Shown here: piece after piece, positions 1-64,000 of the stretch | How the letters are laid out: each line of letters opens with the position of its first letter | Position numbering within the stretch: the stretch's first letter is position 1 | Assembly (NCBI GenBank): GCA_007376145.1 | Contig: VMFP01000004.1 | Coordinates: 70,988-134,987, forward strand | Length of the DNA: 64,000 bases | Source: Parcubacteria group bacterium Gr01-1014_38 | GTDB lineage: Bacteria > Patescibacteriota > Andersenbacteria > UBA10190 > CAIZMI01 | Reading direction: 5' to 3' | Made by a program: the position numbers and the translations under genes | The notes under the pieces: model-generated | What the model was told of the DNA's origin: nothing | Seen by the model: the letters and a program-made list of their open reading frames with translations, nothing else | Databases searched by the model: none

Positions 1-994
1 CATCTTGCGTTCCTCCAGATCGGAAGAGAAGAGCGGTTCGCGTACGTCGGAGGAGAAGCCGCAGCACGCCGAAAACTGCGAAGAGGCTCACCCACCACGA
101 TGATGCTTTTACAAGTCGTGGGAGAACGGCCTGCTGCGGGTCCTCCCGCACATCCTTCTGAAGAGCGGCGGGATGTTTCCAGAGCGTGGTCCACCCGGTA
201 ATGTCGAGCAGGCTGTACACGCGTGACGGCATATCCCGCAGGCGTGTTCCGTACCCGCAGTCTTCGAGGCAGCGAAAATATGTGGGATTCCACAGCTTGC
301 CGAATGTCTTCGTAGCGAGCACAAGCCAGGGCGACATACAGAGAATCGTCACCCCGCCGATCGCGAGAACCGTCCGCCAGGGAACACGAAGACGAAGAAG
401 TGGGAGAAGAACGACCAGCGCGAGCATGCTCTCATAGCGTGTAAGCGCAAGCGCAGCGAAAATGACGCCTGTGATCACGACCCAGGCACGCGTCTTCCGC
501 ACGGACACCGCACAGAAGTTTGCCAGACTAAGAAGAAAGAGAAACGTGGTATCGGCAAGCTCGCGGATCCCGTTGCCGAGAAGCACCGGATGCACAAGAC
601 CGACAAACAGCAGAAGCGCAAACGGAAGCGACGCAAGTTTCAAACGTCTTCCGATGGCATACAGAACGACCGGCGTCAGCATATACGCGAGCACACTGAT
701 GGTGCGGGCAACGGCAACCGGATCGTCAGAAAACGTGCGGCCGAGAAGGATGAGGACGGAATACAGCGGGAGCCGTTTCTCATCGCTGGGAAAGGTTCCC
801 TGCGCGAGAAAATCCGCCATGACAATAAAATTGAAGGTGTCGCCCGCCGGCATGACGCGCGATCGCGCCGCAAATGTTCCGGCAGCTGCAGCAGCCACCA
901 GAAAGAGCGCAATCCCGATGCAGATATCGCGCACCCATGCCGGTTGCCAGCGACGCGGATCCGCTACGCGGATGAGCACATCCGATGGTGTCAT
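1..994 (-). CDS. GT-C fold membrane glycosyltransferase, ArnT/PMT_2-like (5' part only; gene continues beyond window start)
   Basis: My own minus-strand translation from ATG at 994-992: MTPSDVLIRVADPRRWQPAWVRDICIGIALFLVAAAAAGTFAA...FPSDEKRLPLYSVLIL.... It has multiple hydrophobic helices and the first-loop DE motif typical of ArnT/PMT_2 proteins. It is absent from the ORF track because no stop lies within the window. Its ATG overlaps the stop of the upstream gene (ATGA). Confidence 0.5.
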   Translation of the reverse strand, partial: MTPSDVLIRVADPRRWQPAWVRDICIGIALFLVAAAAAGTFAARSRVMPAGDTFNFIVMADFLAQGTFPSDEKRLPLYSVLILLGRTFSDDPVAVARTISVLAYMLTPVVLYAIGRRLKLASLPFALLLFVGLVHPVLLGNGIRELADTTFLFLLSLANFCAVSVRKTRAWVVITGVIFAALALTRYESMLALVVLLPLLRLRVPWRTVLAIGGVTILCMSPWLVLATKTFGKLWNPTYFRCLEDCGYGTRLRDMPSRVYSLLDITGWTTLWKHPAALQKDVREDPQQAVLPRLVKASSWWVSLFAVFGVLRLLLRRTRTALLFRSGGTQD

Positions 995-3387
995 GCTTCC
1001 GTGAGGTGAAACGCGCGTCTGGCGCGCCACATCCACAAAGAGAGTCCAAGCGTACTTCCAAGACTTACCAGACCGGAAAGAAGCACGGCGGGCGGTGCAT
1101 AGCGGAGATGAACGGTGACCTGTCCGGCTGGTACCGGCACGGCGGTGAGAAACATATACGCGCGCTGCGGTGCTACTGCTTTTCCGTTGACCGTCGCACG
1201 AAAACCCGGATAGGAGAGTTGAGAGAACAGCAATGCACCATCCGCGGGGACCGTTCCCGAAACTCTCCATACTCCCGGAGCCGGAGAAACACTGTCGAGG
1301 CGAACATCGGACTGCAGCGCGCGCACATGGGCAACACGCTCCGGAAGTTCTTCCGGTGAAGGATCAGCAATCACTGTATCGGTAAACGAAACGCGCGGCA
1401 ACGGGTTTGGCACCGCATGAATGAACACATGCGTCACGTAGTCCGGTCGCCACTCCAGGTGACGAGCTTTCTGCAGCAATCCCGAGAAAAACCCGTAGAC
1501 CTCGAAGGAGCCGGGAAATGGATCCCACGGAATGTCCGTGAGGAGAGGAAGAGATGGAACGGGCTTTGCGGCCAACAGATACTCCACACCGGTCAGTTGA
1601 AGGAAGCGAAGAAAGAACGGTGAAAATGTTCCTGTTTCCCACGGCTGAACGGCGGCGATCGTCGGCTGGCTCTGAATCCCCGGCAGAAACCACCCCAGTT
1701 CTGCAGGGCCAACAACTGCGAGGTTGTATGCCGGCGCAAGAAAGTCCAAGCATGGTCCCGGCCACATCGCAACATCGGGAAGACAGAACACACGCGTGGG
1801 GCGATCGCGTTCCCCGAACTGTTCGCGTACGAACTGAAATTGCGGCATGCGCGTGCGCTCAATTTTCCCCGCCTTGGGAATCGTGAATTCAGACCAGGAA
1901 AGCCCGCGAGCAGGATCGCTTCGAGCCTCTTGAATACGCTCCGGCTTCCAGATGGCAGTCAGGCCGAACGCTGCGAATAACACGACGCCTCCCGCTCCCC
2001 ACGCAATGCCGCGCGTCCGCCGATGCAGTACAAGTGATTGCAGCCGCGGAAACGAGAGACGGCGTATACCCCACCGAAGCACACGTCCAGAGCACCGCAG
2101 AATGGCATCAATACCCACACCGGAAAATATCGTGAGCGGCATCAGCAAGATCGCACCAACGACCGGAAAGACCCCGGCATGATCAAACAACGGAAAGCAA
2201 CACCACGCGATGTTGAAGAACAGCCCGCGAACAAAGAGATTTGCCAGCAGCAGAAACAAGACGCTGTGATGAACGGCAAGAGTGGAGCGGCGCCATGAGG
2301 AAACAACAAGCGCAGCACTCATGCCAACAAAAGCGAGGAGAACAAATGATTCCTTTGGCGCGTACGGAACGCCAAAGTACGCTGGCGACGATTGTTCCGG
2401 AAGAAGACGCTTCCCGAGCGGCCCGGTGAGCGTCACGCGGAAAAATTCTTGCGCGGTGAGATCACGAATGCGCCATCCGCCGACCGGATTCCATCGCCCT
2501 TCCCCCACACGACCGGTGAGGCGTGACTTCTCTCCCTGCGCGCGCGCGAGTTCGACTGACGCGACATGTTCCGGAGCGACCACCAGAAAGGCAACGAGCA
2601 GGCAGACCGTACCCCCGAAAAGAAGACGCACAATTGGCCGCCACGTGCGTTGTGCCGCATGACGAATAACCTCCACCATCGCGAGAATCGTCGCGCCGAG
2701 AAGGGCAACCACGGCGACCGTCGGCACATTGATCATCAGAAAGGCTACGGGAATACCCGCGAGCGCTGCGTCTCGCACTGCGCGCGTCTTCAAAAACTGC
2801 ATGAGCATTGCCCAGAACCACGGAAGCCACGCGTAGGCAATCGCATAGGTCACATGAATCTCGAAGCCGAAGCGGCGAAAGACCCAGGGATTGAAGATGA
2901 ATGGAACAGCCGCAAGCAGCGCGCCCGGGACGGATACGCCGGCGCGCCGCACAAGAAGATACGCCCCGACGGCACCAACCACCATGTGCGCAATAACAAG
3001 AACCGTGACGCCTGTTGCGGCGTCACGAACGAAAAGCGTCAGGGTGGTCAGCGGAGAAAAATATGCAACATAGGGATTGGCGAGCGTGGGCAATCCAACG
3101 CCCAGCGTATTCATCCAGAGCGGTGCTTGGCCTGCCCGAATGCTGTCTTGGTAAGCGCCAACGTACGGCTCGAGGATGGCGTTCGCCGTCGCCTGCGTGA
3201 GCGTTTCCGTACGCGGATTCACCACATGAAGAAAAAATCCGGCGATGAGTGCGGCGAGTGCCAACAGAACAATCCATTCACGTCGCATATATTGCCAAAA
3301 CGGAACCAGAAGGAGCGTAAACAGCACCCACGGAACAAGCAGTACCGTTCCTAGGAGAAGGTGATCAAGCAGCTGCATCCACCACAT
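991..3387 (-). CDS. YfhO-family polytopic membrane protein (putative lipid-linked-sugar dependent glycosyltransferase)
   Basis: 798-aa ORF with many TM segments. The first extracytoplasmic loop reads ...PYVGAYQDSIRAGQAPLWMNTLGVGLPTLANP..., the conserved YfhO pattern Y..G.PLW...G.G.P. It lies next to a GT2 polyprenol-P sugar synthase gene. Confidence 0.65.
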   Translation of the reverse strand: MWWMQLLDHLLLGTVLLVPWVLFTLLLVPFWQYMRREWIVLLALAALIAGFFLHVVNPRTETLTQATANAILEPYVGAYQDSIRAGQAPLWMNTLGVGLPTLANPYVAYFSPLTTLTLFVRDAATGVTVLVIAHMVVGAVGAYLLVRRAGVSVPGALLAAVPFIFNPWVFRRFGFEIHVTYAIAYAWLPWFWAMLMQFLKTRAVRDAALAGIPVAFLMINVPTVAVVALLGATILAMVEVIRHAAQRTWRPIVRLLFGGTVCLLVAFLVVAPEHVASVELARAQGEKSRLTGRVGEGRWNPVGGWRIRDLTAQEFFRVTLTGPLGKRLLPEQSSPAYFGVPYAPKESFVLLAFVGMSAALVVSSWRRSTLAVHHSVLFLLLANLFVRGLFFNIAWCCFPLFDHAGVFPVVGAILLMPLTIFSGVGIDAILRCSGRVLRWGIRRLSFPRLQSLVLHRRTRGIAWGAGGVVLFAAFGLTAIWKPERIQEARSDPARGLSWSEFTIPKAGKIERTRMPQFQFVREQFGERDRPTRVFCLPDVAMWPGPCLDFLAPAYNLAVVGPAELGWFLPGIQSQPTIAAVQPWETGTFSPFFLRFLQLTGVEYLLAAKPVPSLPLLTDIPWDPFPGSFEVYGFFSGLLQKARHLEWRPDYVTHVFIHAVPNPLPRVSFTDTVIADPSPEELPERVAHVRALQSDVRLDSVSPAPGVWRVSGTVPADGALLFSQLSYPGFRATVNGKAVAPQRAYMFLTAVPVPAGQVTVHLRYAPPAVLLSGLVSLGSTLGLSLWMWRARRAFHLTEA

Positions 3388-3402
3388 CGCCGCGCGCCGC
3401 TT

Positions 3403-4155
3403 CTAGTGGCGTACCGTTTCCCTTCCCCGCACAGCATCTCGAACGGGCATGCGGAGCGGTAGAGCTGCCTCACGCTGCGCGCGCCCGAGCGTTTCGAGAC
3501 GAAGGCGAACAAGGTATGCCAAATTCTCCCATCCGTGACGGAAGGGCCGGAGTGTGCTTTCTCCACGTCGAAGAGCGTACGGAATATGCGTTTCCCCAAA
3601 TGCGCCGCCGGCAAGTACCACCTTCAGTTTGAATTCTTCCGAAAACGGCATGCTGGGCTGTGTGGGACGAATGACATCCAACAATTCCCGACGAAACACC
3701 CACATACCGGATTGCGTGTCTTGCACGCGCGCCCCAAAAAGAACGCGCGCAGCGCCGGTCAGAAGATGATTCCCGAGTCTGCGGATCCGTGGCATTGCCT
3801 TTCCCTGCAAGGGAAACCTGGAACCGGAAAGACAATCAAGATTTCGATCGAGAAACTCGTTCACAAGGCGCGGCGTGTGTTCTATAGGATATTGTCCATC
3901 ACCATCCATGGTGACAAGAATGTTCGCTCTCGCAGCACGGAATCCTGCTTGATACGCGCGCCCATACCCCGGCTCTTTCTCAAACACGACATGCGCTCCA
4001 TGCGCTCGCGCAATTTCCGCGGTTTGATCTGTCGAATTGTTGTCGACAACAATCACTTCATCCACCGAAGACGGCACCCGCGAAAAGAGACTTTCCAACC
4101 CCCGCTCTTCGTTGTGGCAGGGGATGACAATGCCGATCGTGTTCCCGCGGATCAC
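3403..4155 (-). CDS. GT2 glycosyltransferase, polyprenol-phosphate sugar synthase type (Dpm1/GtrB/ArnC-like)
   Basis: N-terminus IGIVIPCHNEE...VIVVDNNSTD...MDGDGQYP carries the GT-A DxD and DGD motifs. Length is 250 aa. Confidence 0.8.
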   Translation of the reverse strand: MIRGNTIGIVIPCHNEERGLESLFSRVPSSVDEVIVVDNNSTDQTAEIARAHGAHVVFEKEPGYGRAYQAGFRAARANILVTMDGDGQYPIEHTPRLVNEFLDRNLDCLSGSRFPLQGKAMPRIRRLGNHLLTGAARVLFGARVQDTQSGMWVFRRELLDVIRPTQPSMPFSEEFKLKVVLAGGAFGETHIPYALRRGESTLRPFRHGWENLAYLVRLRLETLGRAQREAALPLRMPVRDAVRGRETVRH

Positions 4156-4280
4156 GGTGGCACTCTATCGTATTTCCCAAATTCTCAAAAGCAGAAGTTT
4201 ACGTCGCGGCGTGCACGCGGTCAAGGCAAGCGCGTTCCGCGTGCGCAAGAAGACGAGTAAACCCTGATCCCTGATCCGAG

Positions 4281-4309
4281 TTGACTGCCGAAAAGAGACA
4301 CCGTAGGGT
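4281..4309 (+). promoter_or_regulatory. candidate sigma70-like promoter upstream of methyltransferase 4448
   Basis: TTGACT, a 17-nt spacer, then TAGGGT, in the divergent intergenic region. A tandem CCTGATC CCTGATC repeat sits just upstream. Confidence 0.2.
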
Positions 4310-4447
4310 ACAGGATACGTTCTTATGCCGTCGCCGAGTGTACTCCAGCGACCGAACCTTCTGGCATGCCGAGGTTGAGAGAGGCGGCTGTTCCGGCGGA
4401 CGCAGATACTCGAAAGTTGTAACCATTTTGGAAGAAATCAAGGAGAC

Positions 4448-5207
4448 GATGGGTGCGACATCTGCGATGACCCGGAAGCAGACCGCCGTACTGTACGACG
4501 ACCTTTTTGATCGCTTTGATGAAGGGGCATTCGCCTTCGCGGTAAAGGAATCAGAACGGTATTACGCCCTTCCGGACGTTCGAGGAAAGCGCTGCCTGGA
4601 TGTGGAGGGTGGTGCAGGAGCCTTCATCTCTCGTCTCTTCCAGGCGGGCGCTCTCGAAGTGCACGGGGTGGATATCGGCGAAAAAAACTGTGTAAGCGTC
4701 CTTCACTGGAATAAACCATGGAAGGATCGGCTCGTCGTGAAGCAGGGCTCGGTAGAGTCCTTGGAGTATCCCGACGGGTTTTTCGACTTCGTGCACAGTG
4801 GCGGTGTCGTCCATCACCTTGTGCAGCCGGAGCAAGGATTCGAAGAACTCGCGCGTGTCACGAAACCGGGCGGGCTCACGGTCATCGGCGTGTATGGTCG
4901 TGGCGGGCTCATGCCATTCACCATTTCGGTTCTCCGACGCATCGCCTCTCTTCTTCCCTACTCGCTGGTGTCACGTGTCGTCTCCTGGTTTTTCTCGAAT
5001 CCGTACAGTCAATATCTTGTGTTGGACTTTCTCTACGTGCCTATTGTGCACCGGTACCGCGAAGAAGACATCCGACGATGGTATGAAGATGCGGGATACA
5101 CAGACATCACGCGTTCGAGACTTCACGCGCGATACACGTATGGATCCCTCTCCGCCCACCTCTTCCATGGAGAGGGATACATCACCCTCCAAGGAAGAAA
5201 GCGTTAG
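4448..5207 (+). CDS. class I SAM-dependent methyltransferase
   Basis: Motif I KRCLDVEGGAGAFISRLFQAG. The start at 4448 is preceded by AAGGAG spaced 6 nt upstream. The listed ORF (4281) is extended on its 5' side. Confidence 0.6.
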
Positions 5208-5240
5208 CGGCGTTCCCGCGCACGAAACCTTACGCGCACC

Positions 5241-5789
5241 TTACTCGAACGGCGTGATCTCTGATAAGAGCGGCTGATGCGTATCTTTTTCCGAAACAAT
5301 GAACGGCTCGTTTCCCCACTGAATCCCTAGACTTGGGTCGTTAAAACGCAGGCCGCCTTCACACTCTGGCTTGTAGGGAGCGGTCAGTTTGTACTGCACG
5401 AGCGTGTCGTCTTCTAATGACAGAAACCCGTGAGCGAATCCTTCGGGCATCCATACTATTTTCTTGTTGCTGCCCAGAAGGAATGCGTCCCACTGACCAT
5501 ACGTCGGCGAGGATTTTCTTATATCCACCACTACGTCTTTTATGCTTCCTTGTATGACGCGCACGAGTTTTCCCTGGGCGTACGGTGGTTTTTGGAAGTG
5601 AAGCCCCCGGATGACATTCTTGTGCGATACTGACTCATCATCCTGAACAAACTGCGACGGTATTCCTATGCGTTCAAAATACTCTTTGTTGTAGCTTTCC
5701 AGGAAGTATCCCCGTTCATCCGCATAACTCCGTATGTCAATCTGAAACACTCCCTTCAGCCGTGATTCTTTCACCGAAAACTTTTCTTT
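5241..5789 (-). CDS. rmlC: dTDP-4-keto-6-deoxyhexose 3,5-(or 5-)epimerase, RmlC-family cupin
   Basis: ...VIRGLHFQKPPYAQGKLVRVIQGSIKDVVVDIR...WMPEGFAHGF... are hallmark RmlC motifs. The gene lies in the lower-GC block. Confidence 0.75.
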   Translation of the reverse strand, partial: KEKFSVKESRLKGVFQIDIRSYADERGYFLESYNKEYFERIGIPSQFVQDDESVSHKNVIRGLHFQKPPYAQGKLVRVIQGSIKDVVVDIRKSSPTYGQWDAFLLGSNKKIVWMPEGFAHGFLSLEDDTLVQYKLTAPYKPECEGGLRFNDPSLGIQWGNEPFIVSEKDTHQPLLSEITPFE

Positions 5790-5811
5790 CATACACAAAT
5801 GTCCCTGAATG

Positions 5812-6780
5812 TTACTCTACTTCCTTGAGCAGCACGCGTCTTCCCTCTCTGGCTGACACCCGTAAACATTCCATGACCCGTGCCTGCGATACGAGTCCGT
5901 TGTACTCCAAGGGCTTGCCGATCTTCTCAATAAAGTTTCTGAATGCTAGGTCAAACTGGTTTGCGCTTTCCGCATCAATCACTGCTTCGTTCCCTTGGGT
6001 GCTCACGGTGATGTGAGGCCGTACCTCTGGAGGTATGCCGTACGCTCTCCCGACATGAATTTTTCCCTTTGTTCCGATGACCGAATACGTACTCTGGTAG
6101 ACATGGTTGAACCCGAAGAATCCCGTTGCCGTTCTTCCCCTGTCAAATTCCATCAGGAAACTCCCTTCGGTATCGACGTGCGCGTCCCCGCTGAACAGCG
6201 TGCAGGTCGCGGCTCTTGGCTCTCCTGAAAGCATTTTTCTTGCCATGAATACGAGGTACCCTCCCGCGTCATTGAGTGCCCCTCCCCCCAGCTCACTCTT
6301 GTACCGTATGTTATCACCCGCGAATGGGGAGTAGCAGTAGAAAGAACTGAAATGTCTTGTTTCTCCGATGTCTCCGTTTCTCGTCACGGACACAACCTTT
6401 TCGTGCTGGGGGTGGTGGTCGACCACGTAATTTTCGACCAGCAACACGCCGTGTTCCCTGCATGTCTTCACCATGCTTTTCACTTCTTCGTATGATCCCG
6501 CCAACGCTTTCTCGCACAGCACATGCTTCCCTGCCCTTGCCGCTTTCTCGACCCATTCTTTGTGCAGTCCAACGGGGAGGGGAATATACACTGCGTCAAT
6601 ATCATTCCTTTGGAGAAGCGAATCATAACTCTCATGATCGCACCCATATTCTTGAGCCCACTCCTTCCCTTTTTGGCCTCGGCTCGCCAGGGCGACAAGA
6701 CTTGCGGTTCTTTGTATTGAACCAATCGCATACTTCCTTGCTATACTTGCGCACCCGAGGACGCCGAATCGTACACGCAT
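5812..6780 (-). CDS. Gfo/Idh/MocA-family NAD(P) sugar oxidoreductase (candidate NDP-hexose 3-ketoreductase, KijD10/TylC1-like)
   Basis: N-terminal Rossmann segment MRVRFGVLGCASIARKYAIGS. The family call rests on the overall Gfo/Idh/MocA pattern. The gene sits between a C-methyltransferase and an epimerase in the cassette. Confidence 0.7.
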   Translation of the reverse strand: MRVRFGVLGCASIARKYAIGSIQRTASLVALASRGQKGKEWAQEYGCDHESYDSLLQRNDIDAVYIPLPVGLHKEWVEKAARAGKHVLCEKALAGSYEEVKSMVKTCREHGVLLVENYVVDHHPQHEKVVSVTRNGDIGETRHFSSFYCYSPFAGDNIRYKSELGGGALNDAGGYLVFMARKMLSGEPRAATCTLFSGDAHVDTEGSFLMEFDRGRTATGFFGFNHVYQSTYSVIGTKGKIHVGRAYGIPPEVRPHITVSTQGNEAVIDAESANQFDLAFRNFIEKIGKPLEYNGLVSQARVMECLRVSAREGRRVLLKEVE

Positions 6781-6782
6781 TT

Positions 6783-8051
6783 TTACACTGGAACCCTCTC
6801 GATGACTCTGGGTTTTGGAATAGCGATGAGGTATTTGCCCCCCGCCTCGCTGAAATGTTTTGTCTTCCGCATGATTTCGTCAGCAAAATTCCAGGCCAGG
6901 ATGAGTAGGTAATTCGGCGGCTCTTCTGCCAGACGATCGCTGGAGACGATCGGAATGTTTGTTCCCGCATAGATGAGGCCGTGCTTGTCCTTCGTGTCAT
7001 CGACAATGTACGGCAGGTCTTGTTCCGTCAGGCGGCAATAGTTCACGAATGTGTTTCCTTTCACCGGCGCTCCGTAGCCTGCAATTGTTTCTCCGCGAGC
7101 GTGTACACGGTCAATGCATTCTCGTGTTTCCTTGCGTATCACTGCGGCATTTCGTTCCAGTTGTAGATAGCTTTCGGGATTGAGCAGCCCGTTTTCTCTC
7201 TCCTGCCGCAGATATCCTTCTACGACATCTTCCTGTACGGGCATGCGTTTGTTGCTGCTCTTCACTGCCGTTACTCGGATGCTTCCGCCATGGATGTTTG
7301 CGAATTCTTCCACGTTGCTGATGTTCATATCATGCATCGAGAACAGCCGTTCAAGCGGACTGACCAGGTAGTACGAGTGGTGTTCATGGAGGATGGTGTC
7401 GAATTCTTTGTGTTGGAGAAGATTCTTTGCGTAGCTTGCTTCCATCACGAAGACTCCATCATCGGACATGGCTTTTTTCGCTCCTTCAATGAACCCGTGA
7501 ACGCCATCGATGTGAGCGAACACATTTGTTGCGGTCACCACATCCATTGTTCCTTTTCTGCGCACGACTTCTTCCGCACTCTGGCTGTCCCAGAATGCGC
7601 AGATGGTCTCTATTCCTTCAGCTCTCGCTTTCTCAACGAGTTTTTCCGCAGGATCAACTCCGATGCACTCATAGCCCTGCTTCCTGAATTCTTTAAGCAG
7701 GCATCCGTCATTACTTGCGATGTCCAGGACTTTCAGTCCTTCCTGTCCGCCGAATAATTCTTTGAGGCTTCCCGCCATCCGGTAACAATGTTCCTGGAAC
7801 GTTTTCGATACGGATGAATTATAGGGATAGCTTGATGAGAACAAGTATGCTGGCTTAACGATGACTCCCAGCTGTGACAGCCCGCAGTCTCTACACAGGT
7901 TCACTGATAAAGGGATTTTTTTGTCGTGCTCCTCTCCCGGCTTCTTAAAAGCCGTTGCGACAGGCATCTCACCAAAGTCGATGTACTTCAGAAGATTCCG
8001 GGAATCACAAATTCTGCAGCTCGTCCGCTCCCAATACATGTTCGCATTCAT
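6783..8051 (-). CDS. NDP-hexose C-methyltransferase (TylC3/NovU/CloU family) with N-terminal Cys4 Zn ribbon
   Basis: The N-terminus has CRICDS...CRDCG. The SAM motif is LKVLDIASNDGCLL and the C-terminal domain ends ...YLLILAWNFADEIM. It is a paralog of the ORF at 61993-63282. The start may be 8051 or 8039. Confidence 0.75.
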   Translation of the reverse strand: MNANMYWERTSCRICDSRNLLKYIDFGEMPVATAFKKPGEEHDKKIPLSVNLCRDCGLSQLGVIVKPAYLFSSSYPYNSSVSKTFQEHCYRMAGSLKELFGGQEGLKVLDIASNDGCLLKEFRKQGYECIGVDPAEKLVEKARAEGIETICAFWDSQSAEEVVRRKGTMDVVTATNVFAHIDGVHGFIEGAKKAMSDDGVFVMEASYAKNLLQHKEFDTILHEHHSYYLVSPLERLFSMHDMNISNVEEFANIHGGSIRVTAVKSSNKRMPVQEDVVEGYLRQERENGLLNPESYLQLERNAAVIRKETRECIDRVHARGETIAGYGAPVKGNTFVNYCRLTEQDLPYIVDDTKDKHGLIYAGTNIPIVSSDRLAEEPPNYLLILAWNFADEIMRKTKHFSEAGGKYLIAIPKPRVIERVPV

Positions 8052-8062
8052 AGAGAACTTCT

Positions 8063-8084
8063 GTATGCTAGGATCCTAGCATAC
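8063..8084. promoter_or_regulatory. perfect 22-bp palindrome GTATGCTAGGATCCTAGCATAC between divergent start codons (candidate operator or RBS-sequestering hairpin)
   Basis: The reverse complement is identical to the sequence itself. It ends one nucleotide before the ATG of the 2,3-dehydratase (8085) and lies 12-24 nt from the divergent C-methyltransferase start. Confidence 0.4.
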
Positions 8085-9518
8085 ATGAGAGCCGACCTTT
8101 CTGCATCACCACACCTGGCAGCGACGGAACCGAGGGGAAAAACGAGGGACGGATTCCTTGGTTCCGAACTCACCCTCGATAATAGATTCCAGACGCTTGC
8201 TGATTTTCTTCGGTGGTTCGAATCGCGGAAGAAGGCTCACCCGTTCGTGGTACGGCGGGTTCCTCTTAACACGCTTGACCAGTGGCGTTTTGATTCGCGG
8301 ATGACATGTTTCGGCCATGCATCTGGGAAATTCTTCGCGATTAAGGGCTTGAGAGTTTCCCTGAACGGTGAGGAGTGGGACCAGCCAATTATTGATCAGC
8401 CGGAAATCGGCATTCTGGGAATCATCACCAAGAAATTTGATGGCGTACGATATTTCCTGATGCAGGCGAAGATGGAGCCGGGCAACATCAACTTGATGCA
8501 GCTTTCCCCCACTGTTCAGGCCACGCGGAGCAATTACACTCGGGTTCATCAGGGCTCACTCCCAAAATATCTTGAGTACTTCCTTGACGGGTCAACATCG
8601 CGGGTTCTTGTCGATCACTTGCAGACGGAGCACGGACGCCGGTTTTTGAGAAAGAGGAATAGAAACATGATTGTGGAGGTAGAGAAGGATATTCCGGTGT
8701 ATGAGGACTTCCGGTGGCTGACGCTTGGGGAACTGAAGCAGCTTGTCCGCATGGATAACTTCGTCAACATTGACTCACGGTCTGTTCTTTCCTGCATCAA
8801 CTTCCTTGATGAGAAGCGTGATACGGAAGCAATTGATGACATCTCCGATGGGTTCAAACGGGATATATTCGTTTCCATGATGCAGAGCAACGGTTCGCTC
8901 CACAATATGAATGACATCATCCACTGGTTTACGGACATGAAAGCAAGGACGGAACTCACTACGACAGAAATTCCGCTGAACGCACTGCGTGACTGGACCG
9001 TTACGGACACGGATATCCGCCATCACGCCGATCGGTTCTTCACAGTGATCGGCGTTTCCGTGGTGGCCGGTAACCGGGAAGTTGGCAGTTGGATGCAACC
9101 GCTCATCCAGTGCCATTCGCACGGACTCATCGGATTCCTTGTGAAAAAAATCAACGGCACTGCGCATGTTCTTGTCCAAGCCAAGGCGGAACCTGGAAGC
9201 TTCACGGTTGTTGAATTGGTTCCCACCGTTGAATGTGATGATACCGAGGAGAGAATAAAGCGCAGGTCCGCTCCGCCATTTGCAGAATTTCTTCTGAACG
9301 CTCCCTCGGACCGTCGGAGATTTGATGCATTCCAGAGTGAAGAGGGCGGCCGGTTCTATCACTGTCAAAACCGCTGCATGATCGTTGAGACTGATGAAGG
9401 ATTCCCTATTCCCCCGAATTACACATGGATGACGTTAAACCAAATCATGTCCCTCATCCCGCACAATTACTTCAACATTGATGCGCGGAACCTTCTCACC
9501 TACCTCCGCCTGCAATAG
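8085..9518 (+). CDS. NDP-4-keto-6-deoxyhexose 2,3-dehydratase (EvaA/TylX3/OleV family, duplicated Nudix-like halves)
   Basis: 478 aa from MRADLS. It has two repeated halves, each with ...FLMQAKMEPGN... / ...VLVQAKAEPGS... motifs typical of sugar 2,3-dehydratases. The listed ORF (7926) is extended 5' into the divergent gene. Confidence 0.75.
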   Translation: MRADLSASPHLAATEPRGKTRDGFLGSELTLDNRFQTLADFLRWFESRKKAHPFVVRRVPLNTLDQWRFDSRMTCFGHASGKFFAIKGLRVSLNGEEWDQPIIDQPEIGILGIITKKFDGVRYFLMQAKMEPGNINLMQLSPTVQATRSNYTRVHQGSLPKYLEYFLDGSTSRVLVDHLQTEHGRRFLRKRNRNMIVEVEKDIPVYEDFRWLTLGELKQLVRMDNFVNIDSRSVLSCINFLDEKRDTEAIDDISDGFKRDIFVSMMQSNGSLHNMNDIIHWFTDMKARTELTTTEIPLNALRDWTVTDTDIRHHADRFFTVIGVSVVAGNREVGSWMQPLIQCHSHGLIGFLVKKINGTAHVLVQAKAEPGSFTVVELVPTVECDDTEERIKRRSAPPFAEFLLNAPSDRRRFDAFQSEEGGRFYHCQNRCMIVETDEGFPIPPNYTWMTLNQIMSLIPHNYFNIDARNLLTYLRLQ

Positions 9519-9527
9519 AAACCGAAA

Positions 9528-10352
9528 CTACGGTGCGTGATCTGGTTTCCGAAAGACTTTGCTCGGAAATCCCAGTTTTGCAAGCAAGAACGCTGCCAGC
9601 ACCCCGAGGGTCTGGACGGTGTACAGAATACTGTTTTTCAAACTCGCACCTCGCTTTTTGCCCGTGTACTGCACTTCGACGGGCACCTGACTCACCGCAC
9701 AGCGATGAAACGCTGCCTGCGCTAATAATTGCGCACTGAAGCTAAAGTCATCCGCGTTTGCGTGGTAGTTCACCTTTTCCAGCAGTGATCTGGCATACAC
9801 ACGAAATCCCTGATGATAATCACGAATCGGGAGACGAAGAACAATTGTGCAGAGAGCATCCAGCAGCATGACGACGGGGACTTTCCAGATGAACATGCCG
9901 CTCTTGATCGGATCGTGACCATCAGAAAATCTGTTCCCCAAGACGAATTCTGCTCCCCGCTCGATTTCTTGAAGGGCCGGCGCAATTGCAGAGGTTTTAT
10001 ATTCGCCGTCCGGATGAATATCCACGATGATGTCCGCTCCCTGCTCCAACGCGATATTCAATGCGCGCTTCAGATTCCCGCCGTATCCGCGGTTCACCTC
10101 ATTCCGATACGATTCAATGCCGAGCTCTTGAGCAAGGGCAAACGTCCGATCTTTCGATGCGTCGTCCACCAAGATGACGCGGTGGAAGAGTTCTTTTGGG
10201 AACACTCTCCAGAATTCCGCGAGCGCCTTTTCTGCATTGTAGGCAATGAAGATCGCGAAGAGCTTCGGCTGACCGCGTACAGACGCCCGTGCAGAAGCTC
10301 GCATAGTCTGGAGAGACGCGCGCGATGTTCCCGCGTGTTCCGCAACAGACAT
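9528..10352 (-). CDS. GT2 glycosyltransferase (polyprenol-phosphate sugar synthase-like) with C-terminal TM segment
   Basis: ...PKLFAIFIAYNAEKAL...VILVDDASKDRT...DIHPDGEY is a GT-A fold signature. A hydrophobic segment sits at the C-terminus. The alternative start is 10304. Confidence 0.7.
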   Translation of the reverse strand: MSVAEHAGTSRASLQTMRASARASVRGQPKLFAIFIAYNAEKALAEFWRVFPKELFHRVILVDDASKDRTFALAQELGIESYRNEVNRGYGGNLKRALNIALEQGADIIVDIHPDGEYKTSAIAPALQEIERGAEFVLGNRFSDGHDPIKSGMFIWKVPVVMLLDALCTIVLRLPIRDYHQGFRVYARSLLEKVNYHANADDFSFSAQLLAQAAFHRCAVSQVPVEVQYTGKKRGASLKNSILYTVQTLGVLAAFLLAKLGFPSKVFRKPDHAP

Positions 10353-10388
10353 TGTTCCTCAATGAAATGACGAAGATGACGTAAGCGA

Positions 10389-12173
10389 TCAGCGGGCCGC
10401 CTGAACGCTTTCTGCCACACCGTGTGTAGCGCGTGAGGATTCACGAACGGGCGCACGCGCGGCAAACCCTCCGATGATGAGCGTATCCACGCCGCCGCGA
10501 AGGAATTCTTTCACTGCGTCTTCTGGCGTACACACGATAGGCTCCTCGTGCTTGTTGAAACTCGTGTTGACACAGAGCGGCAAGCCAGTGAGCTCGTTGT
10601 ACCGACGCAGAGCGTCGGCGATGAGCGGCTGACGTCTCTCACTGACTGATTGCGGACGTGCCGTTCCGTCTTTGTGCACGATACCCGGAGCTTTCTGCTT
10701 CGCCTCCTCCGTACATTCGCAACAAATGGTCATGAACTTCGTGGCGTACGCAAACTTTGAAAAGTTCTTGAAGTACCGTGGAGCCGCATCTTCCAGAATC
10801 ATGGGCGCAAACGGCATAAACTCGGTACGCGCGAGTCTCTTGTTCAACCAATCCATCATTGTGGGGTCCGCCGGCTCTGCAAGAATCGAACGGTTGCCGA
10901 GTGCACGCGGACCGTATTCCATGCGGCCTTGATACACGCCGATCACACGTTTTGCCGCAAGTTCGCACGCGATGCGTTCCGCCGGATTGTCGAGCGTTTC
11001 AAGTGCAAGCCCGTGCTTCTGCGCGGCGGCGCGAATCGCAGACTCATCATACTGCGGACCGTAATACATGTGCTCCAGCAAGAACGGATGGAGCGGCGTG
11101 CGTTCGGCGGTGGCGAAGAACGCTGCTCCCGTACACAATCCTCCGTCTCCCATATGAGGAAAGATATGGATACTGTTGACTTCCGGAAGTTCGACAAGAA
11201 GCTGGTTGAGACGCACGTTCGCAAACGTTCCGCCCGCGAGGGCAATATCGCGAATCCCTGTGCGCTGAATCGCTGCGCGGAGAACATCAATATATGCCTC
11301 CTCAAGAACCTTCTGCGCCGCATACGCGAGTTCTTCGCGCGTGGCACCGGGAAGCACGTCCCGAATACGTTTCGCTTCTCCCAGCCAGACACGCCGTTCC
11401 TTGTTTTCAAATCGCAACGCGGAAGCATTTCCTCCGTAGAGCATTCGCAGGCGCGCGTACGCCTCCGGCGAGGGTTTGTATGCGGCAAGACCGGTAATTT
11501 TGCCGGCATGACGCGTCGGCTTGAACCCGCAGAGATGCGTGATAACGTCCCAAAACCGCCCGGAGGAATGCACGACGGACGCGTGCGCGATGCGCGTCAA
11601 GCGGCCGTCGCGACCGACGGAAACGGTGCCCGACACGCCGTCTCCCGAATAATCCGCTGTGAGCACAAGAACGGGATCGGTACCGGCGGTGAAATACGCG
11701 CTCGCCGCATGGCAGGCGTGATGATCGTAAAACCGCACTGGCGCCGTGATGCCATATGATCGCAGCGTCGCGCGGACGGCCGCTCGCGGACGCTGCAGCA
11801 TCCCGACGCCTTTCACGGCACGCGCGAACAGCGGCGAATCCGTCAGCGGTCCAAGTGTACGGGCAATCGTCTCGCCATGACGCTTCCACATATTAATTTT
11901 CTGCGCATCGAACGACAGCGCCATGGTTTCACCTACCTCAAATTTCGATTGACCGGAGATCGCCACGGCGTCAATACTGGCCGGCTCGACACCGGTCGTC
12001 TCAAAAAGATTACGAAGACTTTCGTTAGGAAATCCCCAATGAAACTTCTTTCGCGAGAAGCGCTCTTCGCTTGCCGCATAGACAAAGCGCCCGTCCTCAA
12101 GCAACGTCACTCCGCTGTCGTGCGCGTCGTGAAGACCAAGGACACGGAGCGGCTGCGTGCGCATGTACGCCAC
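10389..12173 (-). CDS. carbamoyltransferase, NodU/CmcH (NovN/TobZ) family
   Basis: The N-terminus LRVLGLHDAHDSGVTLLEDGRFVYAASEERFSRKK is the classic NodU/CmcH ASKHA opening. The C-terminal Kae1/YrdC-like part has HxH-type metal ligands (YDHHACHAASAYF). Confidence 0.8.
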   Translation of the reverse strand: MAYMRTQPLRVLGLHDAHDSGVTLLEDGRFVYAASEERFSRKKFHWGFPNESLRNLFETTGVEPASIDAVAISGQSKFEVGETMALSFDAQKINMWKRHGETIARTLGPLTDSPLFARAVKGVGMLQRPRAAVRATLRSYGITAPVRFYDHHACHAASAYFTAGTDPVLVLTADYSGDGVSGTVSVGRDGRLTRIAHASVVHSSGRFWDVITHLCGFKPTRHAGKITGLAAYKPSPEAYARLRMLYGGNASALRFENKERRVWLGEAKRIRDVLPGATREELAYAAQKVLEEAYIDVLRAAIQRTGIRDIALAGGTFANVRLNQLLVELPEVNSIHIFPHMGDGGLCTGAAFFATAERTPLHPFLLEHMYYGPQYDESAIRAAAQKHGLALETLDNPAERIACELAAKRVIGVYQGRMEYGPRALGNRSILAEPADPTMMDWLNKRLARTEFMPFAPMILEDAAPRYFKNFSKFAYATKFMTICCECTEEAKQKAPGIVHKDGTARPQSVSERRQPLIADALRRYNELTGLPLCVNTSFNKHEEPIVCTPEDAVKEFLRGGVDTLIIGGFAARAPVRESSRATHGVAESVQAAR

Positions 12174-12357
12174 TCACGGACAGTAAGCAGAAGGGCTACT
12201 TCGTGCAACTGCATGGTTCGTAACCGCTCACTGATGGGAAAGTGCCCAAAGAGAGATGCACCGAGCGGGTTTCGAGCGCGCAGTTCGCGCGAGACCCCGA
12301 TCCCTGCAGGGCGAGGAAAGCGAGAGGCGCCCTTCTTGGGCGCTCGTATGCTTTCTG

Positions 12358-14577
12358 TCAGTGGTCGTGTTCGCGCAGGGTAAGATCGGCAAGATGCATG
12401 ACAGCAGACGACGGAGCGGAAGGGAGAACAGCGATACCGACACGAACGGTTTTGAAACTCTTGGTTCCGATAGAACGCGCAATGCGATCCGTACCCGGAC
12501 CGCTATACACATCAATAGCGCCATCAGGACGGAAATCAAAGGCAAAGGTCAACGCACCTGTACCGCGAACTTCCCGCGGATGCAGCGCAACGGCAATGCC
12601 CCACCATGCATCCTTTGTCAGAAACGTTACTTCGGAAAGATTTGAGGGAAGATCAGGACGTATCGTCGCATCATCAAACAGAAGAACAAGCGCGACGGTA
12701 CCTCCGATCTCTTCGCCGTTTTTCCACCGTCGTTCGATGCCTGACAGATCGAGGCGAGCCTCAAGGAGACGATCTGCAAGCTCGGCGTTTGCCCATGTCC
12801 GTCGCGTGCGGAACAATCGGGAGCGGGTGAGGTCGAATGGCGCGTGCGGATCTGCGAATAGTTCTCCTTCTGTGCTCCACGAAGCAGGAAGCGTGTTCTC
12901 TCCTTTCCGCGCTTCCGGGGTCACGCGCTCATACAGCACATACACCGGATTCCAGATTTTGCGCGGGAGCGGACGACCGAACAGGACCGGCTCCCGACCA
13001 AACACCCGGTGGACGCGATACTGTTCGAGCAGCCGCGTAAACTCCGCGCGCACGTTCGGGTCATAGACCAGCTGGCGAAGATCGGGGTCGTAGTTGTCTG
13101 GCTCTTGTTGGGCAACGAGATACCGGACAGATGTTGCTCGATAGACAGTGGTTGCATTCCCCTGCCATTTCCGCAGCAGCGGAGCTATCTGAAGACGGGA
13201 ACGATCGAGGGGAAGGCCGTGTCGCGTGCCCGGCTCAAAATCTCCCACCGCCTCTCCTTCGCTCATCGTGTCACGGAGATACGTCGCCACCTGTTCCCGA
13301 ACGTCGGCACCGACGGCAAATGAGGGAAACTGCGCGAGCGTGATGCTTGCGGTCGCGGCAACCATCACCCCGCCGAACACCGTGGCCGCCCAACGTACTG
13401 CCTGGGGAATGCGCATACCTGGCACCGCGGCAGCCGCGATCAGAGACGGAAACAGCACGACAAAAGGAATAAAGGGAATAAGATAGCGATCGGAATAGGC
13501 GGGAAAGAAACTTAAGCTCCAGAACATAAGGAACGCTGATGCAAGCACGAGCAGGTGGCGAGCGCCTAGACCCGCCCGAAGCGCGAGAAGCGTACTCCCG
13601 ATGAACGCGGCGGCCATGACCGGGAATACCCACCGAAGCGCTGGCCCGGCAACAACAGTGAGAAACATCTTATTCGGTCGCGTGAAGGCATTCCACGTCG
13701 CGCGGAGCGTTGCCACGGTCGGCGGCGGAAACTGCGGTGTGTTATTCGGCAGCGTCGTCTGGATCCCCCACCACCGCGCGAAACCCATGTAGGGGTAGGG
13801 GAAAAGGAGAAGAAAGACCACGACGGAAGTTGCGAGAGAGATGGCCAGATTTCGGAGAGCGCTCTTCCATCGCGGCTTCCGCCAGATCCAGGCACAGAGA
13901 TGCGCAAGAAGGAGAATCGCGGTGAACGGAAGCGCGGAACTTTTGAAAGCGAAGGCTGCACCGGTCAGGAGACCTCCCGCTGCTGCGGCTTTCCACCCTC
14001 CGCGCTCGATGATGCGGAATCCAGCAAGAAGCAAGAGCGTCAGAAATGTCGCAAGGGGAACTTCGCTTTTGATGAGTTGGGAATATCCCCAGTGCCCGGG
14101 GAGAAATACCAAGAGCGCCAATGTAAAGAGACCGGCGCGCGTCCCTCCCAGCGCGCGACCAAGAAGATAGATGGCAACGAGACCGAGGATGCCGAAGACG
14201 CTCACCAATAATCGAGGGATGACATACTCGACGATCTGATTCTGTCCCGCGTTGATTCCGAGTACCTGCGTGAGCGCAACCAGCGGACGACTGAACAAGC
14301 GATAGATAAAGATTCCCTGAATAATCTCGTAATCACTGTAGGTGGTCCAGTATTCTTGCCATGGAATCTGCAGCGCATAGAGCGCATGCACTTCGTCGTG
14401 GACGGGGGAAGAATGCGAGACCGTGTGAGAAACTCCCCAATCAAGACCGCCCATACGCAGAACAATGCCAACACCAAGGAGCGCCCAAAATATTGCGCGC
14501 GGAAACCGCTGTTCCGGAAGCGGAAATGCCGCCAGAACGCGCGTGATCCAGCTACTGAAGCGAACGCGTTGAGACAT
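12358..14577 (-). CDS. GT-C fold membrane glycosyltransferase, ArnT/PMT_2-like (GT39/GT83 type)
   Basis: 739 aa. The first loop has HDEVHALYALQ (DE motif). It has more than 10 predicted TM helices followed by a large C-terminal soluble domain. Confidence 0.65.
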   Translation of the reverse strand: MSQRVRFSSWITRVLAAFPLPEQRFPRAIFWALLGVGIVLRMGGLDWGVSHTVSHSSPVHDEVHALYALQIPWQEYWTTYSDYEIIQGIFIYRLFSRPLVALTQVLGINAGQNQIVEYVIPRLLVSVFGILGLVAIYLLGRALGGTRAGLFTLALLVFLPGHWGYSQLIKSEVPLATFLTLLLLAGFRIIERGGWKAAAAGGLLTGAAFAFKSSALPFTAILLLAHLCAWIWRKPRWKSALRNLAISLATSVVVFLLLFPYPYMGFARWWGIQTTLPNNTPQFPPPTVATLRATWNAFTRPNKMFLTVVAGPALRWVFPVMAAAFIGSTLLALRAGLGARHLLVLASAFLMFWSLSFFPAYSDRYLIPFIPFVVLFPSLIAAAAVPGMRIPQAVRWAATVFGGVMVAATASITLAQFPSFAVGADVREQVATYLRDTMSEGEAVGDFEPGTRHGLPLDRSRLQIAPLLRKWQGNATTVYRATSVRYLVAQQEPDNYDPDLRQLVYDPNVRAEFTRLLEQYRVHRVFGREPVLFGRPLPRKIWNPVYVLYERVTPEARKGENTLPASWSTEGELFADPHAPFDLTRSRLFRTRRTWANAELADRLLEARLDLSGIERRWKNGEEIGGTVALVLLFDDATIRPDLPSNLSEVTFLTKDAWWGIAVALHPREVRGTGALTFAFDFRPDGAIDVYSGPGTDRIARSIGTKSFKTVRVGIAVLPSAPSSAVMHLADLTLREHDH

Positions 14578-14582
14578 ACACC

Positions 14583-16112
14583 TTACTCTGTCTGGTCCTG
14601 ATTCTCGTACACCCAGGCATACGGCAAACCGTTAATGGTGACGACAGAGAGCGGAGTTACCCGTCCCAGATATCGTTGAAGGAACGCCGTCTCGTAGCTA
14701 TCGTTCGACCGTTCGAACATGCTTCGGTACAGCACCACATATCTGAACCCTGGCTCGTGAGAACGCACCAGGCGCTCAACTTGGCCATGGTAAAATTTCG
14801 CGAGAACCCGGGGATAATACGAGACCACTGGAACGCCAGCGTCAGGCTGTGCGTTCAAAAACTCGGCGGCGTGCTCCAACCCTTCACCCCATCCCAGCTT
14901 TCGGTTTTCTCTGATAGGAAACAAGCGATTGTAGTGAGCGAGAGGGTAGGGATGGAGACGCTGAACTTCCCAAGCGTTGAGAACAAGAAAGAGACCGGCG
15001 ACGACGGCACGCGCTGCCCATGGGCGAGCGGAAGGCGCCATGCGCCCCAGAAATCCCCCCAGAGCCGACGCCCCAGACATTGCAAGGAGATCAGCGGCGA
15101 GAAAGAGGATGAGAATCCAACGGTCACTCTTGGTGGAAAAAACACTGATGACCCCGGCATACCCCGCGGCGAGGAGAAAAACGGTGAGTGCGACAGCGTG
15201 CAGGTCCGAGAGGGAGTCAGATACCGCTGTTGATTGCGGTGCGCGACGCGCCCTCCGCTTCATGTGTGCGAGCGCCGTGAGCATACCAATGGGCGCGAGC
15301 ACGGTCACGACGGGAGTTGTGCGGAAGAGAAACTCTCGCGGGTAATACCACCAGCGTTCTTCGCCACCGCGACCGCGCGCCTCCCCCAGAGAAATACCTG
15401 CTTGCTTATAAAACGCGTCGATGTTGGTTTTGGTGGGAACCCACAGCGCCGGCCAAAGAGCAATAATGGTGATGATGCTCGCGAGCGCCCAGACTGCCGC
15501 GAGGCGAATCCACGACCGCAAGGATGAAGAAGAAAACCGAAGAAGCAATAGGCAGCCGACGAGGAAGATCGCGCCATGGAGTTTCGTGAGGAGTACAAAG
15601 CCGGCAGTCACGCCACTCATGACCAAATACCGACGCGCCCGCGTTCGTTGGTAGAGCATAAGAAGCAGCGTGGTGAGGAGAAGAAAAAGCGCCAGTAGCG
15701 CATCGGTATGAACCACCCGGCTATGGGCTACCAGGAACGGATCGAGGGCGAGCGCCGCGGCCATGGCAAGCCCGACCCAGAAAGAGGTGAGTTTCACCAG
15801 GAGATACGCGCTGACGAACAGCGCACAAGAAACAGCGAAAGCGATCGCTCCCTGCGAAGCGGCAAGAGACTGAAACTGATCAGCAACTCCCGCGAGCCAG
15901 GCGGTCGTGACGCCCGGATGAATATTCGTAAACGTCTTCCCAACATCGAGTGTCGCGAGTCCCTCGATAAACTTTGCGCCGCGGGCAATCCAGAGCGGTT
16001 CGTCAATTGTGAGGGAGGTTCCGAGGCCGGCAAGACGCGGCACAAGAACCATGATCGCAAAGATCCCAATCGCACACGCGCGGCGAAGGTCTACGGGAAA
16101 GTGGACGCGCAC
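14583..16112 (-). CDS. GT-C fold membrane glycosyltransferase, ArnT/PMT_2-like
   Basis: 509 aa. It has the TIDEPLWIARG motif and many TM helices. It is tandem to the previous GT-C gene. Confidence 0.6.
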   Translation of the reverse strand: MRVHFPVDLRRACAIGIFAIMVLVPRLAGLGTSLTIDEPLWIARGAKFIEGLATLDVGKTFTNIHPGVTTAWLAGVADQFQSLAASQGAIAFAVSCALFVSAYLLVKLTSFWVGLAMAAALALDPFLVAHSRVVHTDALLALFLLLTTLLLMLYQRTRARRYLVMSGVTAGFVLLTKLHGAIFLVGCLLLLRFSSSSLRSWIRLAAVWALASIITIIALWPALWVPTKTNIDAFYKQAGISLGEARGRGGEERWWYYPREFLFRTTPVVTVLAPIGMLTALAHMKRRARRAPQSTAVSDSLSDLHAVALTVFLLAAGYAGVISVFSTKSDRWILILFLAADLLAMSGASALGGFLGRMAPSARPWAARAVVAGLFLVLNAWEVQRLHPYPLAHYNRLFPIRENRKLGWGEGLEHAAEFLNAQPDAGVPVVSYYPRVLAKFYHGQVERLVRSHEPGFRYVVLYRSMFERSNDSYETAFLQRYLGRVTPLSVVTINGLPYAWVYENQDQTE

Positions 16113-16119
16113 GCCAGGA

Positions 16120-16821
16120 ATGCTACACTACCGACTCATGCGTTTCCAGGATCTCGTAAAGCACTTGCCAGTTGATTTGGGACAAGGAACGTACCGGCAC
16201 ACGACCAAAGCAAAACTCATTGCATACAGACTAGCGGGAACGGGAAACGGAAAACGCGCTCTTGATTTGGGCTGCGGGGACGGGTTTTGGTCGGCGAAAC
16301 TTCGAGAACGCGGCTGGGACGTGACTGCGGCAAACTATCAAGACACACGCTGCCCGGGTGTAATGGAAGTGAATGTGGAGTTGCCGCTGCCATTTCCCTC
16401 CAATTCGTTTGACCTTGTATGGATGGTAGAAGTTCTCGAACACGTCCAAAATATTCCTAACTGCACCCGGGAAGTCCGAAGAGTTCTTCGGCCCAACGGA
16501 CGCATTATTCTTACCACGCCGAATTCCGCATTTTGGCTGTATCGCGTTCTACAGCTGTTTGGTATTACTCCGGCGCAAATTCAAAACCCCGATCACAAGC
16601 AGTTTTTCTCACTCCGGGACATCCGGGCGCTTTTCCCGGAGGCAGACATCTACGGCTTCTTCCCCTACGCCGTGCTCAAGTTCACCATCCGCCGCGGGAT
16701 TGGCCGCCTGTCTCCCACGTTCGTGGTTATTGACCGCGCACCCCGTGCAGCTGCGTCACAGCGTCCCTCTCTCGACGAGACGGATCAGGAAGCGCACGCG
16801 TCGATGCGCGCGCCCGCCTAG
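16120..16821 (+). CDS. class I SAM-dependent methyltransferase
   Basis: ALDLGCGDGFWSAKLRERGWDV is motif I. The start is trimmed to the first ATG after the divergent gene (16120). The alternative start is 16138. Confidence 0.6.
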   Translation: MLHYRLMRFQDLVKHLPVDLGQGTYRHTTKAKLIAYRLAGTGNGKRALDLGCGDGFWSAKLRERGWDVTAANYQDTRCPGVMEVNVELPLPFPSNSFDLVWMVEVLEHVQNIPNCTREVRRVLRPNGRIILTTPNSAFWLYRVLQLFGITPAQIQNPDHKQFFSLRDIRALFPEADIYGFFPYAVLKFTIRRGIGRLSPTFVVIDRAPRAAASQRPSLDETDQEAHASMRAPA

Positions 16822-16890
16822 TGCCGCGGTGCCTGCGCCAAGGACCCGCGTCGGACTCCCTCGGACGACCGCCGCGACGAGAGTCCACCA

Positions 16891-17835
16891 TCATTCCACC
16901 GGCGGTTTAAAGCATGAAATTTCCAGGACGGAACCCATACCAGTGATATCGAACACACCGTACAGCGCATGACGCAGAGCGCGAATGCCGGCCCCCACCA
17001 GCGATCGGCGGTAGACGTGCTGGACATAGTCGTTACGAACTCGCTCTCCCGCGCGCCGAAAAATGAGTTCGAGGAGCGTTTCGGGAATCCCGTAGCTCCG
17101 AATGGAAATGTCAGCAAACCCAAGCCGTTCAAGCATGGTGCGGGCGGATCGTCGAGAAAAAAAGAGCAGATGGAGCGGCGGGTGACCGCCGATCCAACGA
17201 TCAATTCCGAGGAGAATGGTCAGAGACTGGACATTGGGAAGCCCGGAAATAAACAAGAGTCCTCCGTTTTTGAGGAGCCGCTGGAGGTACACGACATAGC
17301 GCTCTGGCTCCGCGATATGCTCCAAGACACTCGCCATAAAAACGGCATCGAACGACCCCGCCTCCAACCGAGCCTCGAACAGGGAACAGCGCTGAATACC
17401 CAGACGCTCATCCTTTTCGGATGAACGGACCCAATCTCCTGGGTCAACGCCCGCTGTTTCCCAACCCTCCGCTGCAGCGATCTCGAGAAACTGCCCTCCG
17501 CCGCACCCCAGTTCAAAAATTTTTCCCTTCCTCTGAAGGATCCGGTGCAGCCGACCAAGCTGTTCCCGCGCTTTTTCCGCGATCCATACTCTCTCGCCGC
17601 CCAGGAAGCAGTCGGTGTCCAGGTACTCCGTGTGAAAAAAATTGTCGTATTCGTCCCTGGGAAGCGCATACGCGGCGAGCAGCGACGCCTCCGACGGACG
17701 CGGGGAGACGTAAATCATCCCGCAGACGGTGCATTTCTCCAGCCGCCAGCCGTTCAACGTCTTCCACTGCCGACTGTTGTTCCGTCCGCAGGCCGGGCAT
17801 CGAAGGACGGATACCGTTTCCGTCGGGAATGTCAT
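16891..17835 (-). CDS. class I SAM-dependent methyltransferase with N-terminal Zn-ribbon
   Basis: CPACG...CTVCG ribbon, then ELGCGGGQFLEIAAAEG. The start is ambiguous: 17835, 17862 or 17970. Confidence 0.6.
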   Translation of the reverse strand: MTFPTETVSVLRCPACGRNNSRQWKTLNGWRLEKCTVCGMIYVSPRPSEASLLAAYALPRDEYDNFFHTEYLDTDCFLGGERVWIAEKAREQLGRLHRILQRKGKIFELGCGGGQFLEIAAAEGWETAGVDPGDWVRSSEKDERLGIQRCSLFEARLEAGSFDAVFMASVLEHIAEPERYVVYLQRLLKNGGLLFISGLPNVQSLTILLGIDRWIGGHPPLHLLFFSRRSARTMLERLGFADISIRSYGIPETLLELIFRRAGERVRNDYVQHVYRRSLVGAGIRALRHALYGVFDITGMGSVLEISCFKPPVE

Positions 17836-17902
17836 CCGACCCCCGCTCTGCTCGCCACACATCCTCGTCCAACCAGTGCAAAAGGTCTTGGCCCAGAGAC
17901 GC

Positions 17903-18619
17903 TCATGGCTTTCGCGCGACGGCTGCGTAGTGAAGGGCGAAGAGCTTCCGGCGATCCGTGTGCCCATCAAACCACAGTGCGAGAGCGTTGGAAGCCCGGA
18001 GGAGACCAGACGTCAGAGGCCAGATCACGGGAACTCCGTACGCGAGCCCAACCAGGAACGTCGCGGGGATCAACTGCAGAAAACAGAATATTCCCCCGGA
18101 TGGCTCCAGAGAAAGTACTGCGAACCCCCCGTCTTCGAGAAGGCGACGAAGCCCATACGTAGTATACCGATAAAAATCGTTCGGCTCGTTGTGAAGATAT
18201 CCAAGATGCGGCACGGTGATAATCAGCTTTCCGCCGGGGCGAAGGACACGGCGGATTTCCGCAAGCGCCCTTCTCGGGTCAGGGATATGTTCGAGAACCT
18301 CCGCACACAGAACCGTGTCGAAACTCCCATCCGGAAGCGGCATGGCCTGGACGTCCCCAAGGTAGTCGAGCGCTGGGTGAGTGCGGGTGACGTCGAGACT
18401 GCGATACTCCTGCACATGAGGGAGAAGCACCGATCGGTAGGTGAGCGTTCCAGCACCGGCATCAAGTGCACGCCCGCGGGCATGGGCGGCGGCTGCGCGG
18501 CGCACATCCCGGAGAAGCGCCAGACCCGCGGCGCTTCGCGCCCAAAATGCCTCCGTCCCCGCAAGGTCCGTGGAGGACTGCGCCCACTGTCGCTTGATGC
18601 GCTCGTGTAACGAACTCAT
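17903..18619 (-). CDS. class I SAM-dependent methyltransferase (Methyltransf_11-like)
   Basis: RALDAGAGTLTYRS...VLCAEVLEHIPDP...LRPGGKLII. Confidence 0.7.
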   Translation of the reverse strand: MSSLHERIKRQWAQSSTDLAGTEAFWARSAAGLALLRDVRRAAAAHARGRALDAGAGTLTYRSVLLPHVQEYRSLDVTRTHPALDYLGDVQAMPLPDGSFDTVLCAEVLEHIPDPRRALAEIRRVLRPGGKLIITVPHLGYLHNEPNDFYRYTTYGLRRLLEDGGFAVLSLEPSGGIFCFLQLIPATFLVGLAYGVPVIWPLTSGLLRASNALALWFDGHTDRRKLFALHYAAVARKP

Positions 18620-20517
18620 GAAATCCTCCGGTCCACGGCGTGCTGGAACCAGAGCTCGAGCATCAACAACAGCCAGAGGAACTTCCCACGGTTCACGCCG
18701 CCGGAGACATGCTGATCAACGAGCGCCTTGACTGCGGCTTGGTGGAGGAACCCGCGGCGCCGGGCGCGCTCCGAGAGAAGCGTCTCGCGAAGCAGAGGCT
18801 GCAACGCACCACGAAACCACCAATCCAGCGGAAGGGAAAACCCCTGCTTGGGCCGCGAGAGAATTTCGTCGGGAACGAGTCCGCGCGCGACGTTTTTAAG
18901 AAGAGCCTTGCGTCCGGTAATTCCGCGGATCTTCAGCGCGCTCGGCATCGTGGCGGTCAGCTCCAACAGATGATGATCGAGCAACGGGGAGCGTACTTCA
19001 AGTGAGACGGCCATGCTCGCAAGGTCCATCTTTACCAGAAGATCATCCGGCAGGTACGTGTGAAGATCCGCCTCCAGCGCTTGGTCAACGGGATCGTCGG
19101 TGCCTGATGCGCGGATGCGCTCTGCGACCGCCGCGAACGGATCGCCCGTGCCGACTGCCCGCGCCCCGTCGGGCGTGAGCAGGTGTCGCTGCTCATCGCG
19201 GAGGAAGTACCCGATATACGCGGCGTACCGTTCCGGCGACGGCGCGGAAAGACTCTGCAAGAAACGTCGGAGGCGAAATCCGGCAGTCTGTGGAACGCGG
19301 CGCGCGAGTGCGTGCACTCCTGCGGACGTGAGGAGCGTTCGGAGCAGCTGGACACGATCAATGGCGGAAGCGAGCTTCTGCACGGAATACCGTGGATACC
19401 CGCCAAAGTTCTCATCGCCTCCGTCGCCCGTGAGCGCGACGGTCACGTGCGATCGCGCGCTGCGGCAGACGAGCAGTGTCGGCAACGCGCTGCTATCGCC
19501 GAAGGGCTCCTCAAACTGGCGAACGAGCGTGGTGAGTTCCCGCACCGCCCCAGGCTCGACGACGCATTCCGTATGCACGGTTCCGTAGCGTTCTGCGACG
19601 AGGCGCGCGTACGGAAGCTCGTCGTGGGAAAACTCCGGAAAGCCGACGGAGAATGTCCGAATCGGATTCGTGCTCGCGCGTGCCATGAGTGCCGTCACCA
19701 GACTTGAATCAATGCCGCCCGAGAGCAATGTGCCGACGGGAACGTCGGCAACGAGGCGGACACCGACCGCCTCATCAAGAGCGCTGCGCACGCGATCGCG
19801 CCACTCCTGTGCCCCGAAGGACTGTTTCGGCGCAAGTCGGAGCGACCAGTATCGCCGCTTCTGTACGCGCCCGGAAGGGACATCGAGGGTGAGCAGATGC
19901 CCCGGCTCGAGCTTCTGGATGTTGCGAAACCCGGTCCGTGGGGATGGCACGTACTGGAGCGCGAGGTATTCGCCGAGAGCGGGGAAATCCGGCTCGCGCG
20001 GGCATTCGGCCTGTGTAAAGAGCGCCTTGAGCTCGGACGCGAAGAGGAACACCCGGCCATCATGATAATACTTGAACGGCTTCTTTCCTATCCGATCACG
20101 AGCGCAGAACAACACGCGCTCCTGTTCGTCGTAGAGGGCGAACGCGAACATCCCGCGCACGCGCTCCAGGCATCCGGGCCCGTCCCGGTGATAGAGCGCG
20201 AGAAGAACTTCCGTGTCGGTCTGCGACCGGAACCGTTCTCCTGTCGCTTCTAGTTCGGCGCGAAGCGCACGGAAGTTGTAGAGTTCGCCATTGAAAACGA
20301 TGCTGTATCGTTCCCGAAAACGCATGGGTTGATGGCCCGCGGGCGTGAGATCAACGATGGCAAGTCGCTGCGCACCGAGACCGACGCGGCCGTCGCGACT
20401 GACATATGTGCCGGTATCATCGGGACCGCGATGGACAATCGCCGCGTTCATCCGCGCGATGTCCGCGGCGGTCACGGGCTGCCCGTCAAACCGAATCTTC
20501 CCGGTGATCCCGCACAT
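18616..20517 (-). CDS. asnB: asparagine synthase (glutamine-hydrolysing) family amidotransferase
   Basis: MCGITG N-terminal nucleophile Cys2. The central PP-loop is SGGIDSS. Length is 633 aa. It overlaps the downstream methyltransferase start by 4 nt. Confidence 0.85.
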   Translation of the reverse strand: MCGITGKIRFDGQPVTAADIARMNAAIVHRGPDDTGTYVSRDGRVGLGAQRLAIVDLTPAGHQPMRFRERYSIVFNGELYNFRALRAELEATGERFRSQTDTEVLLALYHRDGPGCLERVRGMFAFALYDEQERVLFCARDRIGKKPFKYYHDGRVFLFASELKALFTQAECPREPDFPALGEYLALQYVPSPRTGFRNIQKLEPGHLLTLDVPSGRVQKRRYWSLRLAPKQSFGAQEWRDRVRSALDEAVGVRLVADVPVGTLLSGGIDSSLVTALMARASTNPIRTFSVGFPEFSHDELPYARLVAERYGTVHTECVVEPGAVRELTTLVRQFEEPFGDSSALPTLLVCRSARSHVTVALTGDGGDENFGGYPRYSVQKLASAIDRVQLLRTLLTSAGVHALARRVPQTAGFRLRRFLQSLSAPSPERYAAYIGYFLRDEQRHLLTPDGARAVGTGDPFAAVAERIRASGTDDPVDQALEADLHTYLPDDLLVKMDLASMAVSLEVRSPLLDHHLLELTATMPSALKIRGITGRKALLKNVARGLVPDEILSRPKQGFSLPLDWWFRGALQPLLRETLLSERARRRGFLHQAAVKALVDQHVSGGVNRGKFLWLLLMLELWFQHAVDRRIS

Positions 20518-21358
20518 GGGAGCGGAAGAGATACCAATTGTTCTCGAGACCAGGCGCCTCTCGAAGCTTCACGAGAGAGAACTCGGAAAAATGGTGCTGC
20601 ACATGCGAAAGTACGTCGTTGGCCGTGGCGTACTCGTAGGGGAACCCACCGAGCCAGTCATGAACGTCCGTCTTGAGCGCCATGCCGCGCTTCTCCGCGG
20701 CGTACACGTCTCCGTGCTGCACCGACGGTTTGCCGCGGAGAACGTTGCGCACTCCGTAGAGTAGCCGAAACACTTGGCGGGCTCGCGTCTGCTGCCAGTG
20801 CGGCGCCGTGACGTACCATCGTTTGACATGCCACCAGAACTTCGAGCCGAAAGGACCTCCCACGCGATTATACAGCGCGAGGTAGAGAACGCCGCCGGGA
20901 GCGACAAGGCGCGCAGTCCGGTCGAGTGCTTCCCACATGCTGCCCGTGTGATGCAAAACGCCCCAAGCGTACACAATATCCGCCGTTCCGAGAGATGCAA
21001 CGAATGCCGGATCGAGGATCGAGCCGTGCCGGATTGTCCAGTTCCTCGGCTCCCCCGCACGGCGCCAGAGTTCGCGCGCGCACGCAACTGCCTTCGCATC
21101 CGCATCCAGACTCAATACCTCGGACGTACCCAGGACGACCGCCGCGGCGTACGAGAAGAGGCCACTCCCGCACCCCACGTCGAGGAAACGTTTCCCGCGG
21201 AGGCACTCCTCCCCGAGAAAGCTCCGCAACGAGGCCGCGGCCGCATCGATCTGCTCCGGCGTCAGTTGAGAGAGGAAACGCCGCCAGTTTTCACCAAACG
21301 GGAACACCGCATCGCTGCTGGTCGCCGGAGATCGCGCTTCCGGTAGCGGCACAGTGCT
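20486..21358 (-). CDS. class I SAM-dependent methyltransferase
   Basis: FLDVGCGSGLFSYAAAV is motif I. The start MSTVPLP at 21358 overlaps the stop of the upstream GT4 gene (ATGA). Confidence 0.6.
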   Translation of the reverse strand, partial: STVPLPEARSPATSSDAVFPFGENWRRFLSQLTPEQIDAAAASLRSFLGEECLRGKRFLDVGCGSGLFSYAAAVVLGTSEVLSLDADAKAVACARELWRRAGEPRNWTIRHGSILDPAFVASLGTADIVYAWGVLHHTGSMWEALDRTARLVAPGGVLYLALYNRVGGPFGSKFWWHVKRWYVTAPHWQQTRARQVFRLLYGVRNVLRGKPSVQHGDVYAAEKRGMALKTDVHDWLGGFPYEYATANDVLSHVQHHFSEFSLVKLREAPGLENNWYLFRSHVRDHREDSV

Positions 21359-22512
21359 CATGCGGACGCGCGGTGTCGGATTTTTTCGTACAGAGTCTCC
21401 GTCCGCCGCGCAATATCTGCCCAAGAGAACTGCTGCGCACGCTCGCGGCTCTTCCGCCCGAAGGCGGCGCGCTGGGCCGGGTCTTCAAGAAGCATCTGCA
21501 AATGTTCGGCAAGGGCATCGGGGCTTTCCTTCTGAACGACAAACCCGTTTACCCCAGGAAGGATAAGTTCAGCCGAGCCACCAGTATTTGTCGCGATGAG
21601 CGGCAGGCCGCTCGCGAGGGCTTCCAAGAGCACGTTCGGCATGCCCTCCGCGAGGGACGTGAGGACGAAGATGTCCGCTTCCTGGTACACGGAAGGAAGA
21701 CGATCATGTTCAACATCCCCTTGGAAACGGACGATATCGGTTACTCCTACTGTGGCGGCAAAGGTGGCGAGGTACGGACGATCAACGCCGTCGCCGACAA
21801 TCTCCACCCGGAACGGCATGGACATTTTTTCCTTCAGACGTGCGGCAGCAACGAGAAGAACGTCAATGCGTTTCCGGCTGATGAGCCGGCTCACCGTGAG
21901 GATCGTGAGCGGGCCGCGTGCCGTCGGAGATGCTCCCGGCCGGAACTCATCGAGATCAACCCCATTCGGGATGACGGCCGCGGTGACGCTCGCATCAATG
22001 CGGCGGACACGCTCCTCAAGATCTGCGCTCACGACAATGAGACCGTCGGCATCCCGCCAGAGCCGTTTCACGAGCGGAGTGGCCCACTGATAGTGCCGCT
22101 CATATCCATAGGGCTTGAACCCCGGAATGTCTCCACCCCCCATGCGGATGAGATACGGGAGCCCGTGCGTCCGCTTGAGCAGCCACCCGATCGGTCCGCA
22201 GGGAACGCCGAAGAAGACGTGGACAAGATCGTACCGATGAAGCGACGCGAGCTGGAGCGCCTTTGGAGGAGCAGAAAGGAGGAACGTCGACATCTCGCGG
22301 ACGGAGCAAAAGTCCATGCGCCGGCGCCGCACAGGCACGCGGTAGACCGTCACGCCGTCCACGACCTCGCGCGCCGCAAGGCCGAAGCACCGCGACGTGA
22401 GCACGTCGACGACGTGGCCGCGGCGCTTAAGCTCGCGCGTGAGGTACCGGGTCGCCGTTGACCCCCCGCCGCCGATCGGGGGAAACTCGTAGTTAACCAC
22501 GAGGATACGCAT
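21358..22512 (-). CDS. GT4-family (GT-B) glycosyltransferase
   Basis: MRILVVNYEFPPIGGGGSTATRYL... The C-terminus has ...SLAEGMPNVLLEALASGLPLIATNTGG... (the E-x7-E-like Glycos_transf_1 region). Confidence 0.8.
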   Translation of the reverse strand: MRILVVNYEFPPIGGGGSTATRYLTRELKRRGHVVDVLTSRCFGLAAREVVDGVTVYRVPVRRRRMDFCSVREMSTFLLSAPPKALQLASLHRYDLVHVFFGVPCGPIGWLLKRTHGLPYLIRMGGGDIPGFKPYGYERHYQWATPLVKRLWRDADGLIVVSADLEERVRRIDASVTAAVIPNGVDLDEFRPGASPTARGPLTILTVSRLISRKRIDVLLVAAARLKEKMSMPFRVEIVGDGVDRPYLATFAATVGVTDIVRFQGDVEHDRLPSVYQEADIFVLTSLAEGMPNVLLEALASGLPLIATNTGGSAELILPGVNGFVVQKESPDALAEHLQMLLEDPAQRAAFGRKSRERAQQFSWADIARRTETLYEKIRHRASA

Positions 22513-22551
22513 GCTGCCCACACACTACGGGAATCCCTCCCCAATGCACAA

Positions 22552-24102
22552 ATGAACCGTGGGTACGACTCTCCAGTGAACGGCGCACACGCATCGCCGC
22601 CGACGGCGCTTCCCCGCTTGCTCCGTTTCGACGTGTCGGAACGGTCACTCACCACGCGGACGGTCCACGCCCTCACGCAGTACGGGGCGCTCGGCACCCT
22701 CGGCCTGCTGACCCTTCCGCTGTTTTCTCGACTTCTCGGGTCGGCCGGCGTCGGGCGGATGTTCCTCTACCTGACCATGCGGAGTTTCGTGCGTCACCTC
22801 TGCCTCGTAAACGTCCGGGAAGGAACACTCCCTCTCCTTCCGCACCTCACGGACCGAGCGGCGATTCGCGCACAGTACCTCGCCAGTCTCACGACGGGTC
22901 TCCTGTCCGCGGCGGTCTGGAGCCTGGTCGTCGCGACCCTCGGACCGTGGATCCTCCCTGCCGTCCTCCGGGATGCGAGCCCGGCGCTTAGCCTGCTGCT
23001 CTTCTCGACGGCGGTCGCCGACCTCGGGATCATGCTCCCCCAAGCCTTCCAGCGCACCCGTATCCTCGCCCTGGCGAATACCGCCGTGGAAGTTGGCGGA
23101 GTGACACTGGCTCTGGCGCTCGTTTTCGCAGGCCGGGGCCCCGAGGCGATCATCTGGGGATTGAGCGCCTCTGCTCTGCTGACGGGCATCGTCCTGCACG
23201 CGCTCGCGCTCCGAGCCGTCGGCGGATTCGCGCGCCCGCAACCGGCGCTCGCCCGGCACGCAATCCATTTCGGCGTACGTCTCTTGCCGATAACCTTCCT
23301 CCCGAAATTCCTCGACGGCATCGGGAGGATCACCGCCGCGGTCCTTCTCGACGAACGCGCCGTGGGCATTCTCGCCACGGCGTACCTCGTCGCGAGCCCT
23401 CTCCTCGCCACTCTCACGGTGCTCGGGTTCGTCTGGCTTCCCACCGCGAAATACCTCCTCGTCCACGACCGCGACCGGTTTGCGCGGCTCCTCGCGACGG
23501 CGCCGCGAGTCTTGGGAAGCGTTCTTGGTATCGGGATCATTCTCATCACGGCCATCGCTCCCGCCGTGATCCCGGCTGTGTCCACGCCGGATTTCGCCGC
23601 CGCGGCGACCGCGGTGCCGCTCATTGCCGCCGGACTCGCGTCCTTCGTCTTCGCGGCACTCCTCCAAGGACTCTTCCTCGCCATGGGAACGGTCCGCCCC
23701 GTCCTCCAGTCAGCACTTCTCTCACTCCTCGCCAGCGCGACACTCGCCTTTCCGCTGACGCGGTCCGCGGGGATGCTCGGCGCGGCGGCCGCCGGCACCA
23801 TCGGCTACGCGGTTCATGTCGGTGTTCTCCTCTTCCGCTGGCAGCAACTCGGTGCCGTGCCGCTCCCGTGGGCGCAGCTGCGGCTGATTGCCGGTCTTTC
23901 GACGCTCTTCGTTCTCGTCGCCGTTGGCGCCGGGCGACATCTGAGCGCGGCCGCCAGCGCGGCAGGCGGAGTCCTCCTCGCCGGCGGGCTGGTCTTCCTC
24001 CTCGGCCTGTTCGGCGTTTTCTCCTGGAGAGAACTCCGGCGCTTTACTCTTCTGCTGATGAAAGCGGGCGCACGCGCGTGGGCCCCGCGCGATCCTCTGT
24101 AG
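22552..24102 (+). CDS. polysaccharide flippase, Wzx-like (MOP superfamily), start uncertain
   Basis: About 12-14 predicted TM helices. The N-terminus LTLPLFSRLLGSAGVGRMF resembles the Polysacc_synt N-terminus. It is divergent from the GT4 gene. The true start is probably downstream of 22552. Confidence 0.5.
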   Translation: MNRGYDSPVNGAHASPPTALPRLLRFDVSERSLTTRTVHALTQYGALGTLGLLTLPLFSRLLGSAGVGRMFLYLTMRSFVRHLCLVNVREGTLPLLPHLTDRAAIRAQYLASLTTGLLSAAVWSLVVATLGPWILPAVLRDASPALSLLLFSTAVADLGIMLPQAFQRTRILALANTAVEVGGVTLALALVFAGRGPEAIIWGLSASALLTGIVLHALALRAVGGFARPQPALARHAIHFGVRLLPITFLPKFLDGIGRITAAVLLDERAVGILATAYLVASPLLATLTVLGFVWLPTAKYLLVHDRDRFARLLATAPRVLGSVLGIGIILITAIAPAVIPAVSTPDFAAAATAVPLIAAGLASFVFAALLQGLFLAMGTVRPVLQSALLSLLASATLAFPLTRSAGMLGAAAAGTIGYAVHVGVLLFRWQQLGAVPLPWAQLRLIAGLSTLFVLVAVGAGRHLSAAASAAGGVLLAGGLVFLLGLFGVFSWRELRRFTLLLMKAGARAWAPRDPL

Positions 24103-24159
24103 GCGTGTCCGCTTTTAAGAAACGGCCGCAAACGTGAGGCTTGGAGAGCATTCACCGAC

Positions 24160-25344
24160 TCAAAGAGCCGCTCGACCCGCGGCGGCAGGGAGAGCATCCA
24201 CTGGCACACCGCAGGCCGCGTACGCCGTGCGAACGACGTCGGCGACGTCTTCTTCGGTCATCCCCGCCCAGAGCGGCAAACGGACGAGCGTTTCTCCCAC
24301 CGTCGTGGTCACCGGGAGCGCCCCGTGCGACCGGCTGAACCTCTGGCCCGCCGGTGACGCGTGGAGCGGAACGTAATGGAAGACCGCGTAGATGCCACGC
24401 GCATTTAGGTGGGCGAGGAACGCATCCCGAGCCTCGTGCGTGGGGAGCAGCAGAGAGTACAGGTGAGCGTTGTGGACGCAGTGGGGCGGGACCACGGGCC
24501 GCCGGACCCTTCCCGCCGCCTCGAGGGGCGCCAGTGCAGCATGGTACCGCTCCCAGATGGCACGGCGGCGCGCGGTCACGGACTCGGCGCCTTCGAGCTG
24601 CGCGGCGAGGAACGCCGCCGTGACTTCGCTCGGCTGGAAGGAGGAACCGAGATCGACCCACGTGTACTTCTCCGTCTCCCCTCGCGCAAACGCACTCCGG
24701 TTGGTCCCCTTCTGCCAGAGGGTGTCGGCTCGCTCCCGGTAGCGGTCGTCATTGATGAGGAGCGCCCCGCCTTCACCCGAGGTGATGTTCTTCGTCTCGT
24801 GGAAGCTTAGCGCGGCGAGATGCCCGATGCTCCCGAGTTCGCGCCCCCGATACGTGGCCAACATCCCGTGCGCCGCATCCTCGATGACGACCAGTCGGTG
24901 TCGCCGTGCGATGTCTACGATCGCGTCCATCTCACATCCGATTCCCCCATAGTGGACGACGACGATCGCCCGGGTGCGCGCGCTGATCGCGGCCTCGATT
25001 CTTGTTTCGTCAAGATTGAGGGTGTCCGGACGAATATCCACGAACACCGGGGTTGCACCCCGCACGGCGAAGGCGTTCGCCGTCGAGACGAACGTGAACG
25101 AGGGCATGATGACTTCGTCGCCTGGCTGCAGATCCAGGAGGAGAGCGCAGAACTCGAGCGCCGCGGTACAGGAGTGGGTGAGCAGAACTTTCCCGCAGCC
25201 AAGATGCTCCTTAAGCCACGCGTGACACCGCTGCGTGAACATCCCGTTGCCTGACAGTTGACCGCGATCGAAGGCCTCCCTGATGTAGTCGAACTCTTTT
25301 CCGGAGAGCGACGGGCGGTTGAAGGGAATCCGGTACGGAGACAT
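24160..25344 (-). CDS. DegT/DnrJ/EryC1/StrS-family PLP aminotransferase, closest in motif pattern to dTDP-4-keto-6-deoxyhexose 4-aminotransferase (WecE/RffA type)
   Basis: From MSPYRIPFNRP: ...GKEFDYIREAFDRGQLSGNGMFTQRCHAWLKEHLGCGKVLLTHSCTAALE...FSFHETKNITSGEGGALLIND tracks the E. coli WecE sequence closely as I recall it. The Schiff-base Lys is retained. Confidence 0.75.
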   Translation of the reverse strand: MSPYRIPFNRPSLSGKEFDYIREAFDRGQLSGNGMFTQRCHAWLKEHLGCGKVLLTHSCTAALEFCALLLDLQPGDEVIMPSFTFVSTANAFAVRGATPVFVDIRPDTLNLDETRIEAAISARTRAIVVVHYGGIGCEMDAIVDIARRHRLVVIEDAAHGMLATYRGRELGSIGHLAALSFHETKNITSGEGGALLINDDRYRERADTLWQKGTNRSAFARGETEKYTWVDLGSSFQPSEVTAAFLAAQLEGAESVTARRRAIWERYHAALAPLEAAGRVRRPVVPPHCVHNAHLYSLLLPTHEARDAFLAHLNARGIYAVFHYVPLHASPAGQRFSRSHGALPVTTTVGETLVRLPLWAGMTEEDVADVVRTAYAACGVPVDALPAAAGRAAL

Positions 25345-25348
25345 AGAA

Positions 25349-26272
25349 TCACCCGAGCCGAACCGTGATGCTCTTGATGAGGTCGGCAGCGCAGGCGTCG
25401 GGTCCACCCTCGAGCTGAACACGCCGGAGAAGGATCACGCCGTCACCGGTCAGCACCCAGATCCCCTCGCCGGGCCGGACCTCTACCACGCGACCAGGGA
25501 TTCGGCCCGCGTACCGCCGCGGCGTAGGGAGCGGCTGCGCCGACCACACCGTGAGCCGCTTTCCCTCAAACCACGTGTATGCGCCGGTGTACGGTCTCGT
25601 GACGGCACGAATACAATTCCAGATGACGCTGGTCGGCTCGCTCCACACGATCCGGTTGTCCTCCGGTGTCCGTTTGCAGGTATACGTCGCGCGGGAGTGG
25701 TCCTGCGATCGCCGCGGCGCCCGACCCTCCCACAGAAGCGCGAGGTTTCGCTCAAGAAGCTGTACGTACCCCTCCGTAATGCGGGGCAACACATCGGCAA
25801 TCGTCTCCTCGAGCCGGAGAGGAGTTTCCCACTGGTCGATGATGTCCCCGGCGTCAACCTCCTCCGCGACATAAATCAGCGACACGCCGCCACGCGTCTC
25901 ACCGTTGACCAGAGCCCAGACCGTGGGCGAGAAGCCACGATAGGCGGGAAGAAGGGAATCATGAAAGACGACGGACGCGCGGCGGACGGCGCGGAGCAGC
26001 GGAAAAGAAACCAGATACCGCCAATGGACCATCAAAACGAGGTCAATCGGGTTCTGCCAGATTTCCGCCGCCTTGGGAGAGGAAACATTCTTGGTCTCGA
26101 AGAACCGCGCGCCGTGCGCCTCCGAGAACCGACGGATCTCCTCGAGGTAGGGCGGCTCCCACGGTTCCTCGCGGAAACTACAGACCGTGAGATCGTCGGC
26201 CGGACAGAGTTCACGCAACCGCCGGAGAACGACGAGACCGCGCGGCGTCGCGCAGAGGAGAACGATGGACAC
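25349..26272 (-). CDS. formyltransferase (Fmt/ArnA-N-terminal-like); candidate sugar N-formyltransferase
   Basis: VVFHDSLLPAYRGFSPTVWALVNGE is the Formyl_trans_N SLLP..RG motif. It is immediately downstream of folD/glyA and upstream of the 4-aminotransferase. Confidence 0.75.
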   Translation of the reverse strand: MSIVLLCATPRGLVVLRRLRELCPADDLTVCSFREEPWEPPYLEEIRRFSEAHGARFFETKNVSSPKAAEIWQNPIDLVLMVHWRYLVSFPLLRAVRRASVVFHDSLLPAYRGFSPTVWALVNGETRGGVSLIYVAEEVDAGDIIDQWETPLRLEETIADVLPRITEGYVQLLERNLALLWEGRAPRRSQDHSRATYTCKRTPEDNRIVWSEPTSVIWNCIRAVTRPYTGAYTWFEGKRLTVWSAQPLPTPRRYAGRIPGRVVEVRPGEGIWVLTGDGVILLRRVQLEGGPDACAADLIKSITVRLG

Positions 26273-26274
26273 GG

Positions 26275-27504
26275 TTACCGTGGGGAAGTTCGTGAGGGCG
26301 CGGAGGACGCCGACCCGACAACCAGTTGGGGGAAACGCTGCATCGTCTCCGACATGTCGCGGACGCTCTCGAGGTCCAGCCGCTGCTTCGCTGCAGTATA
26401 GAGCCGTTCATGAAAAGAGACCACGGCGTCAAGATCAAAGTAGCGGCGGATACCATCTCGCCCAGCGCGGCCGATTCGCTCCATCTGGGCGCGGTCTGCG
26501 CACAGCCGCCGGATGGCAGAACCCAGTGCGCGAACGTCTCTTGGGGGGACGAGGAGACCGTTCACGCCGTCGCGAAGAACTTCCTTCCGCATGTCGACGC
26601 GGAATCCGACGAGCGGCAAGCCTGCCGCGAGCGCATGGATGACCGTCATGTTGATTCCTTCGTTGACGGACGTACGGAGCACCAGGTCGGCACGACGGAA
26701 GAGCCGGTCGAGATCCCGGCGGTAGCCGGCGAAGAGGACGGCGTGGCCCACACGGCACGCCCGGACGAGCGAGCGAAGCCGGCGTTCCTCCGGACCCTCG
26801 CCGACGAGAAGGAGACGAGCGTGCGGCCATTCCGCAAGGACATGCTGCCAGGCTTGGATGGCATACTGGTGGCCCTTGTCGACATGGAGCCGCCCGATGG
26901 AGAGCGCGACGGGGTACGCGCCCGCGAGATCAAACGGTGGAAGCGTGAACTCTGGGTCCCTCCGGAGCGCGAACATCGGCGCCAGATCCCCCACGATCTC
27001 GACCGCTTTCACTTTCCTCGACGCAATCCCCGTCCCCTCCAGCTCCCACGGAGAAAAGGTGAGATAGAGCGTGACCCAGCGTTGGAGGAGGACGAGGGCA
27101 CGGAGGTACCACGACGCCGACTGCGCTCGCGTCGCCACGATCGTGTGTACGAACGGAACGCGGGCGAGACGCGCCCCGAGCGTTCCCAGAAGGAAGGAGA
27201 CGGGGAGGAAGGCGTGAACGATATCTGGCTGCTCACGCCGAAGAAGCAGACAGAGCCGAAGGAGAACGGGAAAGACTCGGAGAAGGCTTCTCCGGGGACT
27301 CAACGTCACGACCCGCAGTCCGCACTCCGGCAACATGGTCTCATACGCCCCGCCCGCGTGAAGCGCCACCACCGCGATCCGTACACCGCGGGAAACGAGA
27401 CACCTGCCGAGCTGCGCGATGTACTCCTGGGCACCACCAGCAACGAGCGTATCAATGAGGATCACGACTCGTGGATTCTGGCGCATGTTGTTTAGGACCC
27501 TCAC
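26275..27504 (-). CDS. GT4-family (GT-B) glycosyltransferase
   Basis: VVILIDTLVAGGAQEY..., then C-terminal ...SVNEGINMTVIHALAAGLPLVGFRVD... Confidence 0.7.
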   Translation of the reverse strand: MRVLNNMRQNPRVVILIDTLVAGGAQEYIAQLGRCLVSRGVRIAVVALHAGGAYETMLPECGLRVVTLSPRRSLLRVFPVLLRLCLLLRREQPDIVHAFLPVSFLLGTLGARLARVPFVHTIVATRAQSASWYLRALVLLQRWVTLYLTFSPWELEGTGIASRKVKAVEIVGDLAPMFALRRDPEFTLPPFDLAGAYPVALSIGRLHVDKGHQYAIQAWQHVLAEWPHARLLLVGEGPEERRLRSLVRACRVGHAVLFAGYRRDLDRLFRRADLVLRTSVNEGINMTVIHALAAGLPLVGFRVDMRKEVLRDGVNGLLVPPRDVRALGSAIRRLCADRAQMERIGRAGRDGIRRYFDLDAVVSFHERLYTAAKQRLDLESVRDMSETMQRFPQLVVGSASSAPSRTSPR

Positions 27505-27510
27505 GCGAGG

Positions 27511-28470
27511 TCAGTCTCGCGGTGCACGCAGTGTGATCGGCGGTGTGTTCGTGCTCGACGTCTCGCGCACGGGACGGTTGGCCCCCGGCACGAGAGGAGA
27601 AGACGGAGCTCCTGCTTCGGCCTGTTCCGCTGCCTGCACGACGTTTTCCAGGAGCAGACAGACGGTCATGGGACCGACGCCGCCCGGGACAGGCGTCAGC
27701 GCACCGGCGATCGGCCGAACCGACACTTCGTCGACGTCACCGTGCCACCCCTCGGCGGTGTGGTGCGCTCCGGCATCAACCACGATTGCTCCCGGACGGA
27801 CATGCGCGGCCGTGATGCCGCGGGGCATTCCTGTAGCAGCGACGAGCACGTCAGCGGACCGCGTGAGCGAGGCCAAGTCGCGCGTGCCCCGGTGGCAGAC
27901 GGTCACCGTTGCGTTCGCGTCGGGACGTTTCTGCAGCAGAAGAAGCGCCAGCGGCCTGCCGACGAGCCGCCCCCGTCCCACGACGACGACGTGCCGACCG
28001 GCGATGGTGATGCCGCTCCGGAGCAGGAGCTGATGGATTCCCGCCGGCGTCGGGGGGGGGAAGCGCGGTACGCCAAGCGCGAGGAGACCGAGGTTCTCCG
28101 GATGGAGACAGTCGACGTCCTTCAACGGCGCGATGTGCGCGAGGAGATCCGCCTCCGCATGTCCAGCCGGGAGGGGAAGCTGAAGGACGATCCCGTGGAT
28201 GTCTGGTGCGGTGCTCCACGCCGTCAGGAGATCGCGGAGCTCATCGTCGGAGGTCGCGGCTCCTCGCTGCTCGACAATCGTTCGAATGGCGAGGCGGCGG
28301 GCGGCATATTCCTTGTTCTTCACAAAGACGTGGATGACGGGATCCGTTCCCACCACGAGAAGCGCCAGCGTCGGTATCACGCCGCGCCGGACGAGCCCGT
28401 CGACGCGCGGAGCCAACTCCGCGTGGAGCGCGCGCGCAACCTGCCGGCCATCGAGGAGACGGGCGGACAT
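27511..28470 (-). CDS. folD: bifunctional methylene-THF dehydrogenase / methenyl-THF cyclohydrolase
   Basis: From MSARLLDG: ...KNKEYAARRLAI...GIVLQLPLP...VVVVGRGRLVGRPLALLL...PVPGGVGPMTV. It has a Pro-rich C-terminal tail. It contains a G8/C8 run at 28052-28059. Confidence 0.8.
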   Translation of the reverse strand: MSARLLDGRQVARALHAELAPRVDGLVRRGVIPTLALLVVGTDPVIHVFVKNKEYAARRLAIRTIVEQRGAATSDDELRDLLTAWSTAPDIHGIVLQLPLPAGHAEADLLAHIAPLKDVDCLHPENLGLLALGVPRFPPPTPAGIHQLLLRSGITIAGRHVVVVGRGRLVGRPLALLLLQKRPDANATVTVCHRGTRDLASLTRSADVLVAATGMPRGITAAHVRPGAIVVDAGAHHTAEGWHGDVDEVSVRPIAGALTPVPGGVGPMTVCLLLENVVQAAEQAEAGAPSSPLVPGANRPVRETSSTNTPPITLRAPRD

Positions 28471-28472
28471 GC

Positions 28473-29795
28473 TCAAGGTGGCGGGAACGCGCGGGCAAAC
28501 GCGCGGACCTCCTCCCGAAGGCGCGTGAGACGATCGGTGTCCGAGCGATGCAGGAGCGTCTCTGCAATCCAATCTGCGATTCTCCGCATCGCGTCCTCTC
28601 GCATGCCGCGGGTCGTGAGCGGCGGCGTACCCAGGCGCAGTCCGGAAGGATCCTTGGGCGGCCGCGGGTCATCGGGAATCGTGTTTTTATTCGCGGTGAT
28701 GCCGACCAAGTCGAGGGCGGCTTCTGCCTCGGTCCCCGTCAGACCGTGCGGACGCAGGTCAAGAAGGAGAAGGTGCGTGTCTGTTCCGCCGGTGACGAGC
28801 CGGAAGCCGTGCTCCGCGAGACGCTCGGCAAGGGACCGGGCGTTGGCAACAACCTGCCGCGCATAGACGGAGAACTCCGGCTGCAGCGCTTCCTGAAAGC
28901 ACACGGCTTTCGCCGCCGTGACGTGGTCGTGCGGCCCCCCCTGGATTCCGGGGAACACGGCGCGGGCGATCGCCGCGCTGTGCTCCCGCCGGCTGACAAT
29001 GACGCCGCCGCGCGGCCCGCGAAGCGTCTTGTGCGTCGTGAACGTCACGACCGGCGTGAAGGGAAATGGCGAGGGGTGAGCACCACCGACGATGAGGCCA
29101 GCGACGTGGGCGATATCCGCGACGTGGAGAGCACCGACCTCGTCGGCAATGGACTGCAGGGCGCGGAAGTCGATCGCACGCGGATAGGCACTTGCCCCGG
29201 AGAACAGGATGGCGGGACGGACGCGCCGCGCCAGCGCGCGGATCGCGTCGAAGTCGAGGTGCTCGGTCGTCGGATCGAGTGCGTACTGATGCGCCTCATA
29301 GGCGATGCCGGAAAACGCCACCCGATGCCCGTGGGAGAGGTGACCACCGTGTGTCAGCTGAAGCCCAAGGAGGCGACTCCCAAGCGGCGCGAGGCCCAAA
29401 AGAACCGCAATGTTTGCGGACGTGCCGGAATACGGCTGGACATTCGCATCCCATTCCAAGCACTCCTTTCCACGGAGGAACAAACGAAGCGCGCGGGCGC
29501 AGGCAAGATCTTCGACCGCGTCGATCACTTCCTGCCCCCCGTAGTAGCGCTGGCCAGAGTACCCCTCCGAATACTTATTCGTGAGAACCGACGACAGCGC
29601 CGCCCGTACCGCCGGCGATGCGTAGTTTTCTGAAGGGATGAGTTCAAGCCCATCACGCTGGCGCTCTTCCTCCGCGATCAGAAGTCTCTCGACCTCCGGA
29701 TCGGTCCGGACGAGAGGGTCTGCCGACACCTCGTGCAGGGCCGCGCGGGCATCACGCGGGCCTACCGGCTCTCCGAACGTGGCTGCGGAAATCAT
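28473..29795 (-). CDS. glyA: serine hydroxymethyltransferase
   Basis: ...LELIPSENYASPAVRAALSSVLTNKYSEGY...TTHKTLRGPRGG... has the PLP-lysine motif. Confidence 0.9.
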   Translation of the reverse strand: MISAATFGEPVGPRDARAALHEVSADPLVRTDPEVERLLIAEEERQRDGLELIPSENYASPAVRAALSSVLTNKYSEGYSGQRYYGGQEVIDAVEDLACARALRLFLRGKECLEWDANVQPYSGTSANIAVLLGLAPLGSRLLGLQLTHGGHLSHGHRVAFSGIAYEAHQYALDPTTEHLDFDAIRALARRVRPAILFSGASAYPRAIDFRALQSIADEVGALHVADIAHVAGLIVGGAHPSPFPFTPVVTFTTHKTLRGPRGGVIVSRREHSAAIARAVFPGIQGGPHDHVTAAKAVCFQEALQPEFSVYARQVVANARSLAERLAEHGFRLVTGGTDTHLLLLDLRPHGLTGTEAEAALDLVGITANKNTIPDDPRPPKDPSGLRLGTPPLTTRGMREDAMRRIADWIAETLLHRSDTDRLTRLREEVRAFARAFPPP

Positions 29796-29951
29796 GAGCC
29801 TAAAAGAGCATAGGATTGGAAAATCCTAAACGCAAGTGCGCGGACTGCGTTTGGGATACCGAGCGTCGCGCAAACCCCCACGGGAACGTCAGCGCCGGCT
29901 CCGACGTGGGAACCACGCAGACGACGCGGGCAACGAGCGCACGGCAAACGT

Positions 29952-32270
29952 CTATCGCGCCCGACGGAGGTAGACCCGGATGGGAGTCCCGTTCCCACTG
30001 CCGATTTCTCGCTCGAGCCGGTACTTGGCCTCGAGCGCCGACGGGATGCGCGGGTACCGCCCATACGTGTCGTCGAAAAGCTTCTCGGTCACGACTGCCG
30101 CGATGTCGCCACGCTCGAGCATGTCGGCAAGGGGACCAAAATGTCCGTGGTACCCCGGATTCGGCCGGCCGCGCCACGTAGGCTGATCGGCGGACGGGTG
30201 CGCCAGCCTCCCGGGAACAGACCGGTCGGCAAACAGCGGAATCAACACCGCCGCTGCGAGCACCTGGTCATCCGGCGCCGTGAGCGAGCGAACGGCCGTG
30301 ATGGATTCCCGGACGGCGTGCATCGCGAGCGTGCCAGCGTAGGGACGAGCGTGAAGCACCGGGTACCACGCCGCGGTGAGTATCAGGATAAGCCCAGCAA
30401 CAACGGCCGCTCGCGCCGCCAGCCGTTCCGTGGAGCCCCATGGGCTGACGCTTGGGGACTCCGGGCGAAGCTTGGTGAAAAGCGCCTCCAGCACGCGCCC
30501 GAACCCTACGCCCGCAAGCAGGACAAGCCCCGGAAGGAACTCCGCGGCATACTTCTCGTTCGTCTTATAGAAAACGGCGTACGCGAGCGCAGGAGGAATG
30601 AGGAACGAAACGACTTCGAGCGTTTGCGTGCCGCGAAGCCCTCCGGGGAATCCCCGCCCAAGAATCCAGATGGCGAGTGGAACGGAACCGACCACGGCGG
30701 GGACCCACGCATACGCCGACCGCCACTCCCCAGAAAGATAGGGGAAAAAGAATGCTGCCGCAATTCCTCCCGCGACGATGGTGCCCGTCACGCGCCCGCG
30801 GGATGTTCGCCCAGGATACGCCAGTCCCGCAAGCGTCAGCAGTGGAACGAAGTCGCCGAAGATGCGACGCCAGCGACTGATCTTTTGGAGCACGCTTCCC
30901 CTGGACCGTTCGATAAACTCCTGGAGAAGCTCGACGAGAATGCGGGCCCCGTAAACGGCCTCTGGAACGAGTGCCGATGCGGCGAGCCCGAGGAAAACGG
31001 GAACGGATACCAGGGTAGCCGCACGCCGGAAAAACTCTCGAGGGGAGCGCGTCCGAAGCAGGAGCGCGCCTTGGAGAAACCAGAAGATCGCGCTCCAACG
31101 CGTGAGTACACCGAGTCCAAGGAGACCGCTCGCAATCACCAACAGGGAGAACGGAGCAGGTGTCTGCTGGCGCGCGCGAAGAATGCAGATGATCCCGAGG
31201 AGGATGGGAACGGCCATCAGTTGTTCGGTCAGCACCAGGACGCTGTGTGCCGCGGGTGCCGGCGCCAGAAAACCGATCAGAAGCACACCGAGCGCTGCAG
31301 ACGGTCCTACCAGCTGGCGCGCCACGCGCGCCAGGAGTACGGTGCTGAACAGTCCTGCCGCGATGATCAGCAGGCGTGGCTGCAGCGGGTCGGTAAAGGG
31401 CCGGAGTTGATGCGCAAGACCGACGAGCCCGATCAGCACCGGCGATTTCCAGAAATACGGCTGGTGAATATTCCACGTGACACCGTTGTACACGTACGAC
31501 TGCTCGTCGTTCACGAGCGGGTGCTGCACCGCAAACCACCACCGCGCGGCTGCACCGGCAATGAGAAGACCGCACACGATGGCAATCCGCCCCCACCGGG
31601 AATTGAAACGCGTGAAGAGGTGCGCAGTTCTGCGGAGCAGAAATACGGCCACGGAAAGAAGCGCGCCGACACCAACGATGCTTGCGCCGGTCGCAACGGT
31701 CCTCCCAATGTTCGGCGAGAGTGCTTCCCATCGCGGACGCGGTGTGAGGAGTTGAGAAGAAAGCGCGAATGGACGGCGCCCGTCACGCAACGAGCGCCCC
31801 TTTCCCACGCGAAGCAGATGCGCATTCGTGTCTCCTTTCTCATCGCGTTCGTCCACCCACAGACGTACTGGTTGGTCCGGCGATACTCCCCGCGTCGCCA
31901 CCTCGATTGCGACTGTCCGCCCGGCCAGGTTCTGTGGCAAGGCAATACTGAGTTCGACAACATCTCCAGCACCCCGTACCCTCGGCGCCTTGGACGCAAC
32001 AAGTGAATCGCCAGCGACGCCGCTGCGGACCGCGATCCATACCCGTCCCTTCCGAGGCCGATGGTCAGTAAAAAGAGCGAGCCGACCAGTAAATTCCTTT
32101 GGGACTTTCAGGGGCTGCACCAATCGTTCATCGTCAGAGACGAACGCAAACATGCCACTTCGTCCCACCTCTTCCATAACCACTCCAAGAGGACGCGTCA
32201 GCCACCACACTCCGTACCCGACTGCAACAGCGACGAGAAGTGCGATGCCACCGTGCAGGCGTCGAGTCAT
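29952..32270 (-). CDS. GT-C fold membrane glycosyltransferase, ArnT/PMT_2-like, with extra N-terminal extracytoplasmic domain
   Basis: 772 aa. It has LVNDEQSYVYNGVTW (DE motif) and many TM helices. Confidence 0.6.
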   Translation of the reverse strand: MTRRLHGGIALLVAVAVGYGVWWLTRPLGVVMEEVGRSGMFAFVSDDERLVQPLKVPKEFTGRLALFTDHRPRKGRVWIAVRSGVAGDSLVASKAPRVRGAGDVVELSIALPQNLAGRTVAIEVATRGVSPDQPVRLWVDERDEKGDTNAHLLRVGKGRSLRDGRRPFALSSQLLTPRPRWEALSPNIGRTVATGASIVGVGALLSVAVFLLRRTAHLFTRFNSRWGRIAIVCGLLIAGAAARWWFAVQHPLVNDEQSYVYNGVTWNIHQPYFWKSPVLIGLVGLAHQLRPFTDPLQPRLLIIAAGLFSTVLLARVARQLVGPSAALGVLLIGFLAPAPAAHSVLVLTEQLMAVPILLGIICILRARQQTPAPFSLLVIASGLLGLGVLTRWSAIFWFLQGALLLRTRSPREFFRRAATLVSVPVFLGLAASALVPEAVYGARILVELLQEFIERSRGSVLQKISRWRRIFGDFVPLLTLAGLAYPGRTSRGRVTGTIVAGGIAAAFFFPYLSGEWRSAYAWVPAVVGSVPLAIWILGRGFPGGLRGTQTLEVVSFLIPPALAYAVFYKTNEKYAAEFLPGLVLLAGVGFGRVLEALFTKLRPESPSVSPWGSTERLAARAAVVAGLILILTAAWYPVLHARPYAGTLAMHAVRESITAVRSLTAPDDQVLAAAVLIPLFADRSVPGRLAHPSADQPTWRGRPNPGYHGHFGPLADMLERGDIAAVVTEKLFDDTYGRYPRIPSALEAKYRLEREIGSGNGTPIRVYLRRAR

Positions 32271-32322
32271 CGTTGCTTTAAGACCTACGGCAGGCGCGGC
32301 ACAATGCTGGACACGTCAGCGT

Positions 32323-33120
32323 TCACGACTCTTTAGGAACAGTCCGAACAACGACGGCCTCTGTTGCTTTCAGGGTCGCCGACATCCCGCGTCTGTCACG
32401 CAGCGCGGCATGGTGGCGCCACACGTGTCGCGCGAACGCGCGCAAGAACTTCGGTATCTCTCGTGTCAGACGCAGTTTCGAGCCCCCAAAGCGCCGGTCG
32501 TGAAATGCCACCGGAACTTCACTCACCGCATACCCGCGCACATAGGCGAGGAGGATCATTTCAAACAGCAGCGCATTCGTTTTTTCCGTCGTCGCAATCG
32601 CGTGCCAGGTCTCGCGCCGCATGAATCGAAAATTCGCGGAAAAGTCTCCGATGGGGATACCCGTGATCGTGCGCACGATACGATTGCCCAACCTGCTGAC
32701 GAATCGCTTGATCCAGATCTGACGATTCGACGCCTCGTAGACGCTGCCGGCAATATGCCGACTGCCGACAACGAGGTGGTATCCTTCACGTATCCGGGCG
32801 TACAGACGAAGGAGGTCCCAAGGATCAAACGAGAGATCCGCGTCCATCGAGGCAATCACCTTCCCGCGGCTTTCGTCATAGCCAACGCGGAGAGCGGCGC
32901 CGATGCCTTCTTTCCGTTCCTTTGTCACGAGACGGACCGGATATCCAGCGTCGCACAATGCCTGCGCCAGTGCTCCCGTACCGTCCGGCGATCGGTCATC
33001 AACAATCACGATCTCGTAGGAAAGCCCATGAAGAGCGTCTGCAACCGCCGGCACAAGACGCGCGATGTTTTCTCTTTCGTTGTACGTGGGGATAACGAGC
33101 GACAGTTCGAGAGCATTCAT
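32323..33120 (-). CDS. GT2 polyprenol-phosphate sugar synthase (Dpm1/GtrB-like)
   Basis: LSLVIPTYNERENI...IVIVDDRSPDGT...MDADLSFDP. Confidence 0.8.
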   Translation of the reverse strand: MNALELSLVIPTYNERENIARLVPAVADALHGLSYEIVIVDDRSPDGTGALAQALCDAGYPVRLVTKERKEGIGAALRVGYDESRGKVIASMDADLSFDPWDLLRLYARIREGYHLVVGSRHIAGSVYEASNRQIWIKRFVSRLGNRIVRTITGIPIGDFSANFRFMRRETWHAIATTEKTNALLFEMILLAYVRGYAVSEVPVAFHDRRFGGSKLRLTREIPKFLRAFARHVWRHHAALRDRRGMSATLKATEAVVVRTVPKES

Positions 33121-34361
33121 GACGTGCCTTGGAGAGACTTGGTAACACGAAGATTCTGCGCACCCACGCCAGCCATTTCAGGAGCAGTAAAGACATCGAC
33201 GATTTCCTTCATTTCTTCCTCGGTCAATTCAGGATTATTGCCGACATACAACCCTTGCGCGTGAATGAGCGCGGCATTTGATCGAGACAAGCTCCCCGCA
33301 AGTTGGCCCATGTATTTTCGAAAAAATGGTTGCTGCGTCATGTCGCCCCCCACGATCGGACGAGTTTCAATGCGCCCCTCGCAAGCGGTGACCAGCGAAC
33401 GATGGAGACTCTCCGACTGACAGATAACAGGCAACGCGAAATTAGAAAATGTCTCAAGATGATCATGGCGAAGCGGATAATAGCGATCTGTCAGTCCGTA
33501 GATTGCCGACGCCATGCGATGAAAATTCTTCTCGCGCGTGTGTACAATCTCGGAAAGGTACGGAAGCCCCGCGTTGCCGAGAAATCCCGCAATCTCCGTG
33601 GGACGGAGATTGTACCCAAGGTCGTAAAACGTGTAGCGGGAGTAAAACGTTGAGGCAACCCGATGCTTTTCTCGCAGCGCTGTTTGCGTGGTTCGATCGA
33701 GATTCCGATCCCACCCGTGGGCGCGTACAATGCGCACCATGTTTGCGAGCTCTTGGTCATCCGTGCAGACCGCTCCTCCCTCAATCGTCGAGAACTGATG
33801 CCCGACATAGAATGAGAATGTACTCGCAAGTCCAAAATTCCCAAGGCGCGTTCCCTGGTAGACGGTGCCGAGCGATTCACACGCGTCTTCCAGAAGAACA
33901 ATGCCCCGCTCCGCGCACACATCGCGAATGCGATCAATGTCATCGCACCATCCGAGTACATCGGTAAGAAACAACAGACGCAGCGGATAGGCTTCAAGCT
34001 GATCGAGGAGAGTGCGGCTCGAAACATTCAAGGTATCGAGTTCGCAGTCGATCGGCACGGCGGTGAGTCCCAGTTGCAGTAACGGCATGACATTGGTGGA
34101 CCACGTGAGTGCGGAAAAGCCGACGCGATCGCCCGCGCGAATCCGTTCAAGATTGAACAGCGCCTGCATGAGCGCAAGATTTGCTGAACTTCCGCTGTTG
34201 ACCATCACGCAGTGCTTTCGTTCTTGGAAGATCGCAAAGTTCTTCTCGAACGTCTCGCACGCCGGACCCATGCTGAGCTTTTCGGTGTGGAGGAGAAAAT
34301 CGGCGAGTGCTTCCCGCACCTCCTGCTCGCGATAGAAGCTTGACTTGACGAGGGGAATCAT
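33117..34361 (-). CDS. DegT-family PMP-dependent sugar 3-dehydrase-like enzyme (ColD/E1/SpnQ type: active-site His replaces the PLP-binding Lys)
   Basis: ...VMVNSGSSANLA...FGLASTFSFYVGHQFSTIEGGAV... A His stands where aminotransferases of this fold (e.g. FSFHETKNITSGEGG in the ORF at 24160) have Lys. There is no C-terminal Cys cluster, which makes it ColD/SpnQ-like rather than E1-like. Confidence 0.6.
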   Translation of the reverse strand: MIPLVKSSFYREQEVREALADFLLHTEKLSMGPACETFEKNFAIFQERKHCVMVNSGSSANLALMQALFNLERIRAGDRVGFSALTWSTNVMPLLQLGLTAVPIDCELDTLNVSSRTLLDQLEAYPLRLLFLTDVLGWCDDIDRIRDVCAERGIVLLEDACESLGTVYQGTRLGNFGLASTFSFYVGHQFSTIEGGAVCTDDQELANMVRIVRAHGWDRNLDRTTQTALREKHRVASTFYSRYTFYDLGYNLRPTEIAGFLGNAGLPYLSEIVHTREKNFHRMASAIYGLTDRYYPLRHDHLETFSNFALPVICQSESLHRSLVTACEGRIETRPIVGGDMTQQPFFRKYMGQLAGSLSRSNAALIHAQGLYVGNNPELTEEEMKEIVDVFTAPEMAGVGAQNLRVTKSLQGTS

Positions 34362-34489
34362 ACGATGTGTACGCTCACCGATATGCGGCTAGTGTCCGCG
34401 GAGAGAGAGGATACGTCAATGTTCGTCTCGTGGGTGGGCCCTGACGGCACGTTGCCACGTTCGGCGTTTGTTCCCATGCTGCGTACCAC

Positions 34490-36988
34490 GTGCGCATGAC
34501 ACCCGAACCTTCCTTCCCATGGCCGCGCATATCCGTGGCGGTCATCGTCGCCGTGGCGGTGCTCCTCGGCGTCGTCGCGCTTCGTCTTTCCCTCGTGCAG
34601 ACGGTCCTCAAAACGACGGCGCCGCACACGGACACGGATATCGAGCGCTTCGGTGGCTTGAAGACAGTCGGCCAGTCGTTTGTAAGCCCTTCAGACGGAC
34701 TCGCGGAAATTTCGTTCCGGCTCCGGTCGCCGCTTCCCGTACGATGGTTCCCGCTCTTCTTCCACCTTCGACACGGCCGCTTTGCCACGCGTGACCTCCG
34801 GACCGTCGTGCTCTTGCGGACGGACGTTGAACCGGACGGGGTCGTCACGACGCGTTTCGCCCCGCTCACGAAAAGCAGAGGGAAACCATACGCGTTCGTG
34901 CTTGACGCGCCGTACGCCCCGAGCGGGACATTCGCCGCCTCCCGGCAAATCGACGGATCACTTTACGGGGACGGAACACTGTTCCGGGGAACCGCCGTCC
35001 GCCAGGGAGATTTGGAATTTTCCCTGGGCACGCAATCCGCACTTGGGCGTGTGCTCTGGACCCGTTTCCTTGCGTGGGCAGCGGAGGTGCGCCGCGTCCC
35101 TGGGTTGATGGTGGCACTGTTGCTTGGCAGTACCGTGACGTTGCTTCTGACGATGGCGACAGTGTTTGGCGGCATCGTGACGCTCCTTGCGCTCTGGGCT
35201 CCTTGGTGGACGCAACGCCTCCACCGCACACGCGCGTGGCTTCTTCCGGTCGCACTGGGCACGCTCGCTGTTCTCCACATCGCGCTTCATCTCCCCTTCG
35301 CCCTCTCCTATCCGATTTCGAACGATGAGGGGGCATACCTCATGGACATCCAAAACCTCCGCGTTGGCGCATGGCCGTTTCTCCACACACTCGCGAAGGG
35401 ACCGCTGTTTCTTACGCTGTTCGCGCCGGTTGCATTCAGCTTTCCCGAAGCACTCCTCCCGGCGCGCTTGTTCATTGCCGTGACTTCGGCGTTGATCATT
35501 GTGCCGCTCTACCTCCTCGGCGTCCGCCACAGCGACAGAACTGCCGGGCTTTTCGCCGCTGCGCTGTGGGCGTTTTCTCCCGCCGTCATCGGGCAGACGA
35601 CACACGTCCTTCTCCAACCGCTCGCAGTGCTCCTGGTCGCACTGGCGCTTCTTACCATTTCTCGACAGCGCGATGACACTCCTTGGAGAACGAGATGGGC
35701 GTATGGCGGGGGCGCGCTGCTCGCCGCCGCCTACCTGACCCGTGTCTCTTCCGTCGCGTTCCTCCCCAGTGCGCTTCTCCTCCCGTTCGTGATGCATCCC
35801 CGGCGCGCGGCTTGGCGCACGGCTGCCCGCACTGGTCTCGGTTTCGCACTGACCCTTCTCGTCGCCGCCCTGCTTTTTCTCCCCATCCTCGGTGCGGTCC
35901 GAACGGCCATCACATTCAACGTGGAGGCGGTGCTCATCGGCCAGGCCCGAAACGCGGGTGGGCCCGACGTCGCCGCATTCTGGCCACCACGTGAACTCCT
36001 CGAGCGAATCAGTGCCTATGGAAGCACCCTGTTCCGGACGGGACTCCCGGTCGTGATACTCTGGTGGGCATTTCTCTTAAGTCAGGTCCGCACCGTACTC
36101 CGCCTGCCCGGATGGACCGCGGCGCTGGCATTTCTTGGTGGAGCGCTTCCCCTCCTTTTGGAACTCCAGCGCAACACATACTTCTTCACGGACGACAGCA
36201 ACGCGCCATTCGCGGCACTCGCTCGCATCGCCGCACCGGCGTTCGTCCTTCTGGTGGCCGCACGCCTCCTGACCCTACGCCGCGAGTCGGGAGACCCCGC
36301 CACACTGCGCCGCGCGTGGCGGGGTCTCCTCCTTGGGGGTGGAAGCTGGCTGGCGCTGACCGTCGTCTATGCATATTTCGGGCGTTTCCGGCAGCACTAC
36401 CACATGGAATTTCTTCTTCCGTATATCCTCGGTGCAGCACTCTTCCTTCGGGAGATTCTTGTGGCCGAGAGCGGGCAGGCGCGGGCGCGCTGGCGCACGT
36501 TCGCCCGCCGGGTGCTTGGGCCGCTCGTCGCCGGGGCGCTCGCCGCCGCGACCTTTCTCCTCTACACGCCGACGAAAACGCAATCACACACGGGATCGAT
36601 CGCTGTCGCGACCGCCCACCGCGTCGCGGACATCATCGCATCCGTTTCGGGACCGAGGGAAGAAATCCTCACCGCCCAGGGAATCTTTCCCTTCCTCGCT
36701 GGCCGTTTTCTCCCGTTCGGCGCCTCGCACCCCGGCTGGTACCTCGAAGAACGCGTTGGAACAGTGACGCCCGCCATGCGCCGTCTGTTCCTGCCTGACA
36801 AATCTGTCTTGAGGACGTATGTTCGCGACAAGCCGATCCGCCTCGTCGCGATCGACCGCCGGACGTGGGAAGTCTACTTCCAATTCGACGCAGACATGCG
36901 TGCGCTCGTCGCGGAGTACTTCAAGCTCCTCGCGGAAGTTCCGAATCCGTCCGAGGAACAACCGGTGGAAATTTGGATCCGAAAATGA
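34490..36988 (+). CDS. GT-C fold membrane glycosyltransferase, ArnT/PMT_2-like
   Basis: 832 aa. It has YPISNDEGAYLMDIQN (DE motif) and many TM helices. Confidence 0.6.
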   Translation: MRMTPEPSFPWPRISVAVIVAVAVLLGVVALRLSLVQTVLKTTAPHTDTDIERFGGLKTVGQSFVSPSDGLAEISFRLRSPLPVRWFPLFFHLRHGRFATRDLRTVVLLRTDVEPDGVVTTRFAPLTKSRGKPYAFVLDAPYAPSGTFAASRQIDGSLYGDGTLFRGTAVRQGDLEFSLGTQSALGRVLWTRFLAWAAEVRRVPGLMVALLLGSTVTLLLTMATVFGGIVTLLALWAPWWTQRLHRTRAWLLPVALGTLAVLHIALHLPFALSYPISNDEGAYLMDIQNLRVGAWPFLHTLAKGPLFLTLFAPVAFSFPEALLPARLFIAVTSALIIVPLYLLGVRHSDRTAGLFAAALWAFSPAVIGQTTHVLLQPLAVLLVALALLTISRQRDDTPWRTRWAYGGGALLAAAYLTRVSSVAFLPSALLLPFVMHPRRAAWRTAARTGLGFALTLLVAALLFLPILGAVRTAITFNVEAVLIGQARNAGGPDVAAFWPPRELLERISAYGSTLFRTGLPVVILWWAFLLSQVRTVLRLPGWTAALAFLGGALPLLLELQRNTYFFTDDSNAPFAALARIAAPAFVLLVAARLLTLRRESGDPATLRRAWRGLLLGGGSWLALTVVYAYFGRFRQHYHMEFLLPYILGAALFLREILVAESGQARARWRTFARRVLGPLVAGALAAATFLLYTPTKTQSHTGSIAVATAHRVADIIASVSGPREEILTAQGIFPFLAGRFLPFGASHPGWYLEERVGTVTPAMRRLFLPDKSVLRTYVRDKPIRLVAIDRRTWEVYFQFDADMRALVAEYFKLLAEVPNPSEEQPVEIWIRK

Positions 36989-36992
36989 AGCT

Positions 36993-37100
36993 CCACGGGC
37001 AAGCCCGTGGTATCCCCCGCATACGGTCGCGCCCGAAGGCTTAAGCCCGTGGAGCGGAATCCCGCTCCAGAAGACCATTCATCCACGGGTAAACCCGTGG
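36993..37100. repeat. three tandem stem-loops (REP-like palindromic units) in the gap between convergent genes; probable bidirectional terminator
   Basis: CCACGGGC-AA-GCCCGTGG (36993-37010), TGGAGCGG-AATC-CCGCTCCA (37050-37069) and CCACGGGT-AA-ACCCGTGG (37083-37100). Units 1 and 3 are near-identical. A further ATCCACG/CGTGGAT outer arm lies around unit 3. Confidence 0.5.
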
Positions 37101-37125
37101 TCTTCTGGGGCGTGGATAAACCGCG

Positions 37126-37992
37126 CTAGCCCCGGCTGCGCACGATGAGATCGGCGATCAGACCCATGAGTCCAATTTGAATTCCGACGACGACAAGCAC
37201 GATGCTGGCATCGGAGATGTTTCGCTCGAGCGTGAGGGTGCGAGCCATGTTGGCGATGCCGAGTCCCAAAAACAGGAGGCTGGGGACCGCGAAGAATCTT
37301 AAGGGGCGAAAATACGTCACGATGCGAACGATGAGCGTCAAGAAGTTCGGAAACTCCTGGAACAGACCGCGTCGAAGGGTGATGGTGGATTTCCCGACGC
37401 GCGGCGCGTAGACGACGGGCACCCACCGAACGCCGAGTTTGTTTGTCAGCGCGGCGAGCGTCGCCGTCGTCGTGAACGAGAAGCCGTCGGGAAACAGATG
37501 GAAGAATCGCTCAACGAATTCTCGTCGCATCACGCGCATGCCGGAGTTGAGATCCGGAATGCGCCGACCGACGAGAAACGCCGCCAGTGCGGAAACGATC
37601 ACCTTTCCGGGACGCCGCAGCAGCGGAAACGCCGCGACGTTCCCAACGCGAACGCCGACGACCATCTCGACACCGTCGGTCAACGTCTCCAGGAGGCGTG
37701 GGAAGTCATCCACCGGATACGTACCGTCCGAGTCAATGATGCCAAGGAGGTCGCCGCGCGCAGCGCGGATACCGGTTTTCAGCGCCGCCCCATACCCGCG
37801 GTTCTCCGGGTGGCGGACGACCATCACCGCCGAATGCCGACGAAGAATTTCTGGAGTGTTGTCGGTAGAACCGTCGTCCACGACAAGAATCTCCGACGGC
37901 ATGGAAAGCCTCTCGCGCATACGGAGAAGCCCCGCCAGACTTTTCTCGAGTCCTTGGGCCTCGTTGTAGGTCGGCACGATAATGCTGAGCAC
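37126..37992 (-). CDS. GT2 polyprenol-phosphate glycosyltransferase (GtrB/CsbB-like) with C-terminal TM helices
   Basis: LSIIVPTYNEAQG...ILVVDDGSTDNT...IDSDGTYP, plus two C-terminal hydrophobic helices. Confidence 0.8.
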   Translation of the reverse strand: MLSIIVPTYNEAQGLEKSLAGLLRMRERLSMPSEILVVDDGSTDNTPEILRRHSAVMVVRHPENRGYGAALKTGIRAARGDLLGIIDSDGTYPVDDFPRLLETLTDGVEMVVGVRVGNVAAFPLLRRPGKVIVSALAAFLVGRRIPDLNSGMRVMRREFVERFFHLFPDGFSFTTTATLAALTNKLGVRWVPVVYAPRVGKSTITLRRGLFQEFPNFLTLIVRIVTYFRPLRFFAVPSLLFLGLGIANMARTLTLERNISDASIVLVVVGIQIGLMGLIADLIVRSRG

Positions 37993-40951
37993 GAACGCAG
38001 TCTATGCGAGGGGCCGCAGTTCGTCGAGACGTCTCTTGGAACCCGCTCGGCCTTCCAAGCAACTCTCCCGCGCGGTTGCGCTCGAAGATGATCGCCGGGA
38101 TGATACGAGAGTCGTGAGCATCCGAGGATGGAACGGAGTGGCCTGGTGGCGTGGGCGCGTGCGGATCCTGACGCGACGAGAATCCATCAAAGCGGCGGCG
38201 TGTTTTTCCCTCCTCGTCAGTCTCTTCTTCGGTGCCACCTGGCTCCAAGGCCGGCTTCTCCTCTTCTTCGACCTTCTGTTCATCACCGCGCCCTTTGAAG
38301 ACATCTTTGCGCGGTACCAACGGGCCGGCCAGCTCCCGATCTGGGTTCCCGAGATGCAGAGCGGGTACCCCCTTCTCGGAGCACCGCACATGAACTTCTT
38401 TTACCCCGTGCACCTGTTGCTTCGGCAGTTCCTTCCCGGCGTGGTCACTCTCAACCTCTCGCTCGCGTTTCACCTCTTCATCGCCGGGTACGGGATGTGG
38501 CTCTTCCTTCGCGCACACCGACTTTCGTGGGCAAGTGCGCTGACCGGTGGCATCCTCTACGCCCTCGGCGCGCATCTCACGGGGCGCTTCGGCCTCCTCA
38601 ACATTGTCTTGCCTGTCTCCTGGCTGCCGTTGCTCCTCTGGACATTCCAGCGTCTCTGGGACCGGCCGACGCTCCCGCGCGCGATCGCCTTGGCCGCCAT
38701 CGCCTCGCTCCACGTCCTCTCCGGCTCACCGCAGATGTCGGTGATCGCTGCGAGCGTGGTGGGCCTGTACGCCCTCGGTCTCCTTGCCACGTCGCGCCGA
38801 GAGCCGCGGCGTCACGCACGCCGCGGCGCCCTGCTCTTGGTGAGCGTGGCGGCAACCCTCGGACTCGTGGCGGTGCAGCTGGTCCCTGGGCTTTCAAACC
38901 TGCGATTCACCGATCGGAATGAACCGCTCTCGCGGCGCGAACTCCTCGAATTCGGGTACCCGCCGTGGCAGACGTTGACCTGGGCATTCCCAGACGCCTT
39001 TGGCCATGATCGGCAGTACTTCGGCGCGAAAAACGAAACGGAACTCGCGTTCTCGTTCGGCGCCGTCGGCTGGCTCCTCGTATTTGGCGGAACGTTGTTC
39101 ATCCGCCGCCTGGACAGGCCACTGCGCGTGTTCCTCGTGCTGCTCGCGATCGTCGGCGTGTCGCTCGCTCCCGGAGAACATTCGCCGGTGTACCGCTGGC
39201 TCGTCGAACATCGTCTCATCCAGCACTTCGCGCAACCGGCGCGCGTCCTGATCATGCTCCACTTCGCGGGGAGTGTGGCCGGCGCCGCGTTCGTCGCTGC
39301 GCTGCCGACACTCCGCTCACGCCACCGTGCGCTTCTCACCATTATTGCGGCCGCCGTCCTTTTCAGCACCCTCGCCGGCGCGGTCACGCTCCTTCCTTCG
39401 TCCATCGCGGAACGAACTACTGCAGCACTTCGTCACTCTCCCTGGCGGGTCGTCACGCCGCTCGCCGCGTTCCTCGGCGTGGCCCTGCTCCTGCTGCCCG
39501 GGTCTTGGCGGTCGTGGCGGACAGCCCTGCTCCTCGGCGTGAGCAGCGCAGAACTCCTCGGTGTCGCCTGGTGGTTCAACACGAGCGAAGACGCGGCGGT
39601 GGCACTCCAACGCCCCTGGGTTCTCCAATACCTCGGTGGTCCTCCACCACAACCCCGACTCTACGAACGCAGTAACCTCATCGTCACTCGCCCGGCAGAC
39701 TATACGCCCACCCTCTGGCACCGTCCCACGAACCTGCGCTCCGCACGTCAATCCTTCATTGCGCAGCAAGACGGACTGAAGGGAGTGACCGTTCAGTTCT
39801 CCTGGGACCGGCAGGTGGTCCACCGCGGCACGCTCCGGCTGACCCTGGAAGATGCCGAGGGCGTTCCGTTGGCGACTGCGGAGCGCGCGTATGCCGACGC
39901 CCAAGACGCTCAACCGCTCGAATTCCCTTTCGCGCGCCAGCCGCACTCCTTGGATCGTGCGTACCGCCTGGTGCTCGCGTGGCAAGACGCGACCGGTCCC
40001 GGACCAAGTCTCTACCTCTACGGAAACCTGTCAGGAGACTACGACCCGACGGGAGCGTTCGAGACCTGTTCTCCGCACTGTGCTCCCCTGGCCTCCCCCG
40101 AACACGTATACGGCTTCGACCTGAATTTTGTTCCGCGGTATGCCCCACCCACGGCGAACCGGCACCTCCAGCGGCAGCTTCTCCTCCCGCACATGGGAGC
40201 CGCCCTCGGCATCGAAACGACGCGGTGGGCGGGAGCCCTCGCGCTCGCGCATCAGAAACAGTACCTCCGCGAAATCGGTGAAGACCACGAAGGCTACCCA
40301 ACGCGCTTCAATCCGCTGCCCCAGATCAACCGTCCGCTCTTGGATCGCTACAGCATCGGGTACCTTCTCGTCTCCCACCCGTTCCACGAAGGTCCTCTTA
40401 CTTTGGAAGGCATCGAACGCATCAGCGAAACGCGGATTGATGATCGGCGGGTCGCCCTGTACCGGAACCGGCACGCCTTTCCGCGGTTTCACTTTGCGGC
40501 ACAGACCGTCGTCGCCGGCGATAACCCGGAAGCACTCCGTCGTCTTACCGGAAAGCACGCACTGCCCAAAGAGGCGGTGACCGTCCAAGGACCGGGTATT
40601 ACTGCCTGGCCGCCGGTGGAAACGTTCGATACGTCGGGGAGGGTGACGCTGCAGTCATACCGTCCAACCGAGGTGGTCTTCACCGTCGACACCGCCGCGC
40701 GTGCCTTCCTTGTTCAGAGAGACGCCTACCACCCGGGGTGGCACGTGTTCGTGGATACTGACGAGGCACCATTGATTCCTGTCGACGTTATCTTCCGTGG
40801 CGTGGTGGTTCCCCCCGGCATGCATACGATCCGGTTTGCCTTCGACACACGCTCGGTCTACGCCGGACTCGGCATCACCCTCGCCACGATCGCCTTCCTC
40901 GCGCTTTTGGGAATTCCGCGTCTCTGGCACCGATTGACGTTCTTCCGCTGA
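37982..40951 (+). CDS. YfhO-family polytopic membrane protein (start probably downstream of 37982)
   Basis: ...DLLFITAPFEDIFARYQRAGQLPIWVPEMQSGYPLLGAPH... is the YfhO first-loop pattern. It has a large C-terminal extracytoplasmic domain. The listed start overlaps the 5' end of the divergent GT2 gene by 11 nt, so the true start is likely later. Confidence 0.6.
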   Translation: MLSTNAVYARGRSSSRRLLEPARPSKQLSRAVALEDDRRDDTRVVSIRGWNGVAWWRGRVRILTRRESIKAAACFSLLVSLFFGATWLQGRLLLFFDLLFITAPFEDIFARYQRAGQLPIWVPEMQSGYPLLGAPHMNFFYPVHLLLRQFLPGVVTLNLSLAFHLFIAGYGMWLFLRAHRLSWASALTGGILYALGAHLTGRFGLLNIVLPVSWLPLLLWTFQRLWDRPTLPRAIALAAIASLHVLSGSPQMSVIAASVVGLYALGLLATSRREPRRHARRGALLLVSVAATLGLVAVQLVPGLSNLRFTDRNEPLSRRELLEFGYPPWQTLTWAFPDAFGHDRQYFGAKNETELAFSFGAVGWLLVFGGTLFIRRLDRPLRVFLVLLAIVGVSLAPGEHSPVYRWLVEHRLIQHFAQPARVLIMLHFAGSVAGAAFVAALPTLRSRHRALLTIIAAAVLFSTLAGAVTLLPSSIAERTTAALRHSPWRVVTPLAAFLGVALLLLPGSWRSWRTALLLGVSSAELLGVAWWFNTSEDAAVALQRPWVLQYLGGPPPQPRLYERSNLIVTRPADYTPTLWHRPTNLRSARQSFIAQQDGLKGVTVQFSWDRQVVHRGTLRLTLEDAEGVPLATAERAYADAQDAQPLEFPFARQPHSLDRAYRLVLAWQDATGPGPSLYLYGNLSGDYDPTGAFETCSPHCAPLASPEHVYGFDLNFVPRYAPPTANRHLQRQLLLPHMGAALGIETTRWAGALALAHQKQYLREIGEDHEGYPTRFNPLPQINRPLLDRYSIGYLLVSHPFHEGPLTLEGIERISETRIDDRRVALYRNRHAFPRFHFAAQTVVAGDNPEALRRLTGKHALPKEAVTVQGPGITAWPPVETFDTSGRVTLQSYRPTEVVFTVDTAARAFLVQRDAYHPGWHVFVDTDEAPLIPVDVIFRGVVVPPGMHTIRFAFDTRSVYAGLGITLATIAFLALLGIPRLWHRLTFFR

Positions 40952-43287
40952 TGGGCACACTCCCGGCCCGGTGGATGCCACTCGTGCTCGCGATGGTCTT
41001 CGGAAGTGCCATCGCGATCAATGCACACACGCTCCAAGTCGGGCGCGCCGACCATCACGTTGTCCCGCGCACGCGGGCAGACGACCGCGTCATCGTCCCG
41101 CCGGGAGGACGCGTTCGTCAAACCGCCCGTCCGAGCGGGGAATTACTGAACGCCTTCACCGTCCTCCTCATTCCTGACGATCTTCCCCCGCACCGACCAC
41201 GAGCACGGCTCACGGTCGAGGACCGCCGCGGCACCATCCTCGCGGAATCCTCCTCGGCCAGACAGCAAACCGATCAACAGGGCGCGACGCTGGAATTCCA
41301 GCTCGTTCCGCCGGTCGCCCTTCCGAAGACCTTCGTGACATTCATCATCGAAAACCGCGGGCCGAAGGCCTTCCACCTCGCGACGGCACCGGACGATGCG
41401 TACGAAAATGGCACGCTGGAGCAGGCGGACGGCGAGCCCCAGCACCGGGATCTCGTCTGGGGCTTTGCCACACCGACACGGGCTTCCCTCCCCACACGCA
41501 TTGGTGCTTCTCTGGCGGCGGCCCTGACGTTGGCCTGGGGCGTGCTCGAGAGTACCCGCTGGAAAACGCCCGGCATCTGGCGGGCCGCCGGCGTCCTGGC
41601 AGTGCTCGCGGTTCCTGCGGGCATGCTCGGTGTCCTCGCTGACCCTGCGGCGTGGGGAATTTCGGACTGGGACCTGTACTTCACCACGCATGACCTGTAC
41701 CGCGCGGCTCTCCTCCGCTTCCACCAAATTCCTTTCTGGAATCCCGCGGTATGCGGTGGAACCGCCGGCCTCGCCGATCCCGAATTTCCGGTCTTCGGGC
41801 CTGGGTTTCTGCTTGAGCTCCTCGCGGGCGTTCCGTGGGGACTCCGGCTGTCGCTCCTCGGCCACCTGGCGACCGGAGGACTCGGGATGCTGCTGCTCGG
41901 ACGCGCCGTGGGACTGTCCGCACGAGGGTCCTTCCTGGCGGCGCTCGTGGCGTTCACGAGCTCATCCATCCCTCTGCGATTCGTGGAGGGACACGTTTCG
42001 TGGTTCGCGGTGACCTGGATCCCGTGGGTGGTGTGGGCGTGGATCAGAGCCTATCGTCGCCAGTCGGGGACGGTTCTCCCGGCAGTGTTCCTCGTGCTGA
42101 TGTTGTTCGAAGGAGGCATCTATCCGCTCTTCTATCTGCTCGGCGGCTTCGCCCTCTGGCCGTGGCTCTTGAAAGACCGCCGGGCGGCGCTCCTCACGTC
42201 CGTACGCGCGGTGCTGTGGACGACGGGCCTCGCAGGAATCAAGCTCCTTCCCACGCTGCAATGGGTACAGACCTACCAAGACCAGGTGTTTGCGACCTCC
42301 GCCTTCACCTTCCCCCACCTGTGGCAGATCTTTCTCGGTCGGCACCTCCATGGGGCCGACGTTTTCCCGCACCAGGGCGGCGGCTGGCACGAGTATGGGT
42401 CGTACCTGGGCCCGATGGTGCTCATCCTGCTCGCGCTCGGGAGTACGCGCGCGAAGACCTCACGGATCGTCCGGGCACTCTTCGTGGTGGCGCTCTTCGG
42501 TCTGATCGTTTCCTCGCTTGGGCCCTGGCTGGCACCAGTCCTCGATACGCTTTCGATCCTTCCCCGGTCGAATCTTTCCCGACTCGTCCTGGTGGTGACC
42601 TTGACAGGAGCCCTGCTTGCCGGATTCGGGTTCGACCGACTCCTGCGCTTCTTCCCGCACCGACAGGCGAGACTCGTCAGCGTCGTCGTCGTCAGTCTCA
42701 TTGCCCTTGACCTCTTCACGCTTGCCGTCCCCATCTCTTTCCAAGCATTCCGTGTCCCACCGCTCGGACTCTCCGTGCGCGCGCCGTCGCCGCTTCTGCA
42801 TACCAAGGATCGCCACGAGATCCGGATTGACGGCACGGATTACCCGCGGATGTACGCCAACGCCCGCGCGGGCTTCGGCTCTCTCGCTGCGTGTACACCG
42901 ATCGGACCACGGCCGGCAGTCGCGGATTGGCGAGAGCTCGCGACACCGACCGGCGTGACGGTCGCCGACGCGGACGCTCGGGCGACCCTCGATGCCTGGA
43001 CACCCAACCGCATGGTCGTTCGCGTGACGACACCACGACCCACGACGGTGACGCTCCAGACCAACGCTGCCCAAGGTTGGCAGGTCAATGGGAAACCACT
43101 CCCGGAAACGCGCGGCCTTCTCCGGACCACCGTCCCCGCTGGCGAACAGGCACTCGTGTTCACCTACCGACCACCGGGGCTTCCGACAGGCATCGCGGTA
43201 AGTGTCATCACGCTTCTTCTGGCGCTCAAGTCTCACCACCCTAACACCAAAAATTCGGGAGCCACTGCGCTACACTCTCGCGTATGA
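40951..43287 (+). CDS. YfhO-like polytopic membrane protein
   Basis: ...DWDLYFTTHDLYRAALLRFHQIPFWNPAVCGGTAGLADPEF... The same loop motif occurs in the ORF at 51057. There are many TM helices. Confidence 0.5.
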   Translation: MGTLPARWMPLVLAMVFGSAIAINAHTLQVGRADHHVVPRTRADDRVIVPPGGRVRQTARPSGELLNAFTVLLIPDDLPPHRPRARLTVEDRRGTILAESSSARQQTDQQGATLEFQLVPPVALPKTFVTFIIENRGPKAFHLATAPDDAYENGTLEQADGEPQHRDLVWGFATPTRASLPTRIGASLAAALTLAWGVLESTRWKTPGIWRAAGVLAVLAVPAGMLGVLADPAAWGISDWDLYFTTHDLYRAALLRFHQIPFWNPAVCGGTAGLADPEFPVFGPGFLLELLAGVPWGLRLSLLGHLATGGLGMLLLGRAVGLSARGSFLAALVAFTSSSIPLRFVEGHVSWFAVTWIPWVVWAWIRAYRRQSGTVLPAVFLVLMLFEGGIYPLFYLLGGFALWPWLLKDRRAALLTSVRAVLWTTGLAGIKLLPTLQWVQTYQDQVFATSAFTFPHLWQIFLGRHLHGADVFPHQGGGWHEYGSYLGPMVLILLALGSTRAKTSRIVRALFVVALFGLIVSSLGPWLAPVLDTLSILPRSNLSRLVLVVTLTGALLAGFGFDRLLRFFPHRQARLVSVVVVSLIALDLFTLAVPISFQAFRVPPLGLSVRAPSPLLHTKDRHEIRIDGTDYPRMYANARAGFGSLAACTPIGPRPAVADWRELATPTGVTVADADARATLDAWTPNRMVVRVTTPRPTTVTLQTNAAQGWQVNGKPLPETRGLLRTTVPAGEQALVFTYRPPGLPTGIAVSVITLLLALKSHHPNTKNSGATALHSRV

Positions 43288-43508
43288 CCGCCTCGCACCC
43301 TGTCGCGGAGACGCGCGCGGGGTCAACCGACCGCTTTGGGATGGAATGGTCCCGCTATGCTGAACTCCGGTCCGCATATCGTGCGCAGCTCCTCGACTGG
43401 ATCACGCCGCTCACGCTTGCGGACTTCCGAGACACGACCGTCCTTGACGCCGGCTGAGGTATTCTCACAACAGCTCGGCGTTGCGATTCCGATTAGAATC
43501 TAGGACGT

Positions 43509-45107
43509 ATGACGAGCCCCGTACTCCCTGCTCCCTTCTTGGCATTGAGTCGTGTCCCATGGACCCGAGCTCGAAAAGCTTCGTTCCGACTGTTCTCTAC
43601 GGTACTCCCGTGGATGACGATCGCGGCCTTCGCGTACGCGTATGGGCGCCTTGCTCTGCTGAACGAGGCACACCTCAACAATGGGCTCGATCTCGGGATC
43701 CTCCACCAACTTGTCTGGCGCATCAGCCGGGGATCGCTGCCCGAGAGCAGTCTGAAGGGATTTATCCTCTGGGGCGACCATGCCAACTTCCTTCTGTACG
43801 TCCTCGTCCCCTTCTACCGACTCTTTCCGGACGTTCGGACCTTGCTCGTGTCGCAAGCGGTCGCCGGCACCATCGCCGCCTGGCCGCTCTTCCGCGTTGC
43901 GTGGGCGGCCACGCGGAACGCATTCTTCGCTTACGTGATCCTGTTCGCATCGCTGCTGTTCTGGGGCCTGCAAAATGCGTTGGACTTCGACGTTCACGCG
44001 CCCATCTTTGTCATCGCCCCCTTGGCATGGTTTCTCTACGGACTCTACTTTCGCCGCCCGGTACTCACCGGAGGCGCACTGGCGGCGGGCCTGTTGGCAC
44101 AGGAGGACGCGGCAGCCATGTTTGCCGCCACTGGTATCTTTCTCCTCTTCACGCGACGCCGTCGCTGGGGCGTCTGGATCGCGCTGACGTCAGTCGTCTA
44201 CCTCCTCGTCATTGGCTACCTCGTCATGCCCCGCTACACCCCAGGCGGAACGCCCTTGGTGCATTTCGACATCGGCGAATACCCGGGCGGGCCGGTCCGG
44301 AGGACGTTCGGTGCACTCACTCACCCCGCGCGAACGTTCCGGATGGCAACTGACCATCCCGAAAAAGTAGACACGCTGAAGAGTCTCTTTCGGGCGTGGG
44401 GCTACCTCCCGCTTTTTTCGCCGTTCACCCTCGTCTCGTTTCTTCCATCCTTCATCTCGCGCTTTCTCTCCCTCGAAGACCTGCGCTGGGTCCGCGCCTA
44501 TCACTACAATGCGCCCACCTTTCCCTTGTTCGCGTTCGGCGCCATCTTGGTGACCGCGCGGATTTCCCGTTGGGTCACGAAAGGTATTGCCCAGCGCCTG
44601 ACCCCGTTGGTCGCAAGCACCGCGTGCGCACTCCTCGTCGCCGCCGGAACCTACGCCTCCTCAATCCGGAATCGAGATCTGCCGTTGTGGAAGCTCGCCA
44701 ACGCGCGTTTCACCGATCGCCCCTACTTCCCGGAACATGCGGCGCACTTGGTCCGCGGAATACGAGGAGTGATTCCACCGAACGCTGCCGTCTCTGTCGC
44801 CAGCGGCTTTGTCGGCATGTTTAGCAACAGAAAGCGCGTCCATGTTTTCCCGAACCTCCCGTCTACCGGCGTACCCACGTGGATCGTGACGAGTGACCAA
44901 TTTAATACGTGGCCCTTGGCGAAGGGAGAAATGGCCGAGGCCATTGATCGTCTCCGGTCCGATCCCGCGTATGAAGTTATTTGGGACGAGTACGCCATCG
45001 TCGTCGCTAAGCCGCGCCCGCGGGACAGAGGGGCGCAACGTCCGCCGTCGGCACCCTCGCTTCGCGCGGCCCCGAATGCCGACCGCCCGCCAAGCGCTGA
45101 AGAGTGA
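43509..45107 (+). CDS. DUF2079-like polytopic membrane protein (putative GT-C-type glycosyltransferase)
   Basis: The N-terminus ...LNEAHLNNGLDLGILHQLVWRISRGSLPES matches the DLGI..Q..W signature I associate with DUF2079. There are about 10 TM helices. Confidence 0.45.
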   Translation: MTSPVLPAPFLALSRVPWTRARKASFRLFSTVLPWMTIAAFAYAYGRLALLNEAHLNNGLDLGILHQLVWRISRGSLPESSLKGFILWGDHANFLLYVLVPFYRLFPDVRTLLVSQAVAGTIAAWPLFRVAWAATRNAFFAYVILFASLLFWGLQNALDFDVHAPIFVIAPLAWFLYGLYFRRPVLTGGALAAGLLAQEDAAAMFAATGIFLLFTRRRRWGVWIALTSVVYLLVIGYLVMPRYTPGGTPLVHFDIGEYPGGPVRRTFGALTHPARTFRMATDHPEKVDTLKSLFRAWGYLPLFSPFTLVSFLPSFISRFLSLEDLRWVRAYHYNAPTFPLFAFGAILVTARISRWVTKGIAQRLTPLVASTACALLVAAGTYASSIRNRDLPLWKLANARFTDRPYFPEHAAHLVRGIRGVIPPNAAVSVASGFVGMFSNRKRVHVFPNLPSTGVPTWIVTSDQFNTWPLAKGEMAEAIDRLRSDPAYEVIWDEYAIVVAKPRPRDRGAQRPPSAPSLRAAPNADRPPSAEE

Positions 45108-45259
45108 GAGAAAGCCTTGGGTACTCGACGGCTCACGTGGCAAAGAAAATAGTATGGACCACGGGATGTGCTATTTTTTACTCCTCGCGCCCGGCGGCGG
45201 AGGCACTCCTCGCTACTGCGCACGCTCCGTGCTAGCGTGAGACGTCAGTCGTTTTGCTC

Positions 45260-46975
45260 ATGCCCGACGCGCGCGCCATCTACGCGGTATCCGCCTTCCG
45301 GAGCCTGCCGCGGCTCTTGAGCCTCCTGGACCGGAACCCGCTCTCCCCCACCTACGGCTGCTTCCACCGCGACTACTGGCTGTACCGGACGTCGGACTTT
45401 CCGGACGCCGTTCGGCAATTCGGCGTGCATGCACTCGCACTCGCGTACGCAGCGGATCTTCCGCCGAATCCGTACCGAGGCAATGCGCAAATCCGCAGAT
45501 GGGCGATTGCCGCGCTCGACTTCTGGGCAACGATCCAGCATGCGGACGGCTCGTGTGATGAGTTTTATCCCTTTGAGCGCGGATGGGTCGGACCAACGGC
45601 GTTCACCACGTATACCAGCAGCGAGTCCCTCCGCCTGTTGGGCGCGGAAGTTCCGACCGCTGTTGGGAAGCGCGTGAAGACTGCGATCCGCCGCGCGGCG
45701 CAGTTCATCGCGGCGGGTGAAGCGGAGCACGACCATCTCGCGAACCATCATGCGATGGCATTTCTCGCGGTCTCCACGGCCGCCGATGTGCTCAACGACG
45801 ACGAGATTCGCGCCGGGCTTCCGAAACTCTTCGACGGATTTCTCCGGTACTGCACCGCGGAGGGATGGTGCCTGGAGTACGACGGTGCTGATCCGGGGTA
45901 TCTCTCTGCCACGGTTTCGTTTCTCGGAAAAGTCTATGCGCGGCATCCTTCTCCCGAACTCCGAGAGGTTCTGGAGAAGGCCGTTGAGTTCTGCAGCTAT
46001 TTTGTCTACCCGGACGGCTCGTACGCCGGCATGCTTGGGAGCCGAAACACCCTGCATTTCTACCCCCATGGCTTCGAGCTCCTCGCGCCGGAGATACCGC
46101 TTGCGGCGAGCGTGGCGAACCGGATGGCTTCCGCACTCGCCGAGGGGAAACTCGTGCCTCCAGAGATCATGTCCGATCGGTACGTACACTACCGTGTTCC
46201 GGAATTCCTTTTGGCGGCGCTGGAGACCCGCCCGCGGCCAGCAACGCTCACGCCACTCCCCTACCAACGCGCGCCATTCGTCCGGGTGTTTCCCCACGCC
46301 GGCATGACCGCTGCTGCTCACGGACCGGCGTACACCGTTGCGAACCTTGCAAAGGGTGGCGTCGTCAAGAGCTTCGAACGAGAACAGGGACGCCTACTCA
46401 TCAACGACAGCGGCTGGGTGGGAACGCTGGAAGACGGGCGCACGGTGACGTCGCAGTGGATCGATCCGCACTACACGCAGAACATCCAGGAAAACTCCTG
46501 GACGGTGCGCGGACAGTTGCGGGTGGTCCCATCGGCAAAGCCCTTCACACTCTGGACGCACCTCGCCTTTCGCCTGGCCCTCGCGCTGGTCGGCTGGTCG
46601 CCGCGCGCCGCGCACTGGCTCAAAACTTGGATCCGCAAAAGTCTTATTCTCGACAGCCGTCCCGTTGCCTGTATGTTCGAGCGGCGCATTGAACTCTCAA
46701 AAACGCAGCTGAAGATCACCGACGAACTACAGAGTGACGTGCAATTCCGGCAACTCCTCCTCGGCGGAGAACTTCCGGTGCGCTACGTCCCCCAGAGTCG
46801 CTTCTTCCAACCGCACGAACTGGAAAGCCGCAGTCGCATTCTCTCCGACGAAGAACTTGCGCGGGTGAATGCGGGAGAACTCTTCCAGAGTGTGCGTACG
46901 ATTGATGTCGAGACACCGCAGGAGCGCACGGCTGCCGAAGAGGAGCCTGCGAATCTTCACGTTCCCTCTTTCTAG
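45260..46975 (+). CDS. hypothetical soluble protein, 572 aa, no TM or signal peptide, family not recognised
   Basis: The long ORF matches the local codon bias. Internal segments read HADGSCDEFYPFERGW, EYDGADPGYLSATVSFL and YFVYPDGSYAGMLGSRNT. ATG at 45260; TTG at 45254 is an alternative start. Confidence 0.5.
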   Translation: MPDARAIYAVSAFRSLPRLLSLLDRNPLSPTYGCFHRDYWLYRTSDFPDAVRQFGVHALALAYAADLPPNPYRGNAQIRRWAIAALDFWATIQHADGSCDEFYPFERGWVGPTAFTTYTSSESLRLLGAEVPTAVGKRVKTAIRRAAQFIAAGEAEHDHLANHHAMAFLAVSTAADVLNDDEIRAGLPKLFDGFLRYCTAEGWCLEYDGADPGYLSATVSFLGKVYARHPSPELREVLEKAVEFCSYFVYPDGSYAGMLGSRNTLHFYPHGFELLAPEIPLAASVANRMASALAEGKLVPPEIMSDRYVHYRVPEFLLAALETRPRPATLTPLPYQRAPFVRVFPHAGMTAAAHGPAYTVANLAKGGVVKSFEREQGRLLINDSGWVGTLEDGRTVTSQWIDPHYTQNIQENSWTVRGQLRVVPSAKPFTLWTHLAFRLALALVGWSPRAAHWLKTWIRKSLILDSRPVACMFERRIELSKTQLKITDELQSDVQFRQLLLGGELPVRYVPQSRFFQPHELESRSRILSDEELARVNAGELFQSVRTIDVETPQERTAAEEEPANLHVPSF

Positions 46976-46980
46976 CGTCC

Positions 46981-47934
46981 GTGGCCGACGTTCGACTTGC
47001 CACAATCAGCGGGTGGTCCGAGCGCCGCGGACAACTGCGCGGGGTTGTTCTTCTTGTCATCACTGCGCTCATTTTTTATCTCCTGTTCCGTCGCATTGAC
47101 CTCATGTCAGTGCTCCAAACACTCGCAACAATTCCGTTCCGAACCTGGCGTGCGGCGTTTCTTCTCACGATTTCCTTTCCCATGCTCTCCGCGCTTCGGT
47201 GGCACTACACACTGAAGGCAATCGGCCATCGCGTCTCGATACTCCGCTGCTTGAAAATCATCTTGGGGACCTCACCGATCAGCGCGATTGCGCCCTCGAA
47301 AGCCGGCGATCTCTTGAAAGCGTTGAGCCTGCGCGGAGAAATCAGTCTCCTCGAGGTGGGCGGAACAGTGTTGGCAGAGCGTGTACTGGACGTGATTGTT
47401 CTCGCGGCCCTCGCACTGGCTGGCGGCATCGTCGTTGGAAACTCGCTCATCACGCGGCTCGCAGTCGCGATCGTCGGAGCTGGCATCGCGGGACTGCTTC
47501 TCCTCCCCATGCTTGTCGCCTCAATCAAAAAGCCGAAGCTCCGCGAAAAACTTGAGCGGTTGATTCGCGTCCTTCACGCGCTCCGCGCACAACCATCTAA
47601 AGCGTTCGCTATCGCGCTTTTTACCGTTCTCAATTGGCTGGCGTCCATCGTCCAGACACACTTGCTTCTTCTCGCCGTCGGCGCGCATCCGCCCTTTTGG
47701 CTCACGGCAGCGGCACTTCCCATCGCCATCTTCATCGGGCTCATCCCCATCACCATCGGCGGCATGGGGACGCGCGATGCCGCGCTCGTCACGCTTCTTG
47801 CGTCAGCCGCAACTGCACCACAAGCACTGTCTGTCGGATTGCTCTACTCCTTCTTCGGCTATTGGCTTCTTGCGATTCTCGGCCTGCCGTTCATGAAGAG
47901 CGCGCTATTCAGAAACCGGAACCAGCGTTCTTGA
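46981..47934 (+). CDS. UPF0104 / lysylphosphatidylglycerol-synthase-TM-domain family membrane protein ('flippase-like domain')
   Basis: 317 aa with about 8 TM helices. The ...WRAAFLLTISFPMLSALRWHYTLKAIG... and GIGLIPITIGGMGTRDAALV segments match this family's pattern. Confidence 0.55.
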   Translation: MADVRLATISGWSERRGQLRGVVLLVITALIFYLLFRRIDLMSVLQTLATIPFRTWRAAFLLTISFPMLSALRWHYTLKAIGHRVSILRCLKIILGTSPISAIAPSKAGDLLKALSLRGEISLLEVGGTVLAERVLDVIVLAALALAGGIVVGNSLITRLAVAIVGAGIAGLLLLPMLVASIKKPKLREKLERLIRVLHALRAQPSKAFAIALFTVLNWLASIVQTHLLLLAVGAHPPFWLTAAALPIAIFIGLIPITIGGMGTRDAALVTLLASAATAPQALSVGLLYSFFGYWLLAILGLPFMKSALFRNRNQRS

Positions 47935-48000
47935 ACACACTCGTTATGTACTCCCGCGCGTAGACTGGCATACGGAGTATACTCTGTACATGTCCGACTA

Positions 48001-48029
48001 TTGACGAAACGCGGGCCTCGCTGTATTGT
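48001..48029 (+). promoter_or_regulatory. candidate sigma70-like promoter for the two-gene unit
   Basis: TTGACG (48001-48006), a 17-nt spacer, then TATTGT (48024-48029). It lies 60-90 nt upstream of the ATG at 48092. Confidence 0.25.
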
Positions 48030-48091
48030 ACCGGGTCGTTCCTTAACAACCATTCCGTCACCGCACTTTGCGACGAGCGAGGAGGTCAGAC

Positions 48092-48856
48092 ATGCCGGTA
48101 CCAGAAACCAGATATCTCTTCAGCCGCAGCGAGCGAGGTATCTTCGCGGAAATTTACTTTCCCAAGCGAGCGGCCTATTACGGCGCGATCTTCAATGCCC
48201 TGCGGCATGGGTATGATGAGCATGAGGTCAAAACGTATTTGCGGCGCCACGTAGTCGCATTGCTGAACGAGTTTCAGACCTTTCCCGACCTGTTCAATCC
48301 CCACCGATACACTGCGGCTAGGCCTCGGCGCACGCCACCCTCGACTGCCGAAGCGCTGGAGCGTATCGACATGTACCAGTCCCCCTTCAAGGGCTGGTCG
48401 GTGTACTCGGTTGATGGCGTCTTTTTCGACGCCCAAGGGGAACCTACCGAGGAAGCTACCCAGGTAGTGCGGGTCATGTTCCGGTTCGATAGCTCGTTTA
48501 CGGAACAGGCAGCTGCCGCTGGTTGCCCGGATGTGCTGCGGTCGATTCTGTTTTGGGTCATCAGCCAGCAAGGCCGCCTGGACGAGCATAAAGTATGGAG
48601 CAAAGCCGAACAGGCGCAGTTCATAGCCCGGCACAGACCGTGGCCGAAAAGGAAACGGCTGTTTGCCCAGCAGCACTTCCAAGCCATTGCCTCCGAAGCC
48701 GCCAAGTGGGTGGATGACCGCGCCCTATTCGTTTTTGCCTACCTCGTCCGCAAGTTCTGGGGGCAGGTGGTGGAAGAACGCCTCTATGAAGAGGAGATCT
48801 GGGTGATCAACCTCTTTGATCTGGTGGTAAATGTTGTGAAGCGGACTGAACAGTAA
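48092..48856 (+). CDS. hypothetical protein (254 aa), no recognisable family, lower-GC
   Basis: A strong GAGGAGG Shine-Dalgarno sits 7 nt upstream of the ATG. The protein has no TM segments. Its sequence reads MPVPETRYLFSRSERGIFAEIYFPKRAAYYGAIFNALRHGYDEHEV.... Confidence 0.5.
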   Translation: MPVPETRYLFSRSERGIFAEIYFPKRAAYYGAIFNALRHGYDEHEVKTYLRRHVVALLNEFQTFPDLFNPHRYTAARPRRTPPSTAEALERIDMYQSPFKGWSVYSVDGVFFDAQGEPTEEATQVVRVMFRFDSSFTEQAAAAGCPDVLRSILFWVISQQGRLDEHKVWSKAEQAQFIARHRPWPKRKRLFAQQHFQAIASEAAKWVDDRALFVFAYLVRKFWGQVVEERLYEEEIWVINLFDLVVNVVKRTEQ

Positions 48857-48882
48857 CCATGTACTTTGAAAGGAGAATAGCC

Positions 48883-49110
48883 ATGCTTGCCAAGGCAACC
48901 GCGCAATTGGTGGAGGAGGTATTTGCCCACTTTGGAGCAGATGCCAAGCAGAAGGCAAAGGAGAACCCCGAGGCCTGTCTGATCTCGATGCTTACGTTGA
49001 TCAAGAAAGAGCTTCCACATGTTTACGCTACGCTGCGCATGAGCATTGAGTTGGCTCCGTACGACGGCTATCTTCAGGAAGCGCGGGAGAAACTGGAGCA
49101 GACTTCTTGA
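48883..49110 (+). CDS. hypothetical small helical protein (75 aa)
   Basis: An AAGGAG Shine-Dalgarno sits 8 nt upstream of the ATG at 48883. It is followed by an intrinsic terminator. The sequence is MLAKATAQLVEEVFAHFGADAKQKAKENPEACLISMLTLIKKELPHVYATL.... Confidence 0.4.
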   Translation: MLAKATAQLVEEVFAHFGADAKQKAKENPEACLISMLTLIKKELPHVYATLRMSIELAPYDGYLQEAREKLEQTS

Positions 49111-49138
49111 CCTGGTACACGCCTCCGTCTACTCTTTC

Positions 49139-49172
49139 GGCGGCATCATCAACGATGGTGCCGCCTTTTTAT
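49139..49172 (+). terminator. Rho-independent terminator
   Basis: GGCGGCATCATC-AAC-GATGGTGCCGCC stem (12 bp, one G.U pair) followed by TTTTTAT. Confidence 0.55.
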
Positions 49173-49333
49173 AAGGGGAAAGTCATCGTCAGCCGCGAAG
49201 GGACCGATAGTTTGACTCCCAAACTCCATGTACCCGCATCGTGGGTAAATGTCGCACCCTGCCGCTGCACCCAGACAGCGGAAGCTTCGCTGCCTGTTCC
49301 GTTTATTCACACGGTGCTGGTGCCTTTGACGAA

Positions 49334-50158
49334 TCACTTTTCGAACCGCGCGAACTTGACGCCGCGGAAGCGGACGCGGCGGAATCCGGTGCGCGCGGCG
49401 ATGAAACGCATGGCCGTCTCGCTGTAAATGCTCACGTGGGTCTCCGGTTCCTGGAGATAGAACCAATGGTCCTGCTCGCGCTGATAGTCGGGATCCTCCA
49501 AGCGGCGCGTTTGCACCAACAGAACGCCGCCGGGACGGAGAACTCGATGAAGCTCGCGGAACGTTTCCAAAACGTTCGGAATGTGCTCCAGCGTCTCAAT
49601 GGAAAAAATCCCATCAAGGTCTTCTGCCGGGAGATTGGCTTCGGAAATAGGAACTCGAAGAATATACTGGCTTTCTACCGGACTAAACGGGTCGAGGCCG
49701 ATGCAATCGAAGCCTTCCTTCCGAAGCTCCGACACGATGGTCCCATGCCCGCAGCCGAAATCGAGGAGCTTGGGAAAACGTTTTCGGGCGCTGTGCTGGT
49801 ACCAGCGTTCATACAGAGGCACGTGCTTCAGCGCGGTGTGGACGTGACGAGAGGCCCATGCCACCGGTGAGGACATGAGCCCGAGCATTTCCCACCCCTT
49901 TGCGCGCATCTCCTGCGGATCGCCCGACGGCCAGAGGCGCTCCCGCGCGTCCGCATTCGCTGCGTCCTGCGCTACCAATACGTGGGGATGATCTTCCCAG
50001 TGAAAGTTCTGCAAGAAATCGCAGGAGCCACAGTGATAATAGGAAACGCTGTCCACCGTGTGGCGGAGAGACACGGGCGCTCCGCAGAGTTTACAGCCGC
50101 GCTCGGTGCGTGTCGGTGCTTCGGCTACACGGGAAGAAACGGCGAGTTGGTGTTGCAT
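49334..50158 (-). CDS. class I SAM-dependent methyltransferase with N-terminal Zn-ribbon
   Basis: CKLCG...CGSC ribbon, LLDFGCGHGTIVSEL as motif I, then LRPGGVLLV. The start is taken at MQHQLAV (50158). Confidence 0.6.
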   Translation of the reverse strand: MQHQLAVSSRVAEAPTRTERGCKLCGAPVSLRHTVDSVSYYHCGSCDFLQNFHWEDHPHVLVAQDAANADARERLWPSGDPQEMRAKGWEMLGLMSSPVAWASRHVHTALKHVPLYERWYQHSARKRFPKLLDFGCGHGTIVSELRKEGFDCIGLDPFSPVESQYILRVPISEANLPAEDLDGIFSIETLEHIPNVLETFRELHRVLRPGGVLLVQTRRLEDPDYQREQDHWFYLQEPETHVSIYSETAMRFIAARTGFRRVRFRGVKFARFEK

Positions 50159-50346
50159 GTCGGAAGCATACCAGAACCACGCGCCACCAAAGAGACAGGC
50201 ACGAGATACGTTTTCCTTGTCGCCCGAGGCAATTTCGCGTACCATGCGCGCGTGTCAACCCCGTTACCACGGAGTCACGTACTGTGGCCGAACGTACGTA
50301 TCCCTTCCGTCTGCAGTGGGACCGTTCCGCTAATCCCCACACTCTG

Positions 50347-51060
50347 ATGCGAAACGTGGTAACGGGGTCAACCGGTTCGGGTACGGACGACCGCACGCCG
50401 TCTGGGGAACCTTCGTTCCTGCTTCGAGGGATCTTTCACGTTCATACGAGCGCGTCGAAAGACTGCCGAATGTCGGCCGAAGCGGTCGTTTCCAAATGCA
50501 TTGATGAGGGCGTGGACGTCCTGGCAGTGACGGACCACCACGAGATTTCCGGCGCACAAGCCCTCCAACGGCGTGCGCCCTTCCAAGTGATTGTCGGAGA
50601 GGAAATCCGCGCGGCCGAAGGAGGAGAAATCATCGGTCTCTTTTTGAAGGAGAAAATCTCTCAAGGACAACACGCGCGAGACGTGGTGCGGGAAATCCGC
50701 GCCCAAGGCGGCCTCGTCTATCTCCCGCACCCTTTTGATCGAATCCGAACAAAACAGTGGCCTGACGCTCTCCGCGCAGCGCTTCTTGAGACTGCGGACA
50801 TTATGGAAGTCTTCAATGCGCGGAGCATGACGCGCACGTCGGAACGAAAAGCGCGGGAAGCCGCCGAGCGACTCGGGAAGGTCGCGTGCGTCGGCGCGGA
50901 TGCACACTTCCCCAGAGAAATCGGCCCAACGGCGGTGCTGCTTCCTCCCTTCTCCACGCCGGAGTCACTCCTCGTCAGTCTCCGAACGGCGCGCTTCCGG
51001 TGCCAGCGAAGTCCGCGCTGGGTGTTTCCGGCCACCAAACTTGTTGAGCTCCTGCGATGA
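50347..51060 (+). CDS. PHP-domain metal-dependent phosphoesterase
   Basis: ...RGIFHVHTSASKDC...LAVTDHHE...GLVYLPHPFD...GADAHFPREIG is a PHP His/Asp ligand pattern. The 5' part of the listed ORF (49900-50346) is antisense to the methyltransferase and was discarded. Confidence 0.6.
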   Translation: MRNVVTGSTGSGTDDRTPSGEPSFLLRGIFHVHTSASKDCRMSAEAVVSKCIDEGVDVLAVTDHHEISGAQALQRRAPFQVIVGEEIRAAEGGEIIGLFLKEKISQGQHARDVVREIRAQGGLVYLPHPFDRIRTKQWPDALRAALLETADIMEVFNARSMTRTSERKAREAAERLGKVACVGADAHFPREIGPTAVLLPPFSTPESLLVSLRTARFRCQRSPRWVFPATKLVELLR

Positions 51061-53636
51061 GAAACACCCTGCAGTGGTTCGGTGGAGCGGCGGTACTCCT
51101 TATCGCTGGCATTGTTCTGCACGCGCTCATCCTCGTTGATGATCTTCCGGATTTGACGCACGATGTTGCTGACGACCCGGAAAATTTCGTCGAGGTGTGG
51201 GGGACACGCACGCTTGGTCAGACGATTCGGCCTCCGCTGCCAAGCATGAGCGGCATTGCGCTGTCTCTCCACCGCCGACCGGGAGTGCATCTCTCCGGGT
51301 ACATTATCCTCCACATTCGGGAATCCCCAGACGCCACAAACGATCTCCGCATTGTCCGGCTCCCGGTCGTGTTTGTCCGAGGAGATCGCTTCACCGAGTT
51401 CCCCTTTCCTCCTCTGAACACGCGATCTCGAGAAGCCCTCTATCTCTTCATTGAATACCCCGACGGGACCAACGATCGTCCGCTGCTTCTCCGCGCGGAG
51501 CAGCGGGAGGTGGATCGGTCCAAGATCGAAAGAATCGTCGATTATGCGGGCGGAACACTCATCCGCGACCACCGGGCTGCCGCCGGCGATCTCGCCTTTC
51601 AACTCTTGAAGCGCGCACGTCGGCCCTTCGGTCTTCAAGTCATCGGCGCAGCACTCCTCGGAGGGATCAGCCTGCTGATCGGGGGCATGCTGTCCATTGC
51701 TGCACGTCGGCAGTGGGTAAAAACATCATGGATCGTCCCCGCGGTTCTTCTCGTCCTCGGCGCCGGACTGCCGCTCATCTTTTACCTCCCCCTCCTTCTG
51801 CAACCCTCCTTTCTCGGCGTGGGAGACTGGGATATGAACACCACGCTCCACGCGGCGGCGGAACGCGCACTCCTCCGCGAGCAGACGTTCCCGGGGTGGA
51901 ACCCGTATCTCTGCGGAGGGACGCCCCTCGCCGCGTTCCCGGAGGCACCGGTCTTCTCTCCCTTCTTCACCACTGTGCTGCTCGGAGGACCGGTAATCGG
52001 TTTTAAGATGAATGTTCTTCTGCACGGTGCGCTCGGGTTCTTGGGCATGCTCTTGTGGCTGCGAAAGGGGTGGAACCTGTCGTGGCTCGCGGCCTTCGTG
52101 GGTGCGGCCGTCGTCGTTTTTTCTTCTTTTATGGGACTGCATCTCGCCGCCGGCCACTCGCGGAAAGTCGCGGCCGCATGGATCCCATGGATTCTCTTGT
52201 TCTTCCAACGCGCCTGCGCGTCGGAGAACCCGCCGACGGGAGCTCGCGAGCAACACCGCGCGCATCGCTGGCGGTCCCTCCGCTTCGCCGCGCCCGCCGG
52301 AGGATTTCTCGCTCTCATGCTTCTGGACGGAAGCGTGTACCTGTCCATCTACTCCGCGACCTTCGTCGTCTTGGTGGGCATCTTGGCGAGTCTCAATGAG
52401 CGACGTGTACTTCCGATCGCCGCCAGTCTCGTCACCGTCCTCCTCGGTGGACTCCTCGCGGGAGTACACCTCGTGCCGACCGCATATTCCCAAGCCACGC
52501 TCCAGACGGTCTTAACCAACGAAACGGCGCCGGTGCCTCTCCAGGCGTTGTGGCACGTGTTCCTCGATCCCAATCAGCGTGACGACGCGCAGAAATTTGC
52601 CGGTCAGACGCAGCCCTGGCTTGAGTATGGCGCGTACGTCGGTGTCGTCCCCGCGCTCTTGAGCGTGCTCGGGATCTTCACCGCGTGGCGCGCGGTGCGC
52701 CCGTGGGCCGGCGCCAGCCTCTTCTTCCTTCTGGTCCTGGTTTCGTCATCGGTGCAGCGCGGGATCGAGGCAGTGCCAATACTCGGCGATCTCCGCAATC
52801 CGCAGCGCATGGCGGGAATGGTGACGATCGCCATCGGTCTCACCGCCGCACTGGGAACCGAGCGCGTGATGCGGTGGCTTCTCGGGACCGACCGCGCGGG
52901 TTCCCTCTCGTCCTCACCGCCGTCGCTCCATCGCGCCGTTGGCGCCGCTCTCGGCGTCCTCACCACCATCACCATTGGGCATCTCATCTTCGTGAACACG
53001 GAAACGTTGGCGGGAACCTTCGTCGTCCCGCCACCTCCGGCACAGGAGGAACCATTTCGCCAGGGGTGGGCGCGGAATCGCCTCGTGGGGATCGAAGACT
53101 CATTTGTCTTCACTATGGAAAATACGTTGCGAAACCGCGGTTCCATCAACCGCTGCTCGGTCGCGGGCATTCGACCAACGGGCGCGCTCCGCATGCCACC
53201 ACCACGTGACCCCGGGGGAGAAGTTGCCGCGGAGTTCCAGGACGCTCCGTATCGTGGAGAGGCATTTCTTCTCGAAGGGCAAGGCACCGCCGCAGTCGAA
53301 GAGCAAACCACGAATCGCGTCCGCGTCCGGTACCAGACGTCCTCGCCCGCTCTGCTCGCGCTCAACCAGAATTACCATCCAGGGTGGAGAACCTCGCGCC
53401 GATCCACGGAGCAGGATCGTCCCCGAGAAGAACCGGCCACCTTCGTTCAGGGTCTGGTGGCCACCGTGCTCCCACCGGGATCGGGAACGGTGACTTTCTC
53501 GTACACCACGCCAGCATTGAGAGCAGGCATGCTCACCACGGCGTTCGGGATGCTCGCTGCGCTGTGGCTGTGGCATCGCAGCACACTCCCGCGGACTCGA
53601 CGAGCAGAGGGTCGCGATCCTTCTGCACACCGGTGA
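51057..53636 (+). CDS. YfhO-like polytopic membrane protein
   Basis: ...GDWDMNTTLHAAAERALLREQTFPGWNPYLCGGTPLAAFPEAPVF... is a loop motif shared with the ORF at 40951. Its start overlaps the PHP gene stop by 4 nt. Confidence 0.55.
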   Translation: MRNTLQWFGGAAVLLIAGIVLHALILVDDLPDLTHDVADDPENFVEVWGTRTLGQTIRPPLPSMSGIALSLHRRPGVHLSGYIILHIRESPDATNDLRIVRLPVVFVRGDRFTEFPFPPLNTRSREALYLFIEYPDGTNDRPLLLRAEQREVDRSKIERIVDYAGGTLIRDHRAAAGDLAFQLLKRARRPFGLQVIGAALLGGISLLIGGMLSIAARRQWVKTSWIVPAVLLVLGAGLPLIFYLPLLLQPSFLGVGDWDMNTTLHAAAERALLREQTFPGWNPYLCGGTPLAAFPEAPVFSPFFTTVLLGGPVIGFKMNVLLHGALGFLGMLLWLRKGWNLSWLAAFVGAAVVVFSSFMGLHLAAGHSRKVAAAWIPWILLFFQRACASENPPTGAREQHRAHRWRSLRFAAPAGGFLALMLLDGSVYLSIYSATFVVLVGILASLNERRVLPIAASLVTVLLGGLLAGVHLVPTAYSQATLQTVLTNETAPVPLQALWHVFLDPNQRDDAQKFAGQTQPWLEYGAYVGVVPALLSVLGIFTAWRAVRPWAGASLFFLLVLVSSSVQRGIEAVPILGDLRNPQRMAGMVTIAIGLTAALGTERVMRWLLGTDRAGSLSSSPPSLHRAVGAALGVLTTITIGHLIFVNTETLAGTFVVPPPPAQEEPFRQGWARNRLVGIEDSFVFTMENTLRNRGSINRCSVAGIRPTGALRMPPPRDPGGEVAAEFQDAPYRGEAFLLEGQGTAAVEEQTTNRVRVRYQTSSPALLALNQNYHPGWRTSRRSTEQDRPREEPATFVQGLVATVLPPGSGTVTFSYTTPALRAGMLTTAFGMLAALWLWHRSTLPRTRRAEGRDPSAHR

Positions 53637-55240
53637 TGGAAACGGCTCCCGCGCTCTCCCACGCCGCACGGTCAGGCACGGCAATCGGCGCCGCGCAGCT
53701 CCTGAGCTATGGAGCGAGCTTCCTGCTGAATATCGCGATCGCGGCGACATTCGGTGCTGCCCGAACCACCGACGCGTATTTCATGGCGACCTCAACCGCG
53801 GAACTCCTGGCGAAAATTCTCCTTGGCGGCGCCCTGACCTCCGTTCTTCTTCCGCTCTTCGTCGAGCACCTCGCAAAGAATGACGCGCGCCGCGCGTGGG
53901 CGCTCTTCTCCTCGCTGCTTTCCCTGGCGGTGATCGCCTTCTTCGTTCTCGGCAGCATCCTCCAGGTGTTTGCGGAACCCCTGGTGACGTTCCTGGCTCC
54001 AGGATTTTCGGGAGAAACTCGCAGCCTGACCACGCTCCTCCTGCGCCTGGTGTTCCCCGCCTACCTTCTCTCATTTCTCGCTGACCTCGCCATGGTTCCT
54101 TTGCACGCGCAACGGCGCTTTGGTCTTCCGGCGCTGTCACGCCTGGTGGTGCCAACGATCACGCTCCTAGCTCTTCTCACCCTCGCCGGCCATGTCGGAA
54201 TCCGGGTGCTGGTCTGGGGAACATTCTCGGGGACGGTCGTGCAGCTTTCGATTCTTCTCATTGCGCTTCGCCGCTTCGGGTATGTGCCGACGTTTCTCCC
54301 ACACGTGAAGAACCCTGATGTACGACGCGCCCTCCTCCTCACGCTTCCGTTTGTCCTGTCGATCTTGGCCGCGCACGGAGCCGGAATCGTCTACCGCATC
54401 CTGGTGTCATTGGAGCCGGAAGGGTCCTTGGCGAGTTTGAAATTCGGCGAGAGAATCTTTCAAATGGCAAACGTGCTCTTCATCGGAACGATTGTTCAGG
54501 TGGCGTTTCCCGCCTTCGCGCGCGCGGTGTCCACGTCACCAGAAGAAGCACAGCAGCGACTGCAGACCGCGATCCGACTGGTGACCTTCGTCGGTATCCC
54601 GCTCACCATCGGCCTTATCCTCCTTCGCACACCCCTCGTCCGCGTGCTCTATGAACGCGGTGCGTTCACGGCGGAAGACACGGCGGCCACCGCTGCGCTC
54701 GTCCCGTTCTTTGTTCTCGGACTGTTAGGAAACGGGTGGAGTTCACTCCTCGGTCACTTCGTTCTCGCCTTTCAGGAAACGCGGATGGCGGTCGCGGTGT
54801 CCGTCGCTCTCCAAGCCGTGGCGGCAGCGTGCTTCGTCCTCCTCGTCCCTCCGCTTGGCGTGACGGGGTTAGCCCTCGTCTCCGGTCTCGGGCCGTTTGT
54901 GCTCACCGCGCTGTACCTCTGGGTTTTTCGCCACCGAACTCCTCGACCCGGAACGTTATTCTTCAACGCGCGGACGTTTCGGTTGATACTGGCGGGGGGA
55001 ATCTGCGCCCTCGCCGTGACCGCCATTCGCGTACTCGCACAGTCTTTCCCGCTCACCAAGGCACGCGACGCCAGCATGCTGATCGCGGCTGGCGCCTTCG
55101 GCGGGACCGCGTATGTCCTTGCCGCCTGGTTGCTCCGCGTTCCCGAAACTGGTATCGTGCTCCGTCTCCTGCGCCATGAATTCACACGCATCCTGGGGTT
55201 CCGCTTTGGAAGAAAAGCGCGTCCAGCGAACGCCGCATGA
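53636..55240 (+). CDS. MurJ/MviN-family MOP flippase
   Basis: From METAPALSH: ...LLSYGASFLLNIAIAATFGAARTTDAYFMATSTAELLAKIL... is the MurJ N-terminal signature. There are about 14 TM helices. The start overlaps the upstream stop (TGATG). Confidence 0.65.
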   Translation: METAPALSHAARSGTAIGAAQLLSYGASFLLNIAIAATFGAARTTDAYFMATSTAELLAKILLGGALTSVLLPLFVEHLAKNDARRAWALFSSLLSLAVIAFFVLGSILQVFAEPLVTFLAPGFSGETRSLTTLLLRLVFPAYLLSFLADLAMVPLHAQRRFGLPALSRLVVPTITLLALLTLAGHVGIRVLVWGTFSGTVVQLSILLIALRRFGYVPTFLPHVKNPDVRRALLLTLPFVLSILAAHGAGIVYRILVSLEPEGSLASLKFGERIFQMANVLFIGTIVQVAFPAFARAVSTSPEEAQQRLQTAIRLVTFVGIPLTIGLILLRTPLVRVLYERGAFTAEDTAATAALVPFFVLGLLGNGWSSLLGHFVLAFQETRMAVAVSVALQAVAAACFVLLVPPLGVTGLALVSGLGPFVLTALYLWVFRHRTPRPGTLFFNARTFRLILAGGICALAVTAIRVLAQSFPLTKARDASMLIAAGAFGGTAYVLAAWLLRVPETGIVLRLLRHEFTRILGFRFGRKARPANAA

Positions 55241-55296
55241 CACACCCGTCACGGAGTACGCGGAAGCCCTAACTTGGGCCTGACATCGAGACCCCC

Positions 55297-56472
55297 GTGC
55301 GGTTTGCGTGTATTGAATTCACGACCAAGGCTGGAAAGATCTGGCGTCCGACGCCGGAGCGGCCAAACTACCTCTGCGATCCGGAGAGGGAAATTGACCC
55401 GACCAGCTTTGGGTGTTACACCTCCGCGCTGCATGGCGAGCACGTGCCTCTCACCGGCCTGATCTACGGGTCACTCGACCGTCCGCCCTCCCGGTTCCAG
55501 CGAGCCCGACATAATCTCGCCCGGCGCACGCGCGGGACCTTTGCCCCGTACGATCTCTCCTACCTGAAACAGTTCGATGTGCTCCTGGTCATCTACCAGC
55601 TCAGCAACGATGGCGAACTCGTCCGTTTCGTGCAGCGGGTCCGAACGGAACTGCCGAACATTCTCCTCGTGAGCTGCTCGTCACCACCCTTCGGCCGCCT
55701 GCGGGAGTACTGGAAGGATCACCCCGAGACCATCGTTCGGTACCAGACATTCCTGAACTCTACGCACCTGAACATGAATGTCTGCCGCGCGACCGTCCCG
55801 TTCACCCGACTCCTCACCACGACGCCGTCCGTCTACTTGCCGCAACCGTATCCGGTGGAATACGCCGTGGCATGCGCGCAGAAGACCTCGAAGCGTCGTC
55901 CGATCGTGTACGTGGCGGGCGACACGGTCCGACCCGATATCGTGACGGGTCACCTCATCGCCAACGTGCTGCAGCAGCACCACCCGGAGCTCCACATCCG
56001 GGTCACAAAGACGCCTGGGTTCTCCTTGAACACCGCGTTCCTGAAGGGGACACGTTTCGAGGTCGTACCGTTTCGGCCCTGGGCAGACCAAGTGCACGAA
56101 CTCGCCAGTGTCCGCCTCGTGATCAACACCGATCTCTGGTGGACGCGCGGCCGTGTTCCCGTGGACTGTGCCGCCGCCGGAGTCCCGTGCGTGGGGACCA
56201 CGAGCGACGGACAGACGGAACTCTGGCCCGAGCTCGCTTCTTCAGAGAGCACGGACGTCGACCGCCTGATTGCGCTTGCCGAGCGAGCGCTCACCGACGA
56301 CGCCTTTCGAGCAGCGGTGGTGTCGAAAGCCCAGCGCCGCCTCACCCAGTATGCCTATGGTCCGACCATCCAGCGCTTTGCTGGTGCGGTCGAACTCACG
56401 CGCGCCGGACGGTTGGCCGCATGGCGGGATCCGGTCTGGAAAGACGATATGCTCGTATGGCCGACTCCATGA
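55297..56472 (+). CDS. hypothetical protein; C-terminal half weakly GT-B-like (possible divergent glycosyltransferase)
   Basis: The ORF has a GTG start. ...PVDCAAAGVPCVGTTSDGQTELWPEL... resembles the donor-binding region of GT4 enzymes. The N-terminal half has no recognisable family. Confidence 0.35.
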   Translation: MRFACIEFTTKAGKIWRPTPERPNYLCDPEREIDPTSFGCYTSALHGEHVPLTGLIYGSLDRPPSRFQRARHNLARRTRGTFAPYDLSYLKQFDVLLVIYQLSNDGELVRFVQRVRTELPNILLVSCSSPPFGRLREYWKDHPETIVRYQTFLNSTHLNMNVCRATVPFTRLLTTTPSVYLPQPYPVEYAVACAQKTSKRRPIVYVAGDTVRPDIVTGHLIANVLQQHHPELHIRVTKTPGFSLNTAFLKGTRFEVVPFRPWADQVHELASVRLVINTDLWWTRGRVPVDCAAAGVPCVGTTSDGQTELWPELASSESTDVDRLIALAERALTDDAFRAAVVSKAQRRLTQYAYGPTIQRFAGAVELTRAGRLAAWRDPVWKDDMLVWPTP

Positions 56473-57047
56473 CGGTCACACACTCCCTGCGGCGCGTCCT
56501 CCGATTCCCGCAGACACCGGAAACGCGCGCCGAGGCACTGGTCTTCAGTACGCTCATCGTGGTGTTTCTCGTCTTCTTGGGTGGAGCCCTGAACTACGCC
56601 GCACGTGAGCACCGCGATGGCGTCCGACGACAGCAACTCCGAGAAATCAAGACGGAACTCGAACGCTGGTACAACAGTACGAACGGGTTCCCGCTCCATC
56701 CTTCGGGAGATCTCGGCTGGTGCGGTTCCACGGACGATCCGGAAGACTGGTTCTTTACGTCGTTTCTGAAGCGCGAACGGCAATGGAGCGCGTTGGTCCG
56801 CGACCCCAAGGCGTCGCGCAGCTTGAAGTACCGTTACTGTCCGACGGTGCTGGAAGCAAAGAAGGGGGAAGGAACGCCCTTGGCTGCGGGGTTCTTCCTC
56901 GAAGCCACCTTGGAGAACCGCCGCCCAGGGTCTGCGGGGTTCAATGCCGAGCACAACGTCTTTGAGCGCACCTTCACCCCGAATGGCCGCACGCGCTACT
57001 GGCTTTGCGGGGGGCGAGAGACCCAGTGTGGGACAGAGCAGCCGTAA
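56457..57047 (+). CDS. hypothetical membrane-anchored protein (single N-terminal TM)
   Basis: MADSMTVT...EALVFSTLIVVFLVFLGGALNYAA then a soluble region with 4 Cys. It overlaps the upstream gene end. The alternative start is 56469. Confidence 0.4.
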   Translation: MADSMTVTHSLRRVLRFPQTPETRAEALVFSTLIVVFLVFLGGALNYAAREHRDGVRRQQLREIKTELERWYNSTNGFPLHPSGDLGWCGSTDDPEDWFFTSFLKRERQWSALVRDPKASRSLKYRYCPTVLEAKKGEGTPLAAGFFLEATLENRRPGSAGFNAEHNVFERTFTPNGRTRYWLCGGRETQCGTEQP

Positions 57048-57055
57048 GGAACACC

Positions 57056-58120
57056 ATGTCGCGGACTCCGTCACGAATCCTGCTGAAGCATGTCGGGAAC
57101 CTTGGGGACCATCTCTTCCTCGTCGGTGCGCTCCTCGAAGGGGTGGCACGGGTATGGCCGCACGCTACCGTGACGCTCGTGACCGCCTGGGGGTACAAAG
57201 ATCGGCAGGGACGGTGGGGGAAACGGAATCAGGACGGGTACGGCATTGCCCTGATGAAAGAAAACCCCCACGTTGATCACCTCGTTCACTGGAGTGATGC
57301 TCTGTGTTCTCCGGAGGGACGCATCTGCGTGGAAGAAGGGAAACGCTTTCCCACCTGGAATCGCGCGTACTTTGAGCACGTCAAGCCGACCTACGACATC
57401 GTGGCCGAGCTGGAATTTGGACTCCAGATTGAGGAGAACCCTCTCGAGCGCATCGCAGCGGCCGCAGGGCTCCCCTACGTGTCCATCGGACCGTACCCCT
57501 TCTACGGATCGCCGCAGGACGGGGACGTTGGCCGACAGGTGGCCGACCGTTTCCCGCGACCACGCGTTGTGTTCCTGGAAGGGTTAAACAGCACGACCAT
57601 GCGCGGGTGGGATCCGCGGAAAGTTACTGCTCTCGCGCAGCGCTTCCGGGACGTTGGCGTCACACCGCTCTGGTGGGGCGCATCGTTCACACCGCTGTTC
57701 CGCGGTCGAAAACTCACCCTGCGAGAGAACATTGCCCTCCTCGGCCAGTGCGATCTCGCCATTGGCGTCCTTGGCGCACCGATGCACTTTGCGGCCGCCG
57801 CCGGCGTCCAAACTCTGTGCCTGTATGGTGCCCAGTTCTACGCTCGTGCCGCGCCGGGATTCTTCTTCAACCAGACCATTCCAGACAGCCGCCGGCACCA
57901 CAGCACCGTGTTTGGTCCGACGTGTGATGAACCGTGCGCCTTAAAACGGGTATTGCCGTGCAAAAATCTCACCGGTGAGGCCCGGATTACCACGGGCTTT
58001 CGAAGCTGGCAGGCCCCCGGGCGCCAACACGACAAGTCTTGTATTGCCACCATTGCTGCCGAGACGGTCTTCGCAACCGCAGCGGAGGCTCTGGAGCGTC
58101 GAGGGCTCTGGCCGAAATAA
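57056..58120 (+). CDS. GT9-family glycosyltransferase (heptosyltransferase RfaF/WaaC-like)
   Basis: N-terminal ILLKHVGNLGDHLFLVGALLE and C-terminal ...LGQCDLAIGVLGAPMHFAAAAGVQTLCLYG. Confidence 0.65.
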   Translation: MSRTPSRILLKHVGNLGDHLFLVGALLEGVARVWPHATVTLVTAWGYKDRQGRWGKRNQDGYGIALMKENPHVDHLVHWSDALCSPEGRICVEEGKRFPTWNRAYFEHVKPTYDIVAELEFGLQIEENPLERIAAAAGLPYVSIGPYPFYGSPQDGDVGRQVADRFPRPRVVFLEGLNSTTMRGWDPRKVTALAQRFRDVGVTPLWWGASFTPLFRGRKLTLRENIALLGQCDLAIGVLGAPMHFAAAAGVQTLCLYGAQFYARAAPGFFFNQTIPDSRRHHSTVFGPTCDEPCALKRVLPCKNLTGEARITTGFRSWQAPGRQHDKSCIATIAAETVFATAAEALERRGLWPK

Positions 58121-58127
58121 CTGTGAT

Positions 58128-58844
58128 ATGCACAGCGTCGTCATCATCCCCACATACAATGAGCGGGAAAACATTCTCTCGCTCCTCGACGCATTGGAAC
58201 GTCGGTGCGGACCCGAGGTCTCCTTCCTCGTCGTTGATGATTCGTCCCCCGACGGGACGGGAAACCTCGTGCACCAGCGTGCGGTGAACGATCCGAGAGT
58301 TCGACTGTTCTCACGACCGAAGAAGGAGGGCTTGGGTCCGGCCTACACCGCGGCGTTCGAACATGTCCTCACCGCATCGGGCGATCCGGTTCCAGAAAGC
58401 ATTGTGCAGATGGATGCCGATTTTTCCCATCATCCCGACGATGTCCCCCGCCTTCTCGCGACCCTCGAACACGCCGATCTGGTGGTCGGCTCGCGGTACT
58501 GTCCGAGCGGTTCCGTGGCCAATTGGAACTGGCGTCGGCGCTTCTTGAGTCGGGTGGCAAACGAGTATGCTCGCCTCCTCACGCGAGTTTCCGTTCGGGA
58601 TCTCACGGCAGGGTTCTGCGCGTGGCGGGCAGACGTGCTCCGGCGTGTCGCGCCAAGCACCATCCGCGCCGATGGGTACGGGTACCTTCTCGCCATGAAA
58701 GTACGGGCGGCGCGGCTCGGCACGCGCATTGCGGAAGTCCCCATCATCTTCCGTGAACGCCGAGGCGGCGTGTCCAAAATTAGCTCCCACGTCATCGGCG
58801 AAGCGGCGTTGCTGGTCCTGCGCTTGGCGATTCGACGGTGGTGA
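58128..58844 (+). CDS. GT2 polyprenol-phosphate sugar synthase (Dpm1/Ppm1-like)
   Basis: MHSVVIIPTYNERENI...FLVVDDSSPDGT...MDADFSHHP. Confidence 0.8.
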   Translation: MHSVVIIPTYNERENILSLLDALERRCGPEVSFLVVDDSSPDGTGNLVHQRAVNDPRVRLFSRPKKEGLGPAYTAAFEHVLTASGDPVPESIVQMDADFSHHPDDVPRLLATLEHADLVVGSRYCPSGSVANWNWRRRFLSRVANEYARLLTRVSVRDLTAGFCAWRADVLRRVAPSTIRADGYGYLLAMKVRAARLGTRIAEVPIIFRERRGGVSKISSHVIGEAALLVLRLAIRRW

Positions 58845-61255
58845 CGTTGGTCTCTCCGATGAACCGCGCGTGGGATCTCCTCGTCCTCGCACTCGTTGCG
58901 GTTGCACTGCTGACCCCCTACACCGTCTCATCGTTTCTCCTCGCGGGAGACATCCGCGATCTCTACCTCCCGATCGAGGATTTCTTTCGCGCCGAGATGG
59001 CCGAAGGACGCGTGCCAAGCTGGGACCCTGATACGGCCTTAGGATTTCCGGTTCTCGCCTCCGCGCAAACGGGATTCTGGTATCCTCCGCTCTTCCTGCT
59101 CCGCCCCTTCCTTCCTCCCGAATATCTGTACGCCGTGACCTACCTTCTCCACGGCCTGGTCCTGGCGCTGGGCATGTACTCCTATGCGCGTTCCCTCGGT
59201 CTCTCGCGCGCGGGGTCAATGCTCACCGCACTCGCATGTACCGGAAGCGGGTTTACGGTCGGACACTTCACGCACGCCAATATTGTTTTTGGAATCGCCT
59301 GGCTTCCCTGGGTGCTCCTCGTCTCTGACGCCCTGGCCGCCTCGCTTCGACCCCGGCTTCTTGTCCTCCTAAGCATCCTCCTCGCGCTCACCGCGCTCCC
59401 CGGTCATTTCCACATCGCCGCGATCATCGCTGCGCTCAGCGCATGCCGCTTTCTCTTTCAGCTCCGCGTACGGCAGCCGGGCGTCCCGGCTTCGCACACC
59501 TTCTGGACATTCGGAGCGCTCTTTCTCCCGGTTCTGGTCGGCATGCTGGCACTCACGGCAGCGCAGCTCTTCCCCACACTCGAACTCGTTCGCGAGTCGA
59601 CGCGCGGTCCCGGTGGAGGATTTGATCTTGCGCGCGCCAATCAGCACTCCTTTCCACCGTGGCAAGCCATCACGTTCTTCCTTCCTGCCTTCTTCGGCTT
59701 CCCCGACCTGTCCGAATACTGGGGAACGCGCCCCCAAATCGAAATGGCCGCCTGGATCGGAACACTCCCGTTCCTCTTCGCCTTGGTCGGCATCGGTTCG
59801 CTTCGTGCACGCACGCGGGAGCGAGTGTCCCCGAACTTCTGGGTGATCCTCGCGCTCGTCGGGTTCCTCTTCGCGCTCGGCCGGTGGTCGCCTCTCCGTC
59901 TCCTGGGCCTGGAACCAACGTTGGGGATCTTTTCCTCACCAGCGCGGTACCTGGTGCTCACCCAGTGGTCTCTGGCACTCCTCGCAGGCATCGGCTTTGA
60001 CCGCGTGCAACGCCAGCAACGCGCAGGGCGGCTGAGCGGACTGTTTGGGATTGGTGCAGCGCTCGCTGTGGGAGGTGGATTCGTCCTCCTCAAGACCGCA
60101 CCAGACACGCTTCGTCGCCTCGGTGCTCTTGCTATCGAGCAGGTCATTTTGGGAAAGCCGGGGCATGTGCTCTCCAAGACGCAGTACCTCGAAAAACTGG
60201 ATTATCTCCTGGAACGCGTGGGTACCTGGGGCTTCAATCTCAAGAACCCGCTCATTCTTCTGTCCACCGTTCTTCTGTTGTTCGGGGGGATCTGGCTCGT
60301 TCGCTCCGCGCGCCGACCGAGAAATGCAGCTCCGAGTCCGCGGAGCCTCCTGCTGCGTGCTTCTCTCGTGCTCGGGGCGACGGCCGTCGAGCTCCTGGCG
60401 ATGGCGTGGCAGGCGCATCCGCGCGTTGCCTGGGCCGACGTGCGGAAAGAATCTCCTGTGACCCAGGTAATTCGGGATCGTCCACGGGGGCGGCTCTACG
60501 TCGTCCACCCACAAGGCGACACCGGGCTGTACTTCGCGAATCCCACCACCATCAATCGAGAAGAACATGAGCGACTCCTCCGCGATCTCGCCGTCGCCAA
60601 CATCTTCACCCGGAGCGGGATTCCCGGCATCGAGTGGACAGCATCACTCGACTTGGCGCGGGCATCTCATATTCTCTCGCGCGCGCGCGATGACCAGGGA
60701 CGACCGGTGAACGAGAATCTCCTTGATCGCCTCGGCGTCCGCTATGTCGCGGGGAGTACGCGAACACCGGCGCTGCACCTTCCGCTACCCGCGCGCGGGA
60801 TTCTCAACTTCGAAAGCGCGGAGCAGGCCACGGTGCGCGTCTGGGAGCGCCCGACAGCTCGGCCGCGTGTCGAGCTTCTCACTGCCATGCCGCAGGAAAT
60901 TACCGAGCCGCTGCCGCCGACGGCGGGAACAGCGACCATCGTTTCGGAAAACCCGCACCACCTCGCCATCAGAGCCGAGAACCGAACCGGACATCCCGCC
61001 GCACTGGTGCTGCGTGATTCGTTCTATCCAGGCTGGCAGGCAACGCTTGATGGCGTATCGGTTCCGATCGCGCGCGCGGAGAGCGTTTTCCGCGGGGTAC
61101 TGATCCCGCCGGGAACGCACACGCTGATGTTTCGATACCAACCACGGGCGCTGTACGCCGGCATTGTGGTATCGAGTATCGTCCTCATGGCGCTCGGCGG
61201 AATGCTCCTCCGCCCAGCACTACTCCGTTCCACGAACGGAGCGGCGCACGCGTGA
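58838..61255 (+). CDS. YfhO-family polytopic membrane protein
   Basis: ...DIRDLYLPIEDFFRAEMAEGRVPSWDPDTALGFPVLASAQ... is the YfhO first-loop pattern. It is 805 aa with many TM helices and a C-terminal extracytoplasmic domain. Confidence 0.65.
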   Translation: MVTLVSPMNRAWDLLVLALVAVALLTPYTVSSFLLAGDIRDLYLPIEDFFRAEMAEGRVPSWDPDTALGFPVLASAQTGFWYPPLFLLRPFLPPEYLYAVTYLLHGLVLALGMYSYARSLGLSRAGSMLTALACTGSGFTVGHFTHANIVFGIAWLPWVLLVSDALAASLRPRLLVLLSILLALTALPGHFHIAAIIAALSACRFLFQLRVRQPGVPASHTFWTFGALFLPVLVGMLALTAAQLFPTLELVRESTRGPGGGFDLARANQHSFPPWQAITFFLPAFFGFPDLSEYWGTRPQIEMAAWIGTLPFLFALVGIGSLRARTRERVSPNFWVILALVGFLFALGRWSPLRLLGLEPTLGIFSSPARYLVLTQWSLALLAGIGFDRVQRQQRAGRLSGLFGIGAALAVGGGFVLLKTAPDTLRRLGALAIEQVILGKPGHVLSKTQYLEKLDYLLERVGTWGFNLKNPLILLSTVLLLFGGIWLVRSARRPRNAAPSPRSLLLRASLVLGATAVELLAMAWQAHPRVAWADVRKESPVTQVIRDRPRGRLYVVHPQGDTGLYFANPTTINREEHERLLRDLAVANIFTRSGIPGIEWTASLDLARASHILSRARDDQGRPVNENLLDRLGVRYVAGSTRTPALHLPLPARGILNFESAEQATVRVWERPTARPRVELLTAMPQEITEPLPPTAGTATIVSENPHHLAIRAENRTGHPAALVLRDSFYPGWQATLDGVSVPIARAESVFRGVLIPPGTHTLMFRYQPRALYAGIVVSSIVLMALGGMLLRPALLRSTNGAAHA

Positions 61256-61600
61256 AAAAGCCAGGCGGGGCGACGCCTGGCTAGACGAAGGTTGTGGGAC
61301 GTTTAGGCGAGGTAGACCACAATGCCGCAGGCTCCTGCCCGCCCACACCGGTCCCAATCCGACCATGAAACACGCCATGCCTGGCCCACTCGGCAGCGGC
61401 CTGTTCATTCCAACCGTGCATGCTTGAACCTCCCGCCGCGTCGTACGCGGACAATTCGAGAACGTTGAGAAAGAACGAAACGGAGATTCACCATACAGGA
61501 TCGGCGACTCCGCGTCAACACCGTTGCCAACAGATGGAGCGTGGGCTATGCTGCCATCATGGATCAGCGAGCCAAGCAGGAAGCTCAGACCCACGCCCAG

Positions 61601-61996
61601 ATGGCCGACGACGTGCTCCGGAAGTCCGAGATCGTCGAGAACAGCGCCCGCGGGATTATCGAGAAACTGGTCGAGGGAGAGTTCCATAGTGTCCTCCGCA
61701 TTACGTCGAAGGCAGGAACCGTCCGCGCGAACCACTATCATAAGCGGGACTCTCATCTCTGCTACCTCGTCCGCGGGAAAATCGAGTACGTGTATCGCGA
61801 TGCGCTCGACGAACGCGCACCGCTCCAGCGCATGATCATCGAACCCGGGCAGCTCTTCTACAGCCCACCGATGGTGGCGCACGCGATGGTGTTCCTCGAG
61901 GATTCGGAGTTCTACTGCTTCACGACGAGCCCCCGCCACACGCAGAAGGACTACGAGGACGACGTCGTCCGGGTCACGCTTGTCCCGTCTTCGTGA
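61601..61996 (+). CDS. small cupin, FdtA/QdtA (WxcM)-like NDP-4-keto-6-deoxyhexose 3,4-ketoisomerase
   Basis: From MADDVL: ...SARGIIEKL...GTVRANHYHKRDSHLCYLVRGKIEY...SPPMVAHAMVFLE. It has the HxH metal/active-site pair and the WH.M-like motif. The upstream in-frame ATGs at 61541 and 61559 are alternatives. Confidence 0.5.
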   Translation: MADDVLRKSEIVENSARGIIEKLVEGEFHSVLRITSKAGTVRANHYHKRDSHLCYLVRGKIEYVYRDALDERAPLQRMIIEPGQLFYSPPMVAHAMVFLEDSEFYCFTTSPRHTQKDYEDDVVRVTLVPSS

Positions 61997-63282
61997 GCAT
62001 GCAGGCACCCTCGATCCTTCACACATCGCTTCGGACCAAGAGCATCATCACGAAGACCACCGCCTGCCGACTGTGCGGAAGTCAGCGGCGTACCGATGTG
62101 TGGTCGTTCGGGGAAACACCGCTGGCGAACGCCTACCGCACGGTGGAAGAACTCGGGCAGCCCGAGTTCGTGGCGCCACTCACGGTCGCACGCTGTGAAG
62201 CATGCCAGCTCGTCCAGCTGCGAGAAACGGTCGATCCAACGGTTCTTTTCCGGGACTATCTCTACGTGTCGTCAACCTCACCGACGTTCGTCGCGCACTT
62301 CGACGCGTACGCCGCGCATCTCACGGAGCGTTTCCACCTCCGTGCGGGCACCTTCGTCATCGATATCGGGAGTAACGATGGGATTCTGTTGAAACCCCTC
62401 CGCGCCCGTGGCGTTCGCGCACTCGGGGTGGAGCCAGTCGCACACATCGCGGACAGAGCGAATGCGGAAGGCGCCGAAACTCTCCCGGCGTTCTTCTCCC
62501 GAAGTCTCGCCAGGGAGATTCGCTCGCGGTACGGACCGGCGACGGTGATCACCGCAAATAATGTCTTTGCACACATGCCGGATCTGGACGACGCTCTCCA
62601 AGGCGTGCAGGAACTCCTCGCAGAGGACGGCGTGTGTGCCTTCGAAGTGCAGTACCTTGGCGATCTGCTGGAGAAGAACCTGTTTGACATCGTGTACCAC
62701 GAACACCTCTGCTACTATCACGTCGCACCGCTCGTTCCCTTCTTTGCTCGGCACGGCTTTGAACTCTTCGATGTCCAACGCGTTCCCGTCCACGGTGGTT
62801 CTATCCGTGTTTTCGTCCAGCGAGCGAACGGGCCGCATCCCACGGAGACCCGGATCCAGGAACTGTTGGATGCGGAACGCGCTCAAGGCCTGCATACCCT
62901 CGAACCGTACCGGGCGTTCTGGCAACGGGTGCAAACGAATAAAGAGTCCTTGGTCCGTCTTCTCTCTCACCTCCGCGCCTCGGGGAAACGCCTTGCTGGC
63001 TACGGAGCACCGGCCAAAGCCACGACGCTACTGCAGACCTTCGGTATCGGTCCCGAAACGCTCGAGTACATCGTGGATGACGACACGAAGTTCAAGCAGG
63101 GCCGCTATATGCCGGGGTCGCACATTCCCATCGTGGCGCCAGAGCGTCTCTACCGCGACCGGCCGGACGCCTGCCTCATCCTCGCGTGGAATTTCGCCGA
63201 ACCGCTCATGCACACGCACCGACGCTTCACACAACAAGGCGGACGTTTTATTGTTCCCGTACCCGAACCCCGGATCGTGTGA
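61993..63282 (+). CDS. NDP-hexose C-methyltransferase (TylC3/NovU family), second paralog
   Basis: CRLCGS...CEACQ Zn ribbon, FVIDIGSNDGILL SAM motif, and C-terminus ACLILAWNFAEPLM. It is co-linear with the ORF at 6783-8051. Confidence 0.75.
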   Translation: MSMQAPSILHTSLRTKSIITKTTACRLCGSQRRTDVWSFGETPLANAYRTVEELGQPEFVAPLTVARCEACQLVQLRETVDPTVLFRDYLYVSSTSPTFVAHFDAYAAHLTERFHLRAGTFVIDIGSNDGILLKPLRARGVRALGVEPVAHIADRANAEGAETLPAFFSRSLAREIRSRYGPATVITANNVFAHMPDLDDALQGVQELLAEDGVCAFEVQYLGDLLEKNLFDIVYHEHLCYYHVAPLVPFFARHGFELFDVQRVPVHGGSIRVFVQRANGPHPTETRIQELLDAERAQGLHTLEPYRAFWQRVQTNKESLVRLLSHLRASGKRLAGYGAPAKATTLLQTFGIGPETLEYIVDDDTKFKQGRYMPGSHIPIVAPERLYRDRPDACLILAWNFAEPLMHTHRRFTQQGGRFIVPVPEPRIV

Positions 63283-63287
63283 GCGAT

Positions 63288-64000
63288 ATGCGACCCCCGC
63301 CCGTCATCCAAGAAGATCTGGCGGCGATTGCCGAGACCATCGGCAGCGCCGCGCAGGAACTCGCCGGGAAGACGGTGCTGATCAGCGGTGGCGCCGGGTT
63401 CCTCGGACGGTACTTCCTCGGCGTCTTCGCGCACCTGAACCGGCGAACGCTTGGCCAGCCGTGCCGCGTCATCTCCGCTGACAACTACATCACCGGAGAT
63501 CGGGACGGTGCGTTCGGGGTCAACGATGATCCGAACGTGCTCTCGCTCTGGGCGGATGTGACACTGCCGCTTCCCGTCCGCGAACCCGTTGACTACATCA
63601 TTCACGCCGCCGGCCTTGCTTCGCCCGTCTACTACCAACGGTACCCGCTCGAAACGATTGAGAGCGCCGTCCTAGGCGCCAAAAATCTTCTCGAGTTGGG
63701 CAGGCGAAACGCGCTCAAGAGTTTCCTGCTTTTCAGCTCGAGCGAAATCTACGGCGACCCCGACCCGCGCTCCGTCCCCACGCCGGAAACGTACTGTGGG
63801 AACGTCTCGAGCGTCGGTCCCCGCGCGTGCTACGACGAGTCGAAGCGGCTGGCGGAAACGCTTTCGATCGTCTACCACCAGCAATTCGGCGTGCCCGTGA
63901 AGATTGTCCGACCGTTCAACGTGTACGGTCCGGGAATGCGGCCGGACGACCGTCGCGTCATGCCGACGTTCGGGCTGCGCACGCTCCGCGGCGAGTCGCT
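63288..64000 (+). CDS. NAD-dependent SDR epimerase/dehydratase, UDP-glucuronate decarboxylase (UXS/ArnA-C)-like; 3' end outside window
   Basis: Manual translation: TVLISGGAGFLGRYF...LFSSSEIYGDPDPRSVPTPETYCGNVSSVGPRACYDESKRLAETL. The SSEIYGDP and CYDESKR motifs are characteristic of UXS-type decarboxylases. Confidence 0.65.
   Translation, partial: MRPPPVIQEDLAAIAETIGSAAQELAGKTVLISGGAGFLGRYFLGVFAHLNRRTLGQPCRVISADNYITGDRDGAFGVNDDPNVLSLWADVTLPLPVREPVDYIIHAAGLASPVYYQRYPLETIESAVLGAKNLLELGRRNALKSFLLFSSSEIYGDPDPRSVPTPETYCGNVSSVGPRACYDESKRLAETLSIVYHQQFGVPVKIVRPFNVYGPGMRPDDRRVMPTFGLRTLRGES

Follow-up and report, generated by a model that had tools for sequence, protein, structure and literature searches.

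A four-gene nucleotide-sugar cassette from a Parcubacteria genome, most likely for a methyl-branched pentose

The 64-kb window (the whole stretch of DNA analyzed here) ends within a cassette of four nucleotide-sugar genes, of which it carries the 5′ three-quarters; they encode a cupin, a C-methyltransferase (C-MT), a UXS-like SDR, and a Gfo/Idh/MocA oxidoreductase. The product is most likely a methyl-branched five-carbon sugar destined for the cell surface. On balance it is probable that the cassette turns UDP-glucuronic acid (UDP-GlcA) into a UDP-C-methyl-pentose, through formation of a 4-keto-pentose, C-methylation, enediol chemistry on the cupin, and reduction. A search of the literature yielded no published description of the cassette.

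Gene layout and neighborhood

Three genes, all on the plus strand, end the window, and the third of them, encoding the SDR, is cut by its boundary. A second assembly of the same DNA (L001) supplies the full 375-residue SDR together with the fourth gene, which lies beyond the stretch, overlaps the SDR gene, and encodes the Gfo/Idh/MocA protein, with an N-terminal Rossmann domain and a C-terminal domain (Pfam PF01408 and PF22725). The source genome is a Parcubacteria (CPR) MAG. The features of this part of the window are the following.

58125..58844, + strand: GT2 polyprenyl-phosphate glycosyltransferase (AglJ/ArnC/DPM-like), from Pfam Glycos_transf_2
58838..61255, + strand: YfhO-like (GT-C type) polytopic membrane protein of 805 residues, from the Pfam YfhO C-terminal region (44 bits)
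61524..61552, + strand: promoter-like element TTGCCA-17-TATGCT, a consensus match within the 303-nt gap after the YfhO-like gene
61559..61996, + strand: stand-alone cupin of 145 residues (ATG 61559, the start used in public assemblies), from Pfam Cupin_2 and Cupin_1
61733..61741, + strand: cupin HxH codons, H59-Y60-H61, read from the sequence; with H66 and H108 at the canonical cupin metal-ligand positions
61754-61756 and 61880-61882, + strand: codons of cupin H66 and H108, read from the sequence
61999..63282, + strand: NDP-sugar C-MT of the TylC3/MtmC/TcaB9/KijD1 family, 427 residues, from Pfam and PDB similarity
63288..64000, + strand: UXS/ArnA-type extended SDR, first 237 of 375 codons (full length from L001:3074-4201)
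63738-63746, + strand: SDR motif S151-S152-E153 (SSEIYGDP is residues 151-158)
63831-63848, + strand: SDR motif Y182-D-E-S-K186-R (YDESKR is residues 182-187)

An initial annotation of the window had described the three genes as co-directional and overlapping. The shared direction is real, but overlap is confined to the cupin and C-MT genes and depends on an alternative GTG start for the C-MT at 61993, which overlaps the cupin stop (GTGA). With the ATG at 61999, which gives the 427-residue form on record, the gap is 2 nt, and the C-MT and SDR genes are separated by 5 nt. The cupin also has an alternative start, a GTG at 61541 that lengthens it to 151 residues. The candidate promoter would place the transcript start near the cupin ATG; the search returned two promoter-like sites against 0.4 expected, a count that rests on consensus matching in a group whose promoters are poorly known. 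An antisense reading frame of 268 residues (61220-62026) is probably spurious, because GC3 in the cupin frame is 0.82.

The C-MT had been contrasted, as a high-GC gene, with a lower-GC paralog at 6783. The two do differ in GC, but it is the first cassette (5241-9518, GC 0.48-0.53) that departs from the mean of the stretch (0.607), and not the cassette at the end of the window, whose genes range from 0.61 to 0.64. The proposal that the window holds a second, independent sugar-tailoring operon, distinct from the first cassette, is supported.

Two genes upstream of the cassette may bear on the fate of its product. The GT2 protein matches the AglJ, dolichyl-P hexose transferase, and ArnC models of NCBIfam, all below their cut-offs, and similar proteins are encoded in 16 of the 80 cupin-anchored loci described below, directly upstream of the cupin in seven of nine listed members. 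It is a candidate for putting the finished sugar onto a lipid carrier. For the YfhO-like protein, a role as the extracytoplasmic transferase that acts on the lipid-linked sugar can be proposed from gene position only.

The four enzymes

Among solved structures the SDR is closest to human UXS1 (203-206 bits), followed by 8vr2 (110 bits) and RmlB (93 bits). It has S-S-E where dehydratases have T-D-E, and its YDExKR motif is the UXS/ArnA form. These findings confirm the earlier assignment to the UXS/ArnA type from the SSEIYGDP and YDESKR motifs, and an RmlB-type 4,6-dehydratase was rejected on the same grounds. Residues S151, S152, E153, Y182, D183, E184, K186, R187, N211, and R248 are invariant (47 of 47), N211 and R248 being the Asn and Arg expected in the active-site lid; in the alignment with hUXS1 the counterparts are T118, S119, E120, Y147, K151, N176, and R277. 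Scores below the NCBIfam equivalog cut-offs for UXS and ArnA (NF008872, 56 versus 294 bits; NF005998, 31 versus 777 bits) place the protein, as judged by sequence, in a subfamily distinct from those equivalogs. The SDR is presumed to be a UDP-GlcA 4-oxidase/decarboxylase that supplies a 4-keto-pentose.

The C-MT, entered in GenBank as a SAM-dependent methyltransferase, is a second TylC3-family enzyme, as had been proposed. It contains Methyltransf_13 (PF08421, 73 bits), Methyltransf_23 (PF13489, 64 bits), and Methyltransf_14 (PF08484, 194 bits), and thus has the architecture of the TylC3/TcaB9 enzymes, with a zinc-binding domain, a SAM Rossmann domain, and a C-terminal domain. Of the solved structures MtmC (4rv9, 345 bits) matches it best, ahead of KijD1 and TcaB9; two solved relatives were named 3-C-methyltransferases by their depositors. 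The Cys4 zinc site (C23, C26, C66, C69) and the residues Y87, H192, and Y233-H234-E235-H236 are shared by 95% or more of 59 module orthologs. The residues mutated in the TcaB9 entries 4e31 and 4e2y correspond in the alignment to Y87 and E235, and the remaining catalytic residues presumably have the roles described for TcaB9. Comparison with the C-MT at 6783 supports an old rather than a recent paralogy, since the two are 37% identical to each other, and module orthologs in other CPR genomes are 53-57% identical to this C-MT but only 35-41% identical to the copy at 6783. The C-MTs of modules with a cupin form a subclade of their own and are 40-57% identical to the one in the window, whereas in modules that lack the cupin the identity is mostly 28-37%, rising to 43-48% in four of the nine cupin-less loci that could be judged.

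The cupin, labeled “hypothetical protein” in GenBank (TSC72503), exceeds Pfam thresholds for Cupin_2 and Cupin_1 only. It had been read as an FdtA-like ketoisomerase from an FdtA/QdtA HxH signature. The HxH is indeed present, but with H66 and H108 it forms the canonical four-histidine metal pattern of cupins, HxH(x4)H...H, which is not specific to FdtA. R56, A57, N58, H59, Y60, H61, D64, H66, and H108 are kept in at least 95% of 55 cupin homologs from many phyla. The RG..E residues are kept as well; RG..E and R-x-x-H-x-H-K can be lined up by eye with FdtA. Membership in the FdtA family did not hold up. The protein does not reach the threshold of PF05523 (no match at E ≤ 0.01), that model matches six of 25 homologs weakly (best E 0.0094), and a profile search of the PDB with the cupin returned no FdtA or QdtA entry. 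Nor does it qualify as a true RmlC epimerase by profile, with 19.7 bits against a cut-off of 27 for PF00908 and weak matches in 13 of 25 homologs; a true RmlC-type protein is encoded elsewhere in the stretch (5241-5798, 218 bits). With PF14667, the profile for the CapF-type domain, it gains 20.3 bits where 28.7 are required, and all 25 homologs match that model at E ≤ 1 (best E 1.8e-6).

A Foldseek search of the PDB with an AF2 model of the cupin (pLDDT 89) placed CapF entries in the top five positions (TMq 0.69-0.71, E 1.5e-7 to 1.6e-6) and the ketoisomerase domain of FdtD at rank 46 (TM 0.52); PGI, PMI, and KdgF are also among the matches. The cupin belongs to an undescribed family of nucleotide-sugar cupins and probably uses a metal to form an enediol from a 4-keto sugar, either as an epimerase or as an isomerase. 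Metal binding of the Zn2+ type is predicted from its four conserved histidines.

A thymidylyltransferase and a 4,6-dehydratase had been expected downstream, but L001 shows the Gfo/Idh/MocA gene there, and the evidence favors a pentose route from UDP-GlcA in which the SDR would make the 4-keto sugar. In the Gfo protein E74-K75-P76 and W144-D145...H149 are kept in at least 90% of 50 orthologs. Its nearest named family is the UDP-GlcNAc 3-dehydrogenase (NCBIfam NF040723), matched over the full length at 130 bits, which does not reach the equivalog cut-off of 450. Gfo/Idh/MocA enzymes of sugar-nucleotide pathways, such as KijD10, WlbA/WbpB, and GnnA, act at C-3.

Conservation, proposed pathway, and alternatives

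Like the gene identities, family memberships, and catalytic residues, the conservation of the cassette is a matter of direct observation. A scan with 289 relatives gave 80 cupin-anchored loci, of which 41 keep cupin, C-MT, UXS-like SDR, and Gfo in this order; they are spread over CPR, Alpha-, Beta-, and Gammaproteobacteria, Verrucomicrobia, Elusimicrobia, and Omnitrophota. Another 19, including loci from Tectomicrobia and Woesearchaeota, have cupin, C-MT, and SDR, and in seven of these the contig stops within 2.5 kb of the cupin. Magnetospirillum sp. UT-4 is one carrier of the cassette. These four families are the only ones that recur across the loci. On one contig from Andersenbacteria all neighbors of the four genes are unrelated to them, and no dehydratase is present. 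Because a C-MT is present in 76 of the 80 loci, the function of the cupin appears tied to methyl branching; in L002 and L054 the C-MT is missing, while cupin, SDR, and Gfo are present. In eight loci, one of them from Mycobacterium sp. IS-3022, an RmlB-type dTDP-glucose 4,6-dehydratase adjoins the cupin and the UXS-like SDR is missing (the six RmlB-type genes checked score about 300 bits against TIGR01181). Within the cupin-anchored set the two enzymes replace each other and never occur together. Since RmlB also makes a 4-keto sugar, the swap argues that the SDR is the supplier of a 4-keto sugar and that cupin, C-MT, and Gfo act downstream of it. A scan anchored on the SDR, and so independent of the cupin, covered 39 metagenome loci with enough flanking sequence. 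There a C-MT adjoins the SDR subfamily in 34; a cupin is present in 25 and a Gfo in 19 (20 lack it), and the cupin is absent from nine of the 34 loci that have a C-MT. The constant core is therefore SDR plus C-MT only.

We infer the substrate, the order of steps, the position of the methyl group, and the fate of the sugar as follows. The SDR would oxidize UDP-glucuronic acid at C-4 and decarboxylate it to UDP-4-keto-pentose, as homology and the gene swap suggest. The C-MT, with SAM and via an enolate, would methylate a carbon beside the keto group, by homology most likely C-3. The cupin, probably with a divalent metal on its four histidines, would form a C3/C4 enediol(ate), leading to epimerization or a keto shift. 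Finally, the Gfo/Idh/MocA enzyme would use NAD(P)H to reduce the keto group that is left and give UDP-C-methyl-pentose. In the Parcubacteria genome the adjacent GT2 probably loads the sugar on polyprenyl phosphate, and its transfer on the outer side of the membrane would fall to the YfhO-like GT-C protein encoded next to it. We are aware of no bacterial glycan in which a C-methyl pentose of such origin has been described. Release of UDP-4-keto-pentose for tailoring has precedent among UXS-family enzymes in ArnA, EvdS6, and CalS9 (PMC10338323).

The simplest form of this scheme leaves the role of the cupin unexplained, because epimerization at C-3 ahead of methylation at C-3 would be redundant and a pentose has no C-5 stereocenter. 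It also needs a C-4 reductase, whereas the Gfo is nearest to C-3 dehydrogenases. Both difficulties would be eased if the cupin turned the 4-keto sugar into its 3-keto isomer, with methylation by the C-MT at C-4 or C-2 and reduction by the Gfo at C-3, to yield a 4-C- or 2-C-methyl sugar. Such a ketoisomerase would have a non-redundant role on a pentose. The link of the cupin to methyl branching and the separate C-MT subclade of cupin-bearing modules fit, the loci without a C-MT could combine an isomerase with a 3-reductase, and enediol isomerization is typical of metal cupins, with PGI, PMI, and KdgF among the fold matches. Against it, the cupin fails the Pfam FdtA model and its fold ranks an epimerase first, far ahead of FdtD, and the C-MT keeps exactly the catalytic residues of the solved members of its family, two of them named as 3-C-methyltransferases. 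We know of no TylC3-family enzyme that methylates beside a 3-keto group, and the bacterial C-methyl deoxyhexoses known to us carry the methyl group at C-3, also those of mycobacteria, which bear on the RmlB variant. This course of the reaction, which adds the fourth gene to the earlier proposal of a ketoisomerase followed by C-methylation, is a serious contender but is doubtful.

A broader reading, which we regard as unlikely as a whole, is that the cassette makes an undescribed sugar nucleotide, a methyl-branched pentose derived from UDP-GlcA, by means of a new family of stand-alone metal cupins whose chemistry is coupled to C-methylation, with the Gfo reducing C-3. The cupin might shift the 4-keto group to C-3 ahead of TylC3-type methylation at C-4 or C-2, or it might catalyze a ketol-type rearrangement of a 3-C-methyl-4-ulose. 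If true, sugars with branches elsewhere than at C-3 or C-5 would be made with SAM but without radical chemistry, and CPR together with many other phyla would decorate their envelopes in this way, via a lipid carrier and a YfhO-type transferase.

It is improbable that the cassette serves a second 6-deoxyhexose of the mycarose or evalose kind, with a 4,6-dehydratase encoded elsewhere and the SDR acting not as a decarboxylase but as a 4-ketoreductase or epimerase. GenBank does call the SDR “dTDP-D-glucose 4,6-dehydratase-like”, its highest NCBIfam score is for a dTDP-glucose 4,6-dehydratase model (103 bits, far below the cut-off), and the RmlB variant indicates that cupin, C-MT, and Gfo can work on 6-deoxyhexoses. 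The 64-kb window showed no gene for a UDP-glucose 6-dehydrogenase, which may be encoded in another part of the genome. The SDR, however, is clearly closest to UXS, the Asp on which 4,6-dehydration depends is absent from its invariant S-S-E, and its YDExKR is of UXS/ArnA form. Moreover, the Andersenbacteria locus has no dehydratase, UXS-like SDR and RmlB exclude each other, and a second reductase beside the Gfo would be superfluous.

Still less probable is a noviose-like logic, in which the cupin would take the part of NovW as 3-epimerase and the C-MT that of NovU, methylating C-5 and converting the 4-keto-pentose to a 6-deoxyhexos-4-ulose that the Gfo would reduce at C-4. With its 4-keto maker, cupin, C-MT, and reductase the cassette parallels NovT/W/U/S, both cupin and C-MT would be non-redundant, and CapF-type cupins epimerize C-3 of 4-keto sugars. 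Yet among the solved structures compared, those that match the C-MT best are all C-3 methyltransferases, and making a 6-deoxyhexose by decarboxylation and re-methylation would be wasteful and without precedent. That the genes are chance neighbors without a common pathway is scarcely credible, since their order and tight spacing recur in dozens of distant loci found by two independently anchored searches.

Comparison with known systems

The pathway favored here, from UDP-GlcA to a UDP-C-methyl-pentose, combines elements of several described systems. With TylC3, EryBIII, MtmC, TcaB9, and KijD1 the C-MT shares the three-domain fold and the catalytic Tyr/His/Tyr-x-Glu-His set. In TylC3-type pathways, however, the keto sugar comes from a 4,6-dehydratase, whereas the cassette has a presumed decarboxylase of UXS type and its substrate is probably a UDP-4-keto-pentose; it also lacks a 2,3-dehydratase, and its reductase is a Gfo/Idh/MocA protein rather than an SDR. 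The noviose genes NovT/NovW/NovU/NovS are organized on a similar principle, with a 4-keto maker, a cupin that epimerizes, a C-methyltransferase, and a ketoreductase, but they use an RmlC-type cupin, an SDR reductase, dTDP-hexose substrates, and methylation at C-5.

FdtA, QdtA, and Tyl1a are small cupins that act on NDP-4-keto sugars with a catalytic HxH. The cassette cupin is also small, contains an HxH, and would act on a 4-keto sugar. FdtA uses no metal. The cassette cupin differs in missing the Pfam FdtA model, in its poor fold match, and in having four histidines at metal positions. It is closer in fold to CapF of the UDP-L-FucNAc pathway, its best match (TMq 0.71, E 1.5e-7), which carries its HxH in the same region of the barrel. 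In S. aureus CapF the segment K285-G286-x-H288-x-H290 contains the zinc ligand H290, and the C-terminal cupin domain epimerizes the CapE product (PMC5393024). That domain is Zn-dependent and epimerizes a UDP-4-keto sugar ahead of reduction, while the metal of the cassette cupin is predicted. The CapF cupin is fused to an SDR reductase; that of the cassette stands alone, is about 15% identical, and scores below the PF14667 cut-off.

A branched-chain sugar of 4-keto-pentose origin has a parallel in everninomicin, where EvdS6 is involved and the branched sugar eurekanate is proposed to arise from a 4-keto-pentose that a UDP-GlcA decarboxylase produces (PMC10338323). That branch is a two-carbon unit added at C-4 by a TPP enzyme in an actinomycete antibiotic, and the acetyl-branched pentose-derived sugar has been called unique to everninomicin (PMC10338323). 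The branch made by the cassette would be a SAM-derived methyl group, and the cassette is found in many phyla, in surface-glycan loci.

The Arn pathway offers another parallel, since in both a UXS-family SDR would release UDP-4-keto-pentose for tailoring, and a GT2 polyprenyl-phosphate transferase and a GT-C membrane protein adjoin the cassette. The SDR itself is much nearer to UXS1 (206 bits) than to the ArnA-type PDB entry PbgP3 (3slg, 53 bits). The Arn membrane transferase is ArnT, whereas its counterpart in the window is YfhO-like. Tailoring in the Arn pathway consists of transamination and formylation; in the cassette it would consist of C-methylation and reduction.

Gene layout at the end of the window

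Three co-directional genes occupy the final 2.5 kb of the window. The initial annotation, which recognized here a small cupin, a C-methyltransferase and a UXS-like SDR, is essentially correct in this observation.

Features at the end of the window
61559-61996, + strand: cupin; 145 aa in the public assemblies (GTG at 61541 gives 151 aa)
61999-63282, + strand: C-methyltransferase (C-MT); 427 aa (GTG at 61993 gives a 4-nt overlap with the cupin stop)
63288 onward, + strand: SDR; ATG lies 5 nt past the C-MT stop, and the gene is cut by the window end after 237 codons

A GC3 of 0.71-0.82 speaks for coding in all three frames. In exact-protein look-ups the ATG forms of the C-MT and the cupin are the forms on record; no such record was found for the GTG-start forms (429 and 151 aa). 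The genes had been called overlapping, which holds for cupin and C-MT only with the GTG at 61993 and does not hold for C-MT and SDR. GenBank names the products "hypothetical protein", "SAM-dependent methyltransferase" and "dTDP-D-glucose 4,6-dehydratase-like protein", respectively. The gap of 303 nt between the upstream YfhO-like gene and the cupin contains one promoter-like match (window 61524-61559), which stops 7 nt short of ATG 61559. No Shine-Dalgarno sequence precedes this ATG, and the cupin mRNA might be leaderless. An antisense ORF of 268 aa (61220-62026, - strand), opposite the cupin gene and the intergenic region, is probably spurious, an artefact of high GC.

A second, 4.9-kb assembly of the same DNA (L001), from which the full length of the SDR was taken, reveals a fourth gene. 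The SDR stop overlaps the start of a gene for a Gfo/Idh/MocA oxidoreductase (Gfo), which is partial in L001; full-length orthologs have about 320 aa.

Recurrence of the module

A search limited to one genome per species gave 289 cupin relatives, and the best 80 loci were fetched and their architectures assigned by tblastn with the proteins of the window.

Architectures among the best 80 cupin-anchored loci
41/80: cupin, C-MT, UXS-like SDR and Gfo
19/80: cupin, C-MT and UXS-like SDR (in seven, the contig stops within 2.5 kb of the cupin; in two others the Gfo is more divergent)
8/80: RmlB-type dTDP-glucose 4,6-dehydratase adjoining the cupin, no UXS-like SDR (TIGR01181 scores about 300 bits in the six that were checked)
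3/80: cupin, C-MT and Gfo, no UXS-like SDR (two with rml-type genes nearby on the opposite strand)
2/80: cupin, SDR and Gfo, no C-MT (L002 and L054)

The carriers include CPR/Patescibacteria, Alpha-, Beta- and Gammaproteobacteria (among them Magnetospirillum sp. UT-4), Verrucomicrobia, Elusimicrobia, Omnitrophota, Tectomicrobia, a Woesearchaeota MAG and Mycobacterium sp. IS-3022. When the ORFs of the 80 loci are clustered, wide recurrence is limited to the four module families. The next family, a GT2 polyprenyl-phosphate glycosyltransferase, occurs in 16 of the 80 loci and lies directly upstream of the cupin in seven of its nine listed members. On one Andersenbacteria contig the four cassette genes stand alone, surrounded by unrelated genes.

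Several variants deserve mention. The C-MT is lacking in a close CPR relative (L002:10001-12259; SDR 80% identical) and in an Elusimicrobia MAG (L054:10001-12125); these loci show that the cupin can act without methylation, and they would give an unbranched pentose epimer. In Mycobacterium sp. IS-3022 (L013:6391-15494) the RmlB-type variant comprises dehydratase, cupin, C-MT and Gfo. Two EryCIII/GT1-type glycosyltransferases and an O-methyltransferase lie on its flanks, an arrangement like that of mycobacterial glycolipid loci, and the variant is a candidate pathway for making a C-methyl 6-deoxyhexose. A related CPR contig (L082:5834-9775) has a second C-MT, two more SDRs and a GT2 immediately upstream of the four-gene cassette, and paired methyl-branching pathways may be common in such organisms. 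AsnB-type glutamine amidotransferases recur near the cassette: in the window (18616-20517), in L062 (14317-16170) and in seven other loci, with nine members across eight of the 80 loci. One conceivable link to the sugar would be the amidation of a uronic acid.

Because loci found through the cupin cannot show how frequent the cupin is, metagenome contigs were searched separately with aligned SDRs of the module. This gave over 590 matching stretches, and 39 of the best 80 loci have sufficient flank on both sides to be judged. The C-MT adjoins the SDR in 34 of these 39 loci; the cupin is present in 25 and the Gfo gene in 19. It follows from these counts that the UXS-like SDR and the C-MT are the constant core, to which cupin and Gfo are frequent additions. 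The C-MTs of modules with a cupin are 40-57% identical to the enzyme of the window, and most of those without one are more divergent (28-37%), although in four of nine judgeable cupin-less loci the identity is 43-48%. Such identities hint at two C-MT subclades that may have different partners or regiochemistry. Modules of SDR and C-MT without a cupin include L086, L088, L112 and L163.

A putative route to methyl-branched pentoses

The SDR is UXS/ArnA-like, because it scores 206 bits with human UXS1 and carries S151-S152-E153, Y182-D-E-S-K186-R, N211 and R248, none of which varies among 47 orthologs. The next entry scores 110 bits and RmlB only 93, and S-S-E stands at the position of the T-D-E of the dehydratases. 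A generic RmlB-type 4,6-dehydratase was rejected, and the UXS/ArnA assignment of the initial annotation is upheld. The subfamily is nevertheless distinct, in that its scores fall under NCBI's equivalog cut-offs.

The C-MT has a complete TylC3-type architecture (Pfam Methyltransf_13, _23 and _14), and among solved proteins it matches MtmC best (345 bits), ahead of KijD1 (298 bits) and TcaB9 (294 bits). Of 59 orthologs, at least 95% keep a Cys4 zinc site and the residues Y87, H192 and Y233-H-E235-H236; in alignment, Y87 and E235 coincide with positions altered in 4e31 and 4e2y, mutant entries of TcaB9. In its active site the enzyme agrees with the solved members of the family, and the depositors of two of these named them 3-C-methyltransferases. 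By this homology the enzyme is expected to need an NDP-4-keto sugar as substrate.

Substitution of an RmlB-type 4,6-dehydratase for the UXS-like SDR, in cassettes that are otherwise similar, is the most informative observation. What the two types of enzyme have in common is an NDP-4-keto sugar as product, and the swap thus points to the SDR as the generator of the 4-keto group. The SDR would convert UDP-GlcA to UDP-4-keto-pentose, a reaction carried out by ArnA, CalS9 and EvdS6 (PMC10338323). Cupin, C-MT and Gfo would then act downstream on the keto sugar. We consider it somewhat probable that the pathway runs in this way, from UDP-GlcA through a UDP-4-keto-pentose to a C-methylated product. 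The Gfo enzyme, the only dedicated reductase of the cassette, would perform the final reduction; in modules that lack it, the UXS-type SDR itself could reduce the product by means of retained NADH.

The best solved relative of the Gfo orthologs is 3c1a, a structural-genomics "putative oxidoreductase", which shares 41-47% identity with the module proteins along its entire length (57 loci, including L044, L068 and L069). It is the sole solved member of the group. The best named family is the archaeal UDP-GlcNAc 3-dehydrogenase, with 130 bits, under its cut-off.

Sequence alone is insufficient to place the cupin, for which no Pfam models but the generic Cupin_2 and Cupin_1 pass the threshold. Among 25 homologs, weaker matches are to PF14667 (25/25), RmlC (13/25) and FdtA (6/25). 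Conserved residues are R31-G32..E35, R56-A-N-H59-Y-H61, D64, H66, H108 and Y132-E-x-D..R138; H59, H61, H66 and H108 occupy the four classical cupin metal-ligand positions, and metal binding is predicted. PDB searches with the single sequence and with a profile gave only marginal matches, to generic metal cupins and an archaeal RmlC-like protein, and none to FdtA, QdtA or CapF. In a structure search with a model of the cupin, CapF entries came first; metal-dependent sugar isomerases and KdgF came after these, and the ketoisomerase domain of FdtD ranked 46th. Given this rank and the few weak FdtA matches, "FdtA-like" is not supported as a family label. A canonical RmlC was rejected as well; a true RmlC (218 bits) is encoded at 5241-5798.

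Most likely the cupin forms a metal-stabilized C3/C4 enediolate, with epimerization or a keto shift as the outcome. A keto shift, as in the ketoisomerase originally proposed, is attractive in that a C-3 epimerase would be redundant ahead of C-3 methylation and a pentose has no C-5 stereocentre; moreover, the cupin is nearly always accompanied by the C-MT (76/80 loci), and the Gfo enzyme resembles C-3 dehydrogenases. Counted on its own, this version is less likely than the general scheme but a serious alternative. Both the homology of the C-MT and the match to CapF favor epimerization with C-3 methylation, as does the fact that the bacterial C-methyl deoxyhexoses known to us are 3-C-methyl sugars. 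The cupin domain of CapF epimerizes a UDP-4-keto sugar in a Zn-dependent manner, and its HxH region contains the Zn ligand His290 (PMC5393024).

Glycan context and known systems

The entire 64-kb window is a surface-glycan locus. Its GT-C membrane proteins comprise three of PMT_2 type and three YfhO-like; these six large proteins lie at 12358-16112, 34490-36988, 37982-40951, 51057-53636 and 58838-61255, several beside GT2 polyprenyl-phosphate transferases. This lipid-carrier glycosylation set is unusually dense for a genome-reduced CPR organism. Also present are several GT2/GT4 enzymes, MurJ-/Wzx-like flippases, two DegT aminotransferases, a formyltransferase adjoining FolD and SHMT, an AsnB-type amidotransferase and several methyltransferases. 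What looks like a pathway to an N-formyl amino sugar, provided with one-carbon units of its own, lies at 24160-29795, where FolD and serine hydroxymethyltransferase stand beside a DegT aminotransferase, a GT4 and a formyltransferase of sugar type. No UDP-glucose 6-dehydrogenase was recognized within the window.

Neighboring features
4281-12173: first cassette; NDP-hexose 2,3-dehydratase, KijD10-like Gfo, C-MT, the true RmlC, methyltransferase, GT2 and NovN-like carbamoyltransferase
58125-58844: GT2, polyprenyl-phosphate type, directly upstream of the present cassette
58838-61255: YfhO-like protein, directly upstream of the present cassette

The GT2 and YfhO-like genes directly upstream suggest that the product of the cassette takes a lipid-carrier route; the pair bears a formal likeness to ArnC/ArnT.

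The first cassette has the gene complement classically associated with a 2,6-dideoxy-3-C-methyl sugar and suggests such a sugar, possibly carbamoylated. Its C-MT is only 37% identical to that of the present cassette, and a recent duplication was rejected on this ground. The two enzymes differ in origin, as earlier proposed. By composition, however, it is the first cassette that is foreign and not the high-GC C-MT: its genes have a GC content of 0.48-0.55, with 0.48-0.53 at 5241-9518, against a window mean of 0.607 and 0.61-0.64 for the present cassette. It is possible that the first cassette was acquired horizontally.

To our knowledge, nearly all methyl-branched sugars described are 6-deoxyhexoses, from antibiotics and a few O-antigens, and a 4,6-dehydratase always supplies the product from which they are made. 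In the present cassette a TylC3-type C-MT is coupled with a UXS-type decarboxylase subfamily dedicated to it, and hundreds of genomes and metagenome contigs show this pairing, across very different phyla that include the genome-reduced CPR bacteria. No description of it was found in the searchable literature, in which subscription journals are few, and this is weak evidence of absence; nor was one found there for the stand-alone metal-type cupin family or a methyl-branched pentose of this kind. The cassette is not described in the literature found on the gene combination, C-methyl pentoses, the mycobacterial variant or the TcaB9 mechanism. If the proposal is true, UDP-linked C-methyl pentoses would be a widespread, unrecognized class in microbial surface glycans, a new cupin enzyme family would emerge from proteins now annotated "hypothetical", and 3c1a would gain a function. 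The cassette is small and self-contained and its enzymes are soluble, and the prediction is therefore directly testable in vitro. A pentose-derived sugar with an acetyl branch has been called unique to everninomicin in the study of EvdS6 (PMC10338323). All enzymes of the cassette belong to known superfamilies, and the proposed chemistry has precedents step by step.
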